From the IMG/VR virus record IMGVR_UViG_3300032047_000003, positions 1-64,000 of that record: DNA of 64,000 nucleotides; one strand, given 5' to 3'. The DNA is from a virus. Below, piece after piece: positions 1 through 64,000 of the stretch. The position numbers and the translations under genes were made by a program. The notes beneath the pieces were generated by a model. The model saw only the letters and a list, made by a program, of their open reading frames with translations, was not told where the DNA came from and did no database searches. Numbering within the stretch: the stretch's first letter is position 1; each line of letters starts with the position of its first letter.

Positions 1-1
1 T

Positions 2-367
2 GGGGACGCTGGCATGGATTTAACAGCAATCTCAATAGACTTTAACGAATGGGAATACCTCACTTATCATACTGGCTTAAGTATCGAGATTCCCAAAGGG
101 TATGTCGGACTACTTTTTCCAAGATCCTCAGTGTACAAAACTGGACAAACTTTAACAAATTCTGTCGGTGTTATCGACTCAGGATACCGAGGTGAAATAA
201 TGTTAAAGTATACAAGAGATACTCATTCTGACAAAAAAGCCTACAGTTCAGGGGACAGAGTTGGGCAAATAATAATACTACCCTACCCTCAAGTAGAATT
301 TGAAGAAGTAGAATCTTTATCTCAAACTGAAAGAGGCGAAGGTGGATACGGTAGCACAGGAATTTAA
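2..367 (+). CDS. dut: dUTPase, trimeric type; 5' end lies upstream of the window
   Basis: Frame is open from base 2 and reads GDAGMDL (motif 1). Also PRSS, GVIDSGYRGEI, GDRVGQ and C-terminal RGEGGYGSTG. Confidence 0.95.
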   Translation, partial: GDAGMDLTAISIDFNEWEYLTYHTGLSIEIPKGYVGLLFPRSSVYKTGQTLTNSVGVIDSGYRGEIMLKYTRDTHSDKKAYSSGDRVGQIIILPYPQVEFEEVESLSQTERGEGGYGSTGI

Positions 368-532
368 ATGATAGATATTAAAGAAAACCAAGTCTACAAA
401 TTTACTTGGACGAATTCTGAAAACGAAGAAGTCTACACTGGAACTTATTTAGGCAAAAAAAGAGGCTTTTATCTTTTTAAAGTAAAAGGCCAAATTATAC
501 CTGTAAGAAAAGACTACCTCGTTATACTTTAA
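368..532 (+). CDS. hypothetical protein, 54 aa (below the ORF-track cutoff)
   Basis: ATG directly after the dut stop; reads MIDIKENQVYKFTWTNSENEEVYTGTYLGKKRGFYLFKVKGQIIPVRKDYLVIL* and fills the gap to thyX. Confidence 0.7.
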   Translation: MIDIKENQVYKFTWTNSENEEVYTGTYLGKKRGFYLFKVKGQIIPVRKDYLVIL

Positions 533-539
533 GGAAAAT

Positions 540-1289
540 ATGATAAAAAATAAAACAATCAAACTCTACACTTGCCTTGATGATAGTGTAGGATCCGTTC
601 AGTACGTCCAACACGTAGGAAACGACAAGACTATAGTGAATGCAGCAAGAGTAAGCTTTGGAGTAGAAAAGGAAAAATTAAATGAAAAAGATAAAAAACT
701 CATCAAATACCTTATCGACCACAAGCACACTTCGACTTTGGAGCACAATGTTATTACTTTTAAGTTTTGTGTTCCTATGTTCGTACGGTCTCAGCACATG
801 CGTCATAGAACATGGTCTTATAACGAAATAAGTAGAAGGTACACTGATAAAGATTTAAAGTTTTATCAACCAAAACATTTTAGAACTCAGCATAAATCAA
901 ATAGACAGGCTTCGAATCAAAACGATATGATCAATCCCATTGTCGCTCCTACTTTTTTAGATCATTATGCAACTGTAAATGAAAGCATTGGGCTTTGGAC
1001 AGAACGTTCTCTAGATCTTTTCGATAAACTTATTGAAAAAGGCGTTTGTCGTGAACAAGCAAGAATGATTTTACCTCAAAATCTTTATACGGAATATTAT
1101 GGAACTACTAATTTATCTAACTTATACAAATTCATTCACTTACGATTGCACGAAGGAGCCCAATGGGAAATTCAACAAGTTGCAAAAGCTTGCTTACAGT
1201 TCGCTTTGGAACTATGGCCTGTGCCCACTGAGTACTTTATTGAATCTAATTATCCCAATCTTTCAAAAAATTTCATGGAGGCGCAATGA
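540..1289 (+). CDS. thyX: flavin-dependent thymidylate synthase
   Basis: AARVS, H-x-S-x-LEH, ThyX motif RHRTWSYNEISRRY, REQARMILP, LRLHEGAQWEI. Confidence 0.95.
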   Translation: MIKNKTIKLYTCLDDSVGSVQYVQHVGNDKTIVNAARVSFGVEKEKLNEKDKKLIKYLIDHKHTSTLEHNVITFKFCVPMFVRSQHMRHRTWSYNEISRRYTDKDLKFYQPKHFRTQHKSNRQASNQNDMINPIVAPTFLDHYATVNESIGLWTERSLDLFDKLIEKGVCREQARMILPQNLYTEYYGTTNLSNLYKFIHLRLHEGAQWEIQQVAKACLQFALELWPVPTEYFIESNYPNLSKNFMEAQ

Positions 1290-1477
1290 TTAAAAAACTC
1301 TTAGACAAACTTTCCAATTCTTTAAGCTGGACACTGCGTAATCTTTTTGGATATCCTGCATCTAAAACAATGTACATCCTTTCTATAATCTATAGCAGCG
1401 AAAAATTTAAAAAAATTTCAAACGAAATTTATGACAATGCAATTCCAAATCACGAACCTGAAGAGGGGAGAGGATGA
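1286..1477 (+). CDS. hypothetical protein
   Basis: ATGA-type overlaps with both neighbours; GGAGG upstream. Confidence 0.6.
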   Translation: MIKKLLDKLSNSLSWTLRNLFGYPASKTMYILSIIYSSEKFKKISNEIYDNAIPNHEPEEGRG

Positions 1478-1815
1478 TGGCTAAACTTTTCTATTTACAA
1501 AGAACCCAAGATGAAAATGGAATCTCAGGCACTGGCCGCATTGCCCAAGGAATCATATTCGACAATGGCAAAGTAGCACTTACATGGCTTTCAGATACTC
1601 CTTGTACTGGCGTTTACGATAGTATTGGAGATGTAAGGTCTATACACGGCCACGAAGGCAAAACCGAAGTCATAATGGAACAAGATTGGAAAAGAAGCTT
1701 TAATGAGCTCAAAAGCGCACTAGTTCAATTTGACCCAATGACAGTAATAAAAGACAAACTTCCAGAAGGAAGCGATACAAAAGAACTTATAGAAAAACAC
1801 TCGGAGAAAAAATGA
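1474..1815 (+). CDS. conserved phage hypothetical protein (SGTG...IHGHxG type)
   Basis: Pattern FYLQRxQDxxGISGTGxIAQGIxFDNG...W...IHGHEGKT, which I recognise from diverse phages; function unknown. Confidence 0.7.
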   Translation: MMAKLFYLQRTQDENGISGTGRIAQGIIFDNGKVALTWLSDTPCTGVYDSIGDVRSIHGHEGKTEVIMEQDWKRSFNELKSALVQFDPMTVIKDKLPEGSDTKELIEKHSEKK

Positions 1816-2060
1816 AATTATTTAAAGTAACATATGAAAAAATATGCAACCCATCAGAAGGCTTTCACAAGGTGCAAAAAGAAGCTTACTACTTTTGCAA
1901 CTCTTTAGATCGTCTTTACAATTACATTGAAAACGAACAAAGCTTTACTGTACTTACTATTGAAATATTACGCTGCACTATGGTTGAACAAAACTTCAAA
2001 TCGTTTTCTACCGCAATAAAAGAATATGCAAACACTGAACAAATAATTAAGGCACAATAA
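1812..2060 (+). CDS. hypothetical protein
   Basis: ATGA overlap with the upstream gene; GGAG ribosome-binding site. Confidence 0.65.
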   Translation: MKLFKVTYEKICNPSEGFHKVQKEAYYFCNSLDRLYNYIENEQSFTVLTIEILRCTMVEQNFKSFSTAIKEYANTEQIIKAQ

Positions 2061-2140
2061 TGATAGACCACATTCTAGCGATGATAGTTTTGCCCCTGTT
2101 TATATATGCTTCTTTAATAATAAGCACTTTTAAACGATGA
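2060..2140 (+). CDS. 26-aa single-TM micro-protein (MIDHILAMIVLPLFIYASLIISTFKR)
   Basis: TAATG overlap at its start and ATGA overlap at its end; one hydrophobic helix followed by KR. Confidence 0.55.
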   Translation: MIDHILAMIVLPLFIYASLIISTFKR

Positions 2141-2376
2141 GCAACAATTTAAAACTATTCAAAACCACAGAAAAAAACAAACACAATCTTTCTTCTTATC
2201 AAGATTTAATAGATATACTTAAACATCTTTCAAAAGAAGATCTTCAACAAACAATTACTCTATATATGGAAAATATGGATGAATACTTTCCCGTAATTAT
2301 AGAAATTCATACCGTAGAATCTACAGACGTTCTTGACGAAGATCACAAAGTAATAATTTTAAAATCACCCGAATGA
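2137..2376 (+). CDS. hypothetical protein
   Basis: ORF in operon orientation; coupled start. Confidence 0.6.
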   Translation: MSNNLKLFKTTEKNKHNLSSYQDLIDILKHLSKEDLQQTITLYMENMDEYFPVIIEIHTVESTDVLDEDHKVIILKSPE

Positions 2377-2403
2377 TAAACCAAGAACTAACAGTACGTT
2401 AAG

Positions 2404-2428
2404 AAATGGGTTTAAACTCATTTTTTTT
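2404..2428 (+). terminator. possible weak intrinsic terminator upstream of recA
   Basis: AAATGGGT-TTAA-ACTCATTT inverted repeat (one G-U pair) running into a T tract; the stem is AT-rich. Confidence 0.35.
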
Positions 2429-2446
2429 ATTTAAAAAGGAAAAACA

Positions 2447-3490
2447 ATGGCAATTAAAAAAGTAACTGGAATACCAGAAATAGATGGAATAATTAGCGCT
2501 AGTGCTAAAAAATTTGGAAAAGAATTAGTAAGCATGGGGCCTAAAAAATCACTTTCAGAAGTAAAAGTAATTTCAACCGGTTCCATCTTCTTAGATTGCG
2601 TTTTAGGTTCTGGAGGTTTTCCAGACAACAGAATAATTGAAATCTTTGGACCTCCAAGCGCTGGTAAAACTAGCATCGCTTTACAATTCATGTCAAGATA
2701 CGTAAAAGAAAGAGGGTACGAAAAACCTCCAGTCTTCATCGATCTAGAAAGAACAACAAGCCTTCAATTGGTAGAATCAATGGGAATCGACCCTAACAAA
2801 GTTATTTTCTGTTATCCCGATACCGCTGAAGAAGCATTGGAACTTGCTAAAGATTTAGGAAATACTACTAAAGTTGGCTTTGTAGTATTCGACAGTATTG
2901 ATGCTGCTCAAGCTGAAGCAGACGTTAAACGCGACATGTCTTCTAAAGGAGTAGGTGAACTTGCAAGGCTTCTTTCAAAATCTATGCGAACCTTATCTAA
3001 AGTTGGAGACAACAATGATGTCTGTTTTATTTTTATAAATCAAATCAGAATGAAAATTGGAGTAATGTATGGCAACCCAGAAACTACAAGCGGTGGGAAC
3101 GCTTTGCCCTTTTACTCATCTCTAAGATTGAGAGTAAGCTCTAAGCCTTCTAAAACTCAACCTGGCGCTTTAGATATGAAAATCAAAGTTGTTAAAAACA
3201 AACTTGCTCCAGGCCAAAATGCAACGGCTGAATTTGAATTTGTTTGTGCAAAAGGAATTGAGCCCTACAACGACTTAGTAAGTTATGCTAAAAACCTCGG
3301 CATCTTTAGATTTGCCGGCAGCGCAGTAAAGTTGAAACTTCCAGAACAAGAAGAATACACTATGTGCACCGGAGGCTCAGCAGGATGCATTGGATATCTT
3401 CAAGAAAATCCAGAAATGGAAAATAAAATTAGGAACACCTGTTATCAAATTTCCGGAATAAATCCCCCAGAACAAGAAACACAACAATAA
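2447..3490 (+). CDS. recA: RecA-family recombinase
   Basis: ISTGS, Walker [14 protein letters not shown], Walker B VVFDS, signature [38 protein letters not shown]. Confidence 0.95.
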
Positions 3491-3498
3491 GGAAAACA

Positions 3499-4812
3499 AT
3501 GGAAAAAAACGATTTTGTTCATATGCACATGCATACTGAATACTCGCTGCTTGATGGTATTAATCAAGTAGCGAGGTTGCCTCACCATATCGCATCTATG
3601 GGTCAAAAAGCAGTAGCTATTACAGACCATGGGAATGTATCCGGCAGCTACAAGTTCTACAAAGAATGCAAAAGAGCTGGCGTAAAACCCATAATCGGAA
3701 TGGAAGCGTACTATACTGTAGAAGACAGAGCAACTAGAGAAAAAGATGATCTTGGAAACTCTTACTACCATTTAGTCTTGCTTGCAATGAATAATACCGG
3801 TTTGAAAAACTTATACAAACTATCGACGTTTGCATATACTGAAGGAATGTATAGAAAGCCAAGGATAGACGATGCTTTAATTGGAGAATATTCAGAAGGA
3901 ATAATTGCTACTACAGCTTGCCTAGGAAGCAGAATAAGTCAATTGATATTAACAGATAAAATCAAAGAAGCAGAATATGTATTAGATCATCATAGAAATC
4001 TTTTTGACAAAAGGCTTTTGATAGAACTGCAGCTCCACAAAGATCCAGAACAAATTAAAGTAAACAAAGCCCTTCTTGAGTTAGCTGACAAAAAAAACAT
4101 AGAGGTAATTTTAACAAACGATTGCCACTACACGAATGAACATGACAAAATGTTTCATGAAATCGCTCTTTGCATGCAAACTAAAACAACGCTATCCAAC
4201 GAAAAACGATTTACTTTTGGCGACATAGACGTTCACGTTGCCAATCATAACTGGATGGCTGCTAAAGCCGCATGCATGGGAATACCTTATAGAGCTTTAT
4301 CAAATACAGTTGAGTTGGCAAAACTTATCGACAGCAACTCTTATTTTGAAGATAGAAAAAACAGGTATCCTAAATACAAAAATTTCCAATATGCAAAAAA
4401 TAGCTGGGACGAACTTGAGCACATGTGCAAGCGAAAACTTTACAATATGTTTGGAGAAATGCCTCCAGCTGTGTATAGAGAAAGAATTGACTATGAGCTG
4501 TCCATTATAAAGAAAATGGGATTTAGCGACTATATGTTAATCGTCCAAGAGTTCATTGATGGAGCAAGAAGTCTAAACATACCAGTTGGCCCTGGAAGGG
4601 GTTCTGCTGCAGGCAGTCTTGTTTCCTACGCTCTAGGAATAACTAAAGTCGATCCAATAAAATATGGTCTTTTATTTGAAAGATTCCTAAATTACGGAAG
4701 GGGTTCAACTCCAATAATTTTTACAGAACAACAAAAAGCCTACATTAAAGAATCTAGCAATCACACTCACTGCACACACAAACATAAGTGTTCGTGCCCC
4801 GGAGACCACTAA
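3499..4812 (+). CDS. dnaE: DNA polymerase III alpha (DnaE) fragment 1: PHP domain plus first part of palm
   Basis: [77 protein letters not shown]. Stops just before the PDIDxD motif. Confidence 0.93.
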
Positions 4813-5309
4813 GCAATAAACATGCAACTTATCTTATTAGTGCCACCACTATGAGTAATTTCCAAACTTGTAATTGGCAAATCTCCATAAGAATCATAGC
4901 TATTCCAAGTAGTTCCGGCAGGTTGACTTCCGTCTGCAACTGAAATAGTCAAAGACCCCGGCTTACCACCCCAAACATTTGTGTGTCGGTCTGTTACATT
5001 GTCTGCACCTAAAACAGGTATAGTCAAGCCAGTAGTAGAATCAACTTCTCCGTAACCAAACTCTGGAAGAACGCTAACGTTCCCGTCAATGTCAACTATT
5101 CCAGCTTTAAAAGAAACACTTCTTCTTAAAGCTGAATTCAATACGATGCTTACAGTTTGACTTGCTTCTACTTCAATAATTATTTTAGAAGCGGACTCTC
5201 CTAATAAGCGCAATACGTCAATTTGCGATCCATTTTCAATATCTGTTAACTGAGCAGATAAACCAGCACCTTTAATGCTTGGAACCAATGTGGGACTATA
5301 AGTTGTCAT
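4809..5309 (-). CDS. hypothetical protein, possibly virion structural, inverted between dnaE fragments 1 and 2
   Basis: AAGGAG RBS; G/S/T/V-rich beta-type composition; stop overlaps the dnaE fragment 1 stop. Confidence 0.7.
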
Positions 5310-5321
5310 TTAATAAACTCC

Positions 5322-5342
5322 TTTTTCTTTTATAAAGAAAAA
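5322..5342. promoter_or_regulatory. inverted repeat in a 61-bp divergent intergenic region
   Basis: TTTTTCTTT-TAT-AAAGAAAAA, a perfect 9-bp stem abutting the RBS of the minus-strand gene; low complexity. Confidence 0.3.
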
Positions 5343-5370
5343 TTAATAATTTTTATATAAGGTATTTAAT

Positions 5371-6987
5371 ATGTTAAACAAAATCAAAAGCTTTTACATA
5401 AGCGAAAGAATAAATAAGGTTGATAAAGATTTTCTTTCATATGAAGAAGACTTTATGACAGAAGACGATGCTTCTATAATAGTATCATTATTAAAGCTCA
5501 ATAGTAAAGCAAAACTTAAAAATACACACAATAGTATTGTTCTTTACTGCACTGGCTTGACAGATGAATTTAATTTTGAAAAAGCAAGATCAAATACAAT
5601 TGATGGCAGTCCTCCAGATATTGATATTGACTTTGATGCACTAAACAGACAGAAAGCTATAGATTGGGTTGTCGAAAAATGGGGTAGAGATAACGTTGCA
5701 AATATTATTACGCACGGAACATTTAAACCTAAAAGCCTAGCAAGAGGTTATTATCGAGTTACTGAAAAAAACTCTCAGCACTTAAATGAAATTCTTCGAG
5801 AAATACCTCAAGCTAAGTTTGGTAAAGAAGCCACTATGGAAGAAATACTTAAAGCTGCCCCTAAACTCAAAACAGAAGAAAAATATTCTGATTTTTTAGA
5901 GTTTTCAGATAGATTAGAAAGCATGGTCTCTACTTTCGGAATTCACGCAGCAGGCGTAGTAATCAGTGATTTCCCTATTCACGATGTAGTTCCCATGTGG
6001 AAAAATTCAAAATCAGAAAGAATTACTCAATTTGATAAAGACGAAACAGAAGAATTGGGTTTGATTAAATTCGACTTTCTTGGCATTGACACCCTTTCAA
6101 TAATTCAAGAATCTATAAACTTGATTAAACAAACAACTGGAGAAGAAATTGACCCCTTTAGTATCTCAGATTACGACAATAAAACATATACTCTTATGCA
6201 ATCTGGACTACTTACTGGTGTTTTCCAAATGGAAACATCTGGAAAAGCCAAGCAACTTATACAAGAAATACATCCTGAAAGCATTTCAGAATTAAGCGAC
6301 ATATCAGCTTTAAATAGACCTGGCCCTATGCAAGCTGGCCTTGATAAAAATTATATCTTAACAAAAAAACAAGGATTCACCTCTCTTGATATGCCAGAGT
6401 CAGTAAAAGAAATCTTAAAAGATACGCAGTACACACTGATTTACCAAGAACAAATTATGGCTCTTTTAAATAAAATGGCCGGATTCTCCCTTAAAGAAGC
6501 CGATGATGCCAGACGTGCAATGGGTAAAAAAAAGAAAGAAGTTTTAGAAAATTACAAAGAAAAATTTATATCCGGATCCCTTAAAAACGGAATTGATGCT
6601 TTTTACTCCAAGTCCCTCTGGGAAGACATTATGGGGTTTGCAGATTATTGCTTGCACGGAGATACAAAAGTTTGGACTCGAGAATTTGGTTACATAAAGA
6701 TAAAAAACATAGTTGACGAAAAGCTAGCTTGTACGGTTGCAAGTTTTAATGGCGAAAATATTATAGAACAAAAAGTGATCCAATACTGGAATAAAGGGAG
6801 CAAAATATGTCACTCTTATGTTATAGAAAATAATAATAATATAAAATGTACTCCAGATCACAAATTCTTAAGAAACACCGGAGAATTGGAAGAGATAGGT
6901 AGAATTTTAACTAAAAATCAACACTTGAAGGAATGCTTTAAAGATGAGTATAATAAATATAGACTTAACGAAAAAATCAATCGGTAA
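5371..6987 (+). CDS. dnaE: DnaE fragment 2: catalytic palm/thumb/fingers fused to split-intein N-half
   Basis: PPDIDIDFD, GIHAAGVVI, GLIKFDFLG, GVFQMET, ALNRPGPM, IYQEQIM, RRAMGKKK, then GFADY|CLHGDT... intein; own AAGGT RBS. Confidence 0.95.
   Translation: MLNKIKSFYISERINKVDKDFLSYEEDFMTEDDASIIVSLLKLNSKAKLKNTHNSIVLYCTGLTDEFNFEKARSNTIDGSPPDIDIDFDALNRQKAIDWVVEKWGRDNVANIITHGTFKPKSLARGYYRVTEKNSQHLNEILREIPQAKFGKEATMEEILKAAPKLKTEEKYSDFLEFSDRLESMVSTFGIHAAGVVISDFPIHDVVPMWKNSKSERITQFDKDETEELGLIKFDFLGIDTLSIIQESINLIKQTTGEEIDPFSISDYDNKTYTLMQSGLLTGVFQMETSGKAKQLIQEIHPESISELSDISALNRPGPMQAGLDKNYILTKKQGFTSLDMPESVKEILKDTQYTLIYQEQIMALLNKMAGFSLKEADDARRAMGKKKKEVLENYKEKFISGSLKNGIDAFYSKSLWEDIMGFADYCLHGDTKVWTREFGYIKIKNIVDEKLACTVASFNGENIIEQKVIQYWNKGSKICHSYVIENNNNIKCTPDHKFLRNTGELEEIGRILTKNQHLKECFKDEYNKYRLNEKINR
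6649..6984 (+). mobile_element. split intein N-fragment (IntN, 112 aa), DnaE-site allele
   Basis: Block A CLHGDTKVWTREFG with Cys1; block B CTPDHKFL (TxxH). Collinear with Npu DnaE IntN (CLSYETEILTVEYG...ATKDHKFM). No endonuclease domain; ORF ends. Confidence 0.92.
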
Positions 6988-7237
6988 TCAAAGCGCTATT
7001 TTTTTCAAAAAAGAGGAATTTATTTTAAATCAAAATAATCAAAATCCATTTGTTTTATCAAATAACGCAAAACAAGACTCAGAAACAGTTCATCTGAACG
7101 GACTGTTGTTAAAAGCCAAAAATCCTAATTCCGATTATAGTCTTTCTAATAAAACTTTAAACTTAAATATTGAAACAAATATAGGCGATTTACTTACAAT
7201 CGCTTATGCAACTGCCGACACTAACGGCAGTGAGTAA
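6944..7237 (+). CDS. small beta-sandwich virion-type protein
   Basis: FVLS...SETVHLNG...DYSLS..TL.....GDLLTIAY pattern of small structural beta domains. A related pattern (VTLNG...EEY...IEF...DVICI) ends the next ORF. Confidence 0.6.
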   Translation: MSIINIDLTKKSIGNQSAIFFKKEEFILNQNNQNPFVLSNNAKQDSETVHLNGLLLKAKNPNSDYSLSNKTLNLNIETNIGDLLTIAYATADTNGSE

Positions 7238-7269
7238 ATAACAACATAAAATCCTAGGAGGGGTTATAA

Positions 7270-8694
7270 ATGAAAAGAAAATTACAACTTAAGCAAATTG
7301 ACATTACCATTGACAATGGTACTCATATTTCAATTGGCGAAACTGACTTAAAAGACAATTCAAACAATATCATTGGTAGAAAACTTGCAATTGACGACAG
7401 TAGCCTAGTTAGTCAATTAAGTACTTTGCAAAGCAATATCAATGCTGTACAAAGTGATGTCGATGGCAATGAAGCAGATGCTGATAATGCGATTGCAGCA
7501 GTCCAAGCTGACGTTGATCAAAATGAAGCTGATGCTGATACTGCAATTGCTGCAGTACAATCCGATGTTGATGCTAATGAAATAGCTGCCAACAACGCGA
7601 TTGCAGCAGTGCAAGCTGACGTTGACCAAAACGAACTTGATTCTGATGCTGCTGACACTGCTTTAAGCAATCGCCTTACCGTACTTGAAGCTGATCCGAC
7701 TACAAAAACTTATGTAGACGGCCAGATCTCAACAACTCTTGCTTCTGAAATGTCTTACAGAGGCGGAATTGATGCTAGTGCTGCAAATCCTCTTCAGGGC
7801 CTTACTGTAGGTAAAGGTGACATGTGGACTGTAACTACTGCTGGTAGTTCATTTGGAGATGCTCTAGCTGTAGGCGACATGGTTATTGCAGAAGTTGCTA
7901 ACGCTTCTATGAGTGGGCTTTCAGATTTTACTTTAGTTCAAAAGAACTTTGACCTAAGCGCTTATTCTACAACTGTTCAAATGAGTGCAGCAATTGCCGT
8001 TGTCCAATCCGATGTTGATCAAAATGAAGCTGACGCTGACGCAGCAATCGCTGCGCTTCAAGCAGATGTAGATCAAAACGAAGTCGATTCTGATGCTGTG
8101 GACACTGCTATTATAGGCGGTGCAGGGCTTGATGCTAATGGTGGCTATAGCGCTCCAGGTAACCAAGCGGCAAATCCATTTCTTCACAATGCTAGCACTC
8201 TTAAAGATGCTGATACTAAGCTCGAAACTGCAGTAGTAGCCAATGAAACCGAAATCCAAAACCTTGCTCAATCTTTAAGCACGGCATCTGGTTTCGATTA
8301 CTGCGCTTACTACACAATGAATGAAACCGATCTAAATGGTCTTGGCTCTACTCAAAATCCTGAGATTAGATTTCAAAATGCTCCTCTTGCAAATTCCCTT
8401 AAAGGTACTCATACTATCGAGTATGATGATGTTGCTGGAATCCAGCGCGACCAAAGTGGAAATATCGTTAGCCAGCATTCTCAAGAAGTACTATTAGGTA
8501 AAATACTAGTTACTTTGAACGGATTGCAATTGAGAGGTAAAACTGGAAACGTTTTTAATGCAGATCCTGAAGAATACGGTGTCATACTTAACAATAACGC
8601 TACTTCTGGTAAAGATGAGCTTGCCATTGAATTTGCAGAAGGACTACTTGACGGAAGTGACGTAATTTGCATCATGATCTCAAGAGGCATATAA
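7270..8694 (+). CDS. fibre/whisker-like structural protein with 18-aa coiled-coil repeats
   Basis: Strong AGGAGG RBS; six IAAVQADVDQNEADADxA repeats; TKTYVD neck-like motif; acidic Ala/Asp-rich with heavy GCT usage. Confidence 0.75.
   Translation: MKRKLQLKQIDITIDNGTHISIGETDLKDNSNNIIGRKLAIDDSSLVSQLSTLQSNINAVQSDVDGNEADADNAIAAVQADVDQNEADADTAIAAVQSDVDANEIAANNAIAAVQADVDQNELDSDAADTALSNRLTVLEADPTTKTYVDGQISTTLASEMSYRGGIDASAANPLQGLTVGKGDMWTVTTAGSSFGDALAVGDMVIAEVANASMSGLSDFTLVQKNFDLSAYSTTVQMSAAIAVVQSDVDQNEADADAAIAALQADVDQNEVDSDAVDTAIIGGAGLDANGGYSAPGNQAANPFLHNASTLKDADTKLETAVVANETEIQNLAQSLSTASGFDYCAYYTMNETDLNGLGSTQNPEIRFQNAPLANSLKGTHTIEYDDVAGIQRDQSGNIVSQHSQEVLLGKILVTLNGLQLRGKTGNVFNADPEEYGVILNNNATSGKDELAIEFAEGLLDGSDVICIMISRGI
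7438..7653 (+). repeat. 4 x 54-bp coding tandem repeat
   Basis: INAVQSDVDGNEADADNA / IAAVQADVDQNEADADTA / IAAVQSDVDANEIAANNA / IAAVQADVDQNELDSDAA. Confidence 0.9.
7993..8100 (+). repeat. 2 x 54-bp copy of the same repeat
   Basis: IAVVQSDVDQNEADADAA / IAALQADVDQNEVDSDAV. Confidence 0.88.
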
Positions 8695-8730
8695 TATAAC
8701 ATAATATAATAACGTAAAAACTATTGCGTT

Positions 8731-8763
8731 AGCCCCTCGTTGAAAAGCGAGGGGTTTTTTTTT
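8731..8763 (+). terminator. rho-independent terminator
   Basis: AGCCCCTCG-TTGAAAAG-CGAGGGG followed by nine T, about 36 nt after the fibre stop. Confidence 0.9.
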
Positions 8764-8778
8764 ACTTAAGGAGTAAAT

Positions 8779-9120
8779 ATGACATTCTTACAAAAAATAA
8801 ACTTGTACTACATACTGTTTTCTACCTGGCTGAAATTTTTCTTTTTATTAATAAGAAGTGATAAGAAATTTCTATTCCTACCAGAAGGCGGAACCAAAAA
8901 AATAAAGCTAATGGCAAGACCTTACATGTTGGAAGAAAAGAAAGAACGCAAAGGTCTCAAAGATAAAACAAAAACAGTCACGTACATAAACGCACTAAGT
9001 AAAACTTTAACAAGAGATGAAAATCAAAAAGAAAATTTTAAAAAATTATTAGAATATACTTTTTTATGGTATTGTTTTGAGCAACACATGGAGTTCCAAA
9101 AAGATGAAGATCAAAGCTAG
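8779..9120 (+). CDS. hypothetical protein with hydrophobic N-terminus
   Basis: AAGGAG RBS; overlaps the dnaE fragment 3 start by 17 nt; no nuclease motif. Confidence 0.65.
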   Translation: MTFLQKINLYYILFSTWLKFFFLLIRSDKKFLFLPEGGTKKIKLMARPYMLEEKKERKGLKDKTKTVTYINALSKTLTRDENQKENFKKLLEYTFLWYCFEQHMEFQKDEDQS

Positions 9121-9208
9121 CGAAAACATTGGTTATCATGATGTTTTCGATATTGGCCTTGCTGGCCCACACAACTTTCTCATAGAAGGTGGAATTTTTG
9201 CTTCTAAC
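9104..9208 (+). mobile_element. split intein C-fragment (IntC, 35 aa)
   Basis: Block F VFDIGLAGPHNF; block G IFASN followed by the Cys+1 extein CFN. Collinear with Npu IntC (VYDIGVERDHNFALKNGFIASN). Confidence 0.92.
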
Positions 9209-10330
9209 TGTTTCAATAAGTCCCACTCTATAGCATACTCCTACTTGACTTATATAACTGCTTACTTAAAAGCAAACTACCCTTGTCAATTCTTTTGCGC
9301 TTTAATGACAACTAGATCTAAATCTTTACAACCTAAAGATTGGGCTCAAAAAGCACCTCAATATGTCAATGAAGCAAGACAGCTAGGAGTAGAAATAAAT
9401 GCACCTAGCGTTAACGCTTCAAATTTAGAATTTACAATATCTCAAAATGAGATATATTTTGGATTAAACGCAATACGAGATGTAGGTAAAACAGCAGCTA
9501 AAAGTATAATGGCGGCAAGGGGAAATACTCCATTTAAAGACGTTTTCGATTTTGTTTCTAGAGTTAATACTCAAAAAGTAAATATAAAAACATTTGTTTC
9601 CCTTGTTAAAGCTGGCGCTTTTGATAAAATGGGCTATTGCAGAATAGAACTTTTAGAAATTTCACAACAGATATACGACTATTACAAAGATATTCAAGAA
9701 TACGCTCAAAGGATTCTTGATATCCAAGAAAGAAACGATTATAACAATATAGTAATTCCCAAAATAGAACGCAGAAATGAACTGCGAAAAATCTACAAAT
9801 CTGAAACCAATAGAAGACTTAAGGAAAAGCAAAAGCTTTCTGAAGCAGACTACACTAAAGTGCAAGTGGAACTAGAAGAGCTTGAAGCGTTAAACCTTAA
9901 AAAGAAAGTTTCGTTAAAAGAGAAAAACGAACCCGTAAAACCAAATGTAACAAAATATCAAAAAATAAAAATAACTCTTGCTCAAATCATTGAACAAGCT
10001 AACTACATAGGTTGTTATTTACAGACTCATCCTGCACAATTTATACAAACTAAAAATAAAATTCAAAACATGAATATAAATCAATATGGTAAAATAGCTG
10101 CAGTAGTTACATCTTTAAAAGAAATAACTACAAAAAAGAATCAAAAAATGGCTTTTTTAGAATTAGATGACTCTCAAACTATATGCGAAGCAGTTATATT
10201 TCCAAGAAGCTATCAAAAAATAATGAATCTAGATCTTAAACAAGGTGAACTTATCATGGCAGAAGTAAAAGTCCAATCTACCGATCCCTATAAGCTCATT
10301 GTCAATAAGATCAATATATATCAAGGATAA
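9104..10330 (+). CDS. dnaE: DnaE fragment 3: split-intein C-half fused to fingers end, HhH and OB domains
   Basis: ATG at 9104 with GGAG upstream. MKIK...HNFLIEGGIFASN|CFNKSHSIAY, AYLKANYP, PSVNAS, IYFGLNAIRDVG, LVKAGAFD, OB fold KMAFLELDD...EAVIFP. Confidence 0.93.
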   Translation: MKIKASENIGYHDVFDIGLAGPHNFLIEGGIFASNCFNKSHSIAYSYLTYITAYLKANYPCQFFCALMTTRSKSLQPKDWAQKAPQYVNEARQLGVEINAPSVNASNLEFTISQNEIYFGLNAIRDVGKTAAKSIMAARGNTPFKDVFDFVSRVNTQKVNIKTFVSLVKAGAFDKMGYCRIELLEISQQIYDYYKDIQEYAQRILDIQERNDYNNIVIPKIERRNELRKIYKSETNRRLKEKQKLSEADYTKVQVELEELEALNLKKKVSLKEKNEPVKPNVTKYQKIKITLAQIIEQANYIGCYLQTHPAQFIQTKNKIQNMNINQYGKIAAVVTSLKEITTKKNQKMAFLELDDSQTICEAVIFPRSYQKIMNLDLKQGELIMAEVKVQSTDPYKLIVNKINIYQG

Positions 10331-10336
10331 AAAACA

Positions 10337-11416
10337 ATGTCTAAATGGAACGAAGAAGAAGAGCACTTGCTTAAGACCTTAATAAGTACCAAATCCTATG
10401 AAGAAATTTTTTATGCATTTAAAGAAAGACACTCTAAGTGTTTGCCTGGGTTTAAAAAATTTAGATCTTTAAGAGCTATAACTAAAAAATGCGAAAAACA
10501 ATCTATTACACCTCAAAAATATAAAAAATACGAAGACCCTTACAAAAAGCGTTGGGAGAGAATAAAAGATATAACAAAAGAATATAAAGAAAAATCTGAA
10601 AGTTATTCCGTTGGAGTAAATGTAGATGTTTCTAGAAAAATACTTTGCTTATCAGATATACACTTCCCTTTTTCCTTAGAAGATGAATTAAAAAAAGCAT
10701 TAGAAGAGCATGCAGATTCCGATATTGTTGTTTTGAATGGAGACATTCTTGATGGATATATATACTCTACTTTTGCTAAAGCTAAAAGGATTGCTGCTTT
10801 AAAAGAGTATATGGCTGCTTTCGAACTAGTAGAATATTGTTCTCTTAATTTCCCTAAAGTTGTAATAGTAGCTGGAAATCACGACATAAGACCAGCAAGA
10901 GCATTGGCTTCTGCTGGCTTTGAAAAAGAAGAATCTCAAGTTTTAAGACCAGATCTTTTAGCAAGAATTGCTAATGGAGAAAAATTAAACGAAGAAGGAG
11001 ATTTAATAAAAAAACTTGATTTTTCAAATGTTTTCTATGAAAAATATGACGCTTGGTATGTCAGGATAGGTAAAACAATATTTGCTCATCCCTCTGGTTA
11101 CAGAGGTGGCCCTGGTGGAACCGCTCAAAAGCTTTATGAATATTTTATAAAAAGAATGGGAAGTGATGACTTCGACAGTATAGTCGTAGGCCATACTCAT
11201 AAAATTTACAAAGGTGTTTTTTGTAACAAGCTTTTAATAGAACAGGGCGCCATGTGCGACAGACAGCCTTATCAACATAAACCTAATTTAAGATTCCTTC
11301 ATGCTATGAATGGATATTGCATCGTGTATCAAGACAAAGACGGAAATACAGACTTTAATAAAACAACTCCAATATACTTAGGCAGTATGCTGCCTCCAAA
11401 AAAAGGAATACTATGA
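10337..11416 (+). CDS. calcineurin-like metallophosphoesterase with N-terminal Myb/HTH-like extension
   Basis: LSDIH, NGDILD, GNHD, AH, GHTH motifs; N-terminus KWNEEEEHLL. Confidence 0.85.
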   Translation: MSKWNEEEEHLLKTLISTKSYEEIFYAFKERHSKCLPGFKKFRSLRAITKKCEKQSITPQKYKKYEDPYKKRWERIKDITKEYKEKSESYSVGVNVDVSRKILCLSDIHFPFSLEDELKKALEEHADSDIVVLNGDILDGYIYSTFAKAKRIAALKEYMAAFELVEYCSLNFPKVVIVAGNHDIRPARALASAGFEKEESQVLRPDLLARIANGEKLNEEGDLIKKLDFSNVFYEKYDAWYVRIGKTIFAHPSGYRGGPGGTAQKLYEYFIKRMGSDDFDSIVVGHTHKIYKGVFCNKLLIEQGAMCDRQPYQHKPNLRFLHAMNGYCIVYQDKDGNTDFNKTTPIYLGSMLPPKKGIL

Positions 11417-11706
11417 CTCAAAAAAATATATCTATAGAAAAACTTTTAGATTTAGTTACAACTATGAAATTTAAAATAGACGCAACAAATGAACAAATTA
11501 TTAATCTTTCAATGTTGTTTGAATTTATTATGGAAAAGCTTTCAGAACAAAATATAAATCTAAGCACAGAAGATTTTGAGCCTTGGGCTGAGAAGAAATT
11601 TAAAGAGCTTGAAGAAATTGCACAAAAAGCAATCGATAACGGAATAGAAACAAAAATTCAAGAAAGAATTGACGCACACAAAAAGCAATTGGATCTAATG
11701 GAGTAG
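11413..11706 (+). CDS. hypothetical helical protein
   Basis: Overlaps the upstream stop; coiled-coil-like composition. Confidence 0.65.
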   Translation: MTQKNISIEKLLDLVTTMKFKIDATNEQIINLSMLFEFIMEKLSEQNINLSTEDFEPWAEKKFKELEEIAQKAIDNGIETKIQERIDAHKKQLDLME

Positions 11707-11778
11707 CAATGCAAACTAAGTCATTTGAACAATAAGCAAAAAAACATAAGCAAAAATATAATAAAAAATGGAGTAAAA

Positions 11779-12816
11779 ATGGCTTGGTCATTTATAAAAC
11801 ATATTACAGACTACATGTCAAGGCCAAGGTTGGGCAACCAAAAAGCACCAACCTTATGGCCTTCTGAAGCCTCAATGATATTAGAAAACGAATACGGAGA
11901 AAAAGAAAATATTGGAAAATGCAGAAGAGCTATCTTTCTAAGATATCTCAAAGACAACTATATATTTTCTCAAAAGTATTCTCATTACAAATCTCTGATT
12001 GAGGAAATAGACGAACACGGAGTAGAAGTAGACCCTTATATGAGGTGGATATGGGTTCAAGGAAACCTGTATGAAGACTATTTGCTCAACACAGCAAAAG
12101 AAAGCGGCGTATATATAGGCGACCAAGTACAACTATATATACCTAAGTTCAATGTGTCTGGAAAAATAGATATCATTGTAATAAATCCAGAAACGTCAAA
12201 ACTCTCAATTGTAGAAGCAAAAAGCGTTTATGGGTTTAATGCAAATTTTGTATTAGGTTCTCCTTCTGAAAGAAGAAATGGAAAATTAGGAACTCCTAAA
12301 AACTCTTATTTAATGCAACTGGGCTTATACCAGTACTGGTACGCAAATAAAAACGACGAATTTGAAGATGCTCTTCTTGTTTGCGGTGCAAGAGATACTG
12401 GAAAGTATGCTGAATATAAAGTTAAAGTAGAACCTGATCCAGAAAAAGAAGACGAAAAAAATTACGTTTTCTATAGAGGTCATTATCCAAATGAAACGCT
12501 ATGGTGCAATAGCAATATTGCAATAGAAGATATACTTTCGCAATATAAGTACATCCAAGACTCTTTGGACTCTGCAGTAATCCCTGAAAGAGATTTTAAT
12601 ATTCTTTATTCACAAGAAAGAATAGACACTTTATATGAAAGAGGCTTGTTAAATAAGTCTGAAACATCTAGATACGAAAAAAGAAAAAAACAAATAGAAG
12701 AAGGGAAAAATAGAATAAACAAAAGAATAGAAAAAGGCGATTGGCAGTGCAACTTTTGCAACTATAAAAAACTCTGCTACGATTCTAACCTCAACCCAAA
12801 GGAAATATCCACATAA
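11779..12816 (+). CDS. Cas4/AddB-like PD-(D/E)XK exonuclease, probable Fe-S cluster
   Basis: Start placed at 11779 (GGAG RBS). GKIDII...IVEAKS, QLGLY; one N-terminal Cys plus C-terminal CNFCNYKKLC. Confidence 0.8.
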   Translation: MAWSFIKHITDYMSRPRLGNQKAPTLWPSEASMILENEYGEKENIGKCRRAIFLRYLKDNYIFSQKYSHYKSLIEEIDEHGVEVDPYMRWIWVQGNLYEDYLLNTAKESGVYIGDQVQLYIPKFNVSGKIDIIVINPETSKLSIVEAKSVYGFNANFVLGSPSERRNGKLGTPKNSYLMQLGLYQYWYANKNDEFEDALLVCGARDTGKYAEYKVKVEPDPEKEDEKNYVFYRGHYPNETLWCNSNIAIEDILSQYKYIQDSLDSAVIPERDFNILYSQERIDTLYERGLLNKSETSRYEKRKKQIEEGKNRINKRIEKGDWQCNFCNYKKLCYDSNLNPKEIST

Positions 12817-13082
12817 TGATACCAGATACATTTTTCTTCGTATCCGTTAAAGTAGACACACAAGAATACTCTTACGGGCCATACTTGAGACTACACGAAG
12901 CAATAGAAATACTAGTTGATATAGCCCCTTCTATAGGAGCTATTCTTGCAAAAAATAAAAACTATTCATATCAATCTGTAATTCAAGAAAAAATAATAGA
13001 CTTTGAATCTAATGACGGTATATGGAAAGTCATATCAACTCCACTGTCAGAAGAAAAAGCATATCTTAGAAAAAGCAAATAG
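12816..13082 (+). CDS. hypothetical protein
   Basis: TAATG overlap with the upstream gene. Confidence 0.65.
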   Translation: MIPDTFFFVSVKVDTQEYSYGPYLRLHEAIEILVDIAPSIGAILAKNKNYSYQSVIQEKIIDFESNDGIWKVISTPLSEEKAYLRKSK

Positions 13083-13106
13083 AATTATAAATAAGGAGCA
13101 ATAAAT

Positions 13107-13901
13107 ATGAAAAACCTACTTATCGTAGGAGATCCAATTGAAGACATATATGCCACCGTTAAAAATGGAAAAACATTAGCTTCAGCTACTTTAGCAGGAG
13201 GAGCGTCTAACGTTTTTTCAAATGCAAAGAGTCTGCTTTCTAATACTGAGTACTCTAATAATATTTTTTTTGTACCACAAATCTTGTTTACTAATCAGTA
13301 CCTTTACAAAATATTAAGAATCAATGATCAGAAAGATATACATTTGTGCATTACTGAAAATAAAGAAACTTATTATTCCAACTTAAAACACTTGATTCAA
13401 AGACAACTTAATCTTCTTATAGAGAAATCTTCTGAAGAATCTACTGTTATCTTTTCTGACTACAATAAAGGTGTTTTAAATACCGCCTGCCCAAGATATA
13501 AAGGTTTAAAAAAAATAAAAACTGCAATAGTAGATTCGAAGTATAACTCACTTCATTCTGATTTCTTCACTTATGCTGAAAATTATATATTAAGATGCAC
13601 GGGAAAAGAGTATGATCCTCATTTTGCAAAACAATTCCTTTACACAGTATGGACTGATGGAGCAAAGCCGGTTGTACTTTTGGATCAAAAACAAAATGTA
13701 TTAAAAGTTTTTGAAGTTCCTCAAATTGAACCAGTTGACACTTGCGGTGCTGGCGATACATTTACCGCTACTTTAGCCTCTTGCATACATAAAGAAGGTT
13801 TTACTCTTTCGAATCTTGAGAAAGCAATCAAACTATCAATTGAATCGTCTCTTTCAACGGTAATTAAAAAAAGAACAGCAATTACTAATATAAAAATATA
13901 G
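13107..13901 (+). CDS. PfkB-family kinase resembling the HldE/RfaE heptose-7-phosphate kinase domain
   Basis: IVGDPIEDIY, GGASNV, FSDYNKGVL and DTCGAGDTF parallel HldE motifs VGDxMLDxY, GGAANV, SDYxKG and DxTGAGDT. Confidence 0.8.
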   Translation: MKNLLIVGDPIEDIYATVKNGKTLASATLAGGASNVFSNAKSLLSNTEYSNNIFFVPQILFTNQYLYKILRINDQKDIHLCITENKETYYSNLKHLIQRQLNLLIEKSSEESTVIFSDYNKGVLNTACPRYKGLKKIKTAIVDSKYNSLHSDFFTYAENYILRCTGKEYDPHFAKQFLYTVWTDGAKPVVLLDQKQNVLKVFEVPQIEPVDTCGAGDTFTATLASCIHKEGFTLSNLEKAIKLSIESSLSTVIKKRTAITNIKI

Positions 13902-13908
13902 GAAAAAC

Positions 13909-16386
13909 ATGTATATAACAAATGTAGATGAAGTCGTACCTGTTCTGAGGTCTCGACTAAGGGATTATTTAACCCTAAAACTTAAAATAAGAAGCAATGC
14001 TAGAAAGATAAAATGTTTCGCTCATGACGATAATGATCCGTCTATGCATTTTAACCCTAAAAGCAATGATGAAACAGTCAAGTGCTTTGCTTGCGGTTGG
14101 AGTGGAGATATTTTTGCAGCTGCTGCAGTAATAGACAACCTTCCTAGTAGCGGTCCAGAATGGATTACTCAAACTATACCAAAGCTTTGCGAAGAGCTTA
14201 AAATAAACGTTAAGCTTGGAGCTCCCACTTTAGCTGATAAAGAAAAACTAAAAGCTTACAAATTGTGTCAGGACGTAAACGATATTGTATCAAATTACGA
14301 CTCTAACAATTCTTATGCTTCAGGCAGAAACTGGCCACTAGAATATATAAATATATCTTCTATACCCGAAGAGACTTTAAAGTCTTCCTTAATTCAACTC
14401 GGTTGGTCAGATATTGACATTGCCAAGAGTATGTTAATTAGAACGCGAAATTTTACTTTTTTTGGAGAAGACAGAATAACCTTCACTATCAAAGACCATC
14501 TTTCGAGACCAATCGGATTCATAACAAGACCTGTAGGCGACAATGTAAAATCAAAATACATAAATAGTCCAGAAACTTTAATTTATCAAAAGTCTCAAGC
14601 GCTTCTAGGAATAGATATAGCTAAAAAATATATCAGAAATTCTGATATATATATTGTTGAAGGTCCAGGAGACTTACTTCAGCTCTACAGAATTGGAGTA
14701 TATAACGCTGTCGCTGTTTGCGGAACAGCCTTAACTGCTCAGCATTTAGCTTTAATAAAATCTTTAGGTTGCAATAAAGTTAATTTGAATTTCGACTGGG
14801 ATGAAGCAGGAACAATGGCTACACAAAGAGTTCTAGAAAATGTCATCAAAAAAGTTTCAGGAATAAATATAAAAATTGTACTCAAGCCTGAAGGGGATCA
14901 CAAAGATCCAGATGACTTTTTAAAAGATTGCAGAGATGCTTCCTGCTATTTGGACCTACCAATGATGTCTGCTTTCGAATGGCAATTAAACAGAATGTCA
15001 GATAACGAAAGCCCTGATATCATTTGCAAGAAAATGATACCTTCTATTGCTTCTGAACCTGCAGCAATCAAAAGAGAAATGCTAGTAAAAACTCTTTCAG
15101 AGTATACTGGAATTTCTTCTAGATCCATAAACACAGATGTGGAGAGTATAAGAAACAATAAGTTTGAAGAAAGAAAAGAGCAATTAGCAAGTCAAGCTGA
15201 AAGATACATTCAAAGTGTTCAAGCAGACCCAGACAACATTATGGCTCATTTAGCTGAACATGAAAGAACTGTTGAAAGAATAGAAAAAGAATACAAAAGA
15301 GCTAGCCTTGGCGTAAACTATCAAATTAGCAGGTACAATGCCGTTCAAGAACAAAGAAGACTTAATGATTCTGACGAAAACAACTCTACTTTCAAAATGG
15401 ATCATTTTGGCCACTTTGAAGAAGCTATGGCCGGTGGACAAAATTGGACATCAGGATGCTTAATGTATGTTGGCGGAAGAGCAAATAGTGGTAAAACTGC
15501 AACAACTTTGCTAATAGGATGCGATGTCGCTTTAAGCGATGAAAATGCATTAGTAATCTTTCACTCAACAGACGATAGCTACGATCAAATTGAACCAAGA
15601 ATCAAATCAAACCTTTATCACATGACAGCTTCAAATTTTCCAAAATTAACAATAGGAATGATCGTTCAACCGCACTTATATTTAAAAAACCAAGAAGACT
15701 CATATATAGAAGGTTATAAGCAAGCTGATCAAATATTTCAAGGTTTGATTAATGAAGAAAGAATTGTCATAATTGACGCTGAAGACGGCAGTACTTTGAC
15801 TGTTTTAGAAAGAAATCTTAGATACTATAGACAGAAATATCCTTCCAAAAAAATACTTTTAATTTGTGATAACACGCACAACTATATGGATTTTTTAAAT
15901 ATGGATCAATCTATGAGAATGACTATGATATCCAATCAGCAAAAAAATCTAACAGCAAAATATAAATGTTGTATTGTTGCTACTGCTGAATATAGGAAGA
16001 ATATGCCTATGGACCAATCTAAACTCAAACTTCCAGTAGACGACGATTTAGCAGATGCAAGAGCTTTGATGTATAGACCTAATATTATTTTTCACGTTTA
16101 CAATGACTTACACGACAGAAAAGATCATGCAGAAATTTTTTGGAAAAGCGAAGACGATAAGGTGTATCCAAGACTCTTGTTGCATTTTACAAAAAACAAA
16201 ATATCTGGCTTTAAAGAGAAACTTGTGTTAGACTTAGATATAACAAACATCTTTCTTAATCCTAAAAACCCCGAAATAGCGAGAAGGGAATCTGCAGAAT
16301 TTATTGACAAAAAGATGTCAAAAAGAGTATCTTTGCAAGATAACAATTACGTAGAAATAGAAGCGACAGAATATGAACAATACTGA
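13909..16386 (+). CDS. fused DNA primase-helicase (DnaG zinc finger + TOPRIM + DnaB-like ATPase)
   Basis: CFAHDD...CFAC zinc finger, KYINSPET, IVEGPGD, FDWDEAG, KDPDD; Walker A GGRANSGKT, LICDN, C-terminal TKNK. Confidence 0.9.
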   Translation: MYITNVDEVVPVLRSRLRDYLTLKLKIRSNARKIKCFAHDDNDPSMHFNPKSNDETVKCFACGWSGDIFAAAAVIDNLPSSGPEWITQTIPKLCEELKINVKLGAPTLADKEKLKAYKLCQDVNDIVSNYDSNNSYASGRNWPLEYINISSIPEETLKSSLIQLGWSDIDIAKSMLIRTRNFTFFGEDRITFTIKDHLSRPIGFITRPVGDNVKSKYINSPETLIYQKSQALLGIDIAKKYIRNSDIYIVEGPGDLLQLYRIGVYNAVAVCGTALTAQHLALIKSLGCNKVNLNFDWDEAGTMATQRVLENVIKKVSGINIKIVLKPEGDHKDPDDFLKDCRDASCYLDLPMMSAFEWQLNRMSDNESPDIICKKMIPSIASEPAAIKREMLVKTLSEYTGISSRSINTDVESIRNNKFEERKEQLASQAERYIQSVQADPDNIMAHLAEHERTVERIEKEYKRASLGVNYQISRYNAVQEQRRLNDSDENNSTFKMDHFGHFEEAMAGGQNWTSGCLMYVGGRANSGKTATTLLIGCDVALSDENALVIFHSTDDSYDQIEPRIKSNLYHMTASNFPKLTIGMIVQPHLYLKNQEDSYIEGYKQADQIFQGLINEERIVIIDAEDGSTLTVLERNLRYYRQKYPSKKILLICDNTHNYMDFLNMDQSMRMTMISNQQKNLTAKYKCCIVATAEYRKNMPMDQSKLKLPVDDDLADARALMYRPNIIFHVYNDLHDRKDHAEIFWKSEDDKVYPRLLLHFTKNKISGFKEKLVLDLDITNIFLNPKNPEIARRESAEFIDKKMSKRVSLQDNNYVEIEATEYEQY

Positions 16387-16828
16387 AAAGCTACAATCCA
16401 ATCCACTATTAACTAAAGCTTATACCGGTCAAAATAAAGGCCGGTATGGCTGTTCTGGATATACGAACCCCCTAAAAATAGAAAAAAAGTGGGGCTATGA
16501 ATTGATACACCAAAATCATAACCTTTACTGTTGTAAAGTCTTGCATATATATAAAAACTCTAGCTGTTCATTTCACTTGCATCTGGAAAAACACGAGACA
16601 CTATTGGTTACCAAAGGTACGCTATATGTAGATTCAACACATAATAAAATAAAAACAACGTACGTAGTCCAACAAGACGAGGCTTTTGTAGTAGCTCCAG
16701 GATTCATTCACTCCTTAAGAGCTGAAAGCGAACCTGTAACTCTCATAGAATCCTCAACACCTTCATACGACACGGACAGTATTAGAATATCCAACGGATA
16801 TAAATCGGAGAAATCTCATGAACATTAA
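16373..16828 (+). CDS. cupin-fold sugar isomerase-like protein
   Basis: KKWGYE, SFHLHLEKHET, PGFIH cupin metal motifs. Confidence 0.75.
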   Translation: MNNTEKLQSNPLLTKAYTGQNKGRYGCSGYTNPLKIEKKWGYELIHQNHNLYCCKVLHIYKNSSCSFHLHLEKHETLLVTKGTLYVDSTHNKIKTTYVVQQDEAFVVAPGFIHSLRAESEPVTLIESSTPSYDTDSIRISNGYKSEKSHEH

Positions 16829-17000
16829 AATCAAATTAGAAGAAATTAAAAACTTACTTCTTGAATCTGAAGAAGATTTATTCAAAAACGCTTCCGGTAA
16901 TAAAGCTGCCGGAGTAAGATCTAGAAAAAAAATTAAACAATTGAACGAATTGCTCAAAGAATTAAAAAAATTAACCTTAGAGGTTTCTAAAAATGATTAA
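16818..17000 (+). CDS. histone H1-like (Hc1 N-terminal family) protein
   Basis: GNKAAGVRSRK motif within a 60-aa helical hairpin. Confidence 0.75.
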   Translation: MNIKIKLEEIKNLLLESEEDLFKNASGNKAAGVRSRKKIKQLNELLKELKKLTLEVSKND

Positions 17001-17280
17001 TGAAAAAGATTTAGGAATTTATATAAATTCAAATAAAACGTTTTATATTCTTGAAACCGGGTCTATAGTTATTTCTTCAAATGTAACTAGAATTAAAAAA
17101 ATCTTGATACAGAAGAACTTAATTAGTATGACCGACGCCTCATATACTGACTCGGATCAGTACGAAGTGCTATCTTACAAAGATGCCAAAGCTAAAGATC
17201 TTAAAGTCGAAAGACTCTATCTGAATTCTCATATTAGAAAACATTTTAAAAATGAAAAATCTGAAGATAATAACTGGTAG
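16993..17280 (+). CDS. hypothetical protein
   Basis: Overlapping operon arrangement; GAGG upstream. Confidence 0.6.
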   Translation: MINEKDLGIYINSNKTFYILETGSIVISSNVTRIKKILIQKNLISMTDASYTDSDQYEVLSYKDAKAKDLKVERLYLNSHIRKHFKNEKSEDNNW

Positions 17281-18067
17281 CGCATTAGTACTTTTAATAA
17301 TTCTCGTTTTTGAGTTATGGTCAAGGTATACAGAAGCAGTGGAAGAAAACTCTCTGCTTCACCTTTCTTTAGAAAACTACAAGTCTGATATAAATATTAA
17401 ACAAAACGAAATACAATCAGAAAAAAAACTAATACAAAAACTTTCTAAAGAAAATAAAGATCTTGCTCTTGTTGTTTTAGAACTAAAAAAACAAAAAGAA
17501 AAAGTAAAATACGTGAATGTAACCAAATACGAGACCAAGACTGTTACTAAAACTGTAGAAAAGCTTCCTGATTCTTTCATATTCTACACTGAATATGAAA
17601 TGCCAATATGCAAATATGAAAAAATAAATTCATCTTATAGATTTGAAGTTCTTCCTGTAGAATATTCTGCAAGTTTAGTAGTTACTGAAACCAAAAATTC
17701 AGTAACTATAAAAGCTAAAAGCTTGTACGATAACACCACGTATGACATCCCTTTAGAATCAACTCAAACCACAAAGATCAAAACCCAAGAAGATCAAATA
17801 GTTCATCCTAAAGCAAGTCTCGGTTTAGCGCTAGACTCAAGCCTTCAACCTAGCTCTTCTATTGGAATTTCTCTTTTTAAATACAAAAATATGAATATAT
17901 TGAAAGCAAACATCTTGATCTCTGAAAATCCTAAAATAGGACTTTCTCCTATCGCTTACAATTTTTCTGACAGCTTGCCTTTGTTGCAAAATACTTCCTT
18001 GGAAATGGGAGTCGCCACTGATTTGACTAAAAATTTCATTTATATTGGAATAGCAACTGAGCTTTAA
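17252..18067 (+). CDS. membrane-anchored coiled-coil protein with beta-rich C-terminus (spanin-like candidate)
   Basis: N-terminal TM ITGSALVLLIILVFELW, coiled coil, alternating beta strands ending FIYIGIATEL. Confidence 0.55.
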   Translation: MKNLKIITGSALVLLIILVFELWSRYTEAVEENSLLHLSLENYKSDINIKQNEIQSEKKLIQKLSKENKDLALVVLELKKQKEKVKYVNVTKYETKTVTKTVEKLPDSFIFYTEYEMPICKYEKINSSYRFEVLPVEYSASLVVTETKNSVTIKAKSLYDNTTYDIPLESTQTTKIKTQEDQIVHPKASLGLALDSSLQPSSSIGISLFKYKNMNILKANILISENPKIGLSPIAYNFSDSLPLLQNTSLEMGVATDLTKNFIYIGIATEL

Positions 18068-18069
18068 AA

Positions 18070-18771
18070 ATGATAGATCACCACAAATTATATTCATTTA
18101 CCAGGTGCTCGTATTATACGAATCACTTCAACGATCTATTTCCCTTTGACAAGAAATACACAATACACAATGAAGTATTAAAAAAAATATTTGTGATGCA
18201 TTTAAAAAGTCAATCTTACGACCGCATAGAAGGCGCAGCTTATAGGTTAATGATAGAATTATATAAAGATACTAGAACTGAAACAGATTTGCTTCCTCAA
18301 CAAATTAGAAAGTCTTTAAACGAGCATGCGATTGCTTTTTCTAACATACTTAATATAATAAAAATTCATTCAAAGATACCTGTTTTTGGCCCCACTAAAC
18401 ATTATTATTCTCACAATGGAACAAATGTAAAACTTCACAATACTGCCCTCTACAGGGACGTAAATGGATCTTATTTATCTTATTACGTTTCGCCTTATAC
18501 AAATTCATTTCAGGTTAAAAACGACCCAATACCTTATGTACTATGGTTTCTTTTAAAGGAATTTATCTCTGAAACCTTATCTAAAGACATAGACCTTACA
18601 ATTAGAATCATATACATAAAGAATAACAACGAAGTTGATTTCGAAGAAGTTTTCTCTTACGAAGAAAAAGCCTTTTCAAATATAAACTCAATAATAGAAA
18701 ATATAAATTTACAAATCCCTCAATACAACTGCAGGGAAAAGTGCAAATATAAAAACAGGTGTAATATATAA
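18070..18771 (+). CDS. hypothetical protein, possibly degenerate Cas4-like fold
   Basis: N-terminal Cys plus C-terminal CREKCKYKNRC, but no clear D...ExK motif. Confidence 0.5.
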   Translation: MIDHHKLYSFTRCSYYTNHFNDLFPFDKKYTIHNEVLKKIFVMHLKSQSYDRIEGAAYRLMIELYKDTRTETDLLPQQIRKSLNEHAIAFSNILNIIKIHSKIPVFGPTKHYYSHNGTNVKLHNTALYRDVNGSYLSYYVSPYTNSFQVKNDPIPYVLWFLLKEFISETLSKDIDLTIRIIYIKNNNEVDFEEVFSYEEKAFSNINSIIENINLQIPQYNCREKCKYKNRCNI

Positions 18772-19094
18772 TGGAATTCTTTTTAATAAATGATGTTCAA
18801 CAATATCTAAATAGAAAAATATTTGGTGGCGGACCATGGCTGCACCTTGCTACTATAAAAACTCCTCCCGCAATGCTTGGATCCGGAACTACTGTTTCTG
18901 AAAAAGAATATATCTGTTTAAAGAATATGCAGAATAACAAGATTTATATAGAGCAGTTAGACCTATACCACCCTACTGTTTTAAAAAAAATAAAAGATGA
19001 CAACCTTTGGAATGATTTAGCGGAGTTTTTAACACAAAAAGGTATACTTTCTTTTGGAGTAAACAAGGAATTCAAAATTGCAAAAAAAAATTAA
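18771..19094 (+). CDS. hypothetical protein
   Basis: TAATG overlap with the upstream gene. Confidence 0.65.
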   Translation: MEFFLINDVQQYLNRKIFGGGPWLHLATIKTPPAMLGSGTTVSEKEYICLKNMQNNKIYIEQLDLYHPTVLKKIKDDNLWNDLAEFLTQKGILSFGVNKEFKIAKKN

Positions 19095-19500
19095 ACTAAT
19101 AGACAAATATAAAAAAATAAATTCATCATCAAAATTTCATGAAAAAATACGAAGCATCTTTATAGAAGATGCTTTTTTTAAAAACCTAAATTGCTATCAA
19201 GAAGTTCCCGTTTCTTACCTTGTGCAAGGCTATCCTTTTAACAGTCATCATTTTGACTGGTACATTGAAGAATTGAGAACAGTTGTCGAACTCCATGGAA
19301 GGCAGCACTACGTTAGAACTAACTTTGGCAACAAGCCTTATCTTGAATCTGTTAAAGATTTTAACAATATTAAATACAGAGACAATCTAAAGAAAACGTA
19401 TGCAATAGATGCAGACTACGAATACATAGAAATCTCTTACAAAATGGAAAACAAATTAACCCCTAAAAAACTAAAGCAAATTGTACTAAAACAGGAATAA
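19078..19500 (+). CDS. Vsr-like/very-short-patch type endonuclease
   Basis: QEVP...FDWYI...VVELHGRQHY...RDNLKK...IEISY pattern. Confidence 0.75.
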   Translation: MQKKIKLIDKYKKINSSSKFHEKIRSIFIEDAFFKNLNCYQEVPVSYLVQGYPFNSHHFDWYIEELRTVVELHGRQHYVRTNFGNKPYLESVKDFNNIKYRDNLKKTYAIDADYEYIEISYKMENKLTPKKLKQIVLKQE

Positions 19501-19503
19501 AAA

Positions 19504-20082
19504 ATGGAAACAATAAAAACAATAGAAGCACCATGGCACTTAGAAGAGCCTCAATATTTTGGCCCAGAAACAAGATCTCTTTTTCTGTCTGCTCCAATAA
19601 ATAGCAAAACTACAAAAAATATCATAAGCCAATTACTAGAATTAAATGCAAGATCTAATAAACCTATTCGACTTTATTTGAATACAACGGGAGGAAGCCT
19701 TCCTGATGCCTTTGCTATATATGATACAATAAAAGCCATAGAATCTCCTGTGCACACTATAGCAAAAGGCCTTTGCGCTTCTGGAGGTTTAATAATACTA
19801 CTGGCTGGTTGCAAAAGATTTTCTTCAAAAAACTCTTTGTTTTTTTACCATCAACCGGTAATGTTTTTAGACCAAGTAAGCTCCATAGAGCAATCTAACG
19901 GACTTTCTGAAGCTTACACTTTATCAAAAGCTCTATTTGATGGTAAGATCATTTCAGAAACTAAAATAGATGCAGATCTTTGGGTTGAAAACTTTAAAAA
20001 CAGAACTTATAAATACTTTAATGCATCCGAAGCAAAAACTTTTGGATTCGTTGACGAAATTATAAAATATAACGAAGGGTAA
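19504..20082 (+). CDS. clpP: ClpP-family protease subunit (catalytic Asp appears substituted)
   Basis: LYLNTTGG, AIYDTI, GLCASGG (Ser), YHQP (His), ASEAKTFGFVDEI. Confidence 0.85.
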   Translation: METIKTIEAPWHLEEPQYFGPETRSLFLSAPINSKTTKNIISQLLELNARSNKPIRLYLNTTGGSLPDAFAIYDTIKAIESPVHTIAKGLCASGGLIILLAGCKRFSSKNSLFFYHQPVMFLDQVSSIEQSNGLSEAYTLSKALFDGKIISETKIDADLWVENFKNRTYKYFNASEAKTFGFVDEIIKYNEG

Positions 20083-20086
20083 AAAA

Positions 20087-20437
20087 ATGGCAAGTAGAGG
20101 AAGAGGAGCTAGATTAAAAGGAGCTAACTTTGAAAGAGAGTTGGCTAAAATATTTAACGCTAAATTTACCGACATAAACGCCAAGAGAGGCTTAGGCCAA
20201 ACTCGAGGCGGTGGAGAAGAAATTGCAGATGTAGAAATGGATCATGTACATATAGAAGCTAAACGTCACAAAAGGTGCAATATTAAAGCTGCAATGCGTC
20301 AAGCTACTGAAGACTGCAAAACTAAAAACAAGCTCCCTGTAGCCATAACAAAAGACGACAGAGAACCCATTCTCGTTACTATGCACTTAGAAGATTGGTT
20401 GACTATATTCGAAAGCTATATAAAAGACATGACATGA
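20087..20437 (+). CDS. Holliday junction resolvase, Hjc-like PD-(D/E)XK
   Basis: RLKGANFERELAK, AD, HIEAKR motifs. Confidence 0.8.
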   Translation: MASRGRGARLKGANFERELAKIFNAKFTDINAKRGLGQTRGGGEEIADVEMDHVHIEAKRHKRCNIKAAMRQATEDCKTKNKLPVAITKDDREPILVTMHLEDWLTIFESYIKDMT

Positions 20438-21051
20438 CTAAAATGAATACTTCTTTTAACCCTATGCCTCTTTCTATTGATCCTATTCAGTTTAAAAAAC
20501 TGTATATACAGGTTATATCTGATAAGTCTTCCAATCCAGAAGCTTTTATTAGATACATAGAAGATTTCATTAAAGAAGTCTCTGATTCAATTCAAGATAA
20601 AAACGAAAACTTTTATTTTTATTACTTTTTAAAAAAAAATATACTTTCGTTTACTAATGAAAAATCAATCGATTTATGGATTGAATCAGGGACTGTAAAA
20701 GAAGATTTACTTTATGTTCTATTCATGAGACTAAAGAAAATAAAAACGATACCAACTCAAGCAAAACCAGTAATGTGTCAATTCTATTTTGTAACAGATT
20801 ACAGATTAGCCGTATCAAATTTCATTAAAAAAAACTATCTTACAAAGCCCCTACCGGTTATAGAACAGATGTCTCATGACAATCCTAAAGCCGAAATTAG
20901 AATAAAACCTCACTATTGGTACAATTATCTAGTTTCTATGTTATCATTAGGCTATACTATAACTGAAATATCAAAATTAACTGGTTATTCCAGGACTACT
21001 ATATACAAGGAATTAAACAAATATGTCTTTAACAAAAAAACAAGCAATTAA
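20434..21051 (+). CDS. protein with C-terminal HTH (sigma region-4-like or transcription regulator)
   Basis: Start placed at the ATGA overlap at 20434; C-terminal GYTITEISKLTGYSRTTIYKEL. Confidence 0.6.
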   Translation: MTKMNTSFNPMPLSIDPIQFKKLYIQVISDKSSNPEAFIRYIEDFIKEVSDSIQDKNENFYFYYFLKKNILSFTNEKSIDLWIESGTVKEDLLYVLFMRLKKIKTIPTQAKPVMCQFYFVTDYRLAVSNFIKKNYLTKPLPVIEQMSHDNPKAEIRIKPHYWYNYLVSMLSLGYTITEISKLTGYSRTTIYKELNKYVFNKKTSN

Positions 21052-21502
21052 AGATTTGCAAAGAAATAAAATTTCAAACCAACAAGCACTCGTCAAAAAA
21101 ATAGAAGGCGTTTCTACTACTAAAAATATCAAAAAATTCATTCCTGGCGGAAAGACTCTTAAAGACCAACTCTCAAAAGAATCATTCCCTAAAGCAATGA
21201 ACAACTGGCTTAAGCATTGTCGTCATTTTACTGAAATGGAATTTTCTTTTTTAGATCCTAAACCAGAAACTACTCAAGAAACAAAAGTTTACGACTTTAA
21301 TTCCAAAGCAGTAAACTTCGAATGGGAGACTAGAGGAAAAAAATGGTTGGCTGAAACTCTTTCAGAGTTCATACTGAAACCAAAAGTTGCTTTTATAAAA
21401 GTAAACAAGGACGGTATATACCTTCACTCCATTAAAAAAGAAGTAAAACAAGAAGATAAAAACTGGTTTCCATACGTCTCTTTCTCTGCAGTAAGGAAAT
21501 AA
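21023..21502 (+). CDS. hypothetical protein
   Basis: AAGGA RBS; operon orientation. Confidence 0.65.
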   Translation: MSLTKKQAIKDLQRNKISNQQALVKKIEGVSTTKNIKKFIPGGKTLKDQLSKESFPKAMNNWLKHCRHFTEMEFSFLDPKPETTQETKVYDFNSKAVNFEWETRGKKWLAETLSEFILKPKVAFIKVNKDGIYLHSIKKEVKQEDKNWFPYVSFSAVRK

Positions 21503-21506
21503 AAGA

Positions 21507-21716
21507 ATGGAAAATAAACAGCAAAAAGCTAGAGCTTCTCTTTTAAAACTCAAAGAAGATCTAAACAAACTTAAAGAACAAAAAGAAGAGCTTAGCTCTG
21601 CTTTGACAGCGATACAAACTTATATATCTGCTATTGAATCAAAAATAGATATTTATGAAAAAGTAACCGAAATGTCTTTTGAAGACATACAAAGCGATAT
21701 CTTCAAAGATTCTTAA
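21507..21716 (+). CDS. small coiled-coil protein, last gene of the + block
   Basis: Heptad pattern; stop shares TTAA with the convergent gene. Confidence 0.65.
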   Translation: MENKQQKARASLLKLKEDLNKLKEQKEELSSALTAIQTYISAIESKIDIYEKVTEMSFEDIQSDIFKDS

Positions 21717-21937
21717 GACAAAGGTTCTTCTTCTATAGCAACTATTCTATTTTCTAAAGCGGTCAATTTATTGTCGACTTCAATTAAAGAAGCTTGAATT
21801 ATTGCAAGCAATTCTTTTAACTGTTGCATTGATGCTAAATTAGTAGATGCAACATTTAAATCATTAACATGTGTTTCCAAAGCAACAAGCCTGTTCAATA
21901 TAGACTTGTATTTGTCTTCACTAAATACGAAACTCAT
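21713..21937 (-). CDS. small coiled-coil protein, last gene of the - block
   Basis: GAGG RBS; RLVALE / KLTALENRIVAIE trimer-type heptads. Confidence 0.7.
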   Translation of the reverse strand: MSFVFSEDKYKSILNRLVALETHVNDLNVASTNLASMQQLKELLAIIQASLIEVDNKLTALENRIVAIEEEPLS

Positions 21938-21947
21938 TTTATATACC

Positions 21948-22097
21948 TCATTTCTTAGAGTGATCTTTTTTGATCACTCTTTTTTTTATAACTTTTTTAT
22001 AATTAGATTTTTTTTTAGATTTACCCGAAACCTTTTTTTTGTTTCCTCAACCTTTCGTTTTGATACGCAAGCCATTCTTACTTTTAGATTTATGCAC
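21948..22097 (-). CDS. Lys-rich small ORF with one internal in-frame TGA (readthrough, selenocysteine or pseudogene)
   Basis: GAGGT RBS plus GTG start. MHKSKSKNGLRIKTKG*GNKKKVSGKSKKKSNYKKVIKKRVIKKDHSKK*, with TGA at 22047-22049. Fills the gap between its neighbours. Confidence 0.5.
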
Positions 22098-22099
22098 AA

Positions 22100-22438
22100 T
22101 TACCTCTTTTTCGATTTACTCTTACTAACCTTGGTTCCTTTTTTAGTCAATCTATACTTTGACTTCTTTCCTTTAATCTTTTTTTTCTCTGCAGAAAGTT
22201 TTGCTTTCTGAGATTTAGATAAAGAACCTGCTGTTCTTGGAGTTTTTGAAGAAACTTTATTTTTAGGACGACACTTCGGATAAGAACGCTTTTTGCCGTC
22301 TTTCCCTTTTCCCGTTCTACTTTTTCTTCCACACGGAGGGTGCTTTCCATCTTTACCTTTTTTAGAAATATCAACCCATTCTTCTTTAAACCAGCGTCTC
22401 AAAGAAGCTCCTGCTTTACTTTTTCTTTGTTTTGGCAT
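22100..22438 (-). CDS. small basic protein (WFKEEWVD...CGR...YPKCRP type)
   Basis: Start placed at MPKQRK with GGAGG upstream; Lys-rich with conserved-looking W/C core. Confidence 0.75.
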   Translation of the reverse strand: MPKQRKSKAGASLRRWFKEEWVDISKKGKDGKHPPCGRKSRTGKGKDGKKRSYPKCRPKNKVSSKTPRTAGSLSKSQKAKLSAEKKKIKGKKSKYRLTKKGTKVSKSKSKKR

Positions 22439-22619
22439 TTTTCTTTTTGCCTCCTTTACCCCAATTCTTTGCTCCCATTTTTCTACACTTAGATAAAGCT
22501 CCGCTACCATAAGCCGAAGGCCAAGTGCCTCCGCCTCTAGTGTATCTTGCTTTTACTTTTGTATAACAAGCATCTCTTCTTGGTTTTGCAACTTTTTTTT
22601 TCTTCCTTTTAGCAGGCAT
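22416..22619 (-). CDS. small basic protein (DACY...WPSAYGSGAL..CRK type)
   Basis: GGAGG upstream, TAATG overlap; Lys-rich. Confidence 0.75.
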   Translation of the reverse strand: MPAKRKKKKVAKPRRDACYTKVKARYTRGGGTWPSAYGSGALSKCRKMGAKNWGKGGKKKNAKTKKK

Positions 22620-22915
22620 TACTTTTTCCTCCTATAGGCGCCTTTCTTTGCACTGGGATTAGTAGTTTTCTTATTCTTGGGCCATAAGTCTCTACAAGCC
22701 CAGTACTTAGCAGACATCTTGTCTTTAGCACCATCGCAACCGTGACGAGCTCTAAAAGAGCTTTTAGCGCTTTTAGAATAGTTATGCTTATAGCCTTTAG
22801 CTCCATAATGAACGAGCTTTTCTTTTCCCCCAGAACATGCTTTAACCATTTTCTTTTTACCAGCTCTGTCTGATCTAGTAGGAGAATTGCATTTCATTTT
22901 ACTTTTGTCTGCCAT
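22619..22915 (-). CDS. small basic protein (SFRARHxC...YWAC type)
   Basis: AAGGAG RBS; Lys-rich with Cys/His/Trp core. Confidence 0.75.
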   Translation of the reverse strand: MADKSKMKCNSPTRSDRAGKKKMVKACSGGKEKLVHYGAKGYKHNYSKSAKSSFRARHGCDGAKDKMSAKYWACRDLWPKNKKTTNPSAKKGAYRRKK

Positions 22916-23096
22916 TTTTAACTCCTTTCTTTTTTGTAGATTTCTTTTTTCTCGATCTTAGGATTTTAAAATCTTCTTTATCTATTTTGCCGTTCTTATT
23001 AAGATCCAATTTTGATCTTTTTCCAATTACTTTTTTAGATCCAGCTTTCTTTTTAACTGGTGCCTTTTTAGTTGATTTTTTATTACTATAAGCCAT
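22899..23096 (-). CDS. small basic protein with EF-hand-like loop
   Basis: Start placed at MAYSNKK (GAGG RBS); DLNKNGKIDKED fits the DxNxNGxIDxxD/E loop. Confidence 0.7.
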   Translation of the reverse strand: MAYSNKKSTKKAPVKKKAGSKKVIGKRSKLDLNKNGKIDKEDFKILRSRKKKSTKKKGVKNGRQK

Positions 23097-23346
23097 TTTC
23101 AATATCCTCTTTATGAATCCAAACGCAAACAAATTGCTTAGGATCGACTTCTGCTAAAGTCTTAACAGCGTATGCTGGAACTTTAAACGCAAAGTAACTC
23201 CCCTGATTTTTCCAAGAACGTAAATGTTCGCATTCTATGTTTTCTAGTATTTCTGTATTGTATTTATCACCTATTCCTGGATACCAGTAATCGTAATAAC
23301 CCAATTCAGAAAGCTTCCCTTTTGTTCCTTTTTTTAAACTATACAT
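23086..23346 (-). CDS. hypothetical protein
   Basis: Start placed at MYSLKKG (GAGG RBS); overlaps both neighbours. Confidence 0.65.
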   Translation of the reverse strand: MYSLKKGTKGKLSELGYYDYWYPGIGDKYNTEILENIECEHLRSWKNQGSYFAFKVPAYAVKTLAEVDPKQFVCVWIHKEDIENGL

Positions 23347-23902
23347 TGTTTTCCTCTTCTGATTTATTAGCATATTTCACTCCCATTATAGTACCTATAA
23401 TAGAAAAAGAGTTAGTTAGTAATATTCCAAGTAAATTAGACCAAGTGCTTCCTATTAAAGTGGTCTCTTCAGAATTATACCATATTGCAAAGAAATATAA
23501 AACTGTTGTAATAATTCCTGTGCTTGCAATAATATATAAAGCATATCGAACTATTCGATTTATTAACTCGAACTGTCTCTTTCTTTGCATTAGGTCTAAA
23601 TCGTTTAGTGCTTCTTTTTTAGCATTCTCAGCTTCTTCTAAAGCTTCCTTCAACTCAACCATTAAATTTTCATTTTCTTTTGCTTTGCCTAATAAATTGT
23701 CGTTCTGATCTTGAATGACTTTCGTCAATTCAAGTCTTTGCTTTCTCTTTTCTGTGTCTTTTTCTAAGCATTCAGACAAATACTTTTTAAACTTTTCGCT
23801 ACCCTCAAAGACCTTAATGATATTGCCTTCTAGATTTATATTTAATCTTTCTGCAACCTCAATAAATTTAAGCTCTTCTGTTTCTGGTAGTACGATTTTC
23901 AT
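23339..23902 (-). CDS. coiled-coil protein with two C-terminal TM helices (holin-like or effector candidate)
   Basis: About 115-aa charged/coiled-coil N-terminus; TM1 YALYIIASTGIITTVLYFFAIWY; TM2 LLGILLTNSFSIIGTIMGV. ATGA-coupled to the receiver gene. Confidence 0.65.
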   Translation of the reverse strand: MKIVLPETEELKFIEVAERLNINLEGNIIKVFEGSEKFKKYLSECLEKDTEKRKQRLELTKVIQDQNDNLLGKAKENENLMVELKEALEEAENAKKEALNDLDLMQRKRQFELINRIVRYALYIIASTGIITTVLYFFAIWYNSEETTLIGSTWSNLLGILLTNSFSIIGTIMGVKYANKSEEENNV

Positions 23903-24339
23903 TGTGCATAAACCTTAAATGGCAAAGAACGGCTTTTATATCCAGCTAGATCTCTTTTAAAAGATTCCAATCTTGGTTCAATGTCATGAGATTTTACAAT
24001 CCAAAATTGAGCACCAGCATCTTTAGCTTTTTCCATCTCTATCTCGTCTTTAGAGCTAGAAATAATTCCAATAACAACGCCATTTCCGTATTGATAATTT
24101 ATTCGCCTGACCAGTTCAATCCCATCGAATGAAGATCCAATAATATTAAGATCTACAAAAACGCACTCTGGTTTTCCTGGAGACCCTTCGTAATATTTCT
24201 TAAACATGCTTTCTGCTTCTTCTGCCGTCGTCACGGATTGTAAACTTAAAGAAATATCCAAGATGCTGCAAGCATCTTCGAATACCAAATGGAACAAATT
24301 TTCATCGTCAATAAGCAATATGCTGTTGATTTCACTCAT
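23899..24339 (-). CDS. single-domain response regulator (REC only)
   Basis: ILLIDDE acidic pocket, phosphoacceptor Asp in VFVDLN, DGIELV, IISSS, AGA.FWIVK; no output domain. Confidence 0.92.
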   Translation of the reverse strand: MSEINSILLIDDENLFHLVFEDACSILDISLSLQSVTTAEEAESMFKKYYEGSPGKPECVFVDLNIIGSSFDGIELVRRINYQYGNGVVIGIISSSKDEIEMEKAKDAGAQFWIVKSHDIEPRLESFKRDLAGYKSRSLPFKVYAQ

Positions 24340-25106
24340 TTTATAATTATCCTCATAATAGTACCATCCGTAGTTTTTTTAGCTTCTAACTTATAACCAT
24401 GCTCATTAAATATTGTTTTTGCTATATTTAAACCCAATCCAGACCCTGGTTCCTTTTGGTTATCTTTCCTAGAGTAAGGTTTAGAATATTCTAAAAACTC
24501 TTTTTCCGACAAACCTCTACCGTTGTCCTTAACACATATAGCGTTGTCCTTGCAGTATATCTTTACAAATTTCTTTTTACTATCATTATATTTTAAACCA
24601 TTTCGAATCAAATTATCAATGCCGGTACAAAATAAAGAAACGTTTATTTCAATCTCAAGGTCTAAACAAATTTCTATTTGATCTGAATAAGCAGTTTTTT
24701 CTAAAAAACCATTCAAAACGACGCCTAAGTTTACTTTTTGTTTTGGTAGCTTTTTATCAAATTTTACTAAATCTGTAAAAGCGTAAACCCCTTCATAAAC
24801 TTTCCTTGTATGCTCTAGCCCTTCTTTCAATAATCTCAAAGAAGGTCCTAGCTTATATTTTTTAATTGCTTCAAACGGAATCCTTCTTTCCAAAGAAATT
24901 ATCCCCCTGGGAAGATAAGTATTTATTCCTGAATGCATGTCGTGCCTAATTATTTTAGCTGCATGTTCAAGATATATATTCTTTTGTTGTATCTCTTTGA
25001 ATTTAGAATAATTATCTTTTTTATATTTTCTTATAGTAATAAAAGAAATGACAGACATACCCGTCAAAAGGCCTCCCACTAGTATTAATCCATCTGAAAA
25101 AAGCAT
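24336..25106 (-). CDS. membrane-anchored histidine kinase (HK-B), intact CA domain
   Basis: Start at the TAATG overlap with GGAGAGG. N-terminal TM; H-box IRHDMHSG; N-box DNLIRNGLKYN; G1 VKDNGRG; G2 GSGLGL. Confidence 0.9.
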   Translation of the reverse strand: MLFSDGLILVGGLLTGMSVISFITIRKYKKDNYSKFKEIQQKNIYLEHAAKIIRHDMHSGINTYLPRGIISLERRIPFEAIKKYKLGPSLRLLKEGLEHTRKVYEGVYAFTDLVKFDKKLPKQKVNLGVVLNGFLEKTAYSDQIEICLDLEIEINVSLFCTGIDNLIRNGLKYNDSKKKFVKIYCKDNAICVKDNGRGLSEKEFLEYSKPYSRKDNQKEPGSGLGLNIAKTIFNEHGYKLEAKKTTDGTIMRIIIK

Positions 25107-26134
25107 TATCCTCTCCAATCTCTATTATCTATTATGTATTCTTTGTTTTTCATAATATTTATCCTAAAAACAGTTCCCTCATCCAGCTTCTCAGGCTCAA
25201 CGCTAAAACCATGCTCTTCTATAATTGCTACAGCAATATTTAACTCAAGACCTTGATAGTCTTCGTTTTCATCAAAATAAGGTTTGCAATATTTAATAAA
25301 ATCTTTTTTAGACAAACCGGTACCGTTGTCTTTTACGCATAAAGTGCTATCATCTTCCATGTAAATAAAAACTCTTTTAACTTCCGAGCAGTTATTTGTA
25401 ATTCCACCTTTTATTAAATTATCCAAAGCAGTAATGAATAGGACCTTGTGTACTTTCATTTTTGGCAATTTAGAAATTTTAACATTATCAGAATATGCAG
25501 AAAGCCTAATATGCTCCATCAAAAGAGCTCCTACGTCACACTCTTCTTTTTCAATACTGCCATCTCTAACTAAAGCGGTAAAAGCGTGAACTCCTTTGTA
25601 AACTTTTTGAGTGTACTCAAGCCCTTCCTTAAGCAAATGTATTTCACTCTCAAGTCCATGTTTGGACACTAAATCTTTTGGAAGCTTTTTTAATAAACCT
25701 TTGAGCCCTCTTGGAAGATATGTATTTATACCGCTGTGCATGTCATGTCTTATTACTTTAGCAGTATGGTCTAAGTATATCTTTCTCTGCAAAAGTTGCT
25801 CTTTGTTCCTAATCTTTTCTGATGCGCTATATATTATGCCATGGCGCTTTGCAAGCCAAGCGTCGTACTTTGGCCTATCACCCGGCATAAACTCCCCGAC
25901 TCTATAATGAGTTGGAAGCTTGACCTCGTTTTCTTGAATAAAGACACTAGTAACCGCAATGCACACAAGTCTTATTCGATCATATTTATTTATAATCACC
26001 CCTTCTATTTGCTTCGAATCTTTTTCTGCAAATAAAAATCTAGGAGCTTGATCGTACTGTTCGAACGAAACCGGATCATAAAAGTCTATAATATCCCATC
26101 TTAAAGAAAACCATTCTCCAGCTTTTGCTTCCAT
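25106..26134 (-). CDS. histidine-kinase paralog (HK-A) with degenerate ATP-binding motifs
   Basis: Same H-box IRHDMHSGINTYLPRG and G1 VKDNGTG, but N-box DNLIKGGITNN and G2 YQGLEL; about 115-aa unknown soluble N-terminal domain. Confidence 0.85.
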   Translation of the reverse strand: MEAKAGEWFSLRWDIIDFYDPVSFEQYDQAPRFLFAEKDSKQIEGVIINKYDRIRLVCIAVTSVFIQENEVKLPTHYRVGEFMPGDRPKYDAWLAKRHGIIYSASEKIRNKEQLLQRKIYLDHTAKVIRHDMHSGINTYLPRGLKGLLKKLPKDLVSKHGLESEIHLLKEGLEYTQKVYKGVHAFTALVRDGSIEKEECDVGALLMEHIRLSAYSDNVKISKLPKMKVHKVLFITALDNLIKGGITNNCSEVKRVFIYMEDDSTLCVKDNGTGLSKKDFIKYCKPYFDENEDYQGLELNIAVAIIEEHGFSVEPEKLDEGTVFRINIMKNKEYIIDNRDWRG

Positions 26135-26141
26135 TTTACTT

Positions 26142-27020
26142 TTACTCTTTTAATAATTTGACTAAATCCAAACCACCACAATCTATTTTCTTAGATGTTT
26201 GATGGTAGTGATGTATAAAGCCTTTAAACTCCTTTAGCTTGGGTTTTGAAAGAGTGTCAGTGTACTGACTACCCGTAATGTTTTTGGGCGTCTCTAAAGG
26301 GATACCAAGGCCTTTGTTTATTGCCTTCGCTAAAGCCTTCATAGCTTCTTTTTGAACAGGATAAAAATCTAAATGATCTTCTAGTTTTCTTCCGTTGACA
26401 ATAGAATCAGTTAAAAGGTCTCTTTCTCCAAAACCATTTTTCACGTACCAGCTTTGATATTTTGGATAGTAAGCATTTGCTATCTCCACTCCAACCGCCC
26501 TGCTGTTCACAGAGCCAGCGTGCCATGCTACATGAGTGGTATCTAAAGTTTGATAAATAGTTCCATCGTTATCAATAAGAAAGTGAACGCTTATACCTCT
26601 TTTGTCCAAGACTCTTTGGCAAATTTTAGAAGACAAGCAAACGTCCCAATGCGTTACGAACAAATCTATTCCCCGCTGTCCGTTGACCTTTTTATAGTTT
26701 CCTTCTTTTGCCTTAAGGCCTCCTTTGTCGGTCCATAAAACAACTTTGTCCCAATCAATATCCACAGGATTGCCATGGCATATAATGTAGTCGCTATAAT
26801 TAGCATCCACATTCTCTTCTTCAAGCTCTGCAGCCCTTTCCGAAAACTTTCTACGAAAAGTTCCCGGTCCGCACATACCATCTTGAGAAACTCCCATTTC
26901 TTTTTGAAAATCTTTAATAGCATCAATTAGCTCCTCGTTGAAATCGGAACAACCAAACCACTCTGGCTCCCAACCTAATTTTTTAGAAGTACTAATATTA
27001 TATTCAATCTTTTGACTCAT
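26142..27020 (-). CDS. endolysin: peptidoglycan-binding domain + N-acetylmuramoyl-L-alanine amidase (Amidase_2 type)
   Basis: AIKDFQ.EMG...DGMCGPGT (PG binding); VTHW, SVHFLIDNDGTIYQ, AWHAG, GVEI, IHH, KIDC zinc-amidase motifs. Confidence 0.9.
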   Translation of the reverse strand: MSQKIEYNISTSKKLGWEPEWFGCSDFNEELIDAIKDFQKEMGVSQDGMCGPGTFRRKFSERAAELEEENVDANYSDYIICHGNPVDIDWDKVVLWTDKGGLKAKEGNYKKVNGQRGIDLFVTHWDVCLSSKICQRVLDKRGISVHFLIDNDGTIYQTLDTTHVAWHAGSVNSRAVGVEIANAYYPKYQSWYVKNGFGERDLLTDSIVNGRKLEDHLDFYPVQKEAMKALAKAINKGLGIPLETPKNITGSQYTDTLSKPKLKEFKGFIHHYHQTSKKIDCGGLDLVKLLKE

Positions 27021-27411
27021 ATTTCAAACCCCTATATTTTAACCAAGAAAATCTTTTTCTATTCTTCCAATAATCAAGATCTTCTTGATTGGAATAAGCT
27101 TCCCGTTCAAACGGGATTAAGTAATAAGCTGACTTACTGTTTTTTGTTAAGATTAAGTATTTAAACCAATAATAGTAATAAAAAGCAGGAAACAAAATTA
27201 CAAATAAATCTAAATACTGTTGCCAATGTATATTTTCGTGGCTTCTAGTAGTTTCGCTAATTGTATCCCTACAGAATACAAATGGCCCTATGGTTATAGC
27301 ATTTATATCTATGGGAGCAAAAATAGAAAGCAGTCTAGGGACTGCACTATTTTCAAAAAATATAGCTGACCAGTTTTTAGAACAACCTTTACCTAAAATG
27401 CATTTACTCAT
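27004..27411 (-). CDS. HExxH zinc-peptidase-like membrane-associated protein
   Basis: AITIGPFVF, HENIHWQQ, hydrophobic segment, IPFEREAY. Confidence 0.7.
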   Translation of the reverse strand: MSKCILGKGCSKNWSAIFFENSAVPRLLSIFAPIDINAITIGPFVFCRDTISETTRSHENIHWQQYLDLFVILFPAFYYYYWFKYLILTKNSKSAYYLIPFEREAYSNQEDLDYWKNRKRFSWLKYRGLKYESKD

Positions 27412-27746
27412 TTCTTTTTATTCCTTGCAATAGTTTTCTTTTTTGAAGCCTCTTTACGCTTGACTGCATAGTCCAAAGCTTTCTTCAAACGTTTTTTAAC
27501 GTCAGGATCTTTGGCTCTAGCATGAGCAGCTCTAACTCTCTGATGAACTAAATTTATTACTTGAGATTGTCTTTTATGGCTTTTAGATTTAAAAGATTTT
27601 TTAGCAAAGGTTTCACGAATGTCTTTAGCTGTAGAAAACTTTACCCTAACAGTATCCTTAGGATTTTCGTCAGTGTAAAGTCTTCTTTTACTATTCTTAG
27701 GTTTCTTACCTGTACCTTTTTTAGGATCTGATTTTTTCTTAGCCAT
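27408..27746 (-). CDS. small basic protein (KGTGKKP...RLYTDENPKDT type)
   Basis: AAGGA RBS; Lys/Arg-rich. Confidence 0.75.
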   Translation of the reverse strand: MAKKKSDPKKGTGKKPKNSKRRLYTDENPKDTVRVKFSTAKDIRETFAKKSFKSKSHKRQSQVINLVHQRVRAAHARAKDPDVKKRLKKALDYAVKRKEASKKKTIARNKKK

Positions 27747-27767
27747 AACACAATTTCCTTTTGTAAT

Positions 27768-27914
27768 TTATTTCTTATAAGACCCTTTCTTTTTAGATTT
27801 AGATTTAGATTTTTTCTTATCTGTCATTTTCTTTGTAGGTTTTTTGGCTGCTTTCTTTTTACCGTATCCTTTTGGAGCGGCTGATTTATATGATTTCCCA
27901 CCTGCTACTGGCAT
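27768..27914 (-). CDS. 48-aa Lys-rich protein
   Basis: Start placed at MPVAGGK (AGGAG RBS); histone-tail-like composition. Confidence 0.7.
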   Translation of the reverse strand: MPVAGGKSYKSAAPKGYGKKKAAKKPTKKMTDKKKSKSKSKKKGSYKK

Positions 27915-28013
27915 GATTATTCTCCTGTTAAATATTTTAATAATTGCTCTACCTATATTATCATCTTTAGTAAACATTTTTCTAGTAGTATAAATAACGA
28001 TCCTATGTCCACC

Positions 28014-28685
28014 TTATAATTTTTCGACCATAGCTTTGATTCTTCTATAAAGTGGCGTTTTCCTAATATTTAAAACTATTTCTCTTTTCTTTTCAAAATT
28101 TTTGTTTATGTGTGACACCCATTTTGGATCGTATCCTAATGTTTTTAGTTTTCTCCAAAGGAGCTTATCGTCAAACAATAAATTTTCATATGATATTAAC
28201 TCTTTATTCTCAATCTTTTCCAATAGTTCTTTTTGTATTTTAATTACTGCTTTACATAAATTTTCTAAAGTTTGATTTTTTTCCTTTTTTGAATCTATCC
28301 CCAGTATATTTATTGGCCAAAACCATTCTCTTAAATAAAGAGTGTATATTGTATCTTCTAGATCTCTTCTTATAACAAGCACTTTGTAATCTTCGTTTTC
28401 GTTCAAGAATCTAACTGTATGTAAGGGCTGAGCTACACTCTTGATAAGGTAACCTTTAGAATACTTTTCTAAAACAGATTTAGTATTTTGATATTGATAG
28501 TAATTGTGTCTGCCGTGTTTCTTTTCTATATTGGGAAATTCTAACTGAATATGATTTAAAACATCTCCATCGTGCCAAATTTTTGGATCTAAAATTTTCA
28601 ATTCGTCTTCAAGCATATGCGAGGCATGCTTATATATTAAGCTACTCATACTTCTTGGCAATCCTACAATAATTAAAGATTTCAT
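28014..28685 (-). CDS. sulfotransferase-like P-loop protein
   Basis: Start at ATGA overlap. IIVGLPRSMSS (5'-PSB-like), IRRDLEDTIYT (3'-PB-like), ISYENL. Confidence 0.65.
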   Translation of the reverse strand: MKSLIIVGLPRSMSSLIYKHASHMLEDELKILDPKIWHDGDVLNHIQLEFPNIEKKHGRHNYYQYQNTKSVLEKYSKGYLIKSVAQPLHTVRFLNENEDYKVLVIRRDLEDTIYTLYLREWFWPINILGIDSKKEKNQTLENLCKAVIKIQKELLEKIENKELISYENLLFDDKLLWRKLKTLGYDPKWVSHINKNFEKKREIVLNIRKTPLYRRIKAMVEKL

Positions 28686-29254
28686 TTTTTCACTCTTTGG
28701 AGCCAAGCGCAATTAGCTACATGGTCTCCAAACATAATATATTTTTTCCGGTCCATTTCTTCATCTACAACCCTTTCGATTCCTGGACATCTTTCAAATT
28801 TGTAATCGTGGTATCCTATTACCCCACCTACAGATATTCTGTTTTCTAAAAATCCATAAGTATAAGATGTAGGTTTATACAAATCCATGTCTAAAAATCC
28901 AAAACAAAACTTTTTATTTTTTAAATTTTTCATTAAGGTTTCTTCTACTAAGCCAGCAATAGGAATAATATAATTTTCGACACCAGCTTTTTTTACATTT
29001 TTCCAAAAAGTTTCAAAAGAAGCCGTACACTCGCCTTTCTTTAGCATTGAATCAATTCCTTCAATACCGTTATAAGGCAGTCCATTGTACGTGTCGCACG
29101 CATATATCTTCTTATTTGAATTAAACTTTTTTAAAACTTTAGCTAAAGCTATAGTTGTTTGCCCCTCGAATACTCCACATTCGATTACATCTCCTTGAGC
29201 CGCCAAACAAAGCTTCAACGCCTCAGCTGCTTTTTCAGATCTTTTACAACTCAC
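28682..29254 (-). CDS. TylF/MycF-family O-methyltransferase
   Basis: GDVIECGVFEG, CDTYNGLP, GLVEETL, LDMDLYKPT, GGVIGYHDY. Confidence 0.88.
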   Translation of the reverse strand: MSCKRSEKAAEALKLCLAAQGDVIECGVFEGQTTIALAKVLKKFNSNKKIYACDTYNGLPYNGIEGIDSMLKKGECTASFETFWKNVKKAGVENYIIPIAGLVEETLMKNLKNKKFCFGFLDMDLYKPTSYTYGFLENRISVGGVIGYHDYKFERCPGIERVVDEEMDRKKYIMFGDHVANCAWLQRVKK

Positions 29255-30201
29255 AACATCTCCTTAATTTTGTTTAAAACTTTTTCGGGCTTTAAATCTT
29301 TCATACATTTTATATTTATTGGACAGGCTTTATACCAACATCCTAAACAATCTAATTCTTCTAATCTAATTGACTTATGCGTAGAATAATGATTTATTCT
29401 ACTTGAAGGAGGTATGGACCCAAATACAACTAAAGATTTAGTTTTTACCGCAGCAGCTAGATGCATTAAACCTGAATCAGGTCCAAAAAACAAATCGCAC
29501 CTTTTAATATAGGAAGCTGTTTGTCTAATGTCTAATCGAGAAATATCGATAACTCTCTCATTGTATTTTTGATTCTTTAAAACTCTATTAAAATCTGAAA
29601 CAAAAATCACACTACTCGGATACTCTTTCTTTAAAAGATTAATTAGTTTTTTAGTATTCCGCCAATCATAACTTCTTTTCCCTTCATTAGAAGCAGAGTG
29701 TATAAAAAACTTTAATTTATTTTCGTAATCCTTAAAAAATGCATCCGCTGCATCACTTTCTTTTTTAGTTTCTAAATAAAAAGGAATCCAATTTTTTATT
29801 TCACGAACTTTACATGCTTTTGCAAAGATATCAATCCTATTGCATTCTGGCCTCCCAGAATGTTCATGTTCAATACATACACTCTTTATATTGAAGTATT
29901 TTTTATATTTCTCTCTAACTACATATCTTGAATCTTCAAACTTATCTATAAAAGGAGCATTAAATAGCAACTTGTAATAAGTATCATCGTAAGTCGTATG
30001 CCTATCTAAAGAAACAGTGAGTTTTGTATTTGGATATTGTTTTTTAAACTCTCTTATAGCTACACTAGCCATAAGAACATCTCCTATACCACCAACTGGT
30101 CTATCAATGCAAATCTCTCCAGAACTAAAACCCCCAGACCTCCTATTAGAAACTCTTTCAGGTTTTTTTATGACTCTGTATTTCTTATTCAAGTATTTCA
30201 T
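29251..30201 (-). CDS. glycosyltransferase family 9 (heptosyltransferase-like)
   Basis: GGIGDVLM, CDLFFGPDSGLMHLAAA, VVFGS, C-terminal CLGC...CP...CM. Confidence 0.9.
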   Translation of the reverse strand: MKYLNKKYRVIKKPERVSNRRSGGFSSGEICIDRPVGGIGDVLMASVAIREFKKQYPNTKLTVSLDRHTTYDDTYYKLLFNAPFIDKFEDSRYVVREKYKKYFNIKSVCIEHEHSGRPECNRIDIFAKACKVREIKNWIPFYLETKKESDAADAFFKDYENKLKFFIHSASNEGKRSYDWRNTKKLINLLKKEYPSSVIFVSDFNRVLKNQKYNERVIDISRLDIRQTASYIKRCDLFFGPDSGLMHLAAAVKTKSLVVFGSIPPSSRINHYSTHKSIRLEELDCLGCWYKACPINIKCMKDLKPEKVLNKIKEML

Positions 30202-33200
30202 GTTGTTGGAGCGTTGCCTAAATAAGGATGGCCTGCTGGTAGTGAATTTTCAATCGAAAACTTATGCATCAAATACCCTTCTATTTTCTGTCTTTGCGTT
30301 TCAGTTAACTCTTCGTCAAAAAGTAAAAACTCTCCAAGCTCAAAACTACTAAAAGAATGATCAAATGTTTGCGAAGGGTTGGTGCTATTCCAGTCAGGAA
30401 ATCTTCCAATTCTCATATCAGGGCTATTCGCCCAATCAAAATTTGTAGACTGAGGAATATCTTGAGTGGAATATTTGGTTCCATTTACGTAAATACCTCT
30501 TCTCGAAGCATCTGCTCCATTGCCAAAAACAACTTCAATTAAAAATATTTGATTAACCCCTACAGCTCCAGTCAAACCGGCATCTCTGGAATTTGAATTA
30601 TTATCAAATCTCAAGTAAGTACTATAAGTATTATTGACTAGTTTTTCTCTGTGAAGTCTAAGTTGCAATCCTCTGCCTATACTAAACAATCTTGCTACTG
30701 TATGGTCAGTGGTACTTGTGTTCAGTTCATCTCCAATCGCATCAGCGACGTTGTCTTGCTCCAGCTTCACCAACATGAATACGGAACCTACACCATCGCC
30801 ACTAGAACTGTCAAAAGTGCTAAATACACTGTTGTAATCACTAGAAATGCTTTCGTGATTTGTGTGATCGAAAGAAAGGAATCTGTTTCCGTTGCTACTG
30901 TAAACAAGTTCAGGTCTATTTTCTGATCCACTAGAATCGACATTTCCTGAACTGGACTCAAATACTAAAGAATTACTCTGACTCGTCCAGCTCACTAAAT
31001 TAATAGTATTTGTATTAATATCAATTACTTCTGTAACAGACTCATCTTCTTTCAACCAGACTATCATTTCTGTACTGTGGTCGTCTGAAGGCTCCCACGT
31101 TATATTCGCACTCGTCACAGTCATAGTTGAGTTGTAACTAGCTTCAACGGAATTAACGTCTTGAATCAAATACCCATTGCCGCTATTGCTTGTGTAAGAC
31201 AACTGGCTACCATCAATAATTTCTTCTAAGCAATAATCAAAAGTGCAATCTTCTGCTTCTCTTACTATAACGGAAGAATAGCCATTTACCGTAGATACTG
31301 AGCTGTACTTTCCAAAACTATCTAATTGCAACTCCGTTCCATTACTGTCTAAAAATTGCAATTCAAAAGGCACTGCAACTTCCCAATCTGGACAATAATT
31401 GCAAACACTCGAATTAGGCAGCCCTCCTGAAAGACCAAAGTCAAAAGAAGCAAAAGGGTTAATCCTTTCAAACTCGCACAACTCCTCAGTGAAAGATTCT
31501 CTTAAAGTAAACTCTTCTAAATATATATCTATGTCAATTTCTCCATCAGGCGGATAATAATCTTTAGCCCCTGTAGGCGAAGAGCTCAAAGCGCCTATCA
31601 AATTCACACCCCACCTTCCAGAATCTACACCCCACGTAATAACTTCTAAAGTGTCGTACGCTTTTATCTCGCAGCTTTCTAAAGGAAACAAACGATAACC
31701 AATTCTTGAATTAACAAAAGCTGCGTTGTAGTAAGACAATATGTTCTGTACGTTCGAATCAGAAACAGGATGTATTGTAGTGCTTAAAGCCGTCATGTAA
31801 AAAACTTTACCTGGCCATTCCGTTAAAGTAATCGCTACTTCAGCGGTACCATTTACCATTAACACTCCTTCTTCTGAAACTACATCTATAAACCAACCTT
31901 CATCTCCTACCTGTAGAGGTATTTGACTAGAATTTAAATGAGAAGGTAGGGTTATAGTATTAATTGTCCCCCTTACGTAATAGTGAGTTCCAGAATTCAT
32001 TCCAGTAGAAGACTTACTGACAATAGGAACATTTTCCACTACATTGCTTTTTAATTTATTGTTGAAATCTTCTAGAGCGTAAGTGTAAGTTTCTGAAGTA
32101 AAAGACAAATACCTTCTGTGTCTAAAAGGATTTGTAAACTCAAAATCAAACCTATCTTTCGACAAACCTCCGCTTCCCAATAAATTTATTTGATAACCAG
32201 CTTCCAATTCACTAAGAGAATCAAAAGAAGAAGTCAGCAGTTCCCCTGCTTTCGAAGAGTATTCATACAAATCAAACTCTACCCCTTCTCCCTTAAAATA
32301 AATATTAACTTTGTCTTCATCACCAATACTTGATTTTCCAACAGTTAAAATTAGCTTTGCTTTCCATTTTGAAAAGAAATTTCTAAATGCATTCTTTGCT
32401 AAAACCGAACTTTTTAAAGTTTTGTTAACGGAACCAAGACTTTTATAGTAGTCGTCTGCAGCATTAGGATGGTAATCTTTTTCAATATAATCTGGAATAG
32501 AGCTGTATTCAGGAGTAAAGTATATATTTCTAGGATCCTCAACACAAGAGTCCGCAGGCCTCAACACTACACTGATCCCTGATAAATCTTGACTGGATAA
32601 ACCTGACATGGATCGATAAGTCTCTCCATTCAAAGAAAGAGTTTGTTTAAATATTTCAGAAGAAGCGACTGATCCAAAAATACCTTCTAGAATGTTATCT
32701 AAATTTTCTTCTATGTCCATGTTCTCATCAAAGCATTTGCTTCCGTTTTGATTCTTAAACATGTTGTATCCACTTAGTTGAATCTCATATCGTTTTCCTG
32801 GCGCTAAACTTAAAGTTTGACTAGTGCAACTCCATCTATTTAGAAAAGCCTCCTGAGCATATGTTTCCAAGTTGTCAGGCACTCCTCCCAGCGAGTCAGA
32901 TCCACCGCTAAAATTAACAGAAAGAACAGTGCCCGAAGGATTTGGAGAGGCATCTACAGTTGGTATTGAAGTATTACCATCAACTCCATGTTGAGATTGA
33001 GTCAAGTAAACAGAATAAGTGCTTTTTTGTATTGCTTTTAAAATTACAAACTTATCACTTGGACCATTTTGGTTGTGCCCGTTAGCTCCGTTTATTGCAT
33101 CAATAAAATTATCTAAAGCCTTTTCAAATCTTAAAACAGTTTGAGTAGTAGGACTTGAGCCCGTCAAATCGTCACCGTTCAAAAAGACAACTTCACTTCC

Positions 33201-36044
33201 ATCTAGGTCTCCGTTATTGTGAACGGCTGCGGAACTTGATTCACACCTATAAGTAATTGAAGTACCGTCTGTAGATTCTAGAGTAACTTTAGACCCTGAA
33301 GCTAAATTCGTGTTTCCAAAATCAGCCATAAACATGACTCTACCTTCAGCAGTGCCAGGGCCTCGAACTGGCAAACATTCAATAGTAGACGCCAAGCCTC
33401 CTGAAAATCCATTTAAAGTTACATAATTTAAAGAAGAACCATTTGAAGTGATCGGAGTATTAAATCTTTCACCATAGTCTCTTGCCTCTAAATTCACAGT
33501 AGCTTGAGTTACTACGGGGTTGAAATCAGCAGTAAATCCAGAAGCAGAAATTGCATCTCCTAAGTTGACTGCCATTTCCTCTTTGCTTAAGCCAGTATAA
33601 AAATAATAATTAAAAGTATTTGGATTTTGAGTTCCATCTAAAGCAGGATCGTTAGTTGATTCATATACAAGAATTTCATGAAAAATATTTAAATTTGGAA
33701 CATCGTCAACGACTCTTCTCAAGTTTACAATCCAACCTGGATTGGCAAATCCCAAATCAGTTATTTCTATACTTCCAGTAGCTTTTATTGGGCTCCCTGC
33801 CAAAGCCATATAAGCTGCTGCGTACTGATGTCCCGCTAGTTCAAATTTTGCAAACTCAGTAGAAAATTCAATTTCAGTTCCATTTCTTGCAATTCCGTCT
33901 ATTGTTTCTCCATTCACTCTAGAAACAATAGAAAGTTGACTAGCAATCGCATCCCCAACTTGATATCCACCAGAATCAAAAATAGCATCTTCTCCAAGCT
34001 CCCACCATTCTGCAACTTTATCGTTAACCCAACTGTTGGCTCCAAATATATCTTTGTATTTTCTTTCTCCAAAAATGCTACTTGCTTCAATTGAAGTCAA
34101 ACGGTCTGAGTAAATTACGAAATCTTCTAAAGCGCCTCTAAAGTCTCTGCAAGGAGAAACAGGAAAAGCGAACAAAGAATAATACTCTTGGCTAGAAATT
34201 CCAGAAGTATTGCCAGAATCAAGGATTCCGCTTAACGCATTACTATACAAGCTTCCGTCTAAGTAAAGCTCTACTGTTGAAGAGTTTGTAAATTCCAAAT
34301 CCAGAACAATTGAAAAATGCTTCCAATTCAATTCTAAACCTTCTTCCGTAATGTCTATTAATCGATACAAGAAGCCTGTAGAACTTTTAACGTACATTAC
34401 AAGATGCTCGTTCATTTCCTGACCTTGGCTTATAGTTACGTTAGAATATTCTGGATCCAAAGGATGGTTTTTAGGATAGTCTAAAATCAATTCAAAATTA
34501 ACAACATTGTTTGCGTCGTAAATGCAAAATATAACCTGTTTTCCCGCATCTCCGCCTATCCAGTCAGCATACTGCTTGTTTAACCAAAAAGACAAAGACA
34601 TTCCCCTTCCTCCTAGGGAAGAAGGCTCCAGAACGTATTCGTTTAAAGTCTGTATTTTACCTGACAAATTAGCAGCTGTACCACTGTTGATTGGGGAGCC
34701 AGAATTTATTTGCAAAGCTCTATCAATTACCGCGGGTACTTGAACATTATAATTATACTCAAAACAACATTCTGGTTCTAAAAAATCAGAATAGTAATCA
34801 ATTGCACGAATTGGAGAAATTGCTTTTTGACCCAATATGCTTTTAGAAGTCATTCCTATGCTTGAAGAATTATCTTCAATTACCATAGTAGAATCACTCA
34901 ATTTTGATACCGTTATGTTTCCTGAACCTTTTATAAAAGTTCCATCTACTTTTGTCGAATCCATGTTTAAAACTAATTCGACGCCATCTGCAGCAGTATC
35001 AACTTTATTAGAATATAGTTTCGCATCCACAGTGATGTTGTTGCTGCTTTCTGTCAAGGTAATACCGTTGCCTTCCCTCAACGCAATAGACGTAATATTG
35101 TTAGAGCTATCAGTTAAATCTAAACTGACGATAGTTGACGAAACCGTACTCGAAGTAAGAGTGTAAGTAGACCCACCAGAACCACCCGTAGAACTAATCT
35201 CTATTTGGTTGGTATTATTGTTGTATCCTACCGTGGTATTGCCTAGTCCAATAATTTCAACCCCATCATAAGCTACTCCATTGTTTTCCAATTTAATAGT
35301 CGCCCCACCATTAATAGAACCAGCTCCTATTTCTACTAATGGGCAGTTTGGATCCCAAGCTATATCGCAAGTGCTAATGTTTAAAAATAATTCAGGATAC
35401 GCATTCTCACAAGAAAAGTCTCCTGAAAGATCTGGCCCTCCTTTTATTACTTGAGAAAAAATTTCATATAAATGCCTTTGAAATGAAAATTGTAGCTTTT
35501 CGTTTCCACTACAATTAGGGTCCAAGTCGCAAGCGTATATATCTTTATACAAAGTTCTTATATTCAAATCATTGCAATGAATTAAAGATCTAATCTCTGA
35601 ATCATCATACTCTTCAATTTCAAACTCTTCGCTAAGGATTGAGTCAATTTTGGAAGAAAGGCAATAGATAGCCCCTGTAATGGAATTAGGTTGACCTCTA
35701 GTTCCATCCCATAAGCAAGGTAAACCATGCTCAGTCGCCCAAGGCTCGGCAGTAACTGTCCAGCCGCTTACCCCTCCTCTTTCTGGATCTAATATGTCAT
35801 ACTCAGCCCAAGGTGCTGATCTGAATCCAGAGTATTTTGCATAAGGGCTTCTTTCAGGCCCATTGAATACTGGATATATGAATCTCTGCCAGTTGTAAAC
35901 GTAATTCGATTCAAAGTTTTTAACAGACTTTAAGAAAGATATCCTATCTCCTTCTCTTTCCAAAGACATAATAGACACCGTCTGTTGATATACTTGTTTT
36001 ATTAAACTTTGAAAATTTTCCTTTCCTAATGTTTCGTTAATCAT
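30198..36044 (-). CDS. large tail fibre / receptor-binding protein with LamG-like domains
   Basis: Short beta repeats near the N-terminus. LamG pattern SLSFW...WKHF...LYLDG...FRGALEDFVIYS. Second LamG-like C-terminal domain ending IEGYLMHKF...LPAGHPY. Confidence 0.75.
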   Translation of the reverse strand: MINETLGKENFQSLIKQVYQQTVSIMSLEREGDRISFLKSVKNFESNYVYNWQRFIYPVFNGPERSPYAKYSGFRSAPWAEYDILDPERGGVSGWTVTAEPWATEHGLPCLWDGTRGQPNSITGAIYCLSSKIDSILSEEFEIEEYDDSEIRSLIHCNDLNIRTLYKDIYACDLDPNCSGNEKLQFSFQRHLYEIFSQVIKGGPDLSGDFSCENAYPELFLNISTCDIAWDPNCPLVEIGAGSINGGATIKLENNGVAYDGVEIIGLGNTTVGYNNNTNQIEISSTGGSGGSTYTLTSSTVSSTIVSLDLTDSSNNITSIALREGNGITLTESSNNITVDAKLYSNKVDTAADGVELVLNMDSTKVDGTFIKGSGNITVSKLSDSTMVIEDNSSSIGMTSKSILGQKAISPIRAIDYYSDFLEPECCFEYNYNVQVPAVIDRALQINSGSPINSGTAANLSGKIQTLNEYVLEPSSLGGRGMSLSFWLNKQYADWIGGDAGKQVIFCIYDANNVVNFELILDYPKNHPLDPEYSNVTISQGQEMNEHLVMYVKSSTGFLYRLIDITEEGLELNWKHFSIVLDLEFTNSSTVELYLDGSLYSNALSGILDSGNTSGISSQEYYSLFAFPVSPCRDFRGALEDFVIYSDRLTSIEASSIFGERKYKDIFGANSWVNDKVAEWWELGEDAIFDSGGYQVGDAIASQLSIVSRVNGETIDGIARNGTEIEFSTEFAKFELAGHQYAAAYMALAGSPIKATGSIEITDLGFANPGWIVNLRRVVDDVPNLNIFHEILVYESTNDPALDGTQNPNTFNYYFYTGLSKEEMAVNLGDAISASGFTADFNPVVTQATVNLEARDYGERFNTPITSNGSSLNYVTLNGFSGGLASTIECLPVRGPGTAEGRVMFMADFGNTNLASGSKVTLESTDGTSITYRCESSSAAVHNNGDLDGSEVVFLNGDDLTGSSPTTQTVLRFEKALDNFIDAINGANGHNQNGPSDKFVILKAIQKSTYSVYLTQSQHGVDGNTSIPTVDASPNPSGTVLSVNFSGGSDSLGGVPDNLETYAQEAFLNRWSCTSQTLSLAPGKRYEIQLSGYNMFKNQNGSKCFDENMDIEENLDNILEGIFGSVASSEIFKQTLSLNGETYRSMSGLSSQDLSGISVVLRPADSCVEDPRNIYFTPEYSSIPDYIEKDYHPNAADDYYKSLGSVNKTLKSSVLAKNAFRNFFSKWKAKLILTVGKSSIGDEDKVNIYFKGEGVEFDLYEYSSKAGELLTSSFDSLSELEAGYQINLLGSGGLSKDRFDFEFTNPFRHRRYLSFTSETYTYALEDFNNKLKSNVVENVPIVSKSSTGMNSGTHYYVRGTINTITLPSHLNSSQIPLQVGDEGWFIDVVSEEGVLMVNGTAEVAITLTEWPGKVFYMTALSTTIHPVSDSNVQNILSYYNAAFVNSRIGYRLFPLESCEIKAYDTLEVITWGVDSGRWGVNLIGALSSSPTGAKDYYPPDGEIDIDIYLEEFTLRESFTEELCEFERINPFASFDFGLSGGLPNSSVCNYCPDWEVAVPFELQFLDSNGTELQLDSFGKYSSVSTVNGYSSVIVREAEDCTFDYCLEEIIDGSQLSYTSNSGNGYLIQDVNSVEASYNSTMTVTSANITWEPSDDHSTEMIVWLKEDESVTEVIDINTNTINLVSWTSQSNSLVFESSSGNVDSSGSENRPELVYSSNGNRFLSFDHTNHESISSDYNSVFSTFDSSSGDGVGSVFMLVKLEQDNVADAIGDELNTSTTDHTVARLFSIGRGLQLRLHREKLVNNTYSTYLRFDNNSNSRDAGLTGAVGVNQIFLIEVVFGNGADASRRGIYVNGTKYSTQDIPQSTNFDWANSPDMRIGRFPDWNSTNPSQTFDHSFSSFELGEFLLFDEELTETQRQKIEGYLMHKFSIENSLPAGHPYLGNAPTT

Positions 36045-38014
36045 TAAATCACCCTTACGCTAAAAGAATTAATATGAGGAACAGTATTAGTATCTGAACT
36101 TCTGATTACTGCCTTTACATATAACTTGTTGTAATCGCTAGAACTACCTATTATTTTTAAACTGTTTTCTTCTTCAATCCATGAAGAGTCAGTTTCAATA
36201 ACATTTATTTTAAAAAAAGAATACCTTATTCCATTTTCAACTTGCTCTATTATAGTATAATTTTCTAAAGAATTCATAAAATCAAATTTTTCTTCCGGAA
36301 TGTATTTCATTTTAAAACTGAAATTCTTTTCAAAACCCAAATAAACTTTTTCTCCTAAAAAGCCACTAGGATAAGCATACCCTTGAAACAAATACTTATG
36401 GTTGTAGGGATATAGTATATCTTTTGATTCAAAAATTTCTTGATCTGTTAACATTTCCTCTACGTCTTCATAAGAACTTAAACTCACTTCAATTTCATGA
36501 ATTCCTTTTTCAAATTTTATTAAACCGCTTTTTATAAAACCGTTTATTCTTACAGAAGCGCTACCTGCATCCAAGTACTTGCCTTCGATGTTTTCTACTT
36601 CAATGCAAGTTTTATAAACTTCTTTAGTTTTATCAAAAAACCAACCATTATCACTATTGTAAAGTTTTTTGTTTTGTTTAATATTCCTTTTAAAAACGAT
36701 ATTGTTTCTAGTAACACCTTTTATTTTTTCGCTTTCAATTTTAAAGTTTAAAAAATAATTTCCTTTAATTTGCAAAATAGAATATTCCGATTTACTTGAA
36801 TCTATTTTAACTCCATTTTGAGTTAAATCTAAAGTATCAAATCTAATTATATTTTGATTTTCTTTCCAAAAAGCTTCTTTCCAGTTTTCGTCGTCTACGG
36901 AAAGGTAAAAATTTACACTTGTTTTTTCTGGGAATATACAACATGTATCGCTACCAAGCTTTGCCATGGAAAAAGAAATAGGTTCATTTTTAGAATTTAA
37001 AACTTCATACGGCCCTGCATACATGGTTCCTGAAGTTTTTTCAATCTTGTCTTTTCTTATTTTTATTTTCGATATGTTAAAAAGATAAGAATAACCTCCC
37101 CCCTGTTTTTTTACATCGTAGCTTTCTTTTATTAAAGATATCCTCAATCTCTTTACATTCTCTTCGTTTATACAAGTAAAATTCTCGCCTGTCGAAAATC
37201 GCTTTATCCTTGGCTGAATAGCTCTATAGCTAGAGTTTTCTACTTCCACTTCAGTGCCATAATACATCTTAGAATTGGTTTCCATAGCCTTCCCTTGAAT
37301 CATTAAAGAACCAATATAAAGACCTTCTTGTTCCTTTAAGTCTATGTCTATCTCCAGGACAACTCTACCTTGCATTTCAGAACTTACAAATTCTGCTATC
37401 CATTCTTTTCCATTTGAAGTTAATATTTCTTTCACTTCAAAATTAGACCCCTGACTAACTCTCTTTAAAGAACTTCTAAACGAATATTTTATCTCTTTCC
37501 CACCCAAATCTATATATTCTTTTTTTGAATTTAAAGTACAATACCCATTGAAAAAATCAACAGAGCTATTGTTTAAATTTAAAAAGTCTTGACTCTTAAA
37601 GTCTTCACTTATCGAATGCAAAAATATGTCACTGCTAGAATAATTAATCAAAAGGTTGTTGAGCCTTTTTTCTATCGAATCTAAAGAAGAAGAAGTTCTA
37701 TTCAAGTAAGATTGCACGTAACATTTATCTGCATCAAGGAGCCCCACTATAGATTTACTTTCCTTAGCATGGTAATCTAAATCTTCTGCGACCGTTTCCA
37801 TATTTTTGTTAATCTTTTCTGCTGAAGCTTTTTCTAAAAACGAGTATTTTTTTAGAAAAGAGCCACTAGCTCCATAAAAGTTTACTTGCGGATTTTTTTT
37901 CTGAAAACCAATCAAGTATTCATTGATTTGACTTTCGGTAGGAACCCTATTGTTTTTTTTCAAATAATCTTTTACAAAAAATTTTGTTATTATCTTTGAA
38001 TAACTCTTGTTCAT
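36044..38014 (-). CDS. putative baseplate/virion structural protein
   Basis: Coupled structural operon; N-terminal coiled coil plus beta-rich body; C-terminal VKAVIRS...PHINSFSVRV. Confidence 0.55.
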   Translation of the reverse strand: MNKSYSKIITKFFVKDYLKKNNRVPTESQINEYLIGFQKKNPQVNFYGASGSFLKKYSFLEKASAEKINKNMETVAEDLDYHAKESKSIVGLLDADKCYVQSYLNRTSSSLDSIEKRLNNLLINYSSSDIFLHSISEDFKSQDFLNLNNSSVDFFNGYCTLNSKKEYIDLGGKEIKYSFRSSLKRVSQGSNFEVKEILTSNGKEWIAEFVSSEMQGRVVLEIDIDLKEQEGLYIGSLMIQGKAMETNSKMYYGTEVEVENSSYRAIQPRIKRFSTGENFTCINEENVKRLRISLIKESYDVKKQGGGYSYLFNISKIKIRKDKIEKTSGTMYAGPYEVLNSKNEPISFSMAKLGSDTCCIFPEKTSVNFYLSVDDENWKEAFWKENQNIIRFDTLDLTQNGVKIDSSKSEYSILQIKGNYFLNFKIESEKIKGVTRNNIVFKRNIKQNKKLYNSDNGWFFDKTKEVYKTCIEVENIEGKYLDAGSASVRINGFIKSGLIKFEKGIHEIEVSLSSYEDVEEMLTDQEIFESKDILYPYNHKYLFQGYAYPSGFLGEKVYLGFEKNFSFKMKYIPEEKFDFMNSLENYTIIEQVENGIRYSFFKINVIETDSSWIEEENSLKIIGSSSDYNKLYVKAVIRSSDTNTVPHINSFSVRVI

Positions 38015-41000
38015 CTAAATTTAAACCTTAAGGAATATAGCAAAGGGGAAAAGTATTCTCTCACTTCTTCTAAGTTGTAACTGAATAAATTCTTTTTGTA
38101 AAATAAATAGCAATTGCCTCTATCCAAAAGGAATTCGGCTGAATTAATATTTATTTTTTTGCTTGAAAAATCTACTTTGTAATCGTTTACTTTTTTAAGT
38201 ATATCATATTCAGCTATATAATTCGATACATTGTACTGGATACTTGCTGTTTCGTTCTGAAGAACTGCACTAGAGAAAAATATAATACTGTTTTGATAAT
38301 CTACGCTATAGAAGTTTCCTTGATTTTGACTGTTCTTCTTTCTGTAATAGTAAGAGTATCTAATGTTTTTAGGAAGACTGTTACCACCTCCGACAAATAC
38401 AGTTACTTCTCCGTCGCTAGAAATAAACCAATCTCCAAGAGAAGTTACATCTGTTACTACATTCTGTTCTTGAGAAGGAACAAAGTACTCTCCTTCATCT
38501 TCAAAAATTATTCCGGTCTCTTTATAATATAAACCTCTAGCCCCTACCGAGAAACTAACAGTTCCAATTGAACTTAGTATTTGATTGGTAAATTCATCTT
38601 CTATATGGCCCAAGCCTAAAAACTCAGTATTGCCATCAATGTAACCCTTTTCTTTAAATGGTTTGTCAAATGGATTTTCTAATATGTTCTTATCAATTAC
38701 AAAAGATCCTTCAAGTATATTTTCGTGCGAAAGCTCAAATGCTCTTTGCTCGCTTCCTGAAGGTGAAGAATTGTCTAATGTTTTCTGTCTTGAAACTGTT
38801 ATATTTTCTATATTAGAAAATACGCTTGGAATAGACGTATAAAGTTTCTGACTTATTGTTTCAGATTTAAAATTCTCCTTTAAAATCTTGATTCCAACTG
38901 GAGCAGAATCTTTTTCCCAGATTTCATATTCATCATTTTTCAACTTCTTTTTCTCTCTGTAAAAGAAATTTACTTTTATTAGCTTTCCTCTATCTAGAAA
39001 ATCATTTAAATGAAAAACGCTAGATTTTTCATCAAAGTAATATGCATAACCACTACCAGAGTAATTACTTAAGTCTAATAAAGACGAGACTTCCGTAAAA
39101 GAAATACTTGAAGAAATAGAAATACTATCTTTTTCAATTCCATTTTTGCCAAAAAAGAATCTTTTCTTACCAGGTCTTAAGCTAAACTCTCCAGATCTCC
39201 TTATTGCAGACAAATATTTGATTTCAATTTGCTCTTTATTGACGTCAAAAAAGAAATCAAATTTAGAATAAACGTAATCTGATTTTGAAAAAAACCTTAA
39301 TTGCTCTGGTTTCAACCACCATCGCACACGACCCCTTGAAGGAAACATATCCTTTAGGAAAATAATACAATTTTCTCCATAAGATACGAAAAACGTTCCA
39401 TTGCCTAGCAGTTCTACGGCTTCAACTGGTTCGTAATCTACATTGTTAATACTAATACCCAAATCTTCTTTTTCAATTTTTAAATTTTTTAAAGATATAG
39501 GTATATCGACTTTTATATAAAGACCGTCAGGAGTTGCTTGAATGCCATCTATCATGATGTTCAACTTCATAGTATCGCTCTTAATGTACTTTAAAGTTTT
39601 ATACCTCTTGTTCTTAGAAGTTCTATTCAGTCCAGTATCGCAAAAAACTGAAATTTTTTCTTTTTTAACTTCTCCTTCGAAGCTCATATTGCACGGATTT
39701 ACTTTTTTGCTAACTGTTTTGTTTTTATAAATCAATTCAGACAAATTTTCTTCATAAGAAGACTTGTTTTTAAAATCAAAATCTTTTCTTTCTAAAAAAT
39801 ATTTCCATTTAAAAAACTTTTCGTCTCCATTCAGCAAGAAAGTATTCTCTTCCCGTTCAATTTCTTTCCACTTTCCTTGAGAGTAAACCCCAATGTTTTC
39901 TCCATACAGGTCTCTTTGCTTTGGAAATACTTCTATTTCTGCTTCCCCAGCAAAAACCTCCACACCTAAAGGTATACTTTTCGAATAAGAAGATCCTTCT
40001 TTCGTATACTTTATAGACTTTGGTTCAATGTACCTTATAGATATTGAAAATCTTTTTCTTTCTCTCTCTCTCAACCTTCTTTCTTTTTTAACAACATTTG
40101 AATTCTCTTGTTTAAAAAGGATGCAAAATGAATCGCATTTTATTGGAAGGAAATTTAAAGTATAGTTTTCTCCAGATTCGCTGCTTATGTAAAATGAAGA
40201 AGCTTTGCATAAACTTTTTATTGACACTGTCTTGCTGTTCTTTTTGTAAAACAATACGTCTTCTATTTCAAAACCCAAGTTCTCTTCATTTAAAAAAGGA
40301 AAAATATCTATGCTGTTTAGAATAGATTCTCTTGCTAATTCAAAATTAAGTTTCAATGTTAACGGCCCAGAATCAAGTTTTTCATATTCAAAATAAACTT
40401 TTTGATCCTTATTTAAAATGTTATCCAAGTTTTGAGTATTGGAATCAATGCTCAAATCTGAATTTCCCGGAACTCCATTGCCTTCCCCGAGGTACAAGGA
40501 CTTAACTATAGCAACATCTTCAGATTTTATCGGAAGAGTGCAAAGCCCCATGTCATGGTTAAAGTTCAAATTGTTGGTTCCAGTTTTAAGATAATCCATG
40601 TTTGTAAAATTTTCTAAATGCAAAAAAGAAATGTTTTCTTTCCACAAATTTAAAGCTGATTTTTTTTGATTAATTCTTTTTACTTTTCCACGTATCGATT
40701 CTAGAAGAAAATTAATTTCATTCAATTCTGTAAAAAGTCTACTTTCAATAAAATTAAATACGTTATAACTGTTTATCAACTTCCTGTTTAACAAAGTGAC
40801 ATTGAAACCATAGTTTTCAATTAAAAGCTCGTCTCTTTCATCTACTAAAACAACTTGATTCAATGTTTCATTTTCTATTATTCTTACGTAATCAAGGAAC
40901 AAGCTTTCGTGTTGAATTCTCTCCTCCAATGTAATTCTGGAAGAAAGTTTCCCCTTAAATAATTTTGCTAATCCAAAATAAACAAAAGAATTAAGATCAT

Positions 41001-41031
41001 CTTCAACTAAATAAAAATTATTTGAACTCAT
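38011..41031 (-). CDS. putative baseplate/virion structural protein
   Basis: Same layout as its neighbours; YSVDY..SIIFFS repeats; C-terminal SPLLYSLRFKF. Confidence 0.55.
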   Translation of the reverse strand: MSSNNFYLVEDDLNSFVYFGLAKLFKGKLSSRITLEERIQHESLFLDYVRIIENETLNQVVLVDERDELLIENYGFNVTLLNRKLINSYNVFNFIESRLFTELNEINFLLESIRGKVKRINQKKSALNLWKENISFLHLENFTNMDYLKTGTNNLNFNHDMGLCTLPIKSEDVAIVKSLYLGEGNGVPGNSDLSIDSNTQNLDNILNKDQKVYFEYEKLDSGPLTLKLNFELARESILNSIDIFPFLNEENLGFEIEDVLFYKKNSKTVSIKSLCKASSFYISSESGENYTLNFLPIKCDSFCILFKQENSNVVKKERRLRERERKRFSISIRYIEPKSIKYTKEGSSYSKSIPLGVEVFAGEAEIEVFPKQRDLYGENIGVYSQGKWKEIEREENTFLLNGDEKFFKWKYFLERKDFDFKNKSSYEENLSELIYKNKTVSKKVNPCNMSFEGEVKKEKISVFCDTGLNRTSKNKRYKTLKYIKSDTMKLNIMIDGIQATPDGLYIKVDIPISLKNLKIEKEDLGISINNVDYEPVEAVELLGNGTFFVSYGENCIIFLKDMFPSRGRVRWWLKPEQLRFFSKSDYVYSKFDFFFDVNKEQIEIKYLSAIRRSGEFSLRPGKKRFFFGKNGIEKDSISISSSISFTEVSSLLDLSNYSGSGYAYYFDEKSSVFHLNDFLDRGKLIKVNFFYREKKKLKNDEYEIWEKDSAPVGIKILKENFKSETISQKLYTSIPSVFSNIENITVSRQKTLDNSSPSGSEQRAFELSHENILEGSFVIDKNILENPFDKPFKEKGYIDGNTEFLGLGHIEDEFTNQILSSIGTVSFSVGARGLYYKETGIIFEDEGEYFVPSQEQNVVTDVTSLGDWFISSDGEVTVFVGGGNSLPKNIRYSYYYRKKNSQNQGNFYSVDYQNSIIFFSSAVLQNETASIQYNVSNYIAEYDILKKVNDYKVDFSSKKININSAEFLLDRGNCYLFYKKNLFSYNLEEVREYFSPLLYSLRFKFR

Positions 41032-43196
41032 AAGTCGTTTCCTCGCAGCTTATTTCCGAATTTCTTTTTTATAAAATTCTCTTCTCCCTTTTTCCCGTTC
41101 TGAAAGATAGTATTTATGTATTTGTTTATTAGAAATATTTCATTAGAATTGCCAAATACATTTCTTGCTGTAATTATATTTTGACAATATCCGTAATTAG
41201 GAAAAAGTTTTTGGTCTAGTTTTATTTTCTCATTAATAAGAAACACATTGTTTTTCTTAGAAAGAGTTTGCTCAGGCTCTATCTTGTATCTTACTTTGTA
41301 AACAGTCTTTTCCTTTTTAGGAATCGTAAGTTTTATTTTTAAATTTCCAGCTTTTTTATTTTGTATTTCAGATAAATAATATTCAGAATCAATAACGTTT
41401 CCATACCAAGAAACACCATTGTCCAAACTGTAAAGATAATCTAAACCTGGTTCTAAAAGGCGTTCACCTTCATGCACTTCTAAAAAAAACTCATTTCTAC
41501 CGTAAATGAATATTTCGTTTTCATTTATACTATTAGTAAAATCCTCTGGAGTATAATTTGAAAAATCGTAATCAGTTTTGGTAATTGCAATTAACCATGA
41601 ATTGCTCGAAGCTTTTCTAAACACAAATCCTATGGTGTTTACATCTTGACTTACCAAGAACCCTTCCTGCATCAAGTTGACCAAAAATCCACTTTGATCG
41701 ACTTCAGGGTTGAAACACTCATCTAAAACTATTTCATAAACGCTAAAATTGTTCCAACTCAAAAGCTTGTAATCGTTTATATCTAGCTCAACTTGCAACT
41801 CGCAGCTACCTTCAATCACATCTGGGTACAGTTTGCATCTTGCTTCAGTGGGAAAAAATAATAATATTTCTTCTTGAAAAGATTGAGAGTCTGGAAGCGG
41901 CAACACTTCTTCTACTTGTAGATTTCCATCTGCATCAATTAAGGATAATCCTAAATATGACTCTATCATGTACGAATCTGAAACTGCAGTGTATTCTAAA
42001 TTTGTCTTAGAAGAAACAAAATCAAATACTTCTATTGGCTTCGATTGCAAAAAACCATAGGTTTTAAAATGCATGCAACCTATTTCAATATCTTTAATTG
42101 ATAAGTCAAATACATTTCCCACTATTTCTTCGTAGTCTTCTTCCGTTCTTGAAAGAAATCCATTTTTTTGAAGACTTTCATTCAAATAAAAACTTTTTTT
42201 ATTCGATACGATTACTCGAGCATTTTCCAAAAATGCTCTTTGCTCGAATTTCAATTTGAACTTATGGCAGTAAATTCTTTGAAAAAATATATAAAATTTA
42301 TTGTCTATTGTTTTCGTTTCAAATTCTAAACTAAAATTCTCTTTTCCATCCTGGCATTCAATGCTTTTTAAAATAAAACCTTGCATCGAAACAGGGTCTA
42401 TTTTCAAGTAATTGACGGAAGAGTAACTTTCTAAATCTAATTCTAAAGTTAAGGTAGGAGCTAAACTGTAAGGATATTCTAGAAAAGATGTTTTCCTTTT
42501 GTAAAAACGACTTGAAGTATCAGAAGTAGACTTTACTATTGCGTATCTAAATATTTTTCCTTTTCTAAAAATATCATTAGGGTTTTCGTTATCAAATATT
42601 TTTTTTCGAGTATCCCCCACATTGGTTTCTTCATCGATGACAACACATCTGTCTACATTGTAAATCTCTCTTCTTTCTAAAGGCAACCCTATGCCTGATC
42701 CAAAAATACCTTCCATTAAATTTTTTCTTTGAAAGCTTAAGTTTGTTTTATAGTCTTTTCTAAAAATACTATTACTCGTATAGTCTATTTTATCTTTTTC
42801 TTTAGAAAAATTATTTACATGAACTAAGTCTGAATTCTCAAAGTATTTAACTTCTAGAGATTCAACTTCCGAATCAATTTCCCTTACTAAATCTCCTTGG
42901 GATTTTACCAAGTACTTACAGTACTCATTTAAATAAGTGCTACTTTCTTTTATTTTTTCCAACCTAGTATTCAAAATAGAAACTTGATATTTCAAACCTT
43001 TCAATCTTGAAGTTTCCCCACTAGAAAGAAATATATCATCTGCTGATACAATCATAGGTTGGGGTTGATAGTTTTCTTCTAAAGTGGAATTTAAAAATTC
43101 TTTTCGGTAAACAATATGCTTGCCAAAAGCTCTATCGTTCAAAAAGGTATTAGTGACTTCTCTTAATTTTTTTTTTAGATTTATATTTTTTTTCAT
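41028..43196 (-). CDS. putative baseplate/virion structural protein
   Basis: ATGA-coupled; coiled coil plus beta-rich domains. Confidence 0.55.
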   Translation of the reverse strand: MKKNINLKKKLREVTNTFLNDRAFGKHIVYRKEFLNSTLEENYQPQPMIVSADDIFLSSGETSRLKGLKYQVSILNTRLEKIKESSTYLNEYCKYLVKSQGDLVREIDSEVESLEVKYFENSDLVHVNNFSKEKDKIDYTSNSIFRKDYKTNLSFQRKNLMEGIFGSGIGLPLERREIYNVDRCVVIDEETNVGDTRKKIFDNENPNDIFRKGKIFRYAIVKSTSDTSSRFYKRKTSFLEYPYSLAPTLTLELDLESYSSVNYLKIDPVSMQGFILKSIECQDGKENFSLEFETKTIDNKFYIFFQRIYCHKFKLKFEQRAFLENARVIVSNKKSFYLNESLQKNGFLSRTEEDYEEIVGNVFDLSIKDIEIGCMHFKTYGFLQSKPIEVFDFVSSKTNLEYTAVSDSYMIESYLGLSLIDADGNLQVEEVLPLPDSQSFQEEILLFFPTEARCKLYPDVIEGSCELQVELDINDYKLLSWNNFSVYEIVLDECFNPEVDQSGFLVNLMQEGFLVSQDVNTIGFVFRKASSNSWLIAITKTDYDFSNYTPEDFTNSINENEIFIYGRNEFFLEVHEGERLLEPGLDYLYSLDNGVSWYGNVIDSEYYLSEIQNKKAGNLKIKLTIPKKEKTVYKVRYKIEPEQTLSKKNNVFLINEKIKLDQKLFPNYGYCQNIITARNVFGNSNEIFLINKYINTIFQNGKKGEENFIKKKFGNKLRGNDL

Positions 43197-43633
43197 TCCG
43201 CCACCATATTTATGAAAAGCCTTCTTGACAAAATAGAGCTAGGAGCTTCTACTTTGACGGTTAAAACTTTCCTTTCATCTATGTCAAAGGAACCCAAGTT
43301 AACTCCGTTACTTTTTTTAGAAGCTATGTCTTTGTTAAAAATGTATTCCTTTCCGTCGTAAATTACAATTAAACAACCAAAATTATTAGAATTTAAAACT
43401 TTTTCATTACCCAATTTGATTAAATCGTAATAGTCTATGTACGGTTCAAATGTAGCTGGATTGTCTAAAGATCCCAGCGTTTCGCTCTTTTCAAAATACA
43501 CTACAACTTTGCTTTTAAAAGCATTAGATACATTATGTATAATAAAATCAACTTCTGAACTTGTTCCAAAGTCAGTTTCTATTAAATGCGGATCGTATAT
43601 ATTTTCAAAATTACGGTTTTTTATTTCTATCAT
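43193..43633 (-). CDS. hypothetical structural protein
   Basis: ATGA-coupled on both sides. Confidence 0.55.
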   Translation of the reverse strand: MIEIKNRNFENIYDPHLIETDFGTSSEVDFIIHNVSNAFKSKVVVYFEKSETLGSLDNPATFEPYIDYYDLIKLGNEKVLNSNNFGCLIVIYDGKEYIFNKDIASKKSNGVNLGSFDIDERKVLTVKVEAPSSILSRRLFINMVAE

Positions 43634-45717
43634 CTTACATAAACCTCTCGATAATTATGCAAAGGGTATTCGTATCCTTTTTCTTTTATTGAAGCAGCGT
43701 AGTAATATATAGATCCCGAAAGAACGTCTTCGTCTACAAGCGTAAATCCACCCAAAGTTGATTTTACCGTACTGCACTGAACATATGCTTCTTCTTTTTT
43801 TGACTTTTTATAAAGTATATATTCTCTTTCTTTCCCACAGAAATTAAAATCAAAACGCAATTCACCTTTTTTAAAATTAGTTATTTCAAATTCCCCTTTA
43901 GGATACGTCCACTTTAGTACATTTTTTGAAAAACTTGGCATTTTGCTATTTATCAATTCTTTTACTTTGCTTTCTGAAAATGGCCCACCGTAAGTTTCAA
44001 GCAAAGACATCGGTACTTCTATGTAGTGGCAATTGCTTTTAGAATATCTTATGCCGCCCAGACTGTAGCCCAATCTGCTTTGTATAAGCTTTCTGTTTCT
44101 ATTTAAAACTTTTTTCTTTTCTTCTTTTTTTATTTTTCCGCCTTTTTCTTGATACTCAAAATGAAAGACCTCGTCAATGTTAGTCTTTTCCTGAAAAGAA
44201 ATTTCTCCTAGCACTTGATACCTAAACTGATTATCTCCTTCTGAAGAATAAAGAGCTTTAAATCCACCCTCTCCTTTATAGCTGCTTCCTACTACCGTAT
44301 TTGAGTTTGGGTTTCCACTTTCATCTGTAACCGAAAGACAAGGGTAGTTTGCTCTTTCCGATGCTAAACCATCTCCTTGGGAACAATATACTATGCTTCC
44401 ATATTTGTTCACTTTCAGATAGTGAATACTAGTTTCGTAATTATATAAATTCGGTATACAATAAAAAACGTAGTAATTCTTTAAAATGTCTTTATTGTAA
44501 ATAGGATTTAAATTTACTTTAGAATATTGAAAGTTTTTCTTTTTGTAGAAAAAAGAACCCTTGTAAGTACTTGTTGAATCTAAATCCTCTTTCAGCTCTA
44601 TAAAACCTTTTTCTTCGTCCACAGACGATATCATATCCGTTTCCCAAAATATATCTGATTTTTCAAACCTTTCATTAGTTTTAGTTTTATCAGTAGAAAA
44701 AACTCGACTCAACGTTTTGTCTTCAGAATACACAAATACTTCAACATTCAAGTTTTTTTCTTTTGAGTAAAAAATAGAATCAGTATCGCTTTTCAATGTG
44801 TTTTTGTTAACCCAATCCAATTCAAAATATACAACAAAACTGTAAGGGAAAAAAGGAGTAAAGTGTTGATTATAATACTCGTTTACTCGATATTTATACA
44901 AATAGTTTTCATAGGTTTTGCTAAAGTTTCCATTTTGTATCTCTAGATACCATGGCTCTCTCGAGCTTCGACCTTTCGGAGCATTGCATTTAATGTAATT
45001 CTCAGACAAAGGAAACCAATAGTACTCCCCAGGGCTATTCAAAAAGTAACTAAAATTACCAGCGTTTTCCACCTTTTCGTATCCGTAAACTCCTGCTTTT
45101 ACTTGGCCCGTAAAAGGATCTATATCTTCCCAAGTCAATTCATATACCACGTCTGAGGAGTCTAAAAGCTCTCTATAGGAATTTCCATTAACGTCTATCC
45201 AGTTGACATAAAACAACCTATATCTTCCCGACTTTTCATCAAAATGATTTATATAATTGTGGTAAATAGAATTATTAGCTATATCTACCTTGTAAACTTC
45301 GTCATATTCTTCTGACATATTTGTTTTGATTTCGATATTGGCTTCAACAGCCGAGTTTAAACGATGAACATAAAACAATGGGGTTTCAACATTGCTACTA
45401 TTTAAGTGAACGATATTAGTTACCTTAATAGAGTTATACTCAGTGTTAATAGAACTTCCATTTATAAGAAAATACTTTTCTTCTTTAGGCCCGCTATAAC
45501 CTGAATTCTTATTATTAATGCTTCTTAAGTCATTTATATTTAAGTTGCTATCGGAATATATTTTTTTACAATGTACATAAGTTAAGGGGATTCTTGTATC
45601 CTTTATTGTCTCTTTGTATACGAAACTTTCTAAAGGTTTTTTAACGTAAGACCTTACGTCAATCTCTTGGAATTGACGCTTTGAGTTATTAACAATTTCT
45701 AAAGTAACTTTATTCAT
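43630..45717 (-). CDS. putative structural protein with C-terminal FN3-like domain
   Basis: C-terminal YILYKK...DEDVLSGSIYYY FN3-like pattern. Confidence 0.55.
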   Translation of the reverse strand: MNKVTLEIVNNSKRQFQEIDVRSYVKKPLESFVYKETIKDTRIPLTYVHCKKIYSDSNLNINDLRSINNKNSGYSGPKEEKYFLINGSSINTEYNSIKVTNIVHLNSSNVETPLFYVHRLNSAVEANIEIKTNMSEEYDEVYKVDIANNSIYHNYINHFDEKSGRYRLFYVNWIDVNGNSYRELLDSSDVVYELTWEDIDPFTGQVKAGVYGYEKVENAGNFSYFLNSPGEYYWFPLSENYIKCNAPKGRSSREPWYLEIQNGNFSKTYENYLYKYRVNEYYNQHFTPFFPYSFVVYFELDWVNKNTLKSDTDSIFYSKEKNLNVEVFVYSEDKTLSRVFSTDKTKTNERFEKSDIFWETDMISSVDEEKGFIELKEDLDSTSTYKGSFFYKKKNFQYSKVNLNPIYNKDILKNYYVFYCIPNLYNYETSIHYLKVNKYGSIVYCSQGDGLASERANYPCLSVTDESGNPNSNTVVGSSYKGEGGFKALYSSEGDNQFRYQVLGEISFQEKTNIDEVFHFEYQEKGGKIKKEEKKKVLNRNRKLIQSRLGYSLGGIRYSKSNCHYIEVPMSLLETYGGPFSESKVKELINSKMPSFSKNVLKWTYPKGEFEITNFKKGELRFDFNFCGKEREYILYKKSKKEEAYVQCSTVKSTLGGFTLVDEDVLSGSIYYYAASIKEKGYEYPLHNYREVYVR

Positions 45718-45726
45718 TTTATTTTT

Positions 45727-47961
45727 TTACCTATGAGTTAAATAAAAGATGCTAAGTCTTAGATCAAAAGGATTAGCTGGATATTCAAGAAGATGATCCG
45801 AATCCCAAAGGCATTTGTTACCATAAGGCAATACTACTCTGATGTATTCTTTAGTGTTTGGATCATCCGGAGTTTGGCTATACCTTAACATGATAGCAGG
45901 ACCAGTTAAGTGATCTTCCTGTGTTGTTTCGTTCGTGCCATGCCCCGATCCATTTATTGTAGTGTACGTATTTGAACTTTTATTTTTTATAATACCGGTT
46001 ATGTTTAATATTTGATTTGTAGTAATTCTTACGTCTATACCACTTGTTGCGGTACCATTCGAGGTTACATGTTGTTCTTCGCTCCCATTGCCTACCGATG
46101 GAAGAAGTATATCCAAGAAAAATGGAGATACTGTCACAAGCCCTAATCCCGAGCTGCTAGTATTCACTGGATACCTGTCGAAAGTAACGTCATTTAAGTA
46201 AATAGTTGCCATTCCAATACCAGGGCATTTCCATTGATTCCCACCCATAGTAGAATCATTAATCTTATCGCTATCTTCACAAACTATTTCGTCTCTCTTT
46301 TTAGCCAAGCCTAAACTCTGCGTAGAAGTTACTGTGCCGCCCTGATTGGTATTGAATGCATCTAATCCTTGAAAGTAGACTGGCCCGCCTCTAAAAACAA
46401 AACCTCCTGGTCTTTGAGTTGCAGAAGACCTGTACTCGTTTGGCTCACATTTAAAATCAAAGTCAGTGAAACGCTCTAAAACAATGTCCGAATTTGTATC
46501 ACTGGATTGAAAAGTGTTGTCGCCTCTAAGCGTCAAATCATATCCAGTACTAACTATATTACCTTCATTTCTTATAGATAACTGCGTACCACCTCTGCTA
46601 ATGGACGTATCTTCATTTCCAAAAAGCAATTTATAGCTACTTCCAGAACCAACATAAGATCCAGCAGATCCAGCAGATTTTCCTATAAGAAGATCCCCTC
46701 TCATGGCGTTTTGATCATTTAAACCAGTGTCGGTCACTCCATCGTAACCATCTCTATGTAAATACTGCGGAGCAAAATTAGAAACATTCTCAGATTTTGT
46801 AAACGGCCCAGAACTACCTTCCTTATCAGTAATAGATCCAATTGAAGAAACCGGAACAAGAGGTTCTCCAAACTCTCTTGAATGAGAGTGATGAAATTGT
46901 TTTAATTTTAAATCCTGTATAGAACTTGTTATGTCCGTTCCTATAGTCGCTATGCAAAAAATATCCGTTGAAGGGTTTTCTATTTCTATTCCCACTATTT
47001 TAATTTCAGTATCTGAAATAAAATAGTATTCACCTTGAGTATATATTTCGCCAGTACTATAGTTCTTTAAGTAAAGGAACCCCTCAGGAATAAGATGCTC
47101 GCCAATAACGCTTCCATTGTTGTCAAAGTAATCCGAACCGTAAAGCGCTCTTAAAACATTTGGTAGTTTTAATTGAACGCCATAATTTATTTCATTGGAT
47201 TCCAGAACTACTCCTTCTTCTGAAGTTAAATTCTGATGAGCAACACTAGGTATCAATACGCTGTAATAGTCTCCGTTCAAAGTTACAGTAACTCCAACTC
47301 CTTGAGAGTTCATATAAGCTTCATCTGGGATTAAATTTGCAGAAGAGCCAGTATAAGAGCTTCCTCCGTTATATTGACTAGGAATAGTAGTGTACTCAAT
47401 TACCCAGTCTGGACCAGACTTATCGTAGAAATAAACTACGCTTCTATCTGTATCGTAAAAGTAATCTCCACTAACAGAAAGCAAAGTCGAACTACTAACT
47501 AGATTGGTTGGAGACCCTGACCCTGTAATGCTTAAAATATTCGTTCCTGGATATTTCAAAGAATGAGAATAAACATTTTCCGAAATGTCTTCCACTATAT
47601 CTCTTTCTAAATCTACATTTACACGTCCATTGGAAAGACCTTCTGTCAGATTAAAAGGGTTCAATTTAGAGATAGGCCCTAATAATCTCCCTATACTAGG
47701 AATGTTCAAGCTATATCCTTTTTCATCGCTTCCTGGATTCAACTCAAAAGAAGTTTTTTTTGAAATATCTCCACTAAGTTTTCTATTCGTGCTAGAAACA
47801 TACGGTTCACTTTCAGCCCAAATATCTCCTATTGTTTTTTCCAAAACATAAAGGTTGGCTCTTGTTTGTATACTTATGCTATTGAACTTATTCGCACTTG
47901 GCTGTTCGCCGTCTACAAAGAAAGGAAAAATAGAAGAACCGCTTTTCTTTTTATCACTCAT
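45727..47961 (-). CDS. putative baseplate/fibre-anchoring structural protein
   Basis: N-terminal FVDGEQPSANKFN; HHSH and PQYLHRDG segments; G/S/T-rich C-terminus. Confidence 0.55.
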   Translation of the reverse strand: MSDKKKSGSSIFPFFVDGEQPSANKFNSISIQTRANLYVLEKTIGDIWAESEPYVSSTNRKLSGDISKKTSFELNPGSDEKGYSLNIPSIGRLLGPISKLNPFNLTEGLSNGRVNVDLERDIVEDISENVYSHSLKYPGTNILSITGSGSPTNLVSSSTLLSVSGDYFYDTDRSVVYFYDKSGPDWVIEYTTIPSQYNGGSSYTGSSANLIPDEAYMNSQGVGVTVTLNGDYYSVLIPSVAHQNLTSEEGVVLESNEINYGVQLKLPNVLRALYGSDYFDNNGSVIGEHLIPEGFLYLKNYSTGEIYTQGEYYFISDTEIKIVGIEIENPSTDIFCIATIGTDITSSIQDLKLKQFHHSHSREFGEPLVPVSSIGSITDKEGSSGPFTKSENVSNFAPQYLHRDGYDGVTDTGLNDQNAMRGDLLIGKSAGSAGSYVGSGSSYKLLFGNEDTSISRGGTQLSIRNEGNIVSTGYDLTLRGDNTFQSSDTNSDIVLERFTDFDFKCEPNEYRSSATQRPGGFVFRGGPVYFQGLDAFNTNQGGTVTSTQSLGLAKKRDEIVCEDSDKINDSTMGGNQWKCPGIGMATIYLNDVTFDRYPVNTSSSGLGLVTVSPFFLDILLPSVGNGSEEQHVTSNGTATSGIDVRITTNQILNITGIIKNKSSNTYTTINGSGHGTNETTQEDHLTGPAIMLRYSQTPDDPNTKEYIRVVLPYGNKCLWDSDHLLEYPANPFDLRLSIFYLTHR

Positions 47962-47973
47962 TTAAAATACCTC

Positions 47974-50340
47974 TTATTTAAAATTCAAACCCAAACTTAG
48001 TTTATTTTTAGTTAATGGGTTTATACTCAAAAAATTTAATCCACCTACGCCCGACGAAACATCATCCGCTTGATCTATTATCCTAAAGCCATAAGGAACC
48101 GGTAACGATTCGTTGAAATCCACACCGTTAAGATACCTAGGAATATTTATTTTAGCCCTTACTCTATTAGAAACCACAGTGTTCCCAGTATATGGATCTT
48201 GACACCAAGCATACATAGTTACCATCCCGGGAGTAAGTATAACATAATCCCCAAGTTTTTCATCAGAATTATAAGGATCCGGTTCTTTTAATTTTTCTTC
48301 ATATACCAAAACGTTATTGCTAATACTAGAAGGTCTAAGGGGGTAATAGGCTCCTTTGTCCCCTGTCAGAGGGTGAGTTACGTCTTCATTCCATTTGAAA
48401 ACAACTCTAGTTAAACCAATTTTAGAATTAGAGCTCCACTCTAAAGAATTTTTTCTAAAAGCATAACACCTTGATCCCAAGTTACTTATAGTTCCATTGC
48501 TGTAGTTATTCTTTAAAAACACATACCAGTAATCTTTTTCTTCTAATATGTTACTAGTTTCTTCTTCAATCCAACCGGTCCCAGAAGAATTTTCTATAGA
48601 CACCTTGGTATATTGATACAAATCGTCATAGTTTCTGTTTCCTGTTTTTTTAAATTTTAAATAAGTTCTGTTATCGAAAGAACCGTCTGGGTTTTGATAC
48701 CGAATTGCTTTGCTTTCTATTTGAAGCAACTCGCCTCTTGTACCTGCATTATGATCGATCTTTAAAACTTCATACAGCTGAACATCCTCTGCAGAGAGAT
48801 TCAAAGGCAAGGGTTCTGTTTCAAATTCTGTATTGTTCGCGTTATATTTTGAAGAAATTATATCTTTTTTAATGTCTTCCCATTCGTAAGGAGCGTAATA
48901 CCCTGCTTCAATTTCTCCATTGGAATTAGAAACATCTACTACTTGTTTTCCTCCATTCAAGAAACCTGGACCAGACTCTATTGCTATGTATATATCAATT
49001 CCTTCTACTCCTTCCATTTCACTGTCTAAAGCTTGAGCAACTGCTCTCGCAAATGAACTTCCATAAAAAAGACCTTCATAGTAGTTTACTCCAACTTCTT
49101 CAATCCCTTCAAGTCTTAAATCCAATTTGACAACATGAACATCTTTTGTGCTAATTTGAATTACACCAGAATTGTTTATATTCTCAGAAGGCTTTACGTT
49201 TAGCTTTTCATCATTTACTAAACTTTTGTTGCAAATTCTAGTTGAGTCCCTTCCGAATTCTAAATCAATTCGAGGAATAGCGTTATACGATATATAAAAT
49301 TTATAGCTTGAAGCTATGTTTTTGCTAAAACTTTTAAGGCCTAACGTCTTTCCCTCGTTTAGTGTATCACCGCTATAAACGATATCCTCTAAAGAACTAG
49401 CGCCTTTAGAACCATAATAGAGGGTTTCTCCTTTTTTAGTTAAAATGAAACCAAAATTAGGATACGTTTTTAAATCTTCAAGATTTTTAATTCTTACTCT
49501 AGTGCTAAGGGTGCTTAAGGTTTCGTCTAGTATTAACTCAGGGTACACTTTAGACCCAACAGTAATTACACCCAAGTCTTCATCTAGTTCAAAGTAGTAC
49601 CCCTCTTCAGCTTCTAAAAACATGTTATTTGATTTTTCAAAAACAATCTTATTGTTTTCTGAAACGGCTACCACTCTTAAAGAGTTTTTTTCTAAAGGAA
49701 AGTATTCCGTGTATATCTTTCTTTCCGAATTGATACTGTACCCCTTGTCTTCCCAAGTTTTTTTGTAAAAAACCTCAGAGCCTACTGGCTTCTTATAGCT
49801 TTCATTAAACAAAACTTTAGGCCCCTCTATTTCGTAAACGTACTTTTTTTTACCTGTAGAAACTTTTTCTACAAATTTCTTAAAAGGGGTTTTTATTTTA
49901 TTTTTATTTCTTCTCCATATCGCAACATTGATTTGATCAAAGTCTTCTTCGATCTCACAGAAGCCTCCGTCCGCTTTTAAACAATAAGAAAAATCTGAAA
50001 AAAGTTGAATTTTTTTATTGTAGATCCAATAGTCGCCTAACTCGTACTTCGGTATCCATTTTAAGCTATCTTTTTCTTCATGTTGATATATCAAAGACAA
50101 AGGTATTTTTTCGTTAACGCCACTTTGCCAATCACTTGAAAGAACCCCATCCATTAAATAGGTTTTATAATTTCCTAAAACTTCTGGATACATTTTGGAT
50201 ACTTGTGCACTGCTTCCAAAAAAAGATCTATCAAACTGCAACGAAGAGTTTTCTAGATCAAGATAGCTTCCATAGCTAAGTAGCTCTTGTATTTTATTTG
50301 TTACCGTACACTCTAAGTCCACTTCTACGCTTTTAAACAT
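47974..50340 (-). CDS. putative baseplate structural protein
   Basis: Long ORF in the baseplate operon; Ig-like segment. Confidence 0.55.
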   Translation of the reverse strand: MFKSVEVDLECTVTNKIQELLSYGSYLDLENSSLQFDRSFFGSSAQVSKMYPEVLGNYKTYLMDGVLSSDWQSGVNEKIPLSLIYQHEEKDSLKWIPKYELGDYWIYNKKIQLFSDFSYCLKADGGFCEIEEDFDQINVAIWRRNKNKIKTPFKKFVEKVSTGKKKYVYEIEGPKVLFNESYKKPVGSEVFYKKTWEDKGYSINSERKIYTEYFPLEKNSLRVVAVSENNKIVFEKSNNMFLEAEEGYYFELDEDLGVITVGSKVYPELILDETLSTLSTRVRIKNLEDLKTYPNFGFILTKKGETLYYGSKGASSLEDIVYSGDTLNEGKTLGLKSFSKNIASSYKFYISYNAIPRIDLEFGRDSTRICNKSLVNDEKLNVKPSENINNSGVIQISTKDVHVVKLDLRLEGIEEVGVNYYEGLFYGSSFARAVAQALDSEMEGVEGIDIYIAIESGPGFLNGGKQVVDVSNSNGEIEAGYYAPYEWEDIKKDIISSKYNANNTEFETEPLPLNLSAEDVQLYEVLKIDHNAGTRGELLQIESKAIRYQNPDGSFDNRTYLKFKKTGNRNYDDLYQYTKVSIENSSGTGWIEEETSNILEEKDYWYVFLKNNYSNGTISNLGSRCYAFRKNSLEWSSNSKIGLTRVVFKWNEDVTHPLTGDKGAYYPLRPSSISNNVLVYEEKLKEPDPYNSDEKLGDYVILTPGMVTMYAWCQDPYTGNTVVSNRVRAKINIPRYLNGVDFNESLPVPYGFRIIDQADDVSSGVGGLNFLSINPLTKNKLSLGLNFK

Positions 50341-50343
50341 ATT

Positions 50344-51210
50344 CTATACATCCCAATGGTTAGAAAAACTTTTAAAAAGTTCATTGTAGAATTCAATGCC
50401 TTTTTCGTTTAATTCTATTCTTTTTTGTTTTTCATTTTCTACTATATTGTTTTTTATCAAACTGTTAAAAGACTCATCTTTGCAACTTGAAATTTTAATA
50501 TTTTGTTTTTTCAAAAAAAATGGAAAATCAGCATACCCTACAGAAAGGCTAGCGGTCGTTTTGTCAAAAAACAATAATTCTCCATTGAGCCTATTAAAGC
50601 AATAGTCTCCTTCCTCTACAACTTCTTCAAAAGTGTCAACCTTGTTATATGCTCTTTCGTTTAAATTCAAATCAAAATACATAATGTTTTCTATACCTGT
50701 ATCGACTTTCTTTTTTTCTACAAAAGCAACATCTTTGTATTTTAAATTAGTTTCACATTTCAATTTATATGCGCTATCGTATTCATTGATGTTGGCGCCG
50801 TAAACTTCAATACAATCGAAAACTCCAGTAGAATTTATGTATTGTTTTATTTCAGAAAAATCCAAACTATCTCTATACTTAAACTTAAGCTCTTCTTCTT
50901 TGAAAACGTCTTTTACAATTATAAGATCACAAGCATCAATCCTTATACAGCTGTAAGGATATAATTCTTCCCCGTTGGCGTCCTTTGCTTTTTTAATCTC
51001 TAGCATGGGTGCTTCGGTCAAACCCAAACTATTGTTCAAAAAAGAACCTATGTCCTCTATCTTTGCAGACATTCCAGACCTGCATTGGTGCATTATTCTT
51101 TCTTGAAAAGACGCTGTGTCTTCTCCTCTTAGCCTTGTTAAAGAGTATTTAGATCCAATCTCATCAATTTCGTTAAAAAAATTAATCTTTCTAGTTTTAT
51201 ATTCAGACAT
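50344..51210 (-). CDS. putative baseplate wedge protein
   Basis: IDEIGSKYSLTRLRGEDTASFQERI resembles the LDxxG..R..GExD.xxRxRI wedge motif. Confidence 0.55.
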   Translation of the reverse strand: MSEYKTRKINFFNEIDEIGSKYSLTRLRGEDTASFQERIMHQCRSGMSAKIEDIGSFLNNSLGLTEAPMLEIKKAKDANGEELYPYSCIRIDACDLIIVKDVFKEEELKFKYRDSLDFSEIKQYINSTGVFDCIEVYGANINEYDSAYKLKCETNLKYKDVAFVEKKKVDTGIENIMYFDLNLNERAYNKVDTFEEVVEEGDYCFNRLNGELLFFDKTTASLSVGYADFPFFLKKQNIKISSCKDESFNSLIKNNIVENEKQKRIELNEKGIEFYNELFKSFSNHWDV

Positions 51211-53147
51211 TATGTAATCCTTGGCAAAGAATCGATATCAACTGCATCGATTTCTAACTTTAAATGCTTGTCGTTTTCACAATAAACAAAAAGCTTTTCT
51301 TTTAAATTGAAAAATAATTCTATTTTTTCATAATTCGAATTATCGCAAGCCGCAATGTAATCTAAAACGGTTTTCTTTTCTCCATCTATGTAGTATTCCA
51401 AATTAATCTTTGAATTAACAGCAAGATCTCTTTCTGCTTCTTTTGACACAAATAACTTGTCTTTATTTTTGCTCTTCTCTACTTGTAACAAACAATGCCG
51501 CTCATTAATTTTCAAATTGATCTTGTCGGTTGCCTTACCGTTCGCATAAAAAGTATACGTATTGCTTTCTTTTTTGGAAACCAAATGAAAAGGCATTATA
51601 ACCTCTACATCTGTTCTATCCCTTGTGACTAATTCTTCAAGCAACGGAGAGTAAGAAAAAGTATCATGAAACTGATCGTATACCATATAAGAATTAGCTA
51701 AAGACAAGCAAAGAGCTTTGTCTTTATTAAAGAAGATCCCATCAAATTTTTCTGAATTCTCAAAAGAATAACTTTTTTTAGGTTTCATATACTCGCAAAA
51801 AACAGTTGTTGCTATTACTTGAACTGGAAACTCTTCGTACTCTGCTTCTAAGTAAAACTCCCACTCTCCGTATTCATCAAAATAATTTTCAAAATCAAAA
51901 GAATAGGTGTCTGAATTTTTCCAAATATCTGTATTTAAAGATTGAGTTGTTTTAGAACTCGTCCAGGAGCCTTGGTCGTACCACTCAGTAACTCCTGAAG
52001 GTGATATTCTTTTAATTGAAAAACTTTTCACTTTTGCTCTTCTGTTTAAAAAAATCGCTCCAATGTCGTGTTCTTCTAAATATCCGCACCGATTAATCTC
52101 CCTGTAAAAGGACAGAAAAGAATTTCTATTATATGGCTCTGAAGGCCCTTTCATGTCGTGTAAATCGATTTCGTATACATGGATATTATTTTCGTCAGAC
52201 AAACAGTACAAATCGTAGTTCTGCTTATTGATTGCAAAATCAATAATTTTAATCTCTTTCAAATTCTCATCTAAAAAAAGACAATCTACGATATGTTCAG
52301 TCTTTTCAGAAGAACTCAATGTCTTGTCAAAAATATCTATTAGCTGTATTGCCTTTTCAAATTTTAAAAAACAGTATCCAGAATCTTCTTCTAAACTTAA
52401 TTTTAAATTTGTCAAATCTATCCCAGAGCTTGTAAATTTATCAAGAACAACTTCTTTCTTATAATTAGGGCTCTTTCTGCTCGTTAAATAGATCTTTATG
52501 TCTCCTTCAAAACCATCAAAATCAATTTCTTCTAATCTTTTAAATCTCAAAGACGTAACAACTGGCTCTCTATTAAAAACAACTAAACTTTCTTCAATCT
52601 TATTAAAAAACTTATCCCTTCCTTTAATTACAAGCCCATACTCATTGTGGTGGCTAAGTCTTTTGATTACTGATTCTTCATCTTGAAACTGAGATACAAA
52701 GCTGCTTATTCCTGAAAAATCAACCATTAAATTTTCGTCTTCATAAATGTCATTATAAAAATCGCTAGAGCTTTCCCAAATTAACCAATCGTTTACTTTG
52801 ATTTCTTTTTTCAAAATCCAAGCTTCTGGATTTCTATTTAAAAAATCTTTAAAAGAAGGAATGTATTTTAACCTTTTTGAATCTTTGAAAACTGCAGGCT
52901 CTAAAAAATATCCGAATTCATTTGAACTAAAATCTTTATAAGATAAGTTTATTTTATTCAAAAAACTTACCTGCTTAACTGGATTGGAAAACTTTTTATA
53001 ATTTCTAAATACTCTGTTTTCGTAATAGCTGTTTTCTAAAAAACCAGCTACACTATTATAGAGTTTAAATCCGTTTGACCCTTCTTCGTAATTAAACTTA
53101 AAGCTTTCCGGAAAATAAGAAACCATAAGATTGGTATAAAGACTCAT
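51210..53147 (-). CDS. putative baseplate protein
   Basis: TAATG-coupled directly after the J-like gene. Confidence 0.5.
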   Translation of the reverse strand: MSLYTNLMVSYFPESFKFNYEEGSNGFKLYNSVAGFLENSYYENRVFRNYKKFSNPVKQVSFLNKINLSYKDFSSNEFGYFLEPAVFKDSKRLKYIPSFKDFLNRNPEAWILKKEIKVNDWLIWESSSDFYNDIYEDENLMVDFSGISSFVSQFQDEESVIKRLSHHNEYGLVIKGRDKFFNKIEESLVVFNREPVVTSLRFKRLEEIDFDGFEGDIKIYLTSRKSPNYKKEVVLDKFTSSGIDLTNLKLSLEEDSGYCFLKFEKAIQLIDIFDKTLSSSEKTEHIVDCLFLDENLKEIKIIDFAINKQNYDLYCLSDENNIHVYEIDLHDMKGPSEPYNRNSFLSFYREINRCGYLEEHDIGAIFLNRRAKVKSFSIKRISPSGVTEWYDQGSWTSSKTTQSLNTDIWKNSDTYSFDFENYFDEYGEWEFYLEAEYEEFPVQVIATTVFCEYMKPKKSYSFENSEKFDGIFFNKDKALCLSLANSYMVYDQFHDTFSYSPLLEELVTRDRTDVEVIMPFHLVSKKESNTYTFYANGKATDKINLKINERHCLLQVEKSKNKDKLFVSKEAERDLAVNSKINLEYYIDGEKKTVLDYIAACDNSNYEKIELFFNLKEKLFVYCENDKHLKLEIDAVDIDSLPRIT

Positions 53148-54376
53148 TATATTCTCTCAACTTTTATATTTAAATCCCCTAAAGTGAAAAATTCATTCGG
53201 TTCCAACTCATAAACAAATTGAATCAATTTTAATCTTTCGCTTGTAGAAAGGTGAGCTCCGCCATACCCTTTTCTTACATAAGCGGCTTCAATCATTTTA
53301 GACCTGTTAGTCCGATTTGAAATTCCAGAAAGTCTTGTAACTTTCTCTGAAACTTCATTGATCAGCGATATCAAGCTTATATTATTTTCTTCAATTTGAG
53401 ATATTATAAAATTTGAAGCAGCGCTATACACTTCATTTTTTATGTCTATTTCTTCTTCTAGCCCTACAGAGCTACTTACCCAAATAGTAATATCTAAATC
53501 CAAATAAACCCTTACTCCAGGCATGGCTACAATATTAGAGTAAACGCCAAGAGAACTGTTCAATTGATTTTGATACCTATTTACAGTAGATTGATTTATC
53601 TCCTTATTGCCTCCAAAAAGAAAAATTGCAGACTTTCCATAACCAAACCAATTCTTTACAAACCTTTGCGCAAATATTCCCGGTATTTCAAGAGCTTTAA
53701 CTCTCACTGAATTCTCAGTAATTGCAAAATCCGAACTATATTTATTATATATTCTATAACGATAATTTTCGTCTCCCTCAAGATCTCTTCCATTAGTTAT
53801 AGGAATTCTATTCGAACAATACAAGCTATTAGGAGTGCCGCTGTACTTGTTACAAGCATGCTCGGTCAACACGCTAGAGCTTACATTTGAGGCTTCTCCT
53901 GTAGATATTGCTTCAATCCCAACGTACATAAAAGAGGAATTTGCATTCAATATGGCTTTTTCTTTTGTTCTGTACTTTAGTAAATTTCCATTAGCGCCCG
54001 CTGCTCTTATTTCTGTTCCTTGATTTACAACAATATCGTTTCCAGAATTAATATCACCAAAACTCTGGCCTACTGTATAAAAGTAAAAATTATAATCAGA
54101 AGAATCTGTTTCCGCTCGGGTGATTCCTAAACGATCCATCCCATAAGTTCTTCCTATTTCGTCAAGATCTGAACCTTTTGCGCTTGATATACTAATAGAG
54201 TCTAGTACTGCTAAAGTCTGATTATTTACTCTAGCGAGCTCAGCTCCTATAGGCTCAATAATACTTCTTATTACTGAATCGGAATTCCAATTATTAATAC
54301 CAGTTTTGCTCTGAATGCTTTCTTTCATTTTATTATAAATATTCGAATAGCTATTTAAATTAAATTTTGTTGCCAT
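53147..54376 (-). CDS. baseplate J-like wedge protein (contractile tail)
   Basis: SAKGSDLDEIG..YGMDR, IVVNQGT, IEAISTG..SNV, TNGRDLEGDENYRYRI. Confidence 0.85.
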   Translation of the reverse strand: MATKFNLNSYSNIYNKMKESIQSKTGINNWNSDSVIRSIIEPIGAELARVNNQTLAVLDSISISSAKGSDLDEIGRTYGMDRLGITRAETDSSDYNFYFYTVGQSFGDINSGNDIVVNQGTEIRAAGANGNLLKYRTKEKAILNANSSFMYVGIEAISTGEASNVSSSVLTEHACNKYSGTPNSLYCSNRIPITNGRDLEGDENYRYRIYNKYSSDFAITENSVRVKALEIPGIFAQRFVKNWFGYGKSAIFLFGGNKEINQSTVNRYQNQLNSSLGVYSNIVAMPGVRVYLDLDITIWVSSSVGLEEEIDIKNEVYSAASNFIISQIEENNISLISLINEVSEKVTRLSGISNRTNRSKMIEAAYVRKGYGGAHLSTSERLKLIQFVYELEPNEFFTLGDLNIKVERI

Positions 54377-54378
54377 TT

Positions 54379-54984
54379 TTAACTCCTGGGTAAATATTCT
54401 GCATAATCTATATTAGAAACACTAAGCAAATTAGAAGAAGTATTATAATTCATAGTGATTATAATTACTCTGTCTTTTATTTTAGCTTTAAAAAACATCC
54501 TTTCCTTAGGATCTGTAAATCCACTCAAAAGCCAATTTAAACTCGCTTTTGCAATTACCGAAACATTGACTGTGCTTTCAGTATACCTTGTAACTATAAC
54601 ACGAACATCCAAACCGTTAAGCGCGTCATCTGAAAATAATGCACTTTCTACGCTTGTTTTTATTGCATCCATTGCAGAATTACTCAATTCTGCACCATGG
54701 AATTCTACCAGATTTGAAGCCGGTCTAAAAAAAGATGCAGCTGCTTCTCTGCTTAAGGTCAAAAGTCCTTCTTTTAAATTTTCGGTAATGCTGTTTCCCC
54801 ATTCTACTTCCGATAAAGTCAATCTGTCAAAAATGCACTTTGCGACTATATCCATTGGATCTACTGTATGTGAAATATCAATATGGCCCAAGATTGGAGT
54901 TTGATTATAACCTGAATCTTGTGAAAAAATTAAATCTCCATCAGCACCCATTTTTAAATCTCTAGTGTTCCCTTCAAGTCTCAT
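54379..54984 (-). CDS. putative gp25/GpW-like baseplate protein
   Basis: Position directly upstream of J; DLKMGADGDL, RL, IKTSVESALFSD pattern. Confidence 0.5.
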   Translation of the reverse strand: MRLEGNTRDLKMGADGDLIFSQDSGYNQTPILGHIDISHTVDPMDIVAKCIFDRLTLSEVEWGNSITENLKEGLLTLSREAAASFFRPASNLVEFHGAELSNSAMDAIKTSVESALFSDDALNGLDVRVIVTRYTESTVNVSVIAKASLNWLLSGFTDPKERMFFKAKIKDRVIIITMNYNTSSNLLSVSNIDYAEYLPRS

Positions 54985-55334
54985 TTTAAATTACTCCTCA
55001 AGATATAAGCAACTCCAGCAACAGAAATTGCAACTTTTGCAATACCGGTCATATCTGGTATTGCGCCTGGTGCTCCTGGAAACATTTTTGCTAAAACATT
55101 TGTTTCTTTTATTAAGCCCAAAAAGCTTTTATCTGGTCCGGCATAGCTTTTTTTTAATCCAGGTTTTAGAACTTCTGAAGACCCTCCTTCTGTTGGAATT
55201 CCAGAAGCAGGAGATATAAAAGATTTACTTCCCGCGCTTCCATTTCCAAAAGTTATGCTGGAATTGCCTTCAGGCGTAAAATTATAATTTAAAAAACTGT
55301 TGCCTCTACGACCTTGTGTAAAAGAATTTCTCAT
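54981..55334 (-). CDS. hypothetical structural-operon protein
   Basis: GAGGT RBS; hydrophobic C-terminal helix. Confidence 0.6.
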   Translation of the reverse strand: MRNSFTQGRRGNSFLNYNFTPEGNSSITFGNGSAGSKSFISPASGIPTEGGSSEVLKPGLKKSYAGPDKSFLGLIKETNVLAKMFPGAPGAIPDMTGIAKVAISVAGVAYILRSNLK

Positions 55335-55347
55335 ATTTACCTCTTAA

Positions 55348-55914
55348 TTAAGAATATAGCTTGCCCATTAAAAAACTATTAGCACCGTCAATTATACCAG
55401 AAAAACCTCCCGAAAAAAAGCCCATACTTTCTTCCAGTGGGTTTTCTTCCGTTTTGTATATTTGCGAATTCACATTCACTTGAGGTTCTTCGACTTCAAT
55501 TTTATTTCTTGCCACTCTTTCCCCTTTGACATCTCCAATATCCAGAACCCCCCTAAGGCCTTCTTTGATATCTTTGGGCAAAAAATCACCTCTATATTTA
55601 CAAGTTAAATTTAACCCAAGGTAGTTTTCTTCGCAATAGCCTATTTTTTCATAAGCTTCTTCTTTGGTAATATTTGGAGTTACCATTTCTATTCTTTTTT
55701 CATCTTCAAAAAAAACTCTAAACTTTAAAAAATCCCTCGCTTTGTCATGAGAACTTCCTAAAAACCCCTCGTCTGGCGAAGAAACCCCAATCACTTTTCC
55801 TCTGTAAGTTTTAACCTCTTCCCTATTCCTTCGACTTAAATCTTCTTTGCTGATTTGATTTACTTGTAGAGCGTGTCTACTGGTAGAAATTGGACTTATC
55901 ATTTTATAACTCAT
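55348..55914 (-). CDS. hypothetical protein, possibly spike OB-domain-like
   Basis: YRGKVIGV...FRVFF motif and position between the hub-like and gp25-like genes. Confidence 0.45.
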   Translation of the reverse strand: MSYKMISPISTSRHALQVNQISKEDLSRRNREEVKTYRGKVIGVSSPDEGFLGSSHDKARDFLKFRVFFEDEKRIEMVTPNITKEEAYEKIGYCEENYLGLNLTCKYRGDFLPKDIKEGLRGVLDIGDVKGERVARNKIEVEEPQVNVNSQIYKTEENPLEESMGFFSGGFSGIIDGANSFLMGKLYS

Positions 55915-55915
55915 A

Positions 55916-58900
55916 TTAATTACCTTTTATATATTGCAACAACTGTCCCGAATCTTTTAGATATTTCAATCCAGGATCGTTTGCTCTTTCTGGGTTTCTG
56001 GAAACTATATGTTTATAAAACTCAGTACCCATTGCTTCGTTTTCGTCAATCGTATCAAAAACGCCTCTAAATGCATCATCTATTCCTGACACAATATCTC
56101 CTAAAATATTTTGCCATACTGAAGTTGGAGACCTAGTACTTACCCCCGCAAATAAAGGCTTCCCTTCTTTTACAATGGGAACAATAGTAACTGCTTCACT
56201 TTCCAACAATTTAGAAAAAATTATTGGAGCTGCAATAAGGTAACTGGAGCTAAACCTATCTAAAACTTGACTCGAGTTGTAATAATACTGATTGTCAACA
56301 CCTGCCATATACACTCCTCCTGAACCCCCAACCCCAGCTGCTTTTAAAAGCCCACCCGCATTAAGTTTCCACTTCCCCAGAAGCAGCAAAGATAAACCCG
56401 CACCTGTAAGGCCTATAGCCTTAGTCGCGAATTGACCAGCTGTACCTGTCGTAGGATTCAATGCATCGGCTGCAAAAAAAGCAGAAACTCCAAGGTCAAA
56501 TAAACTTTCAACTGTAGAAACAGCTTGATCTTGAAAATCGCTAAAATCTGAATTCAAAGAAGGGTTCTGGTTTCCTAAATCCTTAAAAAGCTTTTCGAGA
56601 TTAACAGTTGCTTTAACATTATTTTCCGTATTAGTTGTCTCTCCAAAAATATTTTTATCTATATCGACAACTTCTTTATACTCAATAATTCCATTTCGCA
56701 CTAAATCGCTATAGCGTTCTATCATCGAACTAGAAGCTTCATAAGACAAATTAAAACCATCTATATTCAAAGATACGTCTGGTGATTCTGGAATTATTCC
56801 TAATCTTTGCCCAAGAGTACCATACCCTATCTCTCCCAATTCTCGCGAAGTACTTTCATTCATTCTTTTTATTGCAGTGTCTAACTCTTCTTTATCCTTA
56901 CTGGTTGTAAGAATTGCTGGCAGGTTTTTATCTCCACCATATTGCTCATTTACTGAGCTCGCATCTGAACTAGAGCCTCTGTCTATAACACTTCTTTCCC
57001 TTGCTATGGCTCCTCCTACATATACTTTTAAAGCTTCTAGTACTGGCCAACTTGAAGATTCATTTCCAACAACAATCGCGTTCGGAACTATTTCCGTTAT
57101 ATATCCTGTTTCAAAAGAAAATATATGGGTTACTGATTTTACTTCAACTGGCCCGGACATTTTACTTTGATCGTCAAATAAAAAACAAACATCCCATGGT
57201 TTTACAGAAGGGTCTCCTAATATGGATATCTCTCCAGAATACATTTCTTTAACTCCATATATTAAACTTCCAATACCGTATCTTGTAGCCATGGCTCTAT
57301 CTCTTATATCGTATTTGTCTACGTTTTGACTAATTAAATTGCTGTCAGGTATATTGGAACTTGCTTTCATAAAGACACTTTTTTTATTGTTCGCATCATG
57401 CATATCTTTGTAATATACGTTCACGGAATTAACTGCATTCCTTTGAGAAACTGTGAAGTTGTTTCTAATCAAATTTTCCCTAGATCTAATTAGGTGATAA
57501 TTTCTAAACGGAACAAAACGATTTTCTAACCCTGTTAAATACTCTTTTAAAAGTCTTCCTCTTAGTTCAATTGTATTTCTGTTTAATTCTAGATCGTCCT
57601 TACTAATCGTCTGACCCTCAACATACCTTTCATCGACATTATTTTCGTCAGCAAGAAAATTTTCGATTTTAGAACCAAAAGTAGAAAACCTGTGATCCGC
57701 TCTATTATTTATAAACTCAATTAGTTTTTTTCTATCATTAATGTCAGAAAACGTTTCGTCTGCACGAATATCCGTTTCTATCGATCTTGCTTTATCTTTA
57801 AGCTTCAGGCGAGCTTCCCCTTTAGCAGCCATTCGCTCAAACTTTCTTTTTAGCTCTCTTTGACTCATCCCAGAATAACGTTTTGGTTTCTTCAACATCT
57901 CCTCCATCAAAAATAGTAAATTACTTCCGGTCTCATCCCAGGAATTGGTTTCATAATAATTCTGTCTATCCTTAAGGTCTGCTTCAGTCACTATTGCGTC
58001 TGGATTGTAAACTCCAATTGCTATATTCCAAGTATCTGTAAATTTCCTTTTTGACATAGCGGCATGATACTCGGCTCTGTTGTACGTAGTTTTTACTTGA
58101 TTTGCAACAGCAAGTAAATTTCTTGCTTTTCCCTTGAATTTAGACATAAGATTTTTTCGAGCTTTTTTCTTAAATTCCTCGTATTCTGCATCAGATATCT
58201 TTTTGGTTTTGTAATCTTCGTTGTACCCTTGCTTGAAAAATCGTTTCAAATCATCTTCATCATCAACATTTGCTGTTAGCAGCTCTCTTACTGAATTCAT
58301 TCTTTGAATAAAACCAGGAGTGGCCGGCTTGCTCCAGTATCTTTGAGATGGGATTCCAAAAAACATAGTATACCTAAACTCCTTTCCATAAGGAACTGCG
58401 CTGTAAATCCAACCAGGATGCCTTAGCGTCATTTCGTGAAAAACATCCCATATAGTGCTATTCTGAAGTTTATACCTACAAGCGTCAGGATGAACTCTTT
58501 TTAAATACAAAAGTGGGTTTACGTTTTGCCAGTCCTTTAAAAACTCCATTGCGCTTTTACCTTCAGCTCCAGAAAAATCCGAAAAAGCCATTTGGAACAA
58601 CATTCCTACTTTTTCGCTAACAGTCTTTTCTATATGCGTAAGATTGTGCATGTAGTAAATTGGACTAGGAGGATACAAGTTGTCATCTGAAGGATTTAAT
58701 TTAAAATAAACCAGTTCTTTGGTAAACCAATTTTGATAAAGCCTTCGATATTCTTTATGAGTATCTGTAAAACTCTTTCCAAAAATACCCCCTCCAATAT
58801 AATCTACTGCAAAAAAGAAAAGAGAAGTTTTAAAAAATATTGCCGTAGAGTTAAAAGTTGCACTTAGAGCAGTTGTTCCTAAAAATAACGGCGTACTTCC

Positions 58901-61900
58901 CCCGGCTCCTCTGAAGCCTTGCAAATAAACACTTCTTGCAAATGAAGGTTGAGAAACAGCAGCTATCATAAACCTTTCACTCGCTTTAAAAAGGTCAAAA
59001 ACTCTTTTAGTCAATTGGGGATTAGCAAGAACATCATCTGCACCTGAGACTGCGGTTCTTCCTATAATGGCAAAAATTTCATCTATTTCTTTCGTAAGCG
59101 TTTTAAACACAGCATAGCTGCTTCCTCTCGGCACAGCCTTTAAAGCAGTCTCTACACTTAGTAAAGATTTTCTCAGTGCTGTTTGCGTTAAAGATGTCGT
59201 CGCTGCTGAAAGTACCTTTACTTCAGCTGCCACTGTCTTTACAACGCTACTAGCCGCTCTCACCAAATCGTCTCCTATCCCAATAAAAAGATGCTTAAAA
59301 GCTCCTAAAGCAGCATCTCCACCTTGCGCAAGCCCTCTGCGCAGAGCAGTATATCCGCTAACAGTGCTGAAACCTCCTCTCATCAATGAACCAACCCTGT
59401 TAAGCCCCACTCTAGAAGCTAATCTTCCTAAGCTTCCTGACACGAAAGGAAAGAATCTGGGATTCATTAAACTCGCAACTGCTGTCCTTATATAACTAAA
59501 TGGAAGTCTCCATGCGGTTCTTGGCGCTAACTTAGACCCTCCTTCCACTGCTTTTACCGTAAACCCTCTTAAGCCAAATCCCGGAAGACCTACTTTTCCC
59601 AAACCAAGTCTTTTTGTAAAAAGAAAACTGATTCCAATACCCACTGAAGCAATAGCGGTTTCAAGCCCCCAATCAGACAAAAATCCTGCCCACTGTTTAT
59701 AGCCTTGAAGAGCAGACGGATCGCTATTGTCCTTATACCTAAAGAAATCCAATCTAGCATCTTGAGCTTCGCCGTATTGAAAAATCCTACCAGTCTCCCA
59801 TCTTCCAAAATGTTTTAATTCTGGAGAAAGCATTAAGCTGCCTAAAACTTGATGAGTAGCAAAATACTCTTTATTTTTTGAGTCTTCTTCGATACCTTTT
59901 AAGTGTTGAACTAGTTCAGTCCCAAAACTTTGAACAACTATTTCGCAAGTATCTCCTGCTCCGCCCCAACTAATATCTGTCACTCTCCCTGAAATTAAAA
60001 CCTCTAAGTTATCTGGATTGTTAGAATATCCAGCTCTAAGCTGGATATTCATTCCAGGCCTTAAAACAACTGCACTGAAAGGTTGGTCTGTATCTGACTC
60101 TAAATTAGAGTTATCAGCAGAATAAGAAACCAAAGTATTCCTGTCTTTTTTTTCAGAAGACTTATTCTCTCTTTTTATTCTTTCTACTCTTTTTTTCGAA
60201 AAATAATCAACATCAATCGTAGCTCCTTTTCTTGTTCCATCTAAAGTGCCTGCAATATTTTGCAATGAAATGATTGCTGAGTCTGCAGCATTCTCCCTGG
60301 ATCTTGAAACTGAAAAAGATCTAACCCCGTTAAAAGAATAAAAGTCATCCATGTTTATAAATCTACTTTCAAATTCGTCCTCTTCTATAAAGAATAATTT
60401 AAAAGTAGGATAAGCTCGAGAAAGTTTTTTCTTTTCCGTAAAAAGCCTCGCAGAGGAAGCCTTAGCTAAACTATTTAAACCTTCAAGTGAAAAAGTTTGA
60501 TTATAATTTGTTTGAGCCCCAAGGCCTCTCAGCTTAACGTCATTGAGTAAGGTTTCTACAGCCTTGCTGTTTTCGCTTTTTTCTTCGATCAAATCGCCTA
60601 CATATCCCGCTCCATTTCCAAACATATTCTCTATTTGCATTACTTCGTCTGATAGCATCGCTACAGAATTGACTTCTTCAAGCAAGTTTCCATTTTCATG
60701 AACATACAAAGCACTTGAATCATAACTGTTGTTTTTCACAATTGCCTTTAGGGGCTCGACTCCTGTGATTTCATGAACACGGTTGAAACCACTAATTGCA
60801 TCTGAAGGGCTTTGAACCCCTTGCTGCCCGTCCATTATATAGGAAGTGTCTATTCCTACTGCCCACCCTCCTACAGTAGCTGCACTGTCATAAAGCATCC
60901 CACCGAAACCAGAAGCTCCATCAGTTATTTTTGCTGACCACGGCTTAGTTATGGAACGGTTGCCATCAGCATCTATGAATCTTAAATACCTGTAGAGGGA
61001 AGTTCTCTGAGCAACTACTTGCTCTCTTGTCTCGGCTACATAGCTATTATCGTAACTAGAGCCATCTCCATTTTGGTCAAATTTAAAAACAAAGCTATCT
61101 TTTCCTTCTGATTCTTGAATCAAAGTAACGATTTCTTTTTTCAACGAATCGGTCAAATCATTTCTTTTTGCCTGCCCTGTAAAAAACGGACTGTTCGCTT
61201 CTCCCAAGTTTTTATACAAAACGTAATGCCCGTTACTATCGTAATAAGTATCGTAAGGGTAAAGAACGTTGTCGGTACCTTCATTGTTAGTGCTAAGACC
61301 TGAAGTGTTGTCGTTTGTAACATCTGTCGCATCTGAATCCGCAACCCTAATAGCAGTAATACTTTTGGACTCCATCTTTTTTAAATGTTTGTATGCTCCC
61401 TCTAAATAAACCTTTGAATTCCTTTCGATTTCATCTAGAAACTCTTTAGTTATTTTTGCTCCTCCATCATTATAAATATCCCACATGTAAAAAGCGGCTC
61501 CAGTCTCAAAATTACTTTGAGTGTAAAAAGGATGATTGGGCAAACCTAAATCAGGATAACACTCTATGCCGCTATATCTTTCAGAAGGAGGCACATAGTT
61601 ATAAGACTCATTTAAAAAGTCGATTCCCAACGCATAACAAACTTCTCTGTTTTTTTTCACTTCTTCTACAAAGCTTTTCAATTCATTTCTAAAAGCTTCA
61701 AGTTTTTTTAGTTCGTCGTCAGCATTTATATAGTTTGACAAATTGATTTCTTTTAAAACCTCAAGATCTGTTCTAATATCTCTAAATCGAAAGTTATTTG
61801 AAAGAGCAGCGCCTTTAGCATAACGACTCTCGTTTGCTGTTTCGCTAAGATATTTTACATCAGTTCCCAACATGCTTTCAATTTTAAGGTTACCCTTATC

Positions 61901-64000
61901 GTCAACATCACTCTTGAAGTTCGAATGCAGCCTTGTCATTAATTCTTCGGCTTTTGTAGAGTAGTACTTACTTAATGCAGAATTTGATCGATTTATAAGC
62001 ATTGACGTGGCTGCCAGCTTGTTTAAAGTCTCTGCAGAAAGTTTACCTGTTGGATTTCCGAAAAGATCAAATTCTTTAGTATATATTCCCGTTGAAGTAG
62101 GGTTTCCAGTCTTTAGACTCAGGCCATCCACCTTAATGGACTGCGATCCATAATGCGCAGATCTAAAAACCGCTTCAGTCCCTACTTCAATTCCCGATCC
62201 GATAAGACCGTAAGGAGTAAGTCTCGCCACATCTTTTCCAGTTTTTAGTGATCTTGCAACATCGTACACTAATAATCCTCCCCCTACCCCTTTTGCAATC
62301 GCCGCACCATTAGAAGCGCTGTAATCGAGTTTGTCAGGGTTATACTCTCCGTGAGCCGTAGTCTGAAACATACCTCCAAAACCTCTTTCAATAGAATTGA
62401 GGCCTACATTGAAGCCAGATCGAAGATCGTCTAGTCCGAATTCATTAATAATTCTTGGTTCTAAAAACCACTCGGAATACTGTTCAAAATATGACTCCAA
62501 CTGCTTGAACATTATGAATTTTTGAATCTTAGGAGGAGCGTCTTTATACGCGTCTTTTGAAAATTTCATATAAGCGTATGACTTAAGCAAAGTGAAATTA
62601 TTCTCAAGTAAATCCATTCCTCCAACTTTTGCCAAATTAATAGTATCCAAATAGTTAATATATTTTCCATGAACTTGATCCCGAGCATCTTTAAAAGCCA
62701 AAGCTCTTAAAGTTAATTGGGTTACAGTCGTCCCATCAAAAGCACTTCCTTGATCTTCCCAAAATAGAGAGTTAAGTCCGGTATTCATTGCCCCACCCCA
62801 ACCCATAGAACCTGATGTCGTTTCAAAATTTCCCAATCTTTGAACATTCGAAGATAAAAAAGTATTAATCGCTTTTTCATCTTCTGGATGAACGTTCCAT
62901 ATCGCAGTGGGTCCTGGAGTCACATGTTCGATCCCCTTATCTAACCTAAGATAAAGTTGTTCCGATATATTAAAGTTATGACTCAATTCTTCAGTTTCAC
63001 CAAGAAGATGATCTGCTATAAAGGACGGACCAAACACAGGAATGCCTCCCTGCAGTTCAATCTTCATGTAGTCATGGAGCAACTGGTCTACAGGGTGAAG
63101 GGGCGTATACATTGAATGCCCTCCGCGAGAATAAACTAAGGTGTTTTTATTAACGATTCCCCTTGCCTTCTTATGTATTTCTGTTATTCCTTGAGTCTCG
63201 ACAATAGGAATCTCCTTAAATAAAAAACCTTGCGCCCATCCTCCATCCGCGGCTTCTTCTCTATATGCGCCAGGTTTTGAAATATTTTGCAGAATTGGAT
63301 CCTCGGACAAATTGTTTTCCTTAGAAATGTAATCATAAAGGATTTCATTTAAAAGGTCTTGCGCCCTGATATACAGGTCCTTGGTGAGTTGAGAACGAAC
63401 CGCGTCGTTATAAAGTCCCGCCTCCACCGCTGCATTCCACGCACGCTCAGCCAAAGCCCTACATGCTAAGAAATCATTCCGAAAATTATTTCCATCTGCA
63501 AGAACCCTGTTGCCGTCTCTATCAATGTAAAAAGGCATCGTGTCGTTGCCTATAATTTGTTTTCTAAAATTGTATATAATGGCCAATTCTTCTTGTTGTT
63601 TTTTATCCGCATTGTTTGGCAGGCCGTTGGTATCTATATTCAAGTTTATTAAATCTTCTTGTTTTATTTCTATACTCGCATCTGTTTTTATACCTAACCT
63701 TTGATACTCGTCATTCAAACCACTTGATACCAACCTTATGACTTCGGAACTGGACAGTTCAATATTACCCGAGCTGCCGATTGCTAAAAGAAATGTTGTA
63801 GAAAGAGCTCTATTTAACTCATAGTAGAAAGAAGCTTTAAGTGCGCTATCAGACCCTGAATTACTTGCTTTAAAATATTCTACTAAATCCACAGGGGTTT
63901 CAATTTCGGAAATTTCTGGAGCACTTCCATCAGCTGGCCCTGTAACTAAATTGAAAAAGAAAACGCTTGCAATTTTTTCGTATTCTTCTTCTAGATTGTC
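55916..64000 (-). CDS. giant (>2690 aa) tail/baseplate hub-like protein; 5' end lies beyond the window
   Basis: Frame stays open from 63892 to 64000 (DNLEEEYEKIAS...). Hub-like segments FSVSRSRENAADSAIISLQN, IQLRAGY...ISGRVTDI, SGEISILGDPSVKPWD. Confidence 0.7.
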   Translation of the reverse strand, partial: DNLEEEYEKIASVFFFNLVTGPADGSAPEISEIETPVDLVEYFKASNSGSDSALKASFYYELNRALSTTFLLAIGSSGNIELSSSEVIRLVSSGLNDEYQRLGIKTDASIEIKQEDLINLNIDTNGLPNNADKKQQEELAIIYNFRKQIIGNDTMPFYIDRDGNRVLADGNNFRNDFLACRALAERAWNAAVEAGLYNDAVRSQLTKDLYIRAQDLLNEILYDYISKENNLSEDPILQNISKPGAYREEAADGGWAQGFLFKEIPIVETQGITEIHKKARGIVNKNTLVYSRGGHSMYTPLHPVDQLLHDYMKIELQGGIPVFGPSFIADHLLGETEELSHNFNISEQLYLRLDKGIEHVTPGPTAIWNVHPEDEKAINTFLSSNVQRLGNFETTSGSMGWGGAMNTGLNSLFWEDQGSAFDGTTVTQLTLRALAFKDARDQVHGKYINYLDTINLAKVGGMDLLENNFTLLKSYAYMKFSKDAYKDAPPKIQKFIMFKQLESYFEQYSEWFLEPRIINEFGLDDLRSGFNVGLNSIERGFGGMFQTTAHGEYNPDKLDYSASNGAAIAKGVGGGLLVYDVARSLKTGKDVARLTPYGLIGSGIEVGTEAVFRSAHYGSQSIKVDGLSLKTGNPTSTGIYTKEFDLFGNPTGKLSAETLNKLAATSMLINRSNSALSKYYSTKAEELMTRLHSNFKSDVDDKGNLKIESMLGTDVKYLSETANESRYAKGAALSNNFRFRDIRTDLEVLKEINLSNYINADDELKKLEAFRNELKSFVEEVKKNREVCYALGIDFLNESYNYVPPSERYSGIECYPDLGLPNHPFYTQSNFETGAAFYMWDIYNDGGAKITKEFLDEIERNSKVYLEGAYKHLKKMESKSITAIRVADSDATDVTNDNTSGLSTNNEGTDNVLYPYDTYYDSNGHYVLYKNLGEANSPFFTGQAKRNDLTDSLKKEIVTLIQESEGKDSFVFKFDQNGDGSSYDNSYVAETREQVVAQRTSLYRYLRFIDADGNRSITKPWSAKITDGASGFGGMLYDSAATVGGWAVGIDTSYIMDGQQGVQSPSDAISGFNRVHEITGVEPLKAIVKNNSYDSSALYVHENGNLLEEVNSVAMLSDEVMQIENMFGNGAGYVGDLIEEKSENSKAVETLLNDVKLRGLGAQTNYNQTFSLEGLNSLAKASSARLFTEKKKLSRAYPTFKLFFIEEDEFESRFINMDDFYSFNGVRSFSVSRSRENAADSAIISLQNIAGTLDGTRKGATIDVDYFSKKRVERIKRENKSSEKKDRNTLVSYSADNSNLESDTDQPFSAVVLRPGMNIQLRAGYSNNPDNLEVLISGRVTDISWGGAGDTCEIVVQSFGTELVQHLKGIEEDSKNKEYFATHQVLGSLMLSPELKHFGRWETGRIFQYGEAQDARLDFFRYKDNSDPSALQGYKQWAGFLSDWGLETAIASVGIGISFLFTKRLGLGKVGLPGFGLRGFTVKAVEGGSKLAPRTAWRLPFSYIRTAVASLMNPRFFPFVSGSLGRLASRVGLNRVGSLMRGGFSTVSGYTALRRGLAQGGDAALGAFKHLFIGIGDDLVRAASSVVKTVAAEVKVLSAATTSLTQTALRKSLLSVETALKAVPRGSSYAVFKTLTKEIDEIFAIIGRTAVSGADDVLANPQLTKRVFDLFKASERFMIAAVSQPSFARSVYLQGFRGAGGSTPLFLGTTALSATFNSTAIFFKTSLFFFAVDYIGGGIFGKSFTDTHKEYRRLYQNWFTKELVYFKLNPSDDNLYPPSPIYYMHNLTHIEKTVSEKVGMLFQMAFSDFSGAEGKSAMEFLKDWQNVNPLLYLKRVHPDACRYKLQNSTIWDVFHEMTLRHPGWIYSAVPYGKEFRYTMFFGIPSQRYWSKPATPGFIQRMNSVRELLTANVDDEDDLKRFFKQGYNEDYKTKKISDAEYEEFKKKARKNLMSKFKGKARNLLAVANQVKTTYNRAEYHAAMSKRKFTDTWNIAIGVYNPDAIVTEADLKDRQNYYETNSWDETGSNLLFLMEEMLKKPKRYSGMSQRELKRKFERMAAKGEARLKLKDKARSIETDIRADETFSDINDRKKLIEFINNRADHRFSTFGSKIENFLADENNVDERYVEGQTISKDDLELNRNTIELRGRLLKEYLTGLENRFVPFRNYHLIRSRENLIRNNFTVSQRNAVNSVNVYYKDMHDANNKKSVFMKASSNIPDSNLISQNVDKYDIRDRAMATRYGIGSLIYGVKEMYSGEISILGDPSVKPWDVCFLFDDQSKMSGPVEVKSVTHIFSFETGYITEIVPNAIVVGNESSSWPVLEALKVYVGGAIARERSVIDRGSSSDASSVNEQYGGDKNLPAILTTSKDKEELDTAIKRMNESTSRELGEIGYGTLGQRLGIIPESPDVSLNIDGFNLSYEASSSMIERYSDLVRNGIIEYKEVVDIDKNIFGETTNTENNVKATVNLEKLFKDLGNQNPSLNSDFSDFQDQAVSTVESLFDLGVSAFFAADALNPTTGTAGQFATKAIGLTGAGLSLLLLGKWKLNAGGLLKAAGVGGSGGVYMAGVDNQYYYNSSQVLDRFSSSYLIAAPIIFSKLLESEAVTIVPIVKEGKPLFAGVSTRSPTSVWQNILGDIVSGIDDAFRGVFDTIDENEAMGTEFYKHIVSRNPERANDPGLKYLKDSGQLLQYIKGN

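Follow-up and report, generated by a model that had tools for sequence, protein, structure and literature searches.

The uncultured marine phage studied here has a single DNA polymerase, a Pol III alpha of the DnaE type, which is likely to be assembled from the products of three genes by two different kinds of joining. Pieces 2 and 3, judging from their sequences, are almost certainly joined by a split intein; for piece 1, the best reading is a non-covalent attachment that would give an active site drawn from two chains. The three genes are located in the window, i.e. the whole stretch of 64,000 nucleotides of viral DNA that was analysed, whose source genome record is 73% complete. The relevant features are listed below (positions in the window).

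2447-3490, plus strand: RecA/UvsX-like recombinase (PF00154, E 2.2e-65)
3499-4812, plus strand: DnaE piece 1, 437 aa, PHP and N-terminal (dNTP-binding) palm subdomain (Pfam, PHROG)
4588-4605, plus strand: GPGRGS motif of piece 1
4675-4692, plus strand: FERFLN motif of piece 1
4699-4809, plus strand: tail of piece 1, residues 401-437, without equivalent in contiguous DnaE
4809-5309, minus strand: gene P0004, 166 aa, sole ORF of gap 1, between pieces 1 and 2
5371-6987, plus strand: DnaE piece 2, 538 aa, head, core and IntN
5371-5607, plus strand: N-terminal residues 1-79 of piece 2 (its head), conserved and helical, without GRGS motif
5608-6648, plus strand: core of piece 2, catalytic strand, thumb and fingers, ending with ...GFADY
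5614-5634, plus strand: PDIDIDF catalytic strand, in the core of piece 2
6073-6075, plus strand: third catalytic Asp, D235, in the core of piece 2
[quoted passage not shown]
6944-7237, plus strand: ORF of 97 aa, gap 2 (ORF list)
7270-8694, plus strand: fibre-like ORF of 474 aa, gap 2, with AAVQADVDQNE-type repeats
8731-8756, plus strand: strong intrinsic-terminator-like hairpin, 11-pair stem with 6 GC pairs, T9 tail
8779-9120, plus strand: ORF of 113 aa, gap 2, with a hydrophobic N-terminus and a 17-nt overlap with the start of piece 3
[quoted passage not shown]
9209-10330, plus strand: C-extein of piece 3, end of the fingers, HhH and OB fold, opening with the +1 Cys (CFNKSHS)
10337-11416, plus strand: metallophosphoesterase (PF00149, E 1.2e-12)

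One dnaE in three genes

The three pieces are encoded by three plus-strand ORFs that each have their own start and stop, follow each other in native order and are separated by other genes. The tripartite dnaE reported in the initial annotation (3499-4812, 5371-6987 and 9104-10330) is thus confirmed by the ORF list and by domain matches. Indeed, the full-length DNA polymerase profile PHROG 405 is tiled by the three products, positions 40-443 being matched by piece 1, 441-790 by piece 2 and 786-1071 by piece 3. Piece 1 matches the PHP domain (PF02811, E 2.5e-46) and positions 2-104 of the PF07733 profile; piece 2 matches positions 99-260 of the same profile, the fingers (PF17657, E 2.6e-45) and the N part of an intein; and piece 3 matches HhH (PF14579, E 3.9e-27) and OB (PF01336). 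All Pfam domains of C-family Pol III alpha (PHP, palm, fingers, HhH and OB) are therefore present, and no DnaE domain is missing once the three pieces are summed in the Pfam and PHROG profile searches.

The Pol-beta-like palm is itself divided, its GS motif (GPGRGS) being carried by piece 1 and its three catalytic Asp (D83, D85 and D235) by piece 2. In the AF2 model of piece 1 (pLDDT 84.7), residues 1-402 align with residues 1-399 of E. coli alpha (Z 35.8), and the model of piece 2 aligns with the same protein as far as residue 754 (Z 17). Among the best 120 piece 1 homologues, the PHP ligands (H8, H10, D19, H44, E69, H91, C141, D208 and H210) are invariant or conserved in at least 90%, and GPGRGS, R395 and R401 show no variation or almost none. 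Likewise, D83, D85 and D87 are invariant among the best 108 piece 2 homologues, at least 90% of which carry D235.

An alignment query identified 24 related loci in IMG/VR, a single-protein query giving none. Break 1 is found in all of them (52-68% identity), piece 1 being closed by a stop each time and followed by a spacer of 251-4020 nt; in 23 of the 24, a head-bearing piece 2 follows as a gene of its own, the contig of the last one (L004) stopping before piece 2. Break 1 also occurs in more than 100 metagenomic protein clusters, and the nearest protein matches show 80-88% identity. No fused form of pieces 1 and 2 was found within the lineage: the longer relatives (at least 60% identity) consist of piece 1 plus a LAGLIDADG intein, never of piece 1 plus piece 2, and full-length DnaE proteins reach at most 46% identity. 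A check for another polymerase (the initial annotation had raised a full-length dnaE elsewhere) found none in two 100%-complete relatives, where the two PF07733 halves are the only polymerase and both PolA and PolB are absent. The three-piece layout is the rule and no rarity in this widespread lineage of ocean phages, whose genomes are about 110-190 kb. The GenBank phage collection holds no relative with more than 60% identity over a long stretch and, consequently, no cultured host is known.

The split intein between pieces 2 and 3

By homology, break 2 is a split intein related to the Npu/Ssp DnaE intein. IntN matches this intein in the PDB (E 8.3e-13; Foldseek and VIA matches 4qfq and 4lx3), and its residues C427, T494 and H497 are invariant among the best 108 piece 2 homologues. 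IntC matches the Ssp/Npu IntC in the PDB (E 3e-5). All the splicing residues are present, i.e. the block A Cys1, the block B T..H, the terminal Asn and the +1 Cys, and the junction (...DY/C ... ASN/CFNKSH) is the DnaE intein site, the 1zde alignment spanning ...A/CFN.S. The frame of piece 3 extends to a TTG at 9077, which would give 417 aa, but the ATG at 9104 (408 aa) is the likely start, since with it the alignment of IntC and Npu IntC runs from residue 2; a GGAG is found 10 nt 5' of this ATG. The trans-splicing of pieces 2 and 3 that had been proposed from the first reading is thus strongly supported, both by the homology with the Npu/Ssp intein and by the completeness of the catalytic residues. 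IntN, with which piece 2 ends, and IntC, with which piece 3 begins, would associate and splice, ligating ...GFADY to CFNKSHS...; the resulting single chain would unite the catalytic Asp strand, thumb and fingers with HhH and OB.

None of the three ORFs of gap 2 matches an endonuclease family (Pfam E up to 10, PHROGs), and neither do 10 gap ORFs of relatives, for which Pfam gave one Laminin_G_3 domain only. The 474-aa ORF, which matches phrog_30158 (a PHROG of no assigned function) and no Pfam family and whose GC is locally raised (0.436), is probably fibre-like cargo rather than a homing endonuclease. The 97-aa ORF has no homologue among the related loci, and Pfam gave no convincing match for any gap ORF of the window. 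Contigs from RNA libraries cover 7582-8403 only and have no bearing on the expression of the DnaE pieces. Overall, both gaps take up cargo genes of the fibre-like and lectin-like kinds.

The recombinase gene lies directly 5' of piece 1, a position kept in relatives, and the metallophosphoesterase gene is the conserved 3' neighbour of piece 3 according to synteny in relatives. The hairpin at 8731-8756 stands between the unit of piece 2 and that of piece 3. The organization of the locus suggests that the three pieces belong to three transcription units; that assembly is gated through these separate units, as put forward in the initial annotation, is speculation.

The break between pieces 1 and 2

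Break 1 is located immediately before the PDIDIDF strand; the ORFs on its two sides start and stop independently, with neither intein nor intron between them. The only gene of gap 1, P0004, is convergent with piece 1 and divergent from piece 2, from which it is 61 nt away, and is preceded by a strong AAGGAG ribosome-binding site. Homologues occupy the same gap in related loci (L003, L005, L006, L007, L015, L023, L024 and L025). P0004 has no Pfam or PHROG match, and its neighbours in the protein atlas are unnamed viral hypothetical clusters; it is a small beta-rich protein of a conserved, fast-evolving phage family. No endonuclease that could have caused the split was found in gap 1, as P0004 carries no nuclease motif and matches no nuclease family. 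Independent public contigs, from another sample and another study, are identical to the window over 4366-4903 and 4927-5502, and the junctions of break 1 are therefore not an assembly artefact, which answers, for this break, the concern about misassembly that accompanied the initial annotation. A contig joint of run X2 (4664->5617), with 22 letters on one side and a high depth, was considered as a joined gene and was read as the contiguous dnaE of another organism.

Both sides of the break carry additional conserved sequences. The tail of piece 1 is common to all the best 120 homologues of this piece (about 415-480 aa) and includes a conserved P-(L/I)-I-F-x-x-E/Q-M followed by a variable end that is Cys/His-rich or ...LPF; among these homologues, P405 is invariant and I407 and F408 are conserved in at least 90%. 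Its pLDDT is low in the AF2 monomer model. The head of piece 2 begins all the best 108 homologues of this piece, in which N51, N54, S55, L58, F67, R73 and G79 are invariant. It is helical, with pLDDT 82-92 in the AF2 model and a fold unlike HINT. Covariation between tail type and head type was considered as evidence of contact and dropped, the pattern following phylogeny.

BLAST and hhalign place the head on the same DnaE segment as residues 327-405 of piece 1; for the head against the C-terminus of piece 1, hhalign first gave E 0.12 over 10 columns, then E 0.008 with a broader target set. Structural alignment reaches into the head for 7 of the 11 DnaE entries listed, adding just 7-28 head residues, and AF2 of piece 2 alone puts the head roughly at the place expected for the palm segment of piece 1. 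With the modest support of these alignments and models, the head probably derives from a duplication of the palm segment retained by piece 1 and has since degenerated; it is also probably a leftover of the break in the gene, which would have occurred at a mobile-element hot spot.

The best reading of break 1 is that piece 1 attaches non-covalently, because neither intein nor intron is found there, tail and head are conserved, no relative is fused and the complete relatives have no other polymerase. Piece 1 would bind the spliced 2-3 chain and contribute its PHP domain with intact metal ligands and its dNTP-binding palm subdomain with GPGRGS and both Arg residues of FERFLN-x-GR; its tail, together with the head of piece 2, would mediate or stabilize the assembly. 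The active site would thus be composite, with triphosphate-binding residues from piece 1 and three metal-binding Asp from piece 2. The predicted location of the head counts against this explanation, since the head and the palm segment of piece 1 cannot share one place, and so does the incompleteness of the genome record from which the window comes.

A further reading, which we consider possible but rather improbable, is that the head is a decayed dNTP-binding palm copy acting as a placeholder that keeps the catalytic half folded but inactive until it is displaced by piece 1. If so, the incoming piece 1 would supply the real GRGS/Arg site, and both synthesis and its coupling with the PHP proofreader would start only upon arrival of this separately transcribed subunit. 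This would amount to a subunit-exchange checkpoint in a replicative polymerase, on top of the intein-dependent completion of the other half.

As an unlikely alternative, the spliced 2-3 chain could be an autonomous polymerase that uses the head as its palm N-subdomain, piece 1 being a separate PHP exonuclease (proofreading) subunit dispensable for catalysis. The confident folding of the head, its overlay on E. coli alpha from residue 328 in some alignments, the invariance of its N-S and R73 and the conservation of all the PHP metal ligands in piece 1 are in line with such autonomy. However, the GRGS triphosphate-binding loop has no counterpart in the head, and the invariance of GPGRGS, R395 and R401 over the best 120 piece 1 homologues would be hard to explain if these residues were unused.

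It is very unlikely that break 1 is healed covalently, either by an unrecognised, very atypical split intein (with H-N/S, head residues 53-55, as its C-terminal junction) or by splicing at the RNA level. The same site holds a split intein in L079, a classic fractured DnaE, and a group I intron in L073; moreover, N54 and S55 are invariant and the residue before them is usually His. Nevertheless, tail and head amount to only about 110 aa, the head is helical and does not display the all-beta HINT fold, the variable end of the tail lacks a block A nucleophile, and no intein Pfam match was found in the region of break 1. Splicing at N54/S55 would also leave a 27-aa insertion ahead of the catalytic strand. 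As for an intron, no Rfam model matches break 1 at E up to 10, whereas the same search, as a positive control, detects the group I intron of L073; in addition, the gap contains a conserved gene on the opposite strand, and tail and head are kept as protein sequence. Finally, the incomplete genome record and the presence of unrelated cargo genes within the gene would fit decaying remnants or an assembly artefact, with replication by a host or other phage polymerase, but this hardly credible reading is already largely refuted by catalytic residues that are invariant in 100+ homologues (53-88% identity), by the layout of 24 independent contigs and two complete genomes devoid of other polymerase and by the contigs of another study that are identical across the break 1 junctions.

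If non-covalent attachment of piece 1 is true, this phage would have a replicative polymerase with an active site made of two polypeptides and a catalytic chain that depends on prior protein trans-splicing for its completion. It would provide a natural test of how much fragmentation an essential enzyme tolerates while still working, and the evolutionary routes that lead from invasion by mobile elements to permanent gene fission could be compared within one protein. The tail/head pair and the phage DnaE split intein would also be candidate protein-assembly parts for engineering.

Comparison with known split genes

The suggestion that no such tripartite DnaE had been described holds only in part: the layout is normal in a large marine lineage and each break has a precedent, whereas no description of an intein-less break and a split-intein break combined in one dnaE was found in the literature.

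Like the split DnaE intein of cyanobacteria (Ssp PCC6803 and Npu; 1zde, 4qfq and 4kl5), that of the phage has an IntC of 35 aa and an IntN of about 100-110 aa; both halves are homologous, with the same block residues, and the extein junction (...Y/C ... N/CFN(K)S) is shared. Unlike the cyanobacterial gene, the phage gene is hosted by a phage, its intein halves share one strand at a distance of 2.1 kb (in relatives, up to 13.5 kb) and are not at distant chromosomal loci, and it carries a second, intein-less break.

The fractured genes of marine metagenomes, including DnaE-1 to DnaE-3 (Dassa et al. 2009, PMC2677866), are likewise replication genes cut by a split intein, with both parts on the same strand and coding sequence between them, in marine phage-like DNA. 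However, their integration points differ from the cyanobacterial one, at which break 2 of the phage is located, and the phage gap contains fibre-like/lectin-like cargo, with no homing endonuclease detected.

For break 1, the 'genes in pieces' NrdA-a/NrdA-b of Aeh1 (Friedrich 2007; Crona 2011) offer a parallel: an essential enzyme is cut in a functionally critical region into two ORFs without intein or intron, the cut ends carry unique C- and N-terminal tails without which activity is lost, and the enzyme is formed by non-covalent association of its fragments (PMC3045599). The mobE endonuclease produced the NrdA split and persists there, whereas no endonuclease was found in gap 1 of dnaE; furthermore, the head of piece 2 resembles a duplicate of the host gene, and the assembly of dnaE products is a proposal. 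The replicative polymerase gp43 of Aeromonas phages 25 and 44RR is also encoded by two cistrons (43A/43B), whose products co-purify and are active unspliced (Petrov 2010, as summarised in PMC2988022); it is a PolB, of family B and not C, with one break and no intein.

A break at the same subdomain boundary is found in group 2.2 jumbo phages, in a split minimal Pol III alpha module whose reconstitution has been predicted (Iyer et al. 2021, PMC7824862) and in which the NTP-binding part and the Mg/DNA-binding part are likewise on separate proteins. These modules are devoid of PHP, HhH and OB; their genes lie far from each other, and a family B polymerase is encoded as well. Unlike them, the phage described here has a full-length DnaE as its only polymerase and, in addition, a split intein.

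Layout of the three-piece polymerase

Three plus-strand open reading frames carry successive domains of a DnaE-type DNA polymerase (Pol III alpha), so that the three-piece gene proposed in the initial annotation is borne out. The pieces, the genes that separate them and the surrounding module are arranged as follows:

to ~21 kb, plus strand: replication and recombination module (RecA/UvsX-like protein, DnaE, metallophosphoesterase, Cas4-like nuclease, primase-helicase fusion)
3499-4812, plus strand: piece 1, PHP domain and the start of the Pol III alpha catalytic family (first 104 positions of its profile)
4809-5309, minus strand: single ORF of gap 1, 166 aa
5371-6987, plus strand: piece 2, the same family profile from position 99 to 260, with fingers and N part of an intein (IntN)
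7270-8694: fibre-like repeat protein, 474 aa, lying between the two parts of the intein, with a strong terminator after it; one of the three ORFs of gap 2 (97, 474 and 113 aa)
9077/9104-10330, plus strand: piece 3, HhH and OB domains
13909-16386: primase fused to a DnaB-like helicase, 825 aa

On PHROG 405, a profile of full-length phage polymerase, pieces 1, 2 and 3 tile positions 40-443, 441-790 and 786-1071. Misassembly had been raised as a possible source of the arrangement; contigs from another sample and another study are identical over 4366-4903 and 4927-5502, bridging both edges of gap 1, and parts of gap 2 and of piece 3 are likewise covered by further identical contigs. The assembly of the stretch is sound.

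The window (GC ~33%) comprises the first 64 kb of an IMG/VR virus record of 111,567 bases with an estimated completeness of 73%. Up to ~21 kb nearly all genes are on the plus strand, and the far side carries large structural genes on the minus strand, including one for a baseplate wedge protein. The public runs containing the stretch are marine or seawater metagenomes. Neither a cultured relative nor a host was found, the GenBank phage collection holding no relative above 60% identity over a long stretch.

The first break and a proposed composite active site

Break 1, between pieces 1 and 2, is devoid of both intein and intron. Piece 1 extends beyond GPGRGS and a later 13-residue stretch into a 30-residue tail located where a contiguous DnaE would have its catalytic strand; this strand, PDIDIDF, comes in piece 2 only after an N-terminal head of 79 residues. 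No intein family match was obtained at either end of the break, and Rfam gave no intron there at E values up to 10; as a positive control, the same search found a group I intron (RF00028) in the distant relative L073 at exactly this site. The head is predicted to be helical (pLDDT 82-92 in the AF2 model), versus the all-beta HINT fold. Both extensions show conservation at the protein level: in the tail P405 never varies, with I407 and F408 conserved in at least 90% of sequences, and N51, N54, S55, L58, F67, R73 and G79 of the head are invariant.

The head is probably a decayed duplicate of the palm segment. In BLAST searches against the contiguous DnaE of Streptomyces phage Asten, residues 372-405 of piece 1 and 54-82 of piece 2 both align with residues 381-414. 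Comparison of the head with profiles of the palm N-segment of diverse DnaE is co-linear and keeps the expected register over 46-59 columns (E 0.008; only 0.12 in an earlier, narrower comparison), and the helices of the two segments match one to one between the two AF2 models. Structural alignment places piece 1 on residues 1-399 of E. coli alpha (Z 35.8) and piece 2 on residues 328-754 (Z ~17, in seven of the 11 DnaE entries listed); its extension into the head adds only 7-28 head residues. The head has no GRGS loop, which argues that piece 1 would be required for catalysis.

According to the homologue alignments, the catalytic residues are invariant or nearly so and are divided between two chains, with the PHP metal ligands, GPGRGS, R395 and R401 on piece 1 and D83, D85, D87 and D235 on piece 2. 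In Pol III alpha, the GS loop and these arginines bind the incoming triphosphate, and the aspartates bind metals. The polymerase active site would therefore have to be composite. Two relatives rated 100% complete, one of them with terminal repeats, encode only the two catalytic-family halves; PolA and PolB are absent from both and from anywhere in the present record. The conservation of the catalytic residues and this absence contradict the view of the pieces as debris. The three-piece DnaE is probably the working polymerase of the phage, its pieces being predicted to bind, splice and be active.

The second break, the gap genes and the spread of the arrangement

Break 2, between pieces 2 and 3, is by its sequence a cyanobacterial-type DnaE split intein. 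In piece 2 the extein closes with GFADY, and CLHGDT opens the intein at residue 427 (window 6649). From the ATG at 9104, piece 3 begins with 35 residues up to GIFASN, the C half of the intein (IntC), followed by CFNKSHS. By sequence, the two halves match the Npu and Ssp DnaE inteins of known structure, with E values of 8.3e-13 and 3e-5; the alignment with the Ssp precursor 1zde continues into the same C-extein, CFN.S. The AF2 model of IntN also matches the Npu and Ssp intein structures. Cys1 of the intein and T494/H497 of block B are invariant in 108 piece 2 homologues. Because both halves are homologous to experimentally characterised inteins, pieces 2 and 3 are very probably joined by trans-splicing.

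The gap 1 gene, on the opposite strand within an otherwise one-strand module, has homologues at this position in eight relatives (at least nine phages with the window); the family is conserved yet evolves fast, and it shares AGDQID..LGRPAR-like N-terminal and SIEI...I.W-like C-terminal motifs. In gap 2, the fibre-like gene has a GC content of 0.436, versus ~0.33 around it. Two seawater RNA-library runs contain identical contigs at 7582-8403, within this gene, and nothing else of the stretch. This hints weakly at high expression, although DNA carry-over could also account for these contigs. The interval between the intein halves varies among relatives, forming an island of 3-13 kb that holds very large ORFs, the longest of 1341 aa. 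A ConA-like lectin domain (Laminin_G_3) occurs in one gap 2 protein, and no homing endonuclease was detected among the gap ORFs of relatives that were checked. Gene layout and a consensus scan suggest three transcription units: one with recA and piece 1, a second spanning piece 2 to the terminator, and a third comprising the 113-aa ORF, piece 3 and genes further downstream.

Features of related IMG/VR loci
L003:11358-11747, L015:11661-12029, L024:11809-12219, L025:12049-12456, L023:14508-14927, all minus strand: gap 1 family
L010:14059-18084, L005:14881-18108, L003:13808-15007 and similar: large gap 2 ORFs
L073:11206-11653: group I intron of ~440 nt without ORF in phage DnaE (RF00028, 36.9 bits against a gathering threshold of 50; E 8.6e-8)
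L079:9486-11214: fractured DnaE of the classic kind, broken at the break 1 position (...RK/CLTENN ... LVHN/SMPDIDVDF)
L077:11275-12237: deoxycytidylate-deaminase-like ORF in the gap (HAE ... PC..C motifs)

The three-piece arrangement is lineage-wide, common in nature and apparently undescribed; the literature searched contained no account of a full-length DnaE that is split into three pieces and combines the two mechanisms. The best 120 piece 1 homologues, at 58-88% identity, terminate in a tail of this type and have, with few exceptions, a length of 415-483 aa, and all the best homologues of piece 2 start with the head. Among the latter, 107 of 119 have ~500-560 aa and end in IntN; the other 12 (~800-830 aa) are intein-free, with piece 3 fused. 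Among 80 IMG/VR loci, piece 1 stops at the break 1 site in all 24 at 52-68% identity, and a separate headed piece 2 follows after 251-4020 nt in 23 (the contig of the exception, L004, ends before the piece 2 position). IntN is found in 17 of these 24 loci, with piece 3 located 2.8-5.1 kb downstream in five and 7.7-13.5 kb downstream in five checked genomes. Five loci of the group are intein-free at break 2; therefore, break 1 predates the split intein. No fusion of pieces 1 and 2 was found in the lineage in a search of longer proteins, whose matches at 62% identity or more are piece 1 with an inserted LAGLIDADG intein; full-length DnaE proteins reach at most 46% identity. Relatives keep the order RecA, piece 1, gap, piece 2, gap, piece 3, metallophosphoesterase, Cas4-like nuclease.

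Mobile elements at the first break and known split genes

The break 1 site is a hot spot for mobile elements. The L073 intron lies exactly before the catalytic Asp strand, between exon ends GLPD and IDTDV. In L079, IntN begins with CLTENN after FERFMNPTRK and IntC ends with LVHN ahead of SMPDIDVDF; the long ORF between these halves appears endonuclease-like from a GDYWHCNP-type motif. L040 and L077 (33-34% identity to piece 1) display the same kind of intein-less split, with an NS-helix head. An intron, a split intein and intein-less splits at one site fit an origin of break 1 by mobile-element invasion, after which the fission would have been fixed.

Other interruptions were observed in relatives. 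An insertion of ~1.25 kb follows residue 236 of the piece 2 core (L019-L021:13564-14818), insertions of 0.4-1.1 kb follow piece 2 residue 306 (L023:16168-16553, L025:14207-15273), and a LAGLIDADG intein inside piece 1 leads to proteins of 762-817 aa (P0115, P0247-P0251); therefore, some phages carry at least three interruptions of one polymerase. The upstream RecA-like gene of L012, L015, L017, L018, L019 and L021 is interrupted after residue ~205-210 by 0.3-1.4 kb; an intein, an intron or a further split could account for this.

Among known systems, break 2 would work like the cyanobacterial DnaE split intein, with which it agrees in every sequence-level feature defining membership. The fractured DnaE genes from ocean metagenomes have integration points other than the cyanobacterial site (PMC2677866), whereas the phage allele lies at that site and is a different case. 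Minimal Pol III modules of jumbo phages are divided at an identical subdomain boundary (PMC7824862). The closest analogue of break 1 would be NrdA of Aeromonas phage Aeh1, an intein-free case of 'genes in pieces' that cannot be active without the unique tails at its cut ends (PMC3045599). Break 1 would also resemble the break in gp43 of Aeromonas phages 25 and 44RR, where the products of the split gene co-purify and show activity (as summarised in PMC2988022).

Follow-up and report, generated by a model that had tools for sequence, protein, structure and literature searches.

A candidate phage two-component relay with a membrane hairpin as its putative output and a possible role in tuning lysis

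INTRODUCTION

The timing of lysis fixes the latent period and burst size of a phage, and this timing is known to be controlled by holin clocks and by a small number of antiholins, RI and RIII of T4 among them. The locus described here raises the question of whether a phage may also time lysis by means of its own two-component signaling. It belongs to an uncultured marine phage and lies in a window of 64,000 nucleotides (positions 1 to 64,000 of the IMG/VR virus record IMGVR_UViG_3300032047_000003), where genes for a small HExxH protein, an Amidase_2 endolysin, two histidine kinases (HK-A and HK-B), a receiver-only response regulator (REC), and a coiled-coil protein with two transmembrane (TM) helices (the hairpin protein) follow each other on the minus strand. 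Comparative sequence analysis leads us to favor, with modest confidence, a phage two-component relay whose output would be the membrane hairpin rather than a transcription factor and which would tune lysis. Comparison of related phages likewise suggests that the relay sets the time at which the host cell bursts. Our literature searches turned up no paper that describes a phage module of kinase, receiver, and membrane protein.

RESULTS

All six open reading frames (ORFs) that an earlier sequence-only reading had described as coupled were found, joined by overlaps or a 7-nt gap. The HExxH gene (27004..27411; minus strand, as are all genes and gene features below) overlaps the endolysin gene (26142..27020) by 17 nt, and the latter sits 7 nt upstream of the HK-A gene (25106..26134). 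HK-B (24336..25118) comprises 260 aa if translated from a TTG codon. An ATG at 25106, preceded by a GGAGAGG Shine-Dalgarno sequence, would give 256 aa instead and, if it is the start, makes the HK-A/HK-B junction a TAATG overlap. The HK-B/REC and REC/hairpin junctions are ATGA overlaps. The chain is not confined to these six genes, however, but runs on past the hairpin gene into a gene for a soluble protein of 86 aa (23086..23345), the ATG of which overlaps the stop codon of the hairpin gene. This protein matched no Pfam, PHROG, or NCBIfam family, has a homologue directly 3' of the hairpin gene in the related loci L001/L175, and may be an accessory. Lysine-rich genes follow, up to a bidirectional terminator at 21957-21980, and the module as a whole stands at the 3' end of a long structural (late-type) gene array. 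The amidase/HK-A junction is no assembly chimera: it is bridged by short contigs, free of errors, that come from two other marine studies (X2, 26017-26301; X4, 26046-26196). The whole viral record measures 111.6 kb and is only about 73% complete. No tRNA genes, and hence no clue to the host, were found, and a sigma-70 promoter scan was uninformative, with fewer promoters than the shuffled expectation.

The endolysin (292 aa) carries an N-terminal PG_binding_1-like domain (Pfam, 2.5e-4; 21.6 bits, just under the cut-off of 23) and an Amidase_2 catalytic domain (Pfam, 4.5e-17; 63.1 bits versus a cut-off of 26), that is, the amidase domain plus cell-wall-binding domain of an Amidase_2 endolysin, the latter at a sub-threshold score. 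It matches the phrog_1493 endolysin (1.7e-15) and several other endolysin PHROGs, and a signal peptide is not evident. Elsewhere in the 111.6-kb record, there was no match to GH24 or SLT. An alternative-frame ORF of 86 aa with a predicted TM segment inside the amidase gene (26666-26926) was considered as an embedded holin and rejected because its position and its hydrophobicity both lack conservation across 47 amidase homologue loci. The HExxH protein (135 aa; HENIH at residues 58-62, 27226-27240) matches phrog_15610 "protease" (1.3e-22) and no Pfam or NCBIfam model. It is missing from all related loci and, judged by these, is specific to the window and lies outside the conserved module.

HK-A and HK-B are, as had been proposed, paralogous, with 46% identity over 220 aa and a common H-box, IRHDMHSGINTY (25718-25753 in HK-A and 24915-24950 in HK-B), the RHD of which is invariant in sets of 16 and of 53 aligned kinases. 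The Pfam models HisKA and HisKA_3 do not match this RHDMHSG H-box region, and which of its three histidines is the phospho-acceptor we infer from alignment to the SHELRTPL pattern. HK-B consists of a single N-terminal TM helix, with no sensor domain, and a catalytic core that has the canonical boxes of a class I kinase (N, DNLIRNG; G1, DNGRGL; G2, GSGLGL). Its HATPase_c match (3.4e-11) is over the cut-off, it matches the CA domains of CpxA, EnvZ, and HK853, and it reaches 1.5e-20, under the cut-off, with the NCBIfam ArsS-family histidine kinase model. DesK, LiaS, and BceS are examples of intramembrane-sensing or minimal histidine kinases. HK-B and many of its orthologues resemble these in that just one or two TM helices, with extracytoplasmic domains missing, precede the DHp-CA core, but HK-B differs in its H-box and in having no ABC transporter or LiaF-like partner.

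In HK-A (342 aa), a soluble domain of some 100 aa at the N-terminus precedes the DHp and CA domains, and the HATPase_c score is just under the cut-off (1.3e-5; 26.0 versus 26.4 bits). In its AF2 model (pLDDT 80), the DHp-CA core aligns with solved histidine kinases over 148 residues (Z 15.3; rmsd 3.1); in VIA-align with the whole model, kinase cores filled the matches and the N-terminal 100 aa were not placed. The ATP site is non-canonical and departs from the class I pattern, with glycine for asparagine in the N-box (DNLIKGG, 25403-25423) and glutamate for glycine in G2 (QGLEL, 25241-25255). In 35 of 53 members of the kinase family, the Asn-to-Gly change co-varies with Gly-to-Glu/Asp. By this alignment, HK-A falls in a conserved sub-lineage whose ATP site is altered, which is a new finding here. 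Given these replacements, ATP-dependent autophosphorylation of HK-A itself is doubtful, and we regard it as a kinase-family protein by its predicted fold.

REC (146 aa, 23899..24339) is the sole receiver in the whole record. Response_reg is its only domain (residues 7-120; 1.5e-9; 38.4 bits versus a cut-off of 30.2), and no DNA-binding output domain was detected with Pfam or NCBIfam, which bears out the earlier reading and sets REC apart from transcription factors. The acid pocket D11/D12 (24301-24318), the predicted phospho-acceptor D63 (in 24145-24159), S94-S96, and K116 are invariant in 60 orthologues (mean column identity, 81%), and the C-terminal extension is conserved as well. The best NCBIfam models (NarL, EvgA, and CheY-type) all score far under their cut-offs, and the best solved relative, 3ilh, reaches just 5e-6. 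As REC is intact but receiver-only, its output must be a protein-protein interaction. It is well established that single-domain receivers such as CheY (with FliM), DivK, and CpdR work through protein contacts. REC is like them in being receiver-only with an intact DD/D/S/K set and differs in that it has no specific subfamily match and in that its proposed partner is a new membrane protein.

The candidate partner, the hairpin protein (187 aa, 23339..23902), starts with a small N-domain (residues 1 to about 50), which is followed by a basic helix, RKQRLELTKVIQDQN (23702-23746), and by a stalk whose helix continues into TM1 (23480-23545). A short outer loop then leads to TM2, WSNLLGILLTNSFSIIGTIMGVKYA (23369-23443), which contains many small and polar residues and a GxxxG motif (GTIMG). 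Its AF2 model (pLDDT 85) shows a helix at residues 36-142, a loop, and a helix at 147-186. With 187 aa, some 115 of them in a predicted cytoplasmic part, the protein does not resemble typical small holins, and no Pfam, PHROG, or NCBIfam family, holin families included, matched the protein (E<=0.01-0.1); a Foldseek search of the PDB with the model likewise gave no match at E<=0.001. The family numbers 255 representative clusters at E<=1e-3. The Atlas clusters are 100% viral, and only 4 matches, all on MAG contigs, were found among 185,579 species genomes. By these matches, the family is phage-only, and the module is, as anticipated, viral rather than chromosomal.

The predicted synteny of kinase, receiver, and 2TM protein is very strongly conserved: retrieval with HK-B gave 80 loci, of which about 78 show it. 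REC accompanies 154 of 156 distinct N-domain hairpin proteins, and in 118 of 165 REC-hairpin pairs the stop of the first gene shares 1 or 4 nt with the start of the second. On this synteny, the conserved core is the kinase, the receiver, and the hairpin protein. At least 591 IMG/VR stretches contain the H-box of the kinase. The view that complete two-component systems are rare in phages thus needs qualifying, with this kinase family present in hundreds of uncultured viral contigs. Among cultured phages (INPHARED), neither this region nor the kinase was found.

In other phages, PAS or GAF sensors stand in for the hairpin N-domain, as in the GAF-, PAS-, and PAS-PAS-stalk-hairpin fusions P0030, P0042, P0054, and P0057. 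None of 37 PAS-type loci has a kinase or REC nearby, and the same holds for L085-L087; REC is dispensable exactly where the hairpin has direct input. Furthermore, the stalk measures 37+7n residues in 162 of 164 unique hairpin proteins, which fall into eight length classes. Judged from the sensor fusions and this heptad quantization, the hairpin behaves as output and the N-domain as input, although the N-domain could be the sensor itself rather than a receiver-binding module.

The same fusions bear on two other ways of wiring the triad. Conceivably, the hairpin acts upstream: it would sense at the membrane, or serve as an accessory, and control HK-B, which has no sensor of its own, in a LiaF- or BceAB-like manner. 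The TM helix without a sensor domain in HK-B would agree with this, as would four divergent proteins (P0128, P0133, P0141, and P0145) in which the hairpin N-domain and stalk are fused to HisKA-HATPase_c cores and can thus drive a kinase. No P0128-type fusions were found in IMG/VR, and a metagenome scan returned just unrelated kinases (24-27% identity). In the PAS/GAF fusions, however, the sensors are N-terminal and the hairpin C-terminal, kinases of related phages (270-720 aa) bear varied sensors of their own, and the reverse arrangement would leave REC without any output. We therefore consider it improbable. Alternatively, phosphorylated REC might hit host targets (motility, kinases, or proteolysis adaptors) in the manner of CheY, DivK, or CpdR, with the hairpin as accessory or anchor. 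The identity of REC, 62-73% versus 40-60% for its neighbors, would fit several binding partners, and a CheY-like gene listed among the auxiliary genes of phage V22 (PMC7289586) can be counted in the same direction. Such a takeover of host signaling is nevertheless hard to reconcile with the absence of REC and kinase where the hairpin has its own sensor and with the translational coupling of REC and hairpin in most phages; the wide host GC range also makes a single conserved host target less likely, and we give this reading little credence.

If the hairpin is the output of the relay, its surroundings may indicate what it acts on. The sequence-only reading had placed the module within the lysis operon. 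This does not hold for a conserved unit that includes this particular endolysin: only the present phage shows exactly this linkage to the amidase and HExxH genes, neither of these two genes lies near the triad in any relative, and none of the 47 amidase homologue loci contains the triad. What is conserved, as far as these neighborhoods show, is a tendency to adjoin an endolysin of varying family. An endolysin (GH19, phrog_33083-like, GH24, DUF5675, or Amidase_2) lies within 3 kb of the triad in at least 36 of 65 non-redundant loci, a lower bound, against our own rough chance expectation of <10% in genomes of 100-200 kb. Sensor-fused hairpin genes lie inside lysis cassettes in 29 of 37 loci, typically in the order small 2-TM protein, hairpin, GH19 endolysin, and Phage_holin_4_1; the related loci share ancestry, so that such neighborhood counts are not independent events. 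In the window, the hairpin gene is 2.2 kb from the endolysin gene, and in many relatives, though not all, it adjoins or lies inside a lysis cassette.

These data can also be read to mean that the relay drives the hairpin in a membrane function other than lysis timing, for instance superinfection exclusion, a controlled ion or proton-motive-force leak that reprograms host metabolism, or the blocking of a host membrane-bound defense, and that proximity to lysins reflects the clustering of late membrane genes. TM2 is nearly invariant among phages with contig GC contents of 33% to 67%, which would fit a universal membrane target or self-assembly and need not mean a holin partner, and the hairpin is unlike any holin family. 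Likewise, about 45% of the triad loci show no recognized lysin within 3 kb, and the closest relatives of the window (L001, L003, L007, L041, and L080) show none within 6 kb. Against this stands the typical position of sensor-fused hairpins between, or beside, the small 2-TM protein and the endolysin, and lysins from at least four or five unrelated families repeatedly adjoin the hairpin gene, in differing orders, which is hard to explain without a functional link. We regard a non-lysis function as unlikely, albeit worth bearing in mind.

DISCUSSION

Taken as a lysis-tuning relay, the module might operate as follows. A kinase would autophosphorylate on a histidine of the RHDMHSG H-box. HK-B is membrane-anchored and has the canonical ATP site; HK-A, with its soluble N-terminal sensor domain and altered ATP site, probably modulates or partners HK-B. 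The phosphate would move from the kinase to Asp63 of the single-domain receiver, which, once phosphorylated, would engage the small N-domain and basic helix of the hairpin protein. The signal could then run along the register-preserving coiled-coil stalk into the two-helix membrane hairpin. Within the lysis machinery, the hairpin would most likely regulate hole formation in an antiholin- or holin-like manner, so that endolysin is released earlier or later depending on the state of the infected cell.

In the earlier reading, the 2TM protein was the controlled membrane protein, either holin or antiholin. Its role as output is supported by the sensor fusions in lysis cassettes; that it is "the holin" has become less likely. 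In many relatives, the cassette has its own Phage_holin_4_1 holin along with a small 2-TM protein, which makes regulator or antiholin-like partner the more likely role for the hairpin. With profiles built from related cassettes for the small TM proteins and Phage_holin_4_1, no match was obtained in the 111.6-kb record, and no recognizable holin for the hairpin to regulate was found in this incomplete record. Class II holins and pinholins have two TM helices with both termini inside. The hairpin is like them in its two helices with a short outer loop, the GxxxG motif in TM2, and, in many relatives, the lysis-cassette neighborhood and unlike them in its large cytoplasmic N-domain and stalk, its short C-terminal tail, and the holin already present in many of its cassettes.

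The holin/antiholin-like membrane proteins LrgAB/CidAB are controlled by LytSR. This two-component system of staphylococci (PMC2996381) is comparable in tying signaling to holin-like proteins and murein hydrolase activity, but LytR is a chromosomal transcriptional regulator with a LytTR DNA-binding domain, whereas the module is phage-only and would act through protein contact. The kinase is also unlike LytS, and Pfam and NCBIfam searches found no 5TM-Lyt, His_kinase, or LytTR domains in the six proteins. Lysis inhibition in T4, in which the periplasmic antiholin RI and the cytoplasmic RIII act on the holin T (PMC11413866, PMC8385771), shares with our proposal a phage-encoded signal input and a post-translational regulator of a membrane lysis protein. 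The T4 antiholins, however, are small, bind directly without phosphorylation, and have no sequence or architectural similarity to the module; moreover, the T4 signal is superinfection sensed in the periplasm, whereas the sensors of the module (PAS, GAF, and the HK-A N-domain) would be cytoplasmic or intramembrane.

Possibly, and more tentatively than the relay itself, the family represents a widespread phage-only, signal-gated lysis switch, in which the hairpin would be driven through a register-locked coiled coil by either a fused PAS/GAF sensor or a kinase-receiver relay. Uncultured aquatic phages might thereby set the latent period from a sensed intracellular cue, with the re-engineered ATP site of HK-A adding a second input or a phosphatase arm in the present lineage. 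If this is true, viruses would have, in a relay plus a membrane effector, a new and modular means of conditioning lysis on host state. Since hundreds of contigs from uncultured marine and freshwater phages carry the module, the response of viral lysis rates in the ocean to host physiology could be affected. The module would also offer a compact test case of non-transcriptional two-component output, composed of sensor, heptad-quantized stalk, and hairpin. Likewise, the HK-A lineage may serve as a naturally occurring case of a kinase paralogue that is conserved and whose ATP pocket is altered.

Results and Discussion

The kinase, the receiver-only regulator REC, and the hairpin protein constitute a phage-specific, predicted signaling unit (here called the triad). 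A scan of IMG/VR with the histidine kinase HK-B as query gave 121 relatives, and in about 78 of the 80 loci that were kept the three genes follow one another in that order; the H-box pattern of the kinases is found in at least 591 viral stretches of IMG/VR. The kinases differ in length (270 to 720 amino acids [aa]) because their N-terminal sensors vary (TM only, PAS, GAF, or the domain found in HK-A); REC and the hairpin protein are constant. REC proteins are 62 to 73% identical among phages with contigs of 33 to 67% GC, and, of 165 distinct pairs, 118 have a REC stop that shares 1 or 4 nt with the hairpin start. The hairpin family comprises 255 representative clusters (E≤1e-3). Among 185,579 species genomes it was detected in only 4, all of them MAG contigs, from four different phyla, and each of these contigs carries the whole triad; the ESM Atlas clusters of the hairpin protein are 100% viral. 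These figures argue against a mainly chromosomal distribution, the outcome that the sequence-only reading had set against its own proposal. Directly 3' of the hairpin gene, 14 loci (L062:5121-6290 and 13 others) encode a 389-aa protein, cluster 8, that has TM helices at its N terminus, a long coiled coil, and an EF-hand-like motif at its C terminus.

The hairpin protein is built from a small N-domain, a conserved basic helix, a long helix, TM1, an outer loop of four residues, and TM2. A single continuous helix (residues 36 to 142) runs into TM1, and TM2 is nearly invariant (WSNxFGILLTNSFSIxGTIMGVKYA). In other phages, the same stalk and hairpin carry a GAF (cluster protein P0030), PAS (P0042, P0057), or PAS-PAS (P0054) domain in place of the N-domain, which, judging from these sequences, is exchangeable for sensors. 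Four divergent proteins (P0128, P0133, P0141, and P0145) join the same N-domain and stalk to HisKA-HATPase_c cores, suggesting that the N-domain is an input module able to drive different outputs. REC is present in the locus for 154 of 156 N-domain hairpins, and both kinase and REC are absent where the hairpin is fused to a sensor (0/37 PAS-type loci, within 3-kb flanks, and likewise the GAF-type loci L085 to L087), so that the presence of REC is complementary to direct sensors on the hairpin protein. Measured between two conserved anchors in 164 unique proteins, the stalk is 30, 37, 44, 51, 58, 65, 72, or 79 residues long (37+7n) in 162 and 90 residues long (79+11) in the two exceptions; eight heptad-phased length classes would be the expectation for a signal-transmitting coiled coil. 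Together, the sensor swaps, the N-domain-kinase fusions, the complementarity of REC and sensors, and the heptad phasing of the stalk point to a signal that runs from sensor to hairpin. In the best reading, a sensor, or a kinase and then REC, would act on the N terminus, from where the signal would pass through the stalk to the hairpin, and we infer that REC contacts the hairpin N-domain.

The DD/D/S/K set of REC is complete and invariant over 60 orthologues, and the two paralogous kinases, HK-A and HK-B, have an invariant H-box in common (YLEHxAKxIRHDMHSGINTYxPRG). The N, G1, and G2 boxes of HK-B are canonical, and the protein matches the CA domains of CpxA, EnvZ, and HK853. In HK-A, the N-box carries Gly for Asn (DNLIKGG, 25403-25423) and the G2 box reads QGLEL (25241-25255), with Glu for Gly. 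The N-box Gly recurs in 35 of 53 kinases with the N-terminal domain of HK-A (alignment A4), exactly the same 35 have Glu or Asp in the G2 box, and both positions are canonical in the remaining 18. Since the two changes co-vary, the altered ATP site of HK-A marks a conserved sub-lineage rather than decay. The HK-A model folds as DHp-CA (Z of 15.3 versus a bacteriophytochrome kinase domain). The Glu/Asp carboxylate could be a relocated metal ligand that takes over metal binding, or HK-A could be a conserved pseudokinase; a phosphatase and a partner of HK-B are further candidate roles. The altered form co-occurs with a second kinase here and in locus L173 (two observations only), and canonical HK-A-type kinases are found without a second kinase in L174, L175, and L181.

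All six minus-strand genes at 23339-27411 are present as originally described: a HExxH protein (phrog_15610; no Pfam match), an endolysin with an Amidase_2 and a PG_binding_1-like domain, HK-A (342 aa), HK-B (260 aa; one TM helix), REC (146 aa; a receiver domain only), and the hairpin protein (187 aa; a long helix and two TM helices). Their junctions are overlaps of 1 to 17 nt or, once, a 7-nt gap, and the coupling extends beyond them to an 86-aa gene and then to a run of lysine-rich genes. A chimera at the junction of the amidase and HK-A is ruled out, since two further marine studies yielded short contigs that cross it without errors.

The sequence-only reading placed a phosphorelay in a lysis operon, with REC~P controlling the membrane protein to time lysis, or with host signaling rewired. 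Its specific linkage of the module to this endolysin is not general: an Amidase_2 or HExxH gene lies near the triad in no relative examined, and the triad was found in 0/47 loci of amidase homologues. Linkage to some endolysin does hold. Non-redundant triad loci flanked by 3 kb or more on each side were searched with a few lysin profiles: 36 of 65 have a lysin no farther than 3 kb away, and 20 of 64 have one no farther than 500 bp away. The 3-kb figure for PAS-fused hairpins is 29 of 37 loci. Chance alone is roughly estimated to give less than 10%; these loci are related and the counts not independent. The commonest order is a small 2-TM protein, a GH19 plus PG_binding_1 endolysin, a Phage_holin_4_1 holin, a 62-aa TM protein, kinase, REC, and hairpin. 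Some loci instead have their lysis genes just behind the hairpin gene; in others, a GH24 lysozyme, a phrog_33083-like lysin, or DUF5675 occupies the same slot. PAS-fused hairpin genes often sit between a small TM gene and the endolysin. That the lysins differ so much in family, order, and orientation speaks for the triad having become associated with lysis genes repeatedly. No recognized lysin was seen near the triad in the nearest relatives of the window (L001, L003, L007, L041, and L080). Thus, the original interpretation is supported for a phage-only signaling unit with a proposed membrane output and a general link to lysins, and not for a conserved linkage to this endolysin. By comparative sequence evidence, the module is a real and widespread unit of this kind, and comparison makes a good case that it has a role in lysis control.

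Since many cassettes already hold a canonical holin, the hairpin protein would more plausibly be a regulator than the sole hole-former. No recognizable holin was found in the 111.6-kb record. An alternative-frame ORF of 86 aa inside the amidase gene (26666-26926, minus strand) combines a single, strongly hydrophobic helix with a charged tail and was considered as an embedded holin. It was rejected, since 47 loci of homologous amidases conserve neither where it lies nor how hydrophobic it is, and it probably arose by chance. Three families of small membrane proteins that belong to no database family (cluster 3, 62 aa; cluster 5, ~83 aa; cluster 10, ~115 aa) are repeatedly encoded right next to the triad or to a sensor-hairpin gene, as in L006, L009, L014, L024, and other loci. 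The cluster-5 protein, which has two TM helices, almost always adjoins PAS-fused hairpins; it may serve as the holin or as a partner of these hairpins. Homologues of these three clusters were not found in the 111.6-kb record.

We found no description of a kinase-REC-hairpin module in the literature. The closest functional analogies, T4 lysis inhibition (PMC11413866, PMC8385771) and LytSR (PMC2996381) with LrgAB/CidAB, differ in both architecture and mechanism; the former proceeds without phosphorylation, unlike the proposed relay, whereas the latter is transcriptional and chromosomal, unlike the phage-only triad. The sole mention in a jumbo-phage survey (PMC7824862) concerns a different receiver that is not kinase linked, and a CheY-like gene of phage V22 is listed as an auxiliary gene (PMC7289586).

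The IMG/VR record is linear, with a GC content of ~33% and a CheckV completeness of 73%; the window is its first 64 kb. Genes of the record include those for a baseplate wedge, a primase-helicase, and a DnaE-like polymerase. Close relatives among cultured phages were not found. In public runs, a marine-metagenome contig of 154,073 bp includes the whole 22000-29000 stretch, which implies a phage genome longer than the record, and several marine and seawater studies contain near-identical fragments of this stretch. Between ~63.9 and 22.1 kb, the minus strand holds all genes, and the six-gene block sits at the 3' end of this structural array, just ahead of a bidirectional terminator (21957-21980). 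The array contains two giant minus-strand ORFs, of 1948 aa (30198-36044) and >2658 aa (55916-64000), and the large structural ORFs between them are mostly without a PHROG match. Minus-strand genes at 28014-30201 (GT9 heptosyltransferase-like, TylF-like methyltransferase, and a 232-aa gene without assignment) separate the tail genes from the lysis/signaling block, and a ClpP protease gene is located on the plus strand at 19504-20082. Small, very lysine-rich basic ORFs (67 to 136 aa) flank the module on the minus strand (22100-23132 and 27408-27977) and are translationally coupled to it. They include a match to DUF5872, a match to phrog_33950, and, at 22899-23132, an ORF with a sub-threshold EF-hand-like loop (DLNKNGKIDKEDF). 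A 98-aa ORF of this lysine-rich chain has homologues near the triad in L003, L070, L174, and L181.
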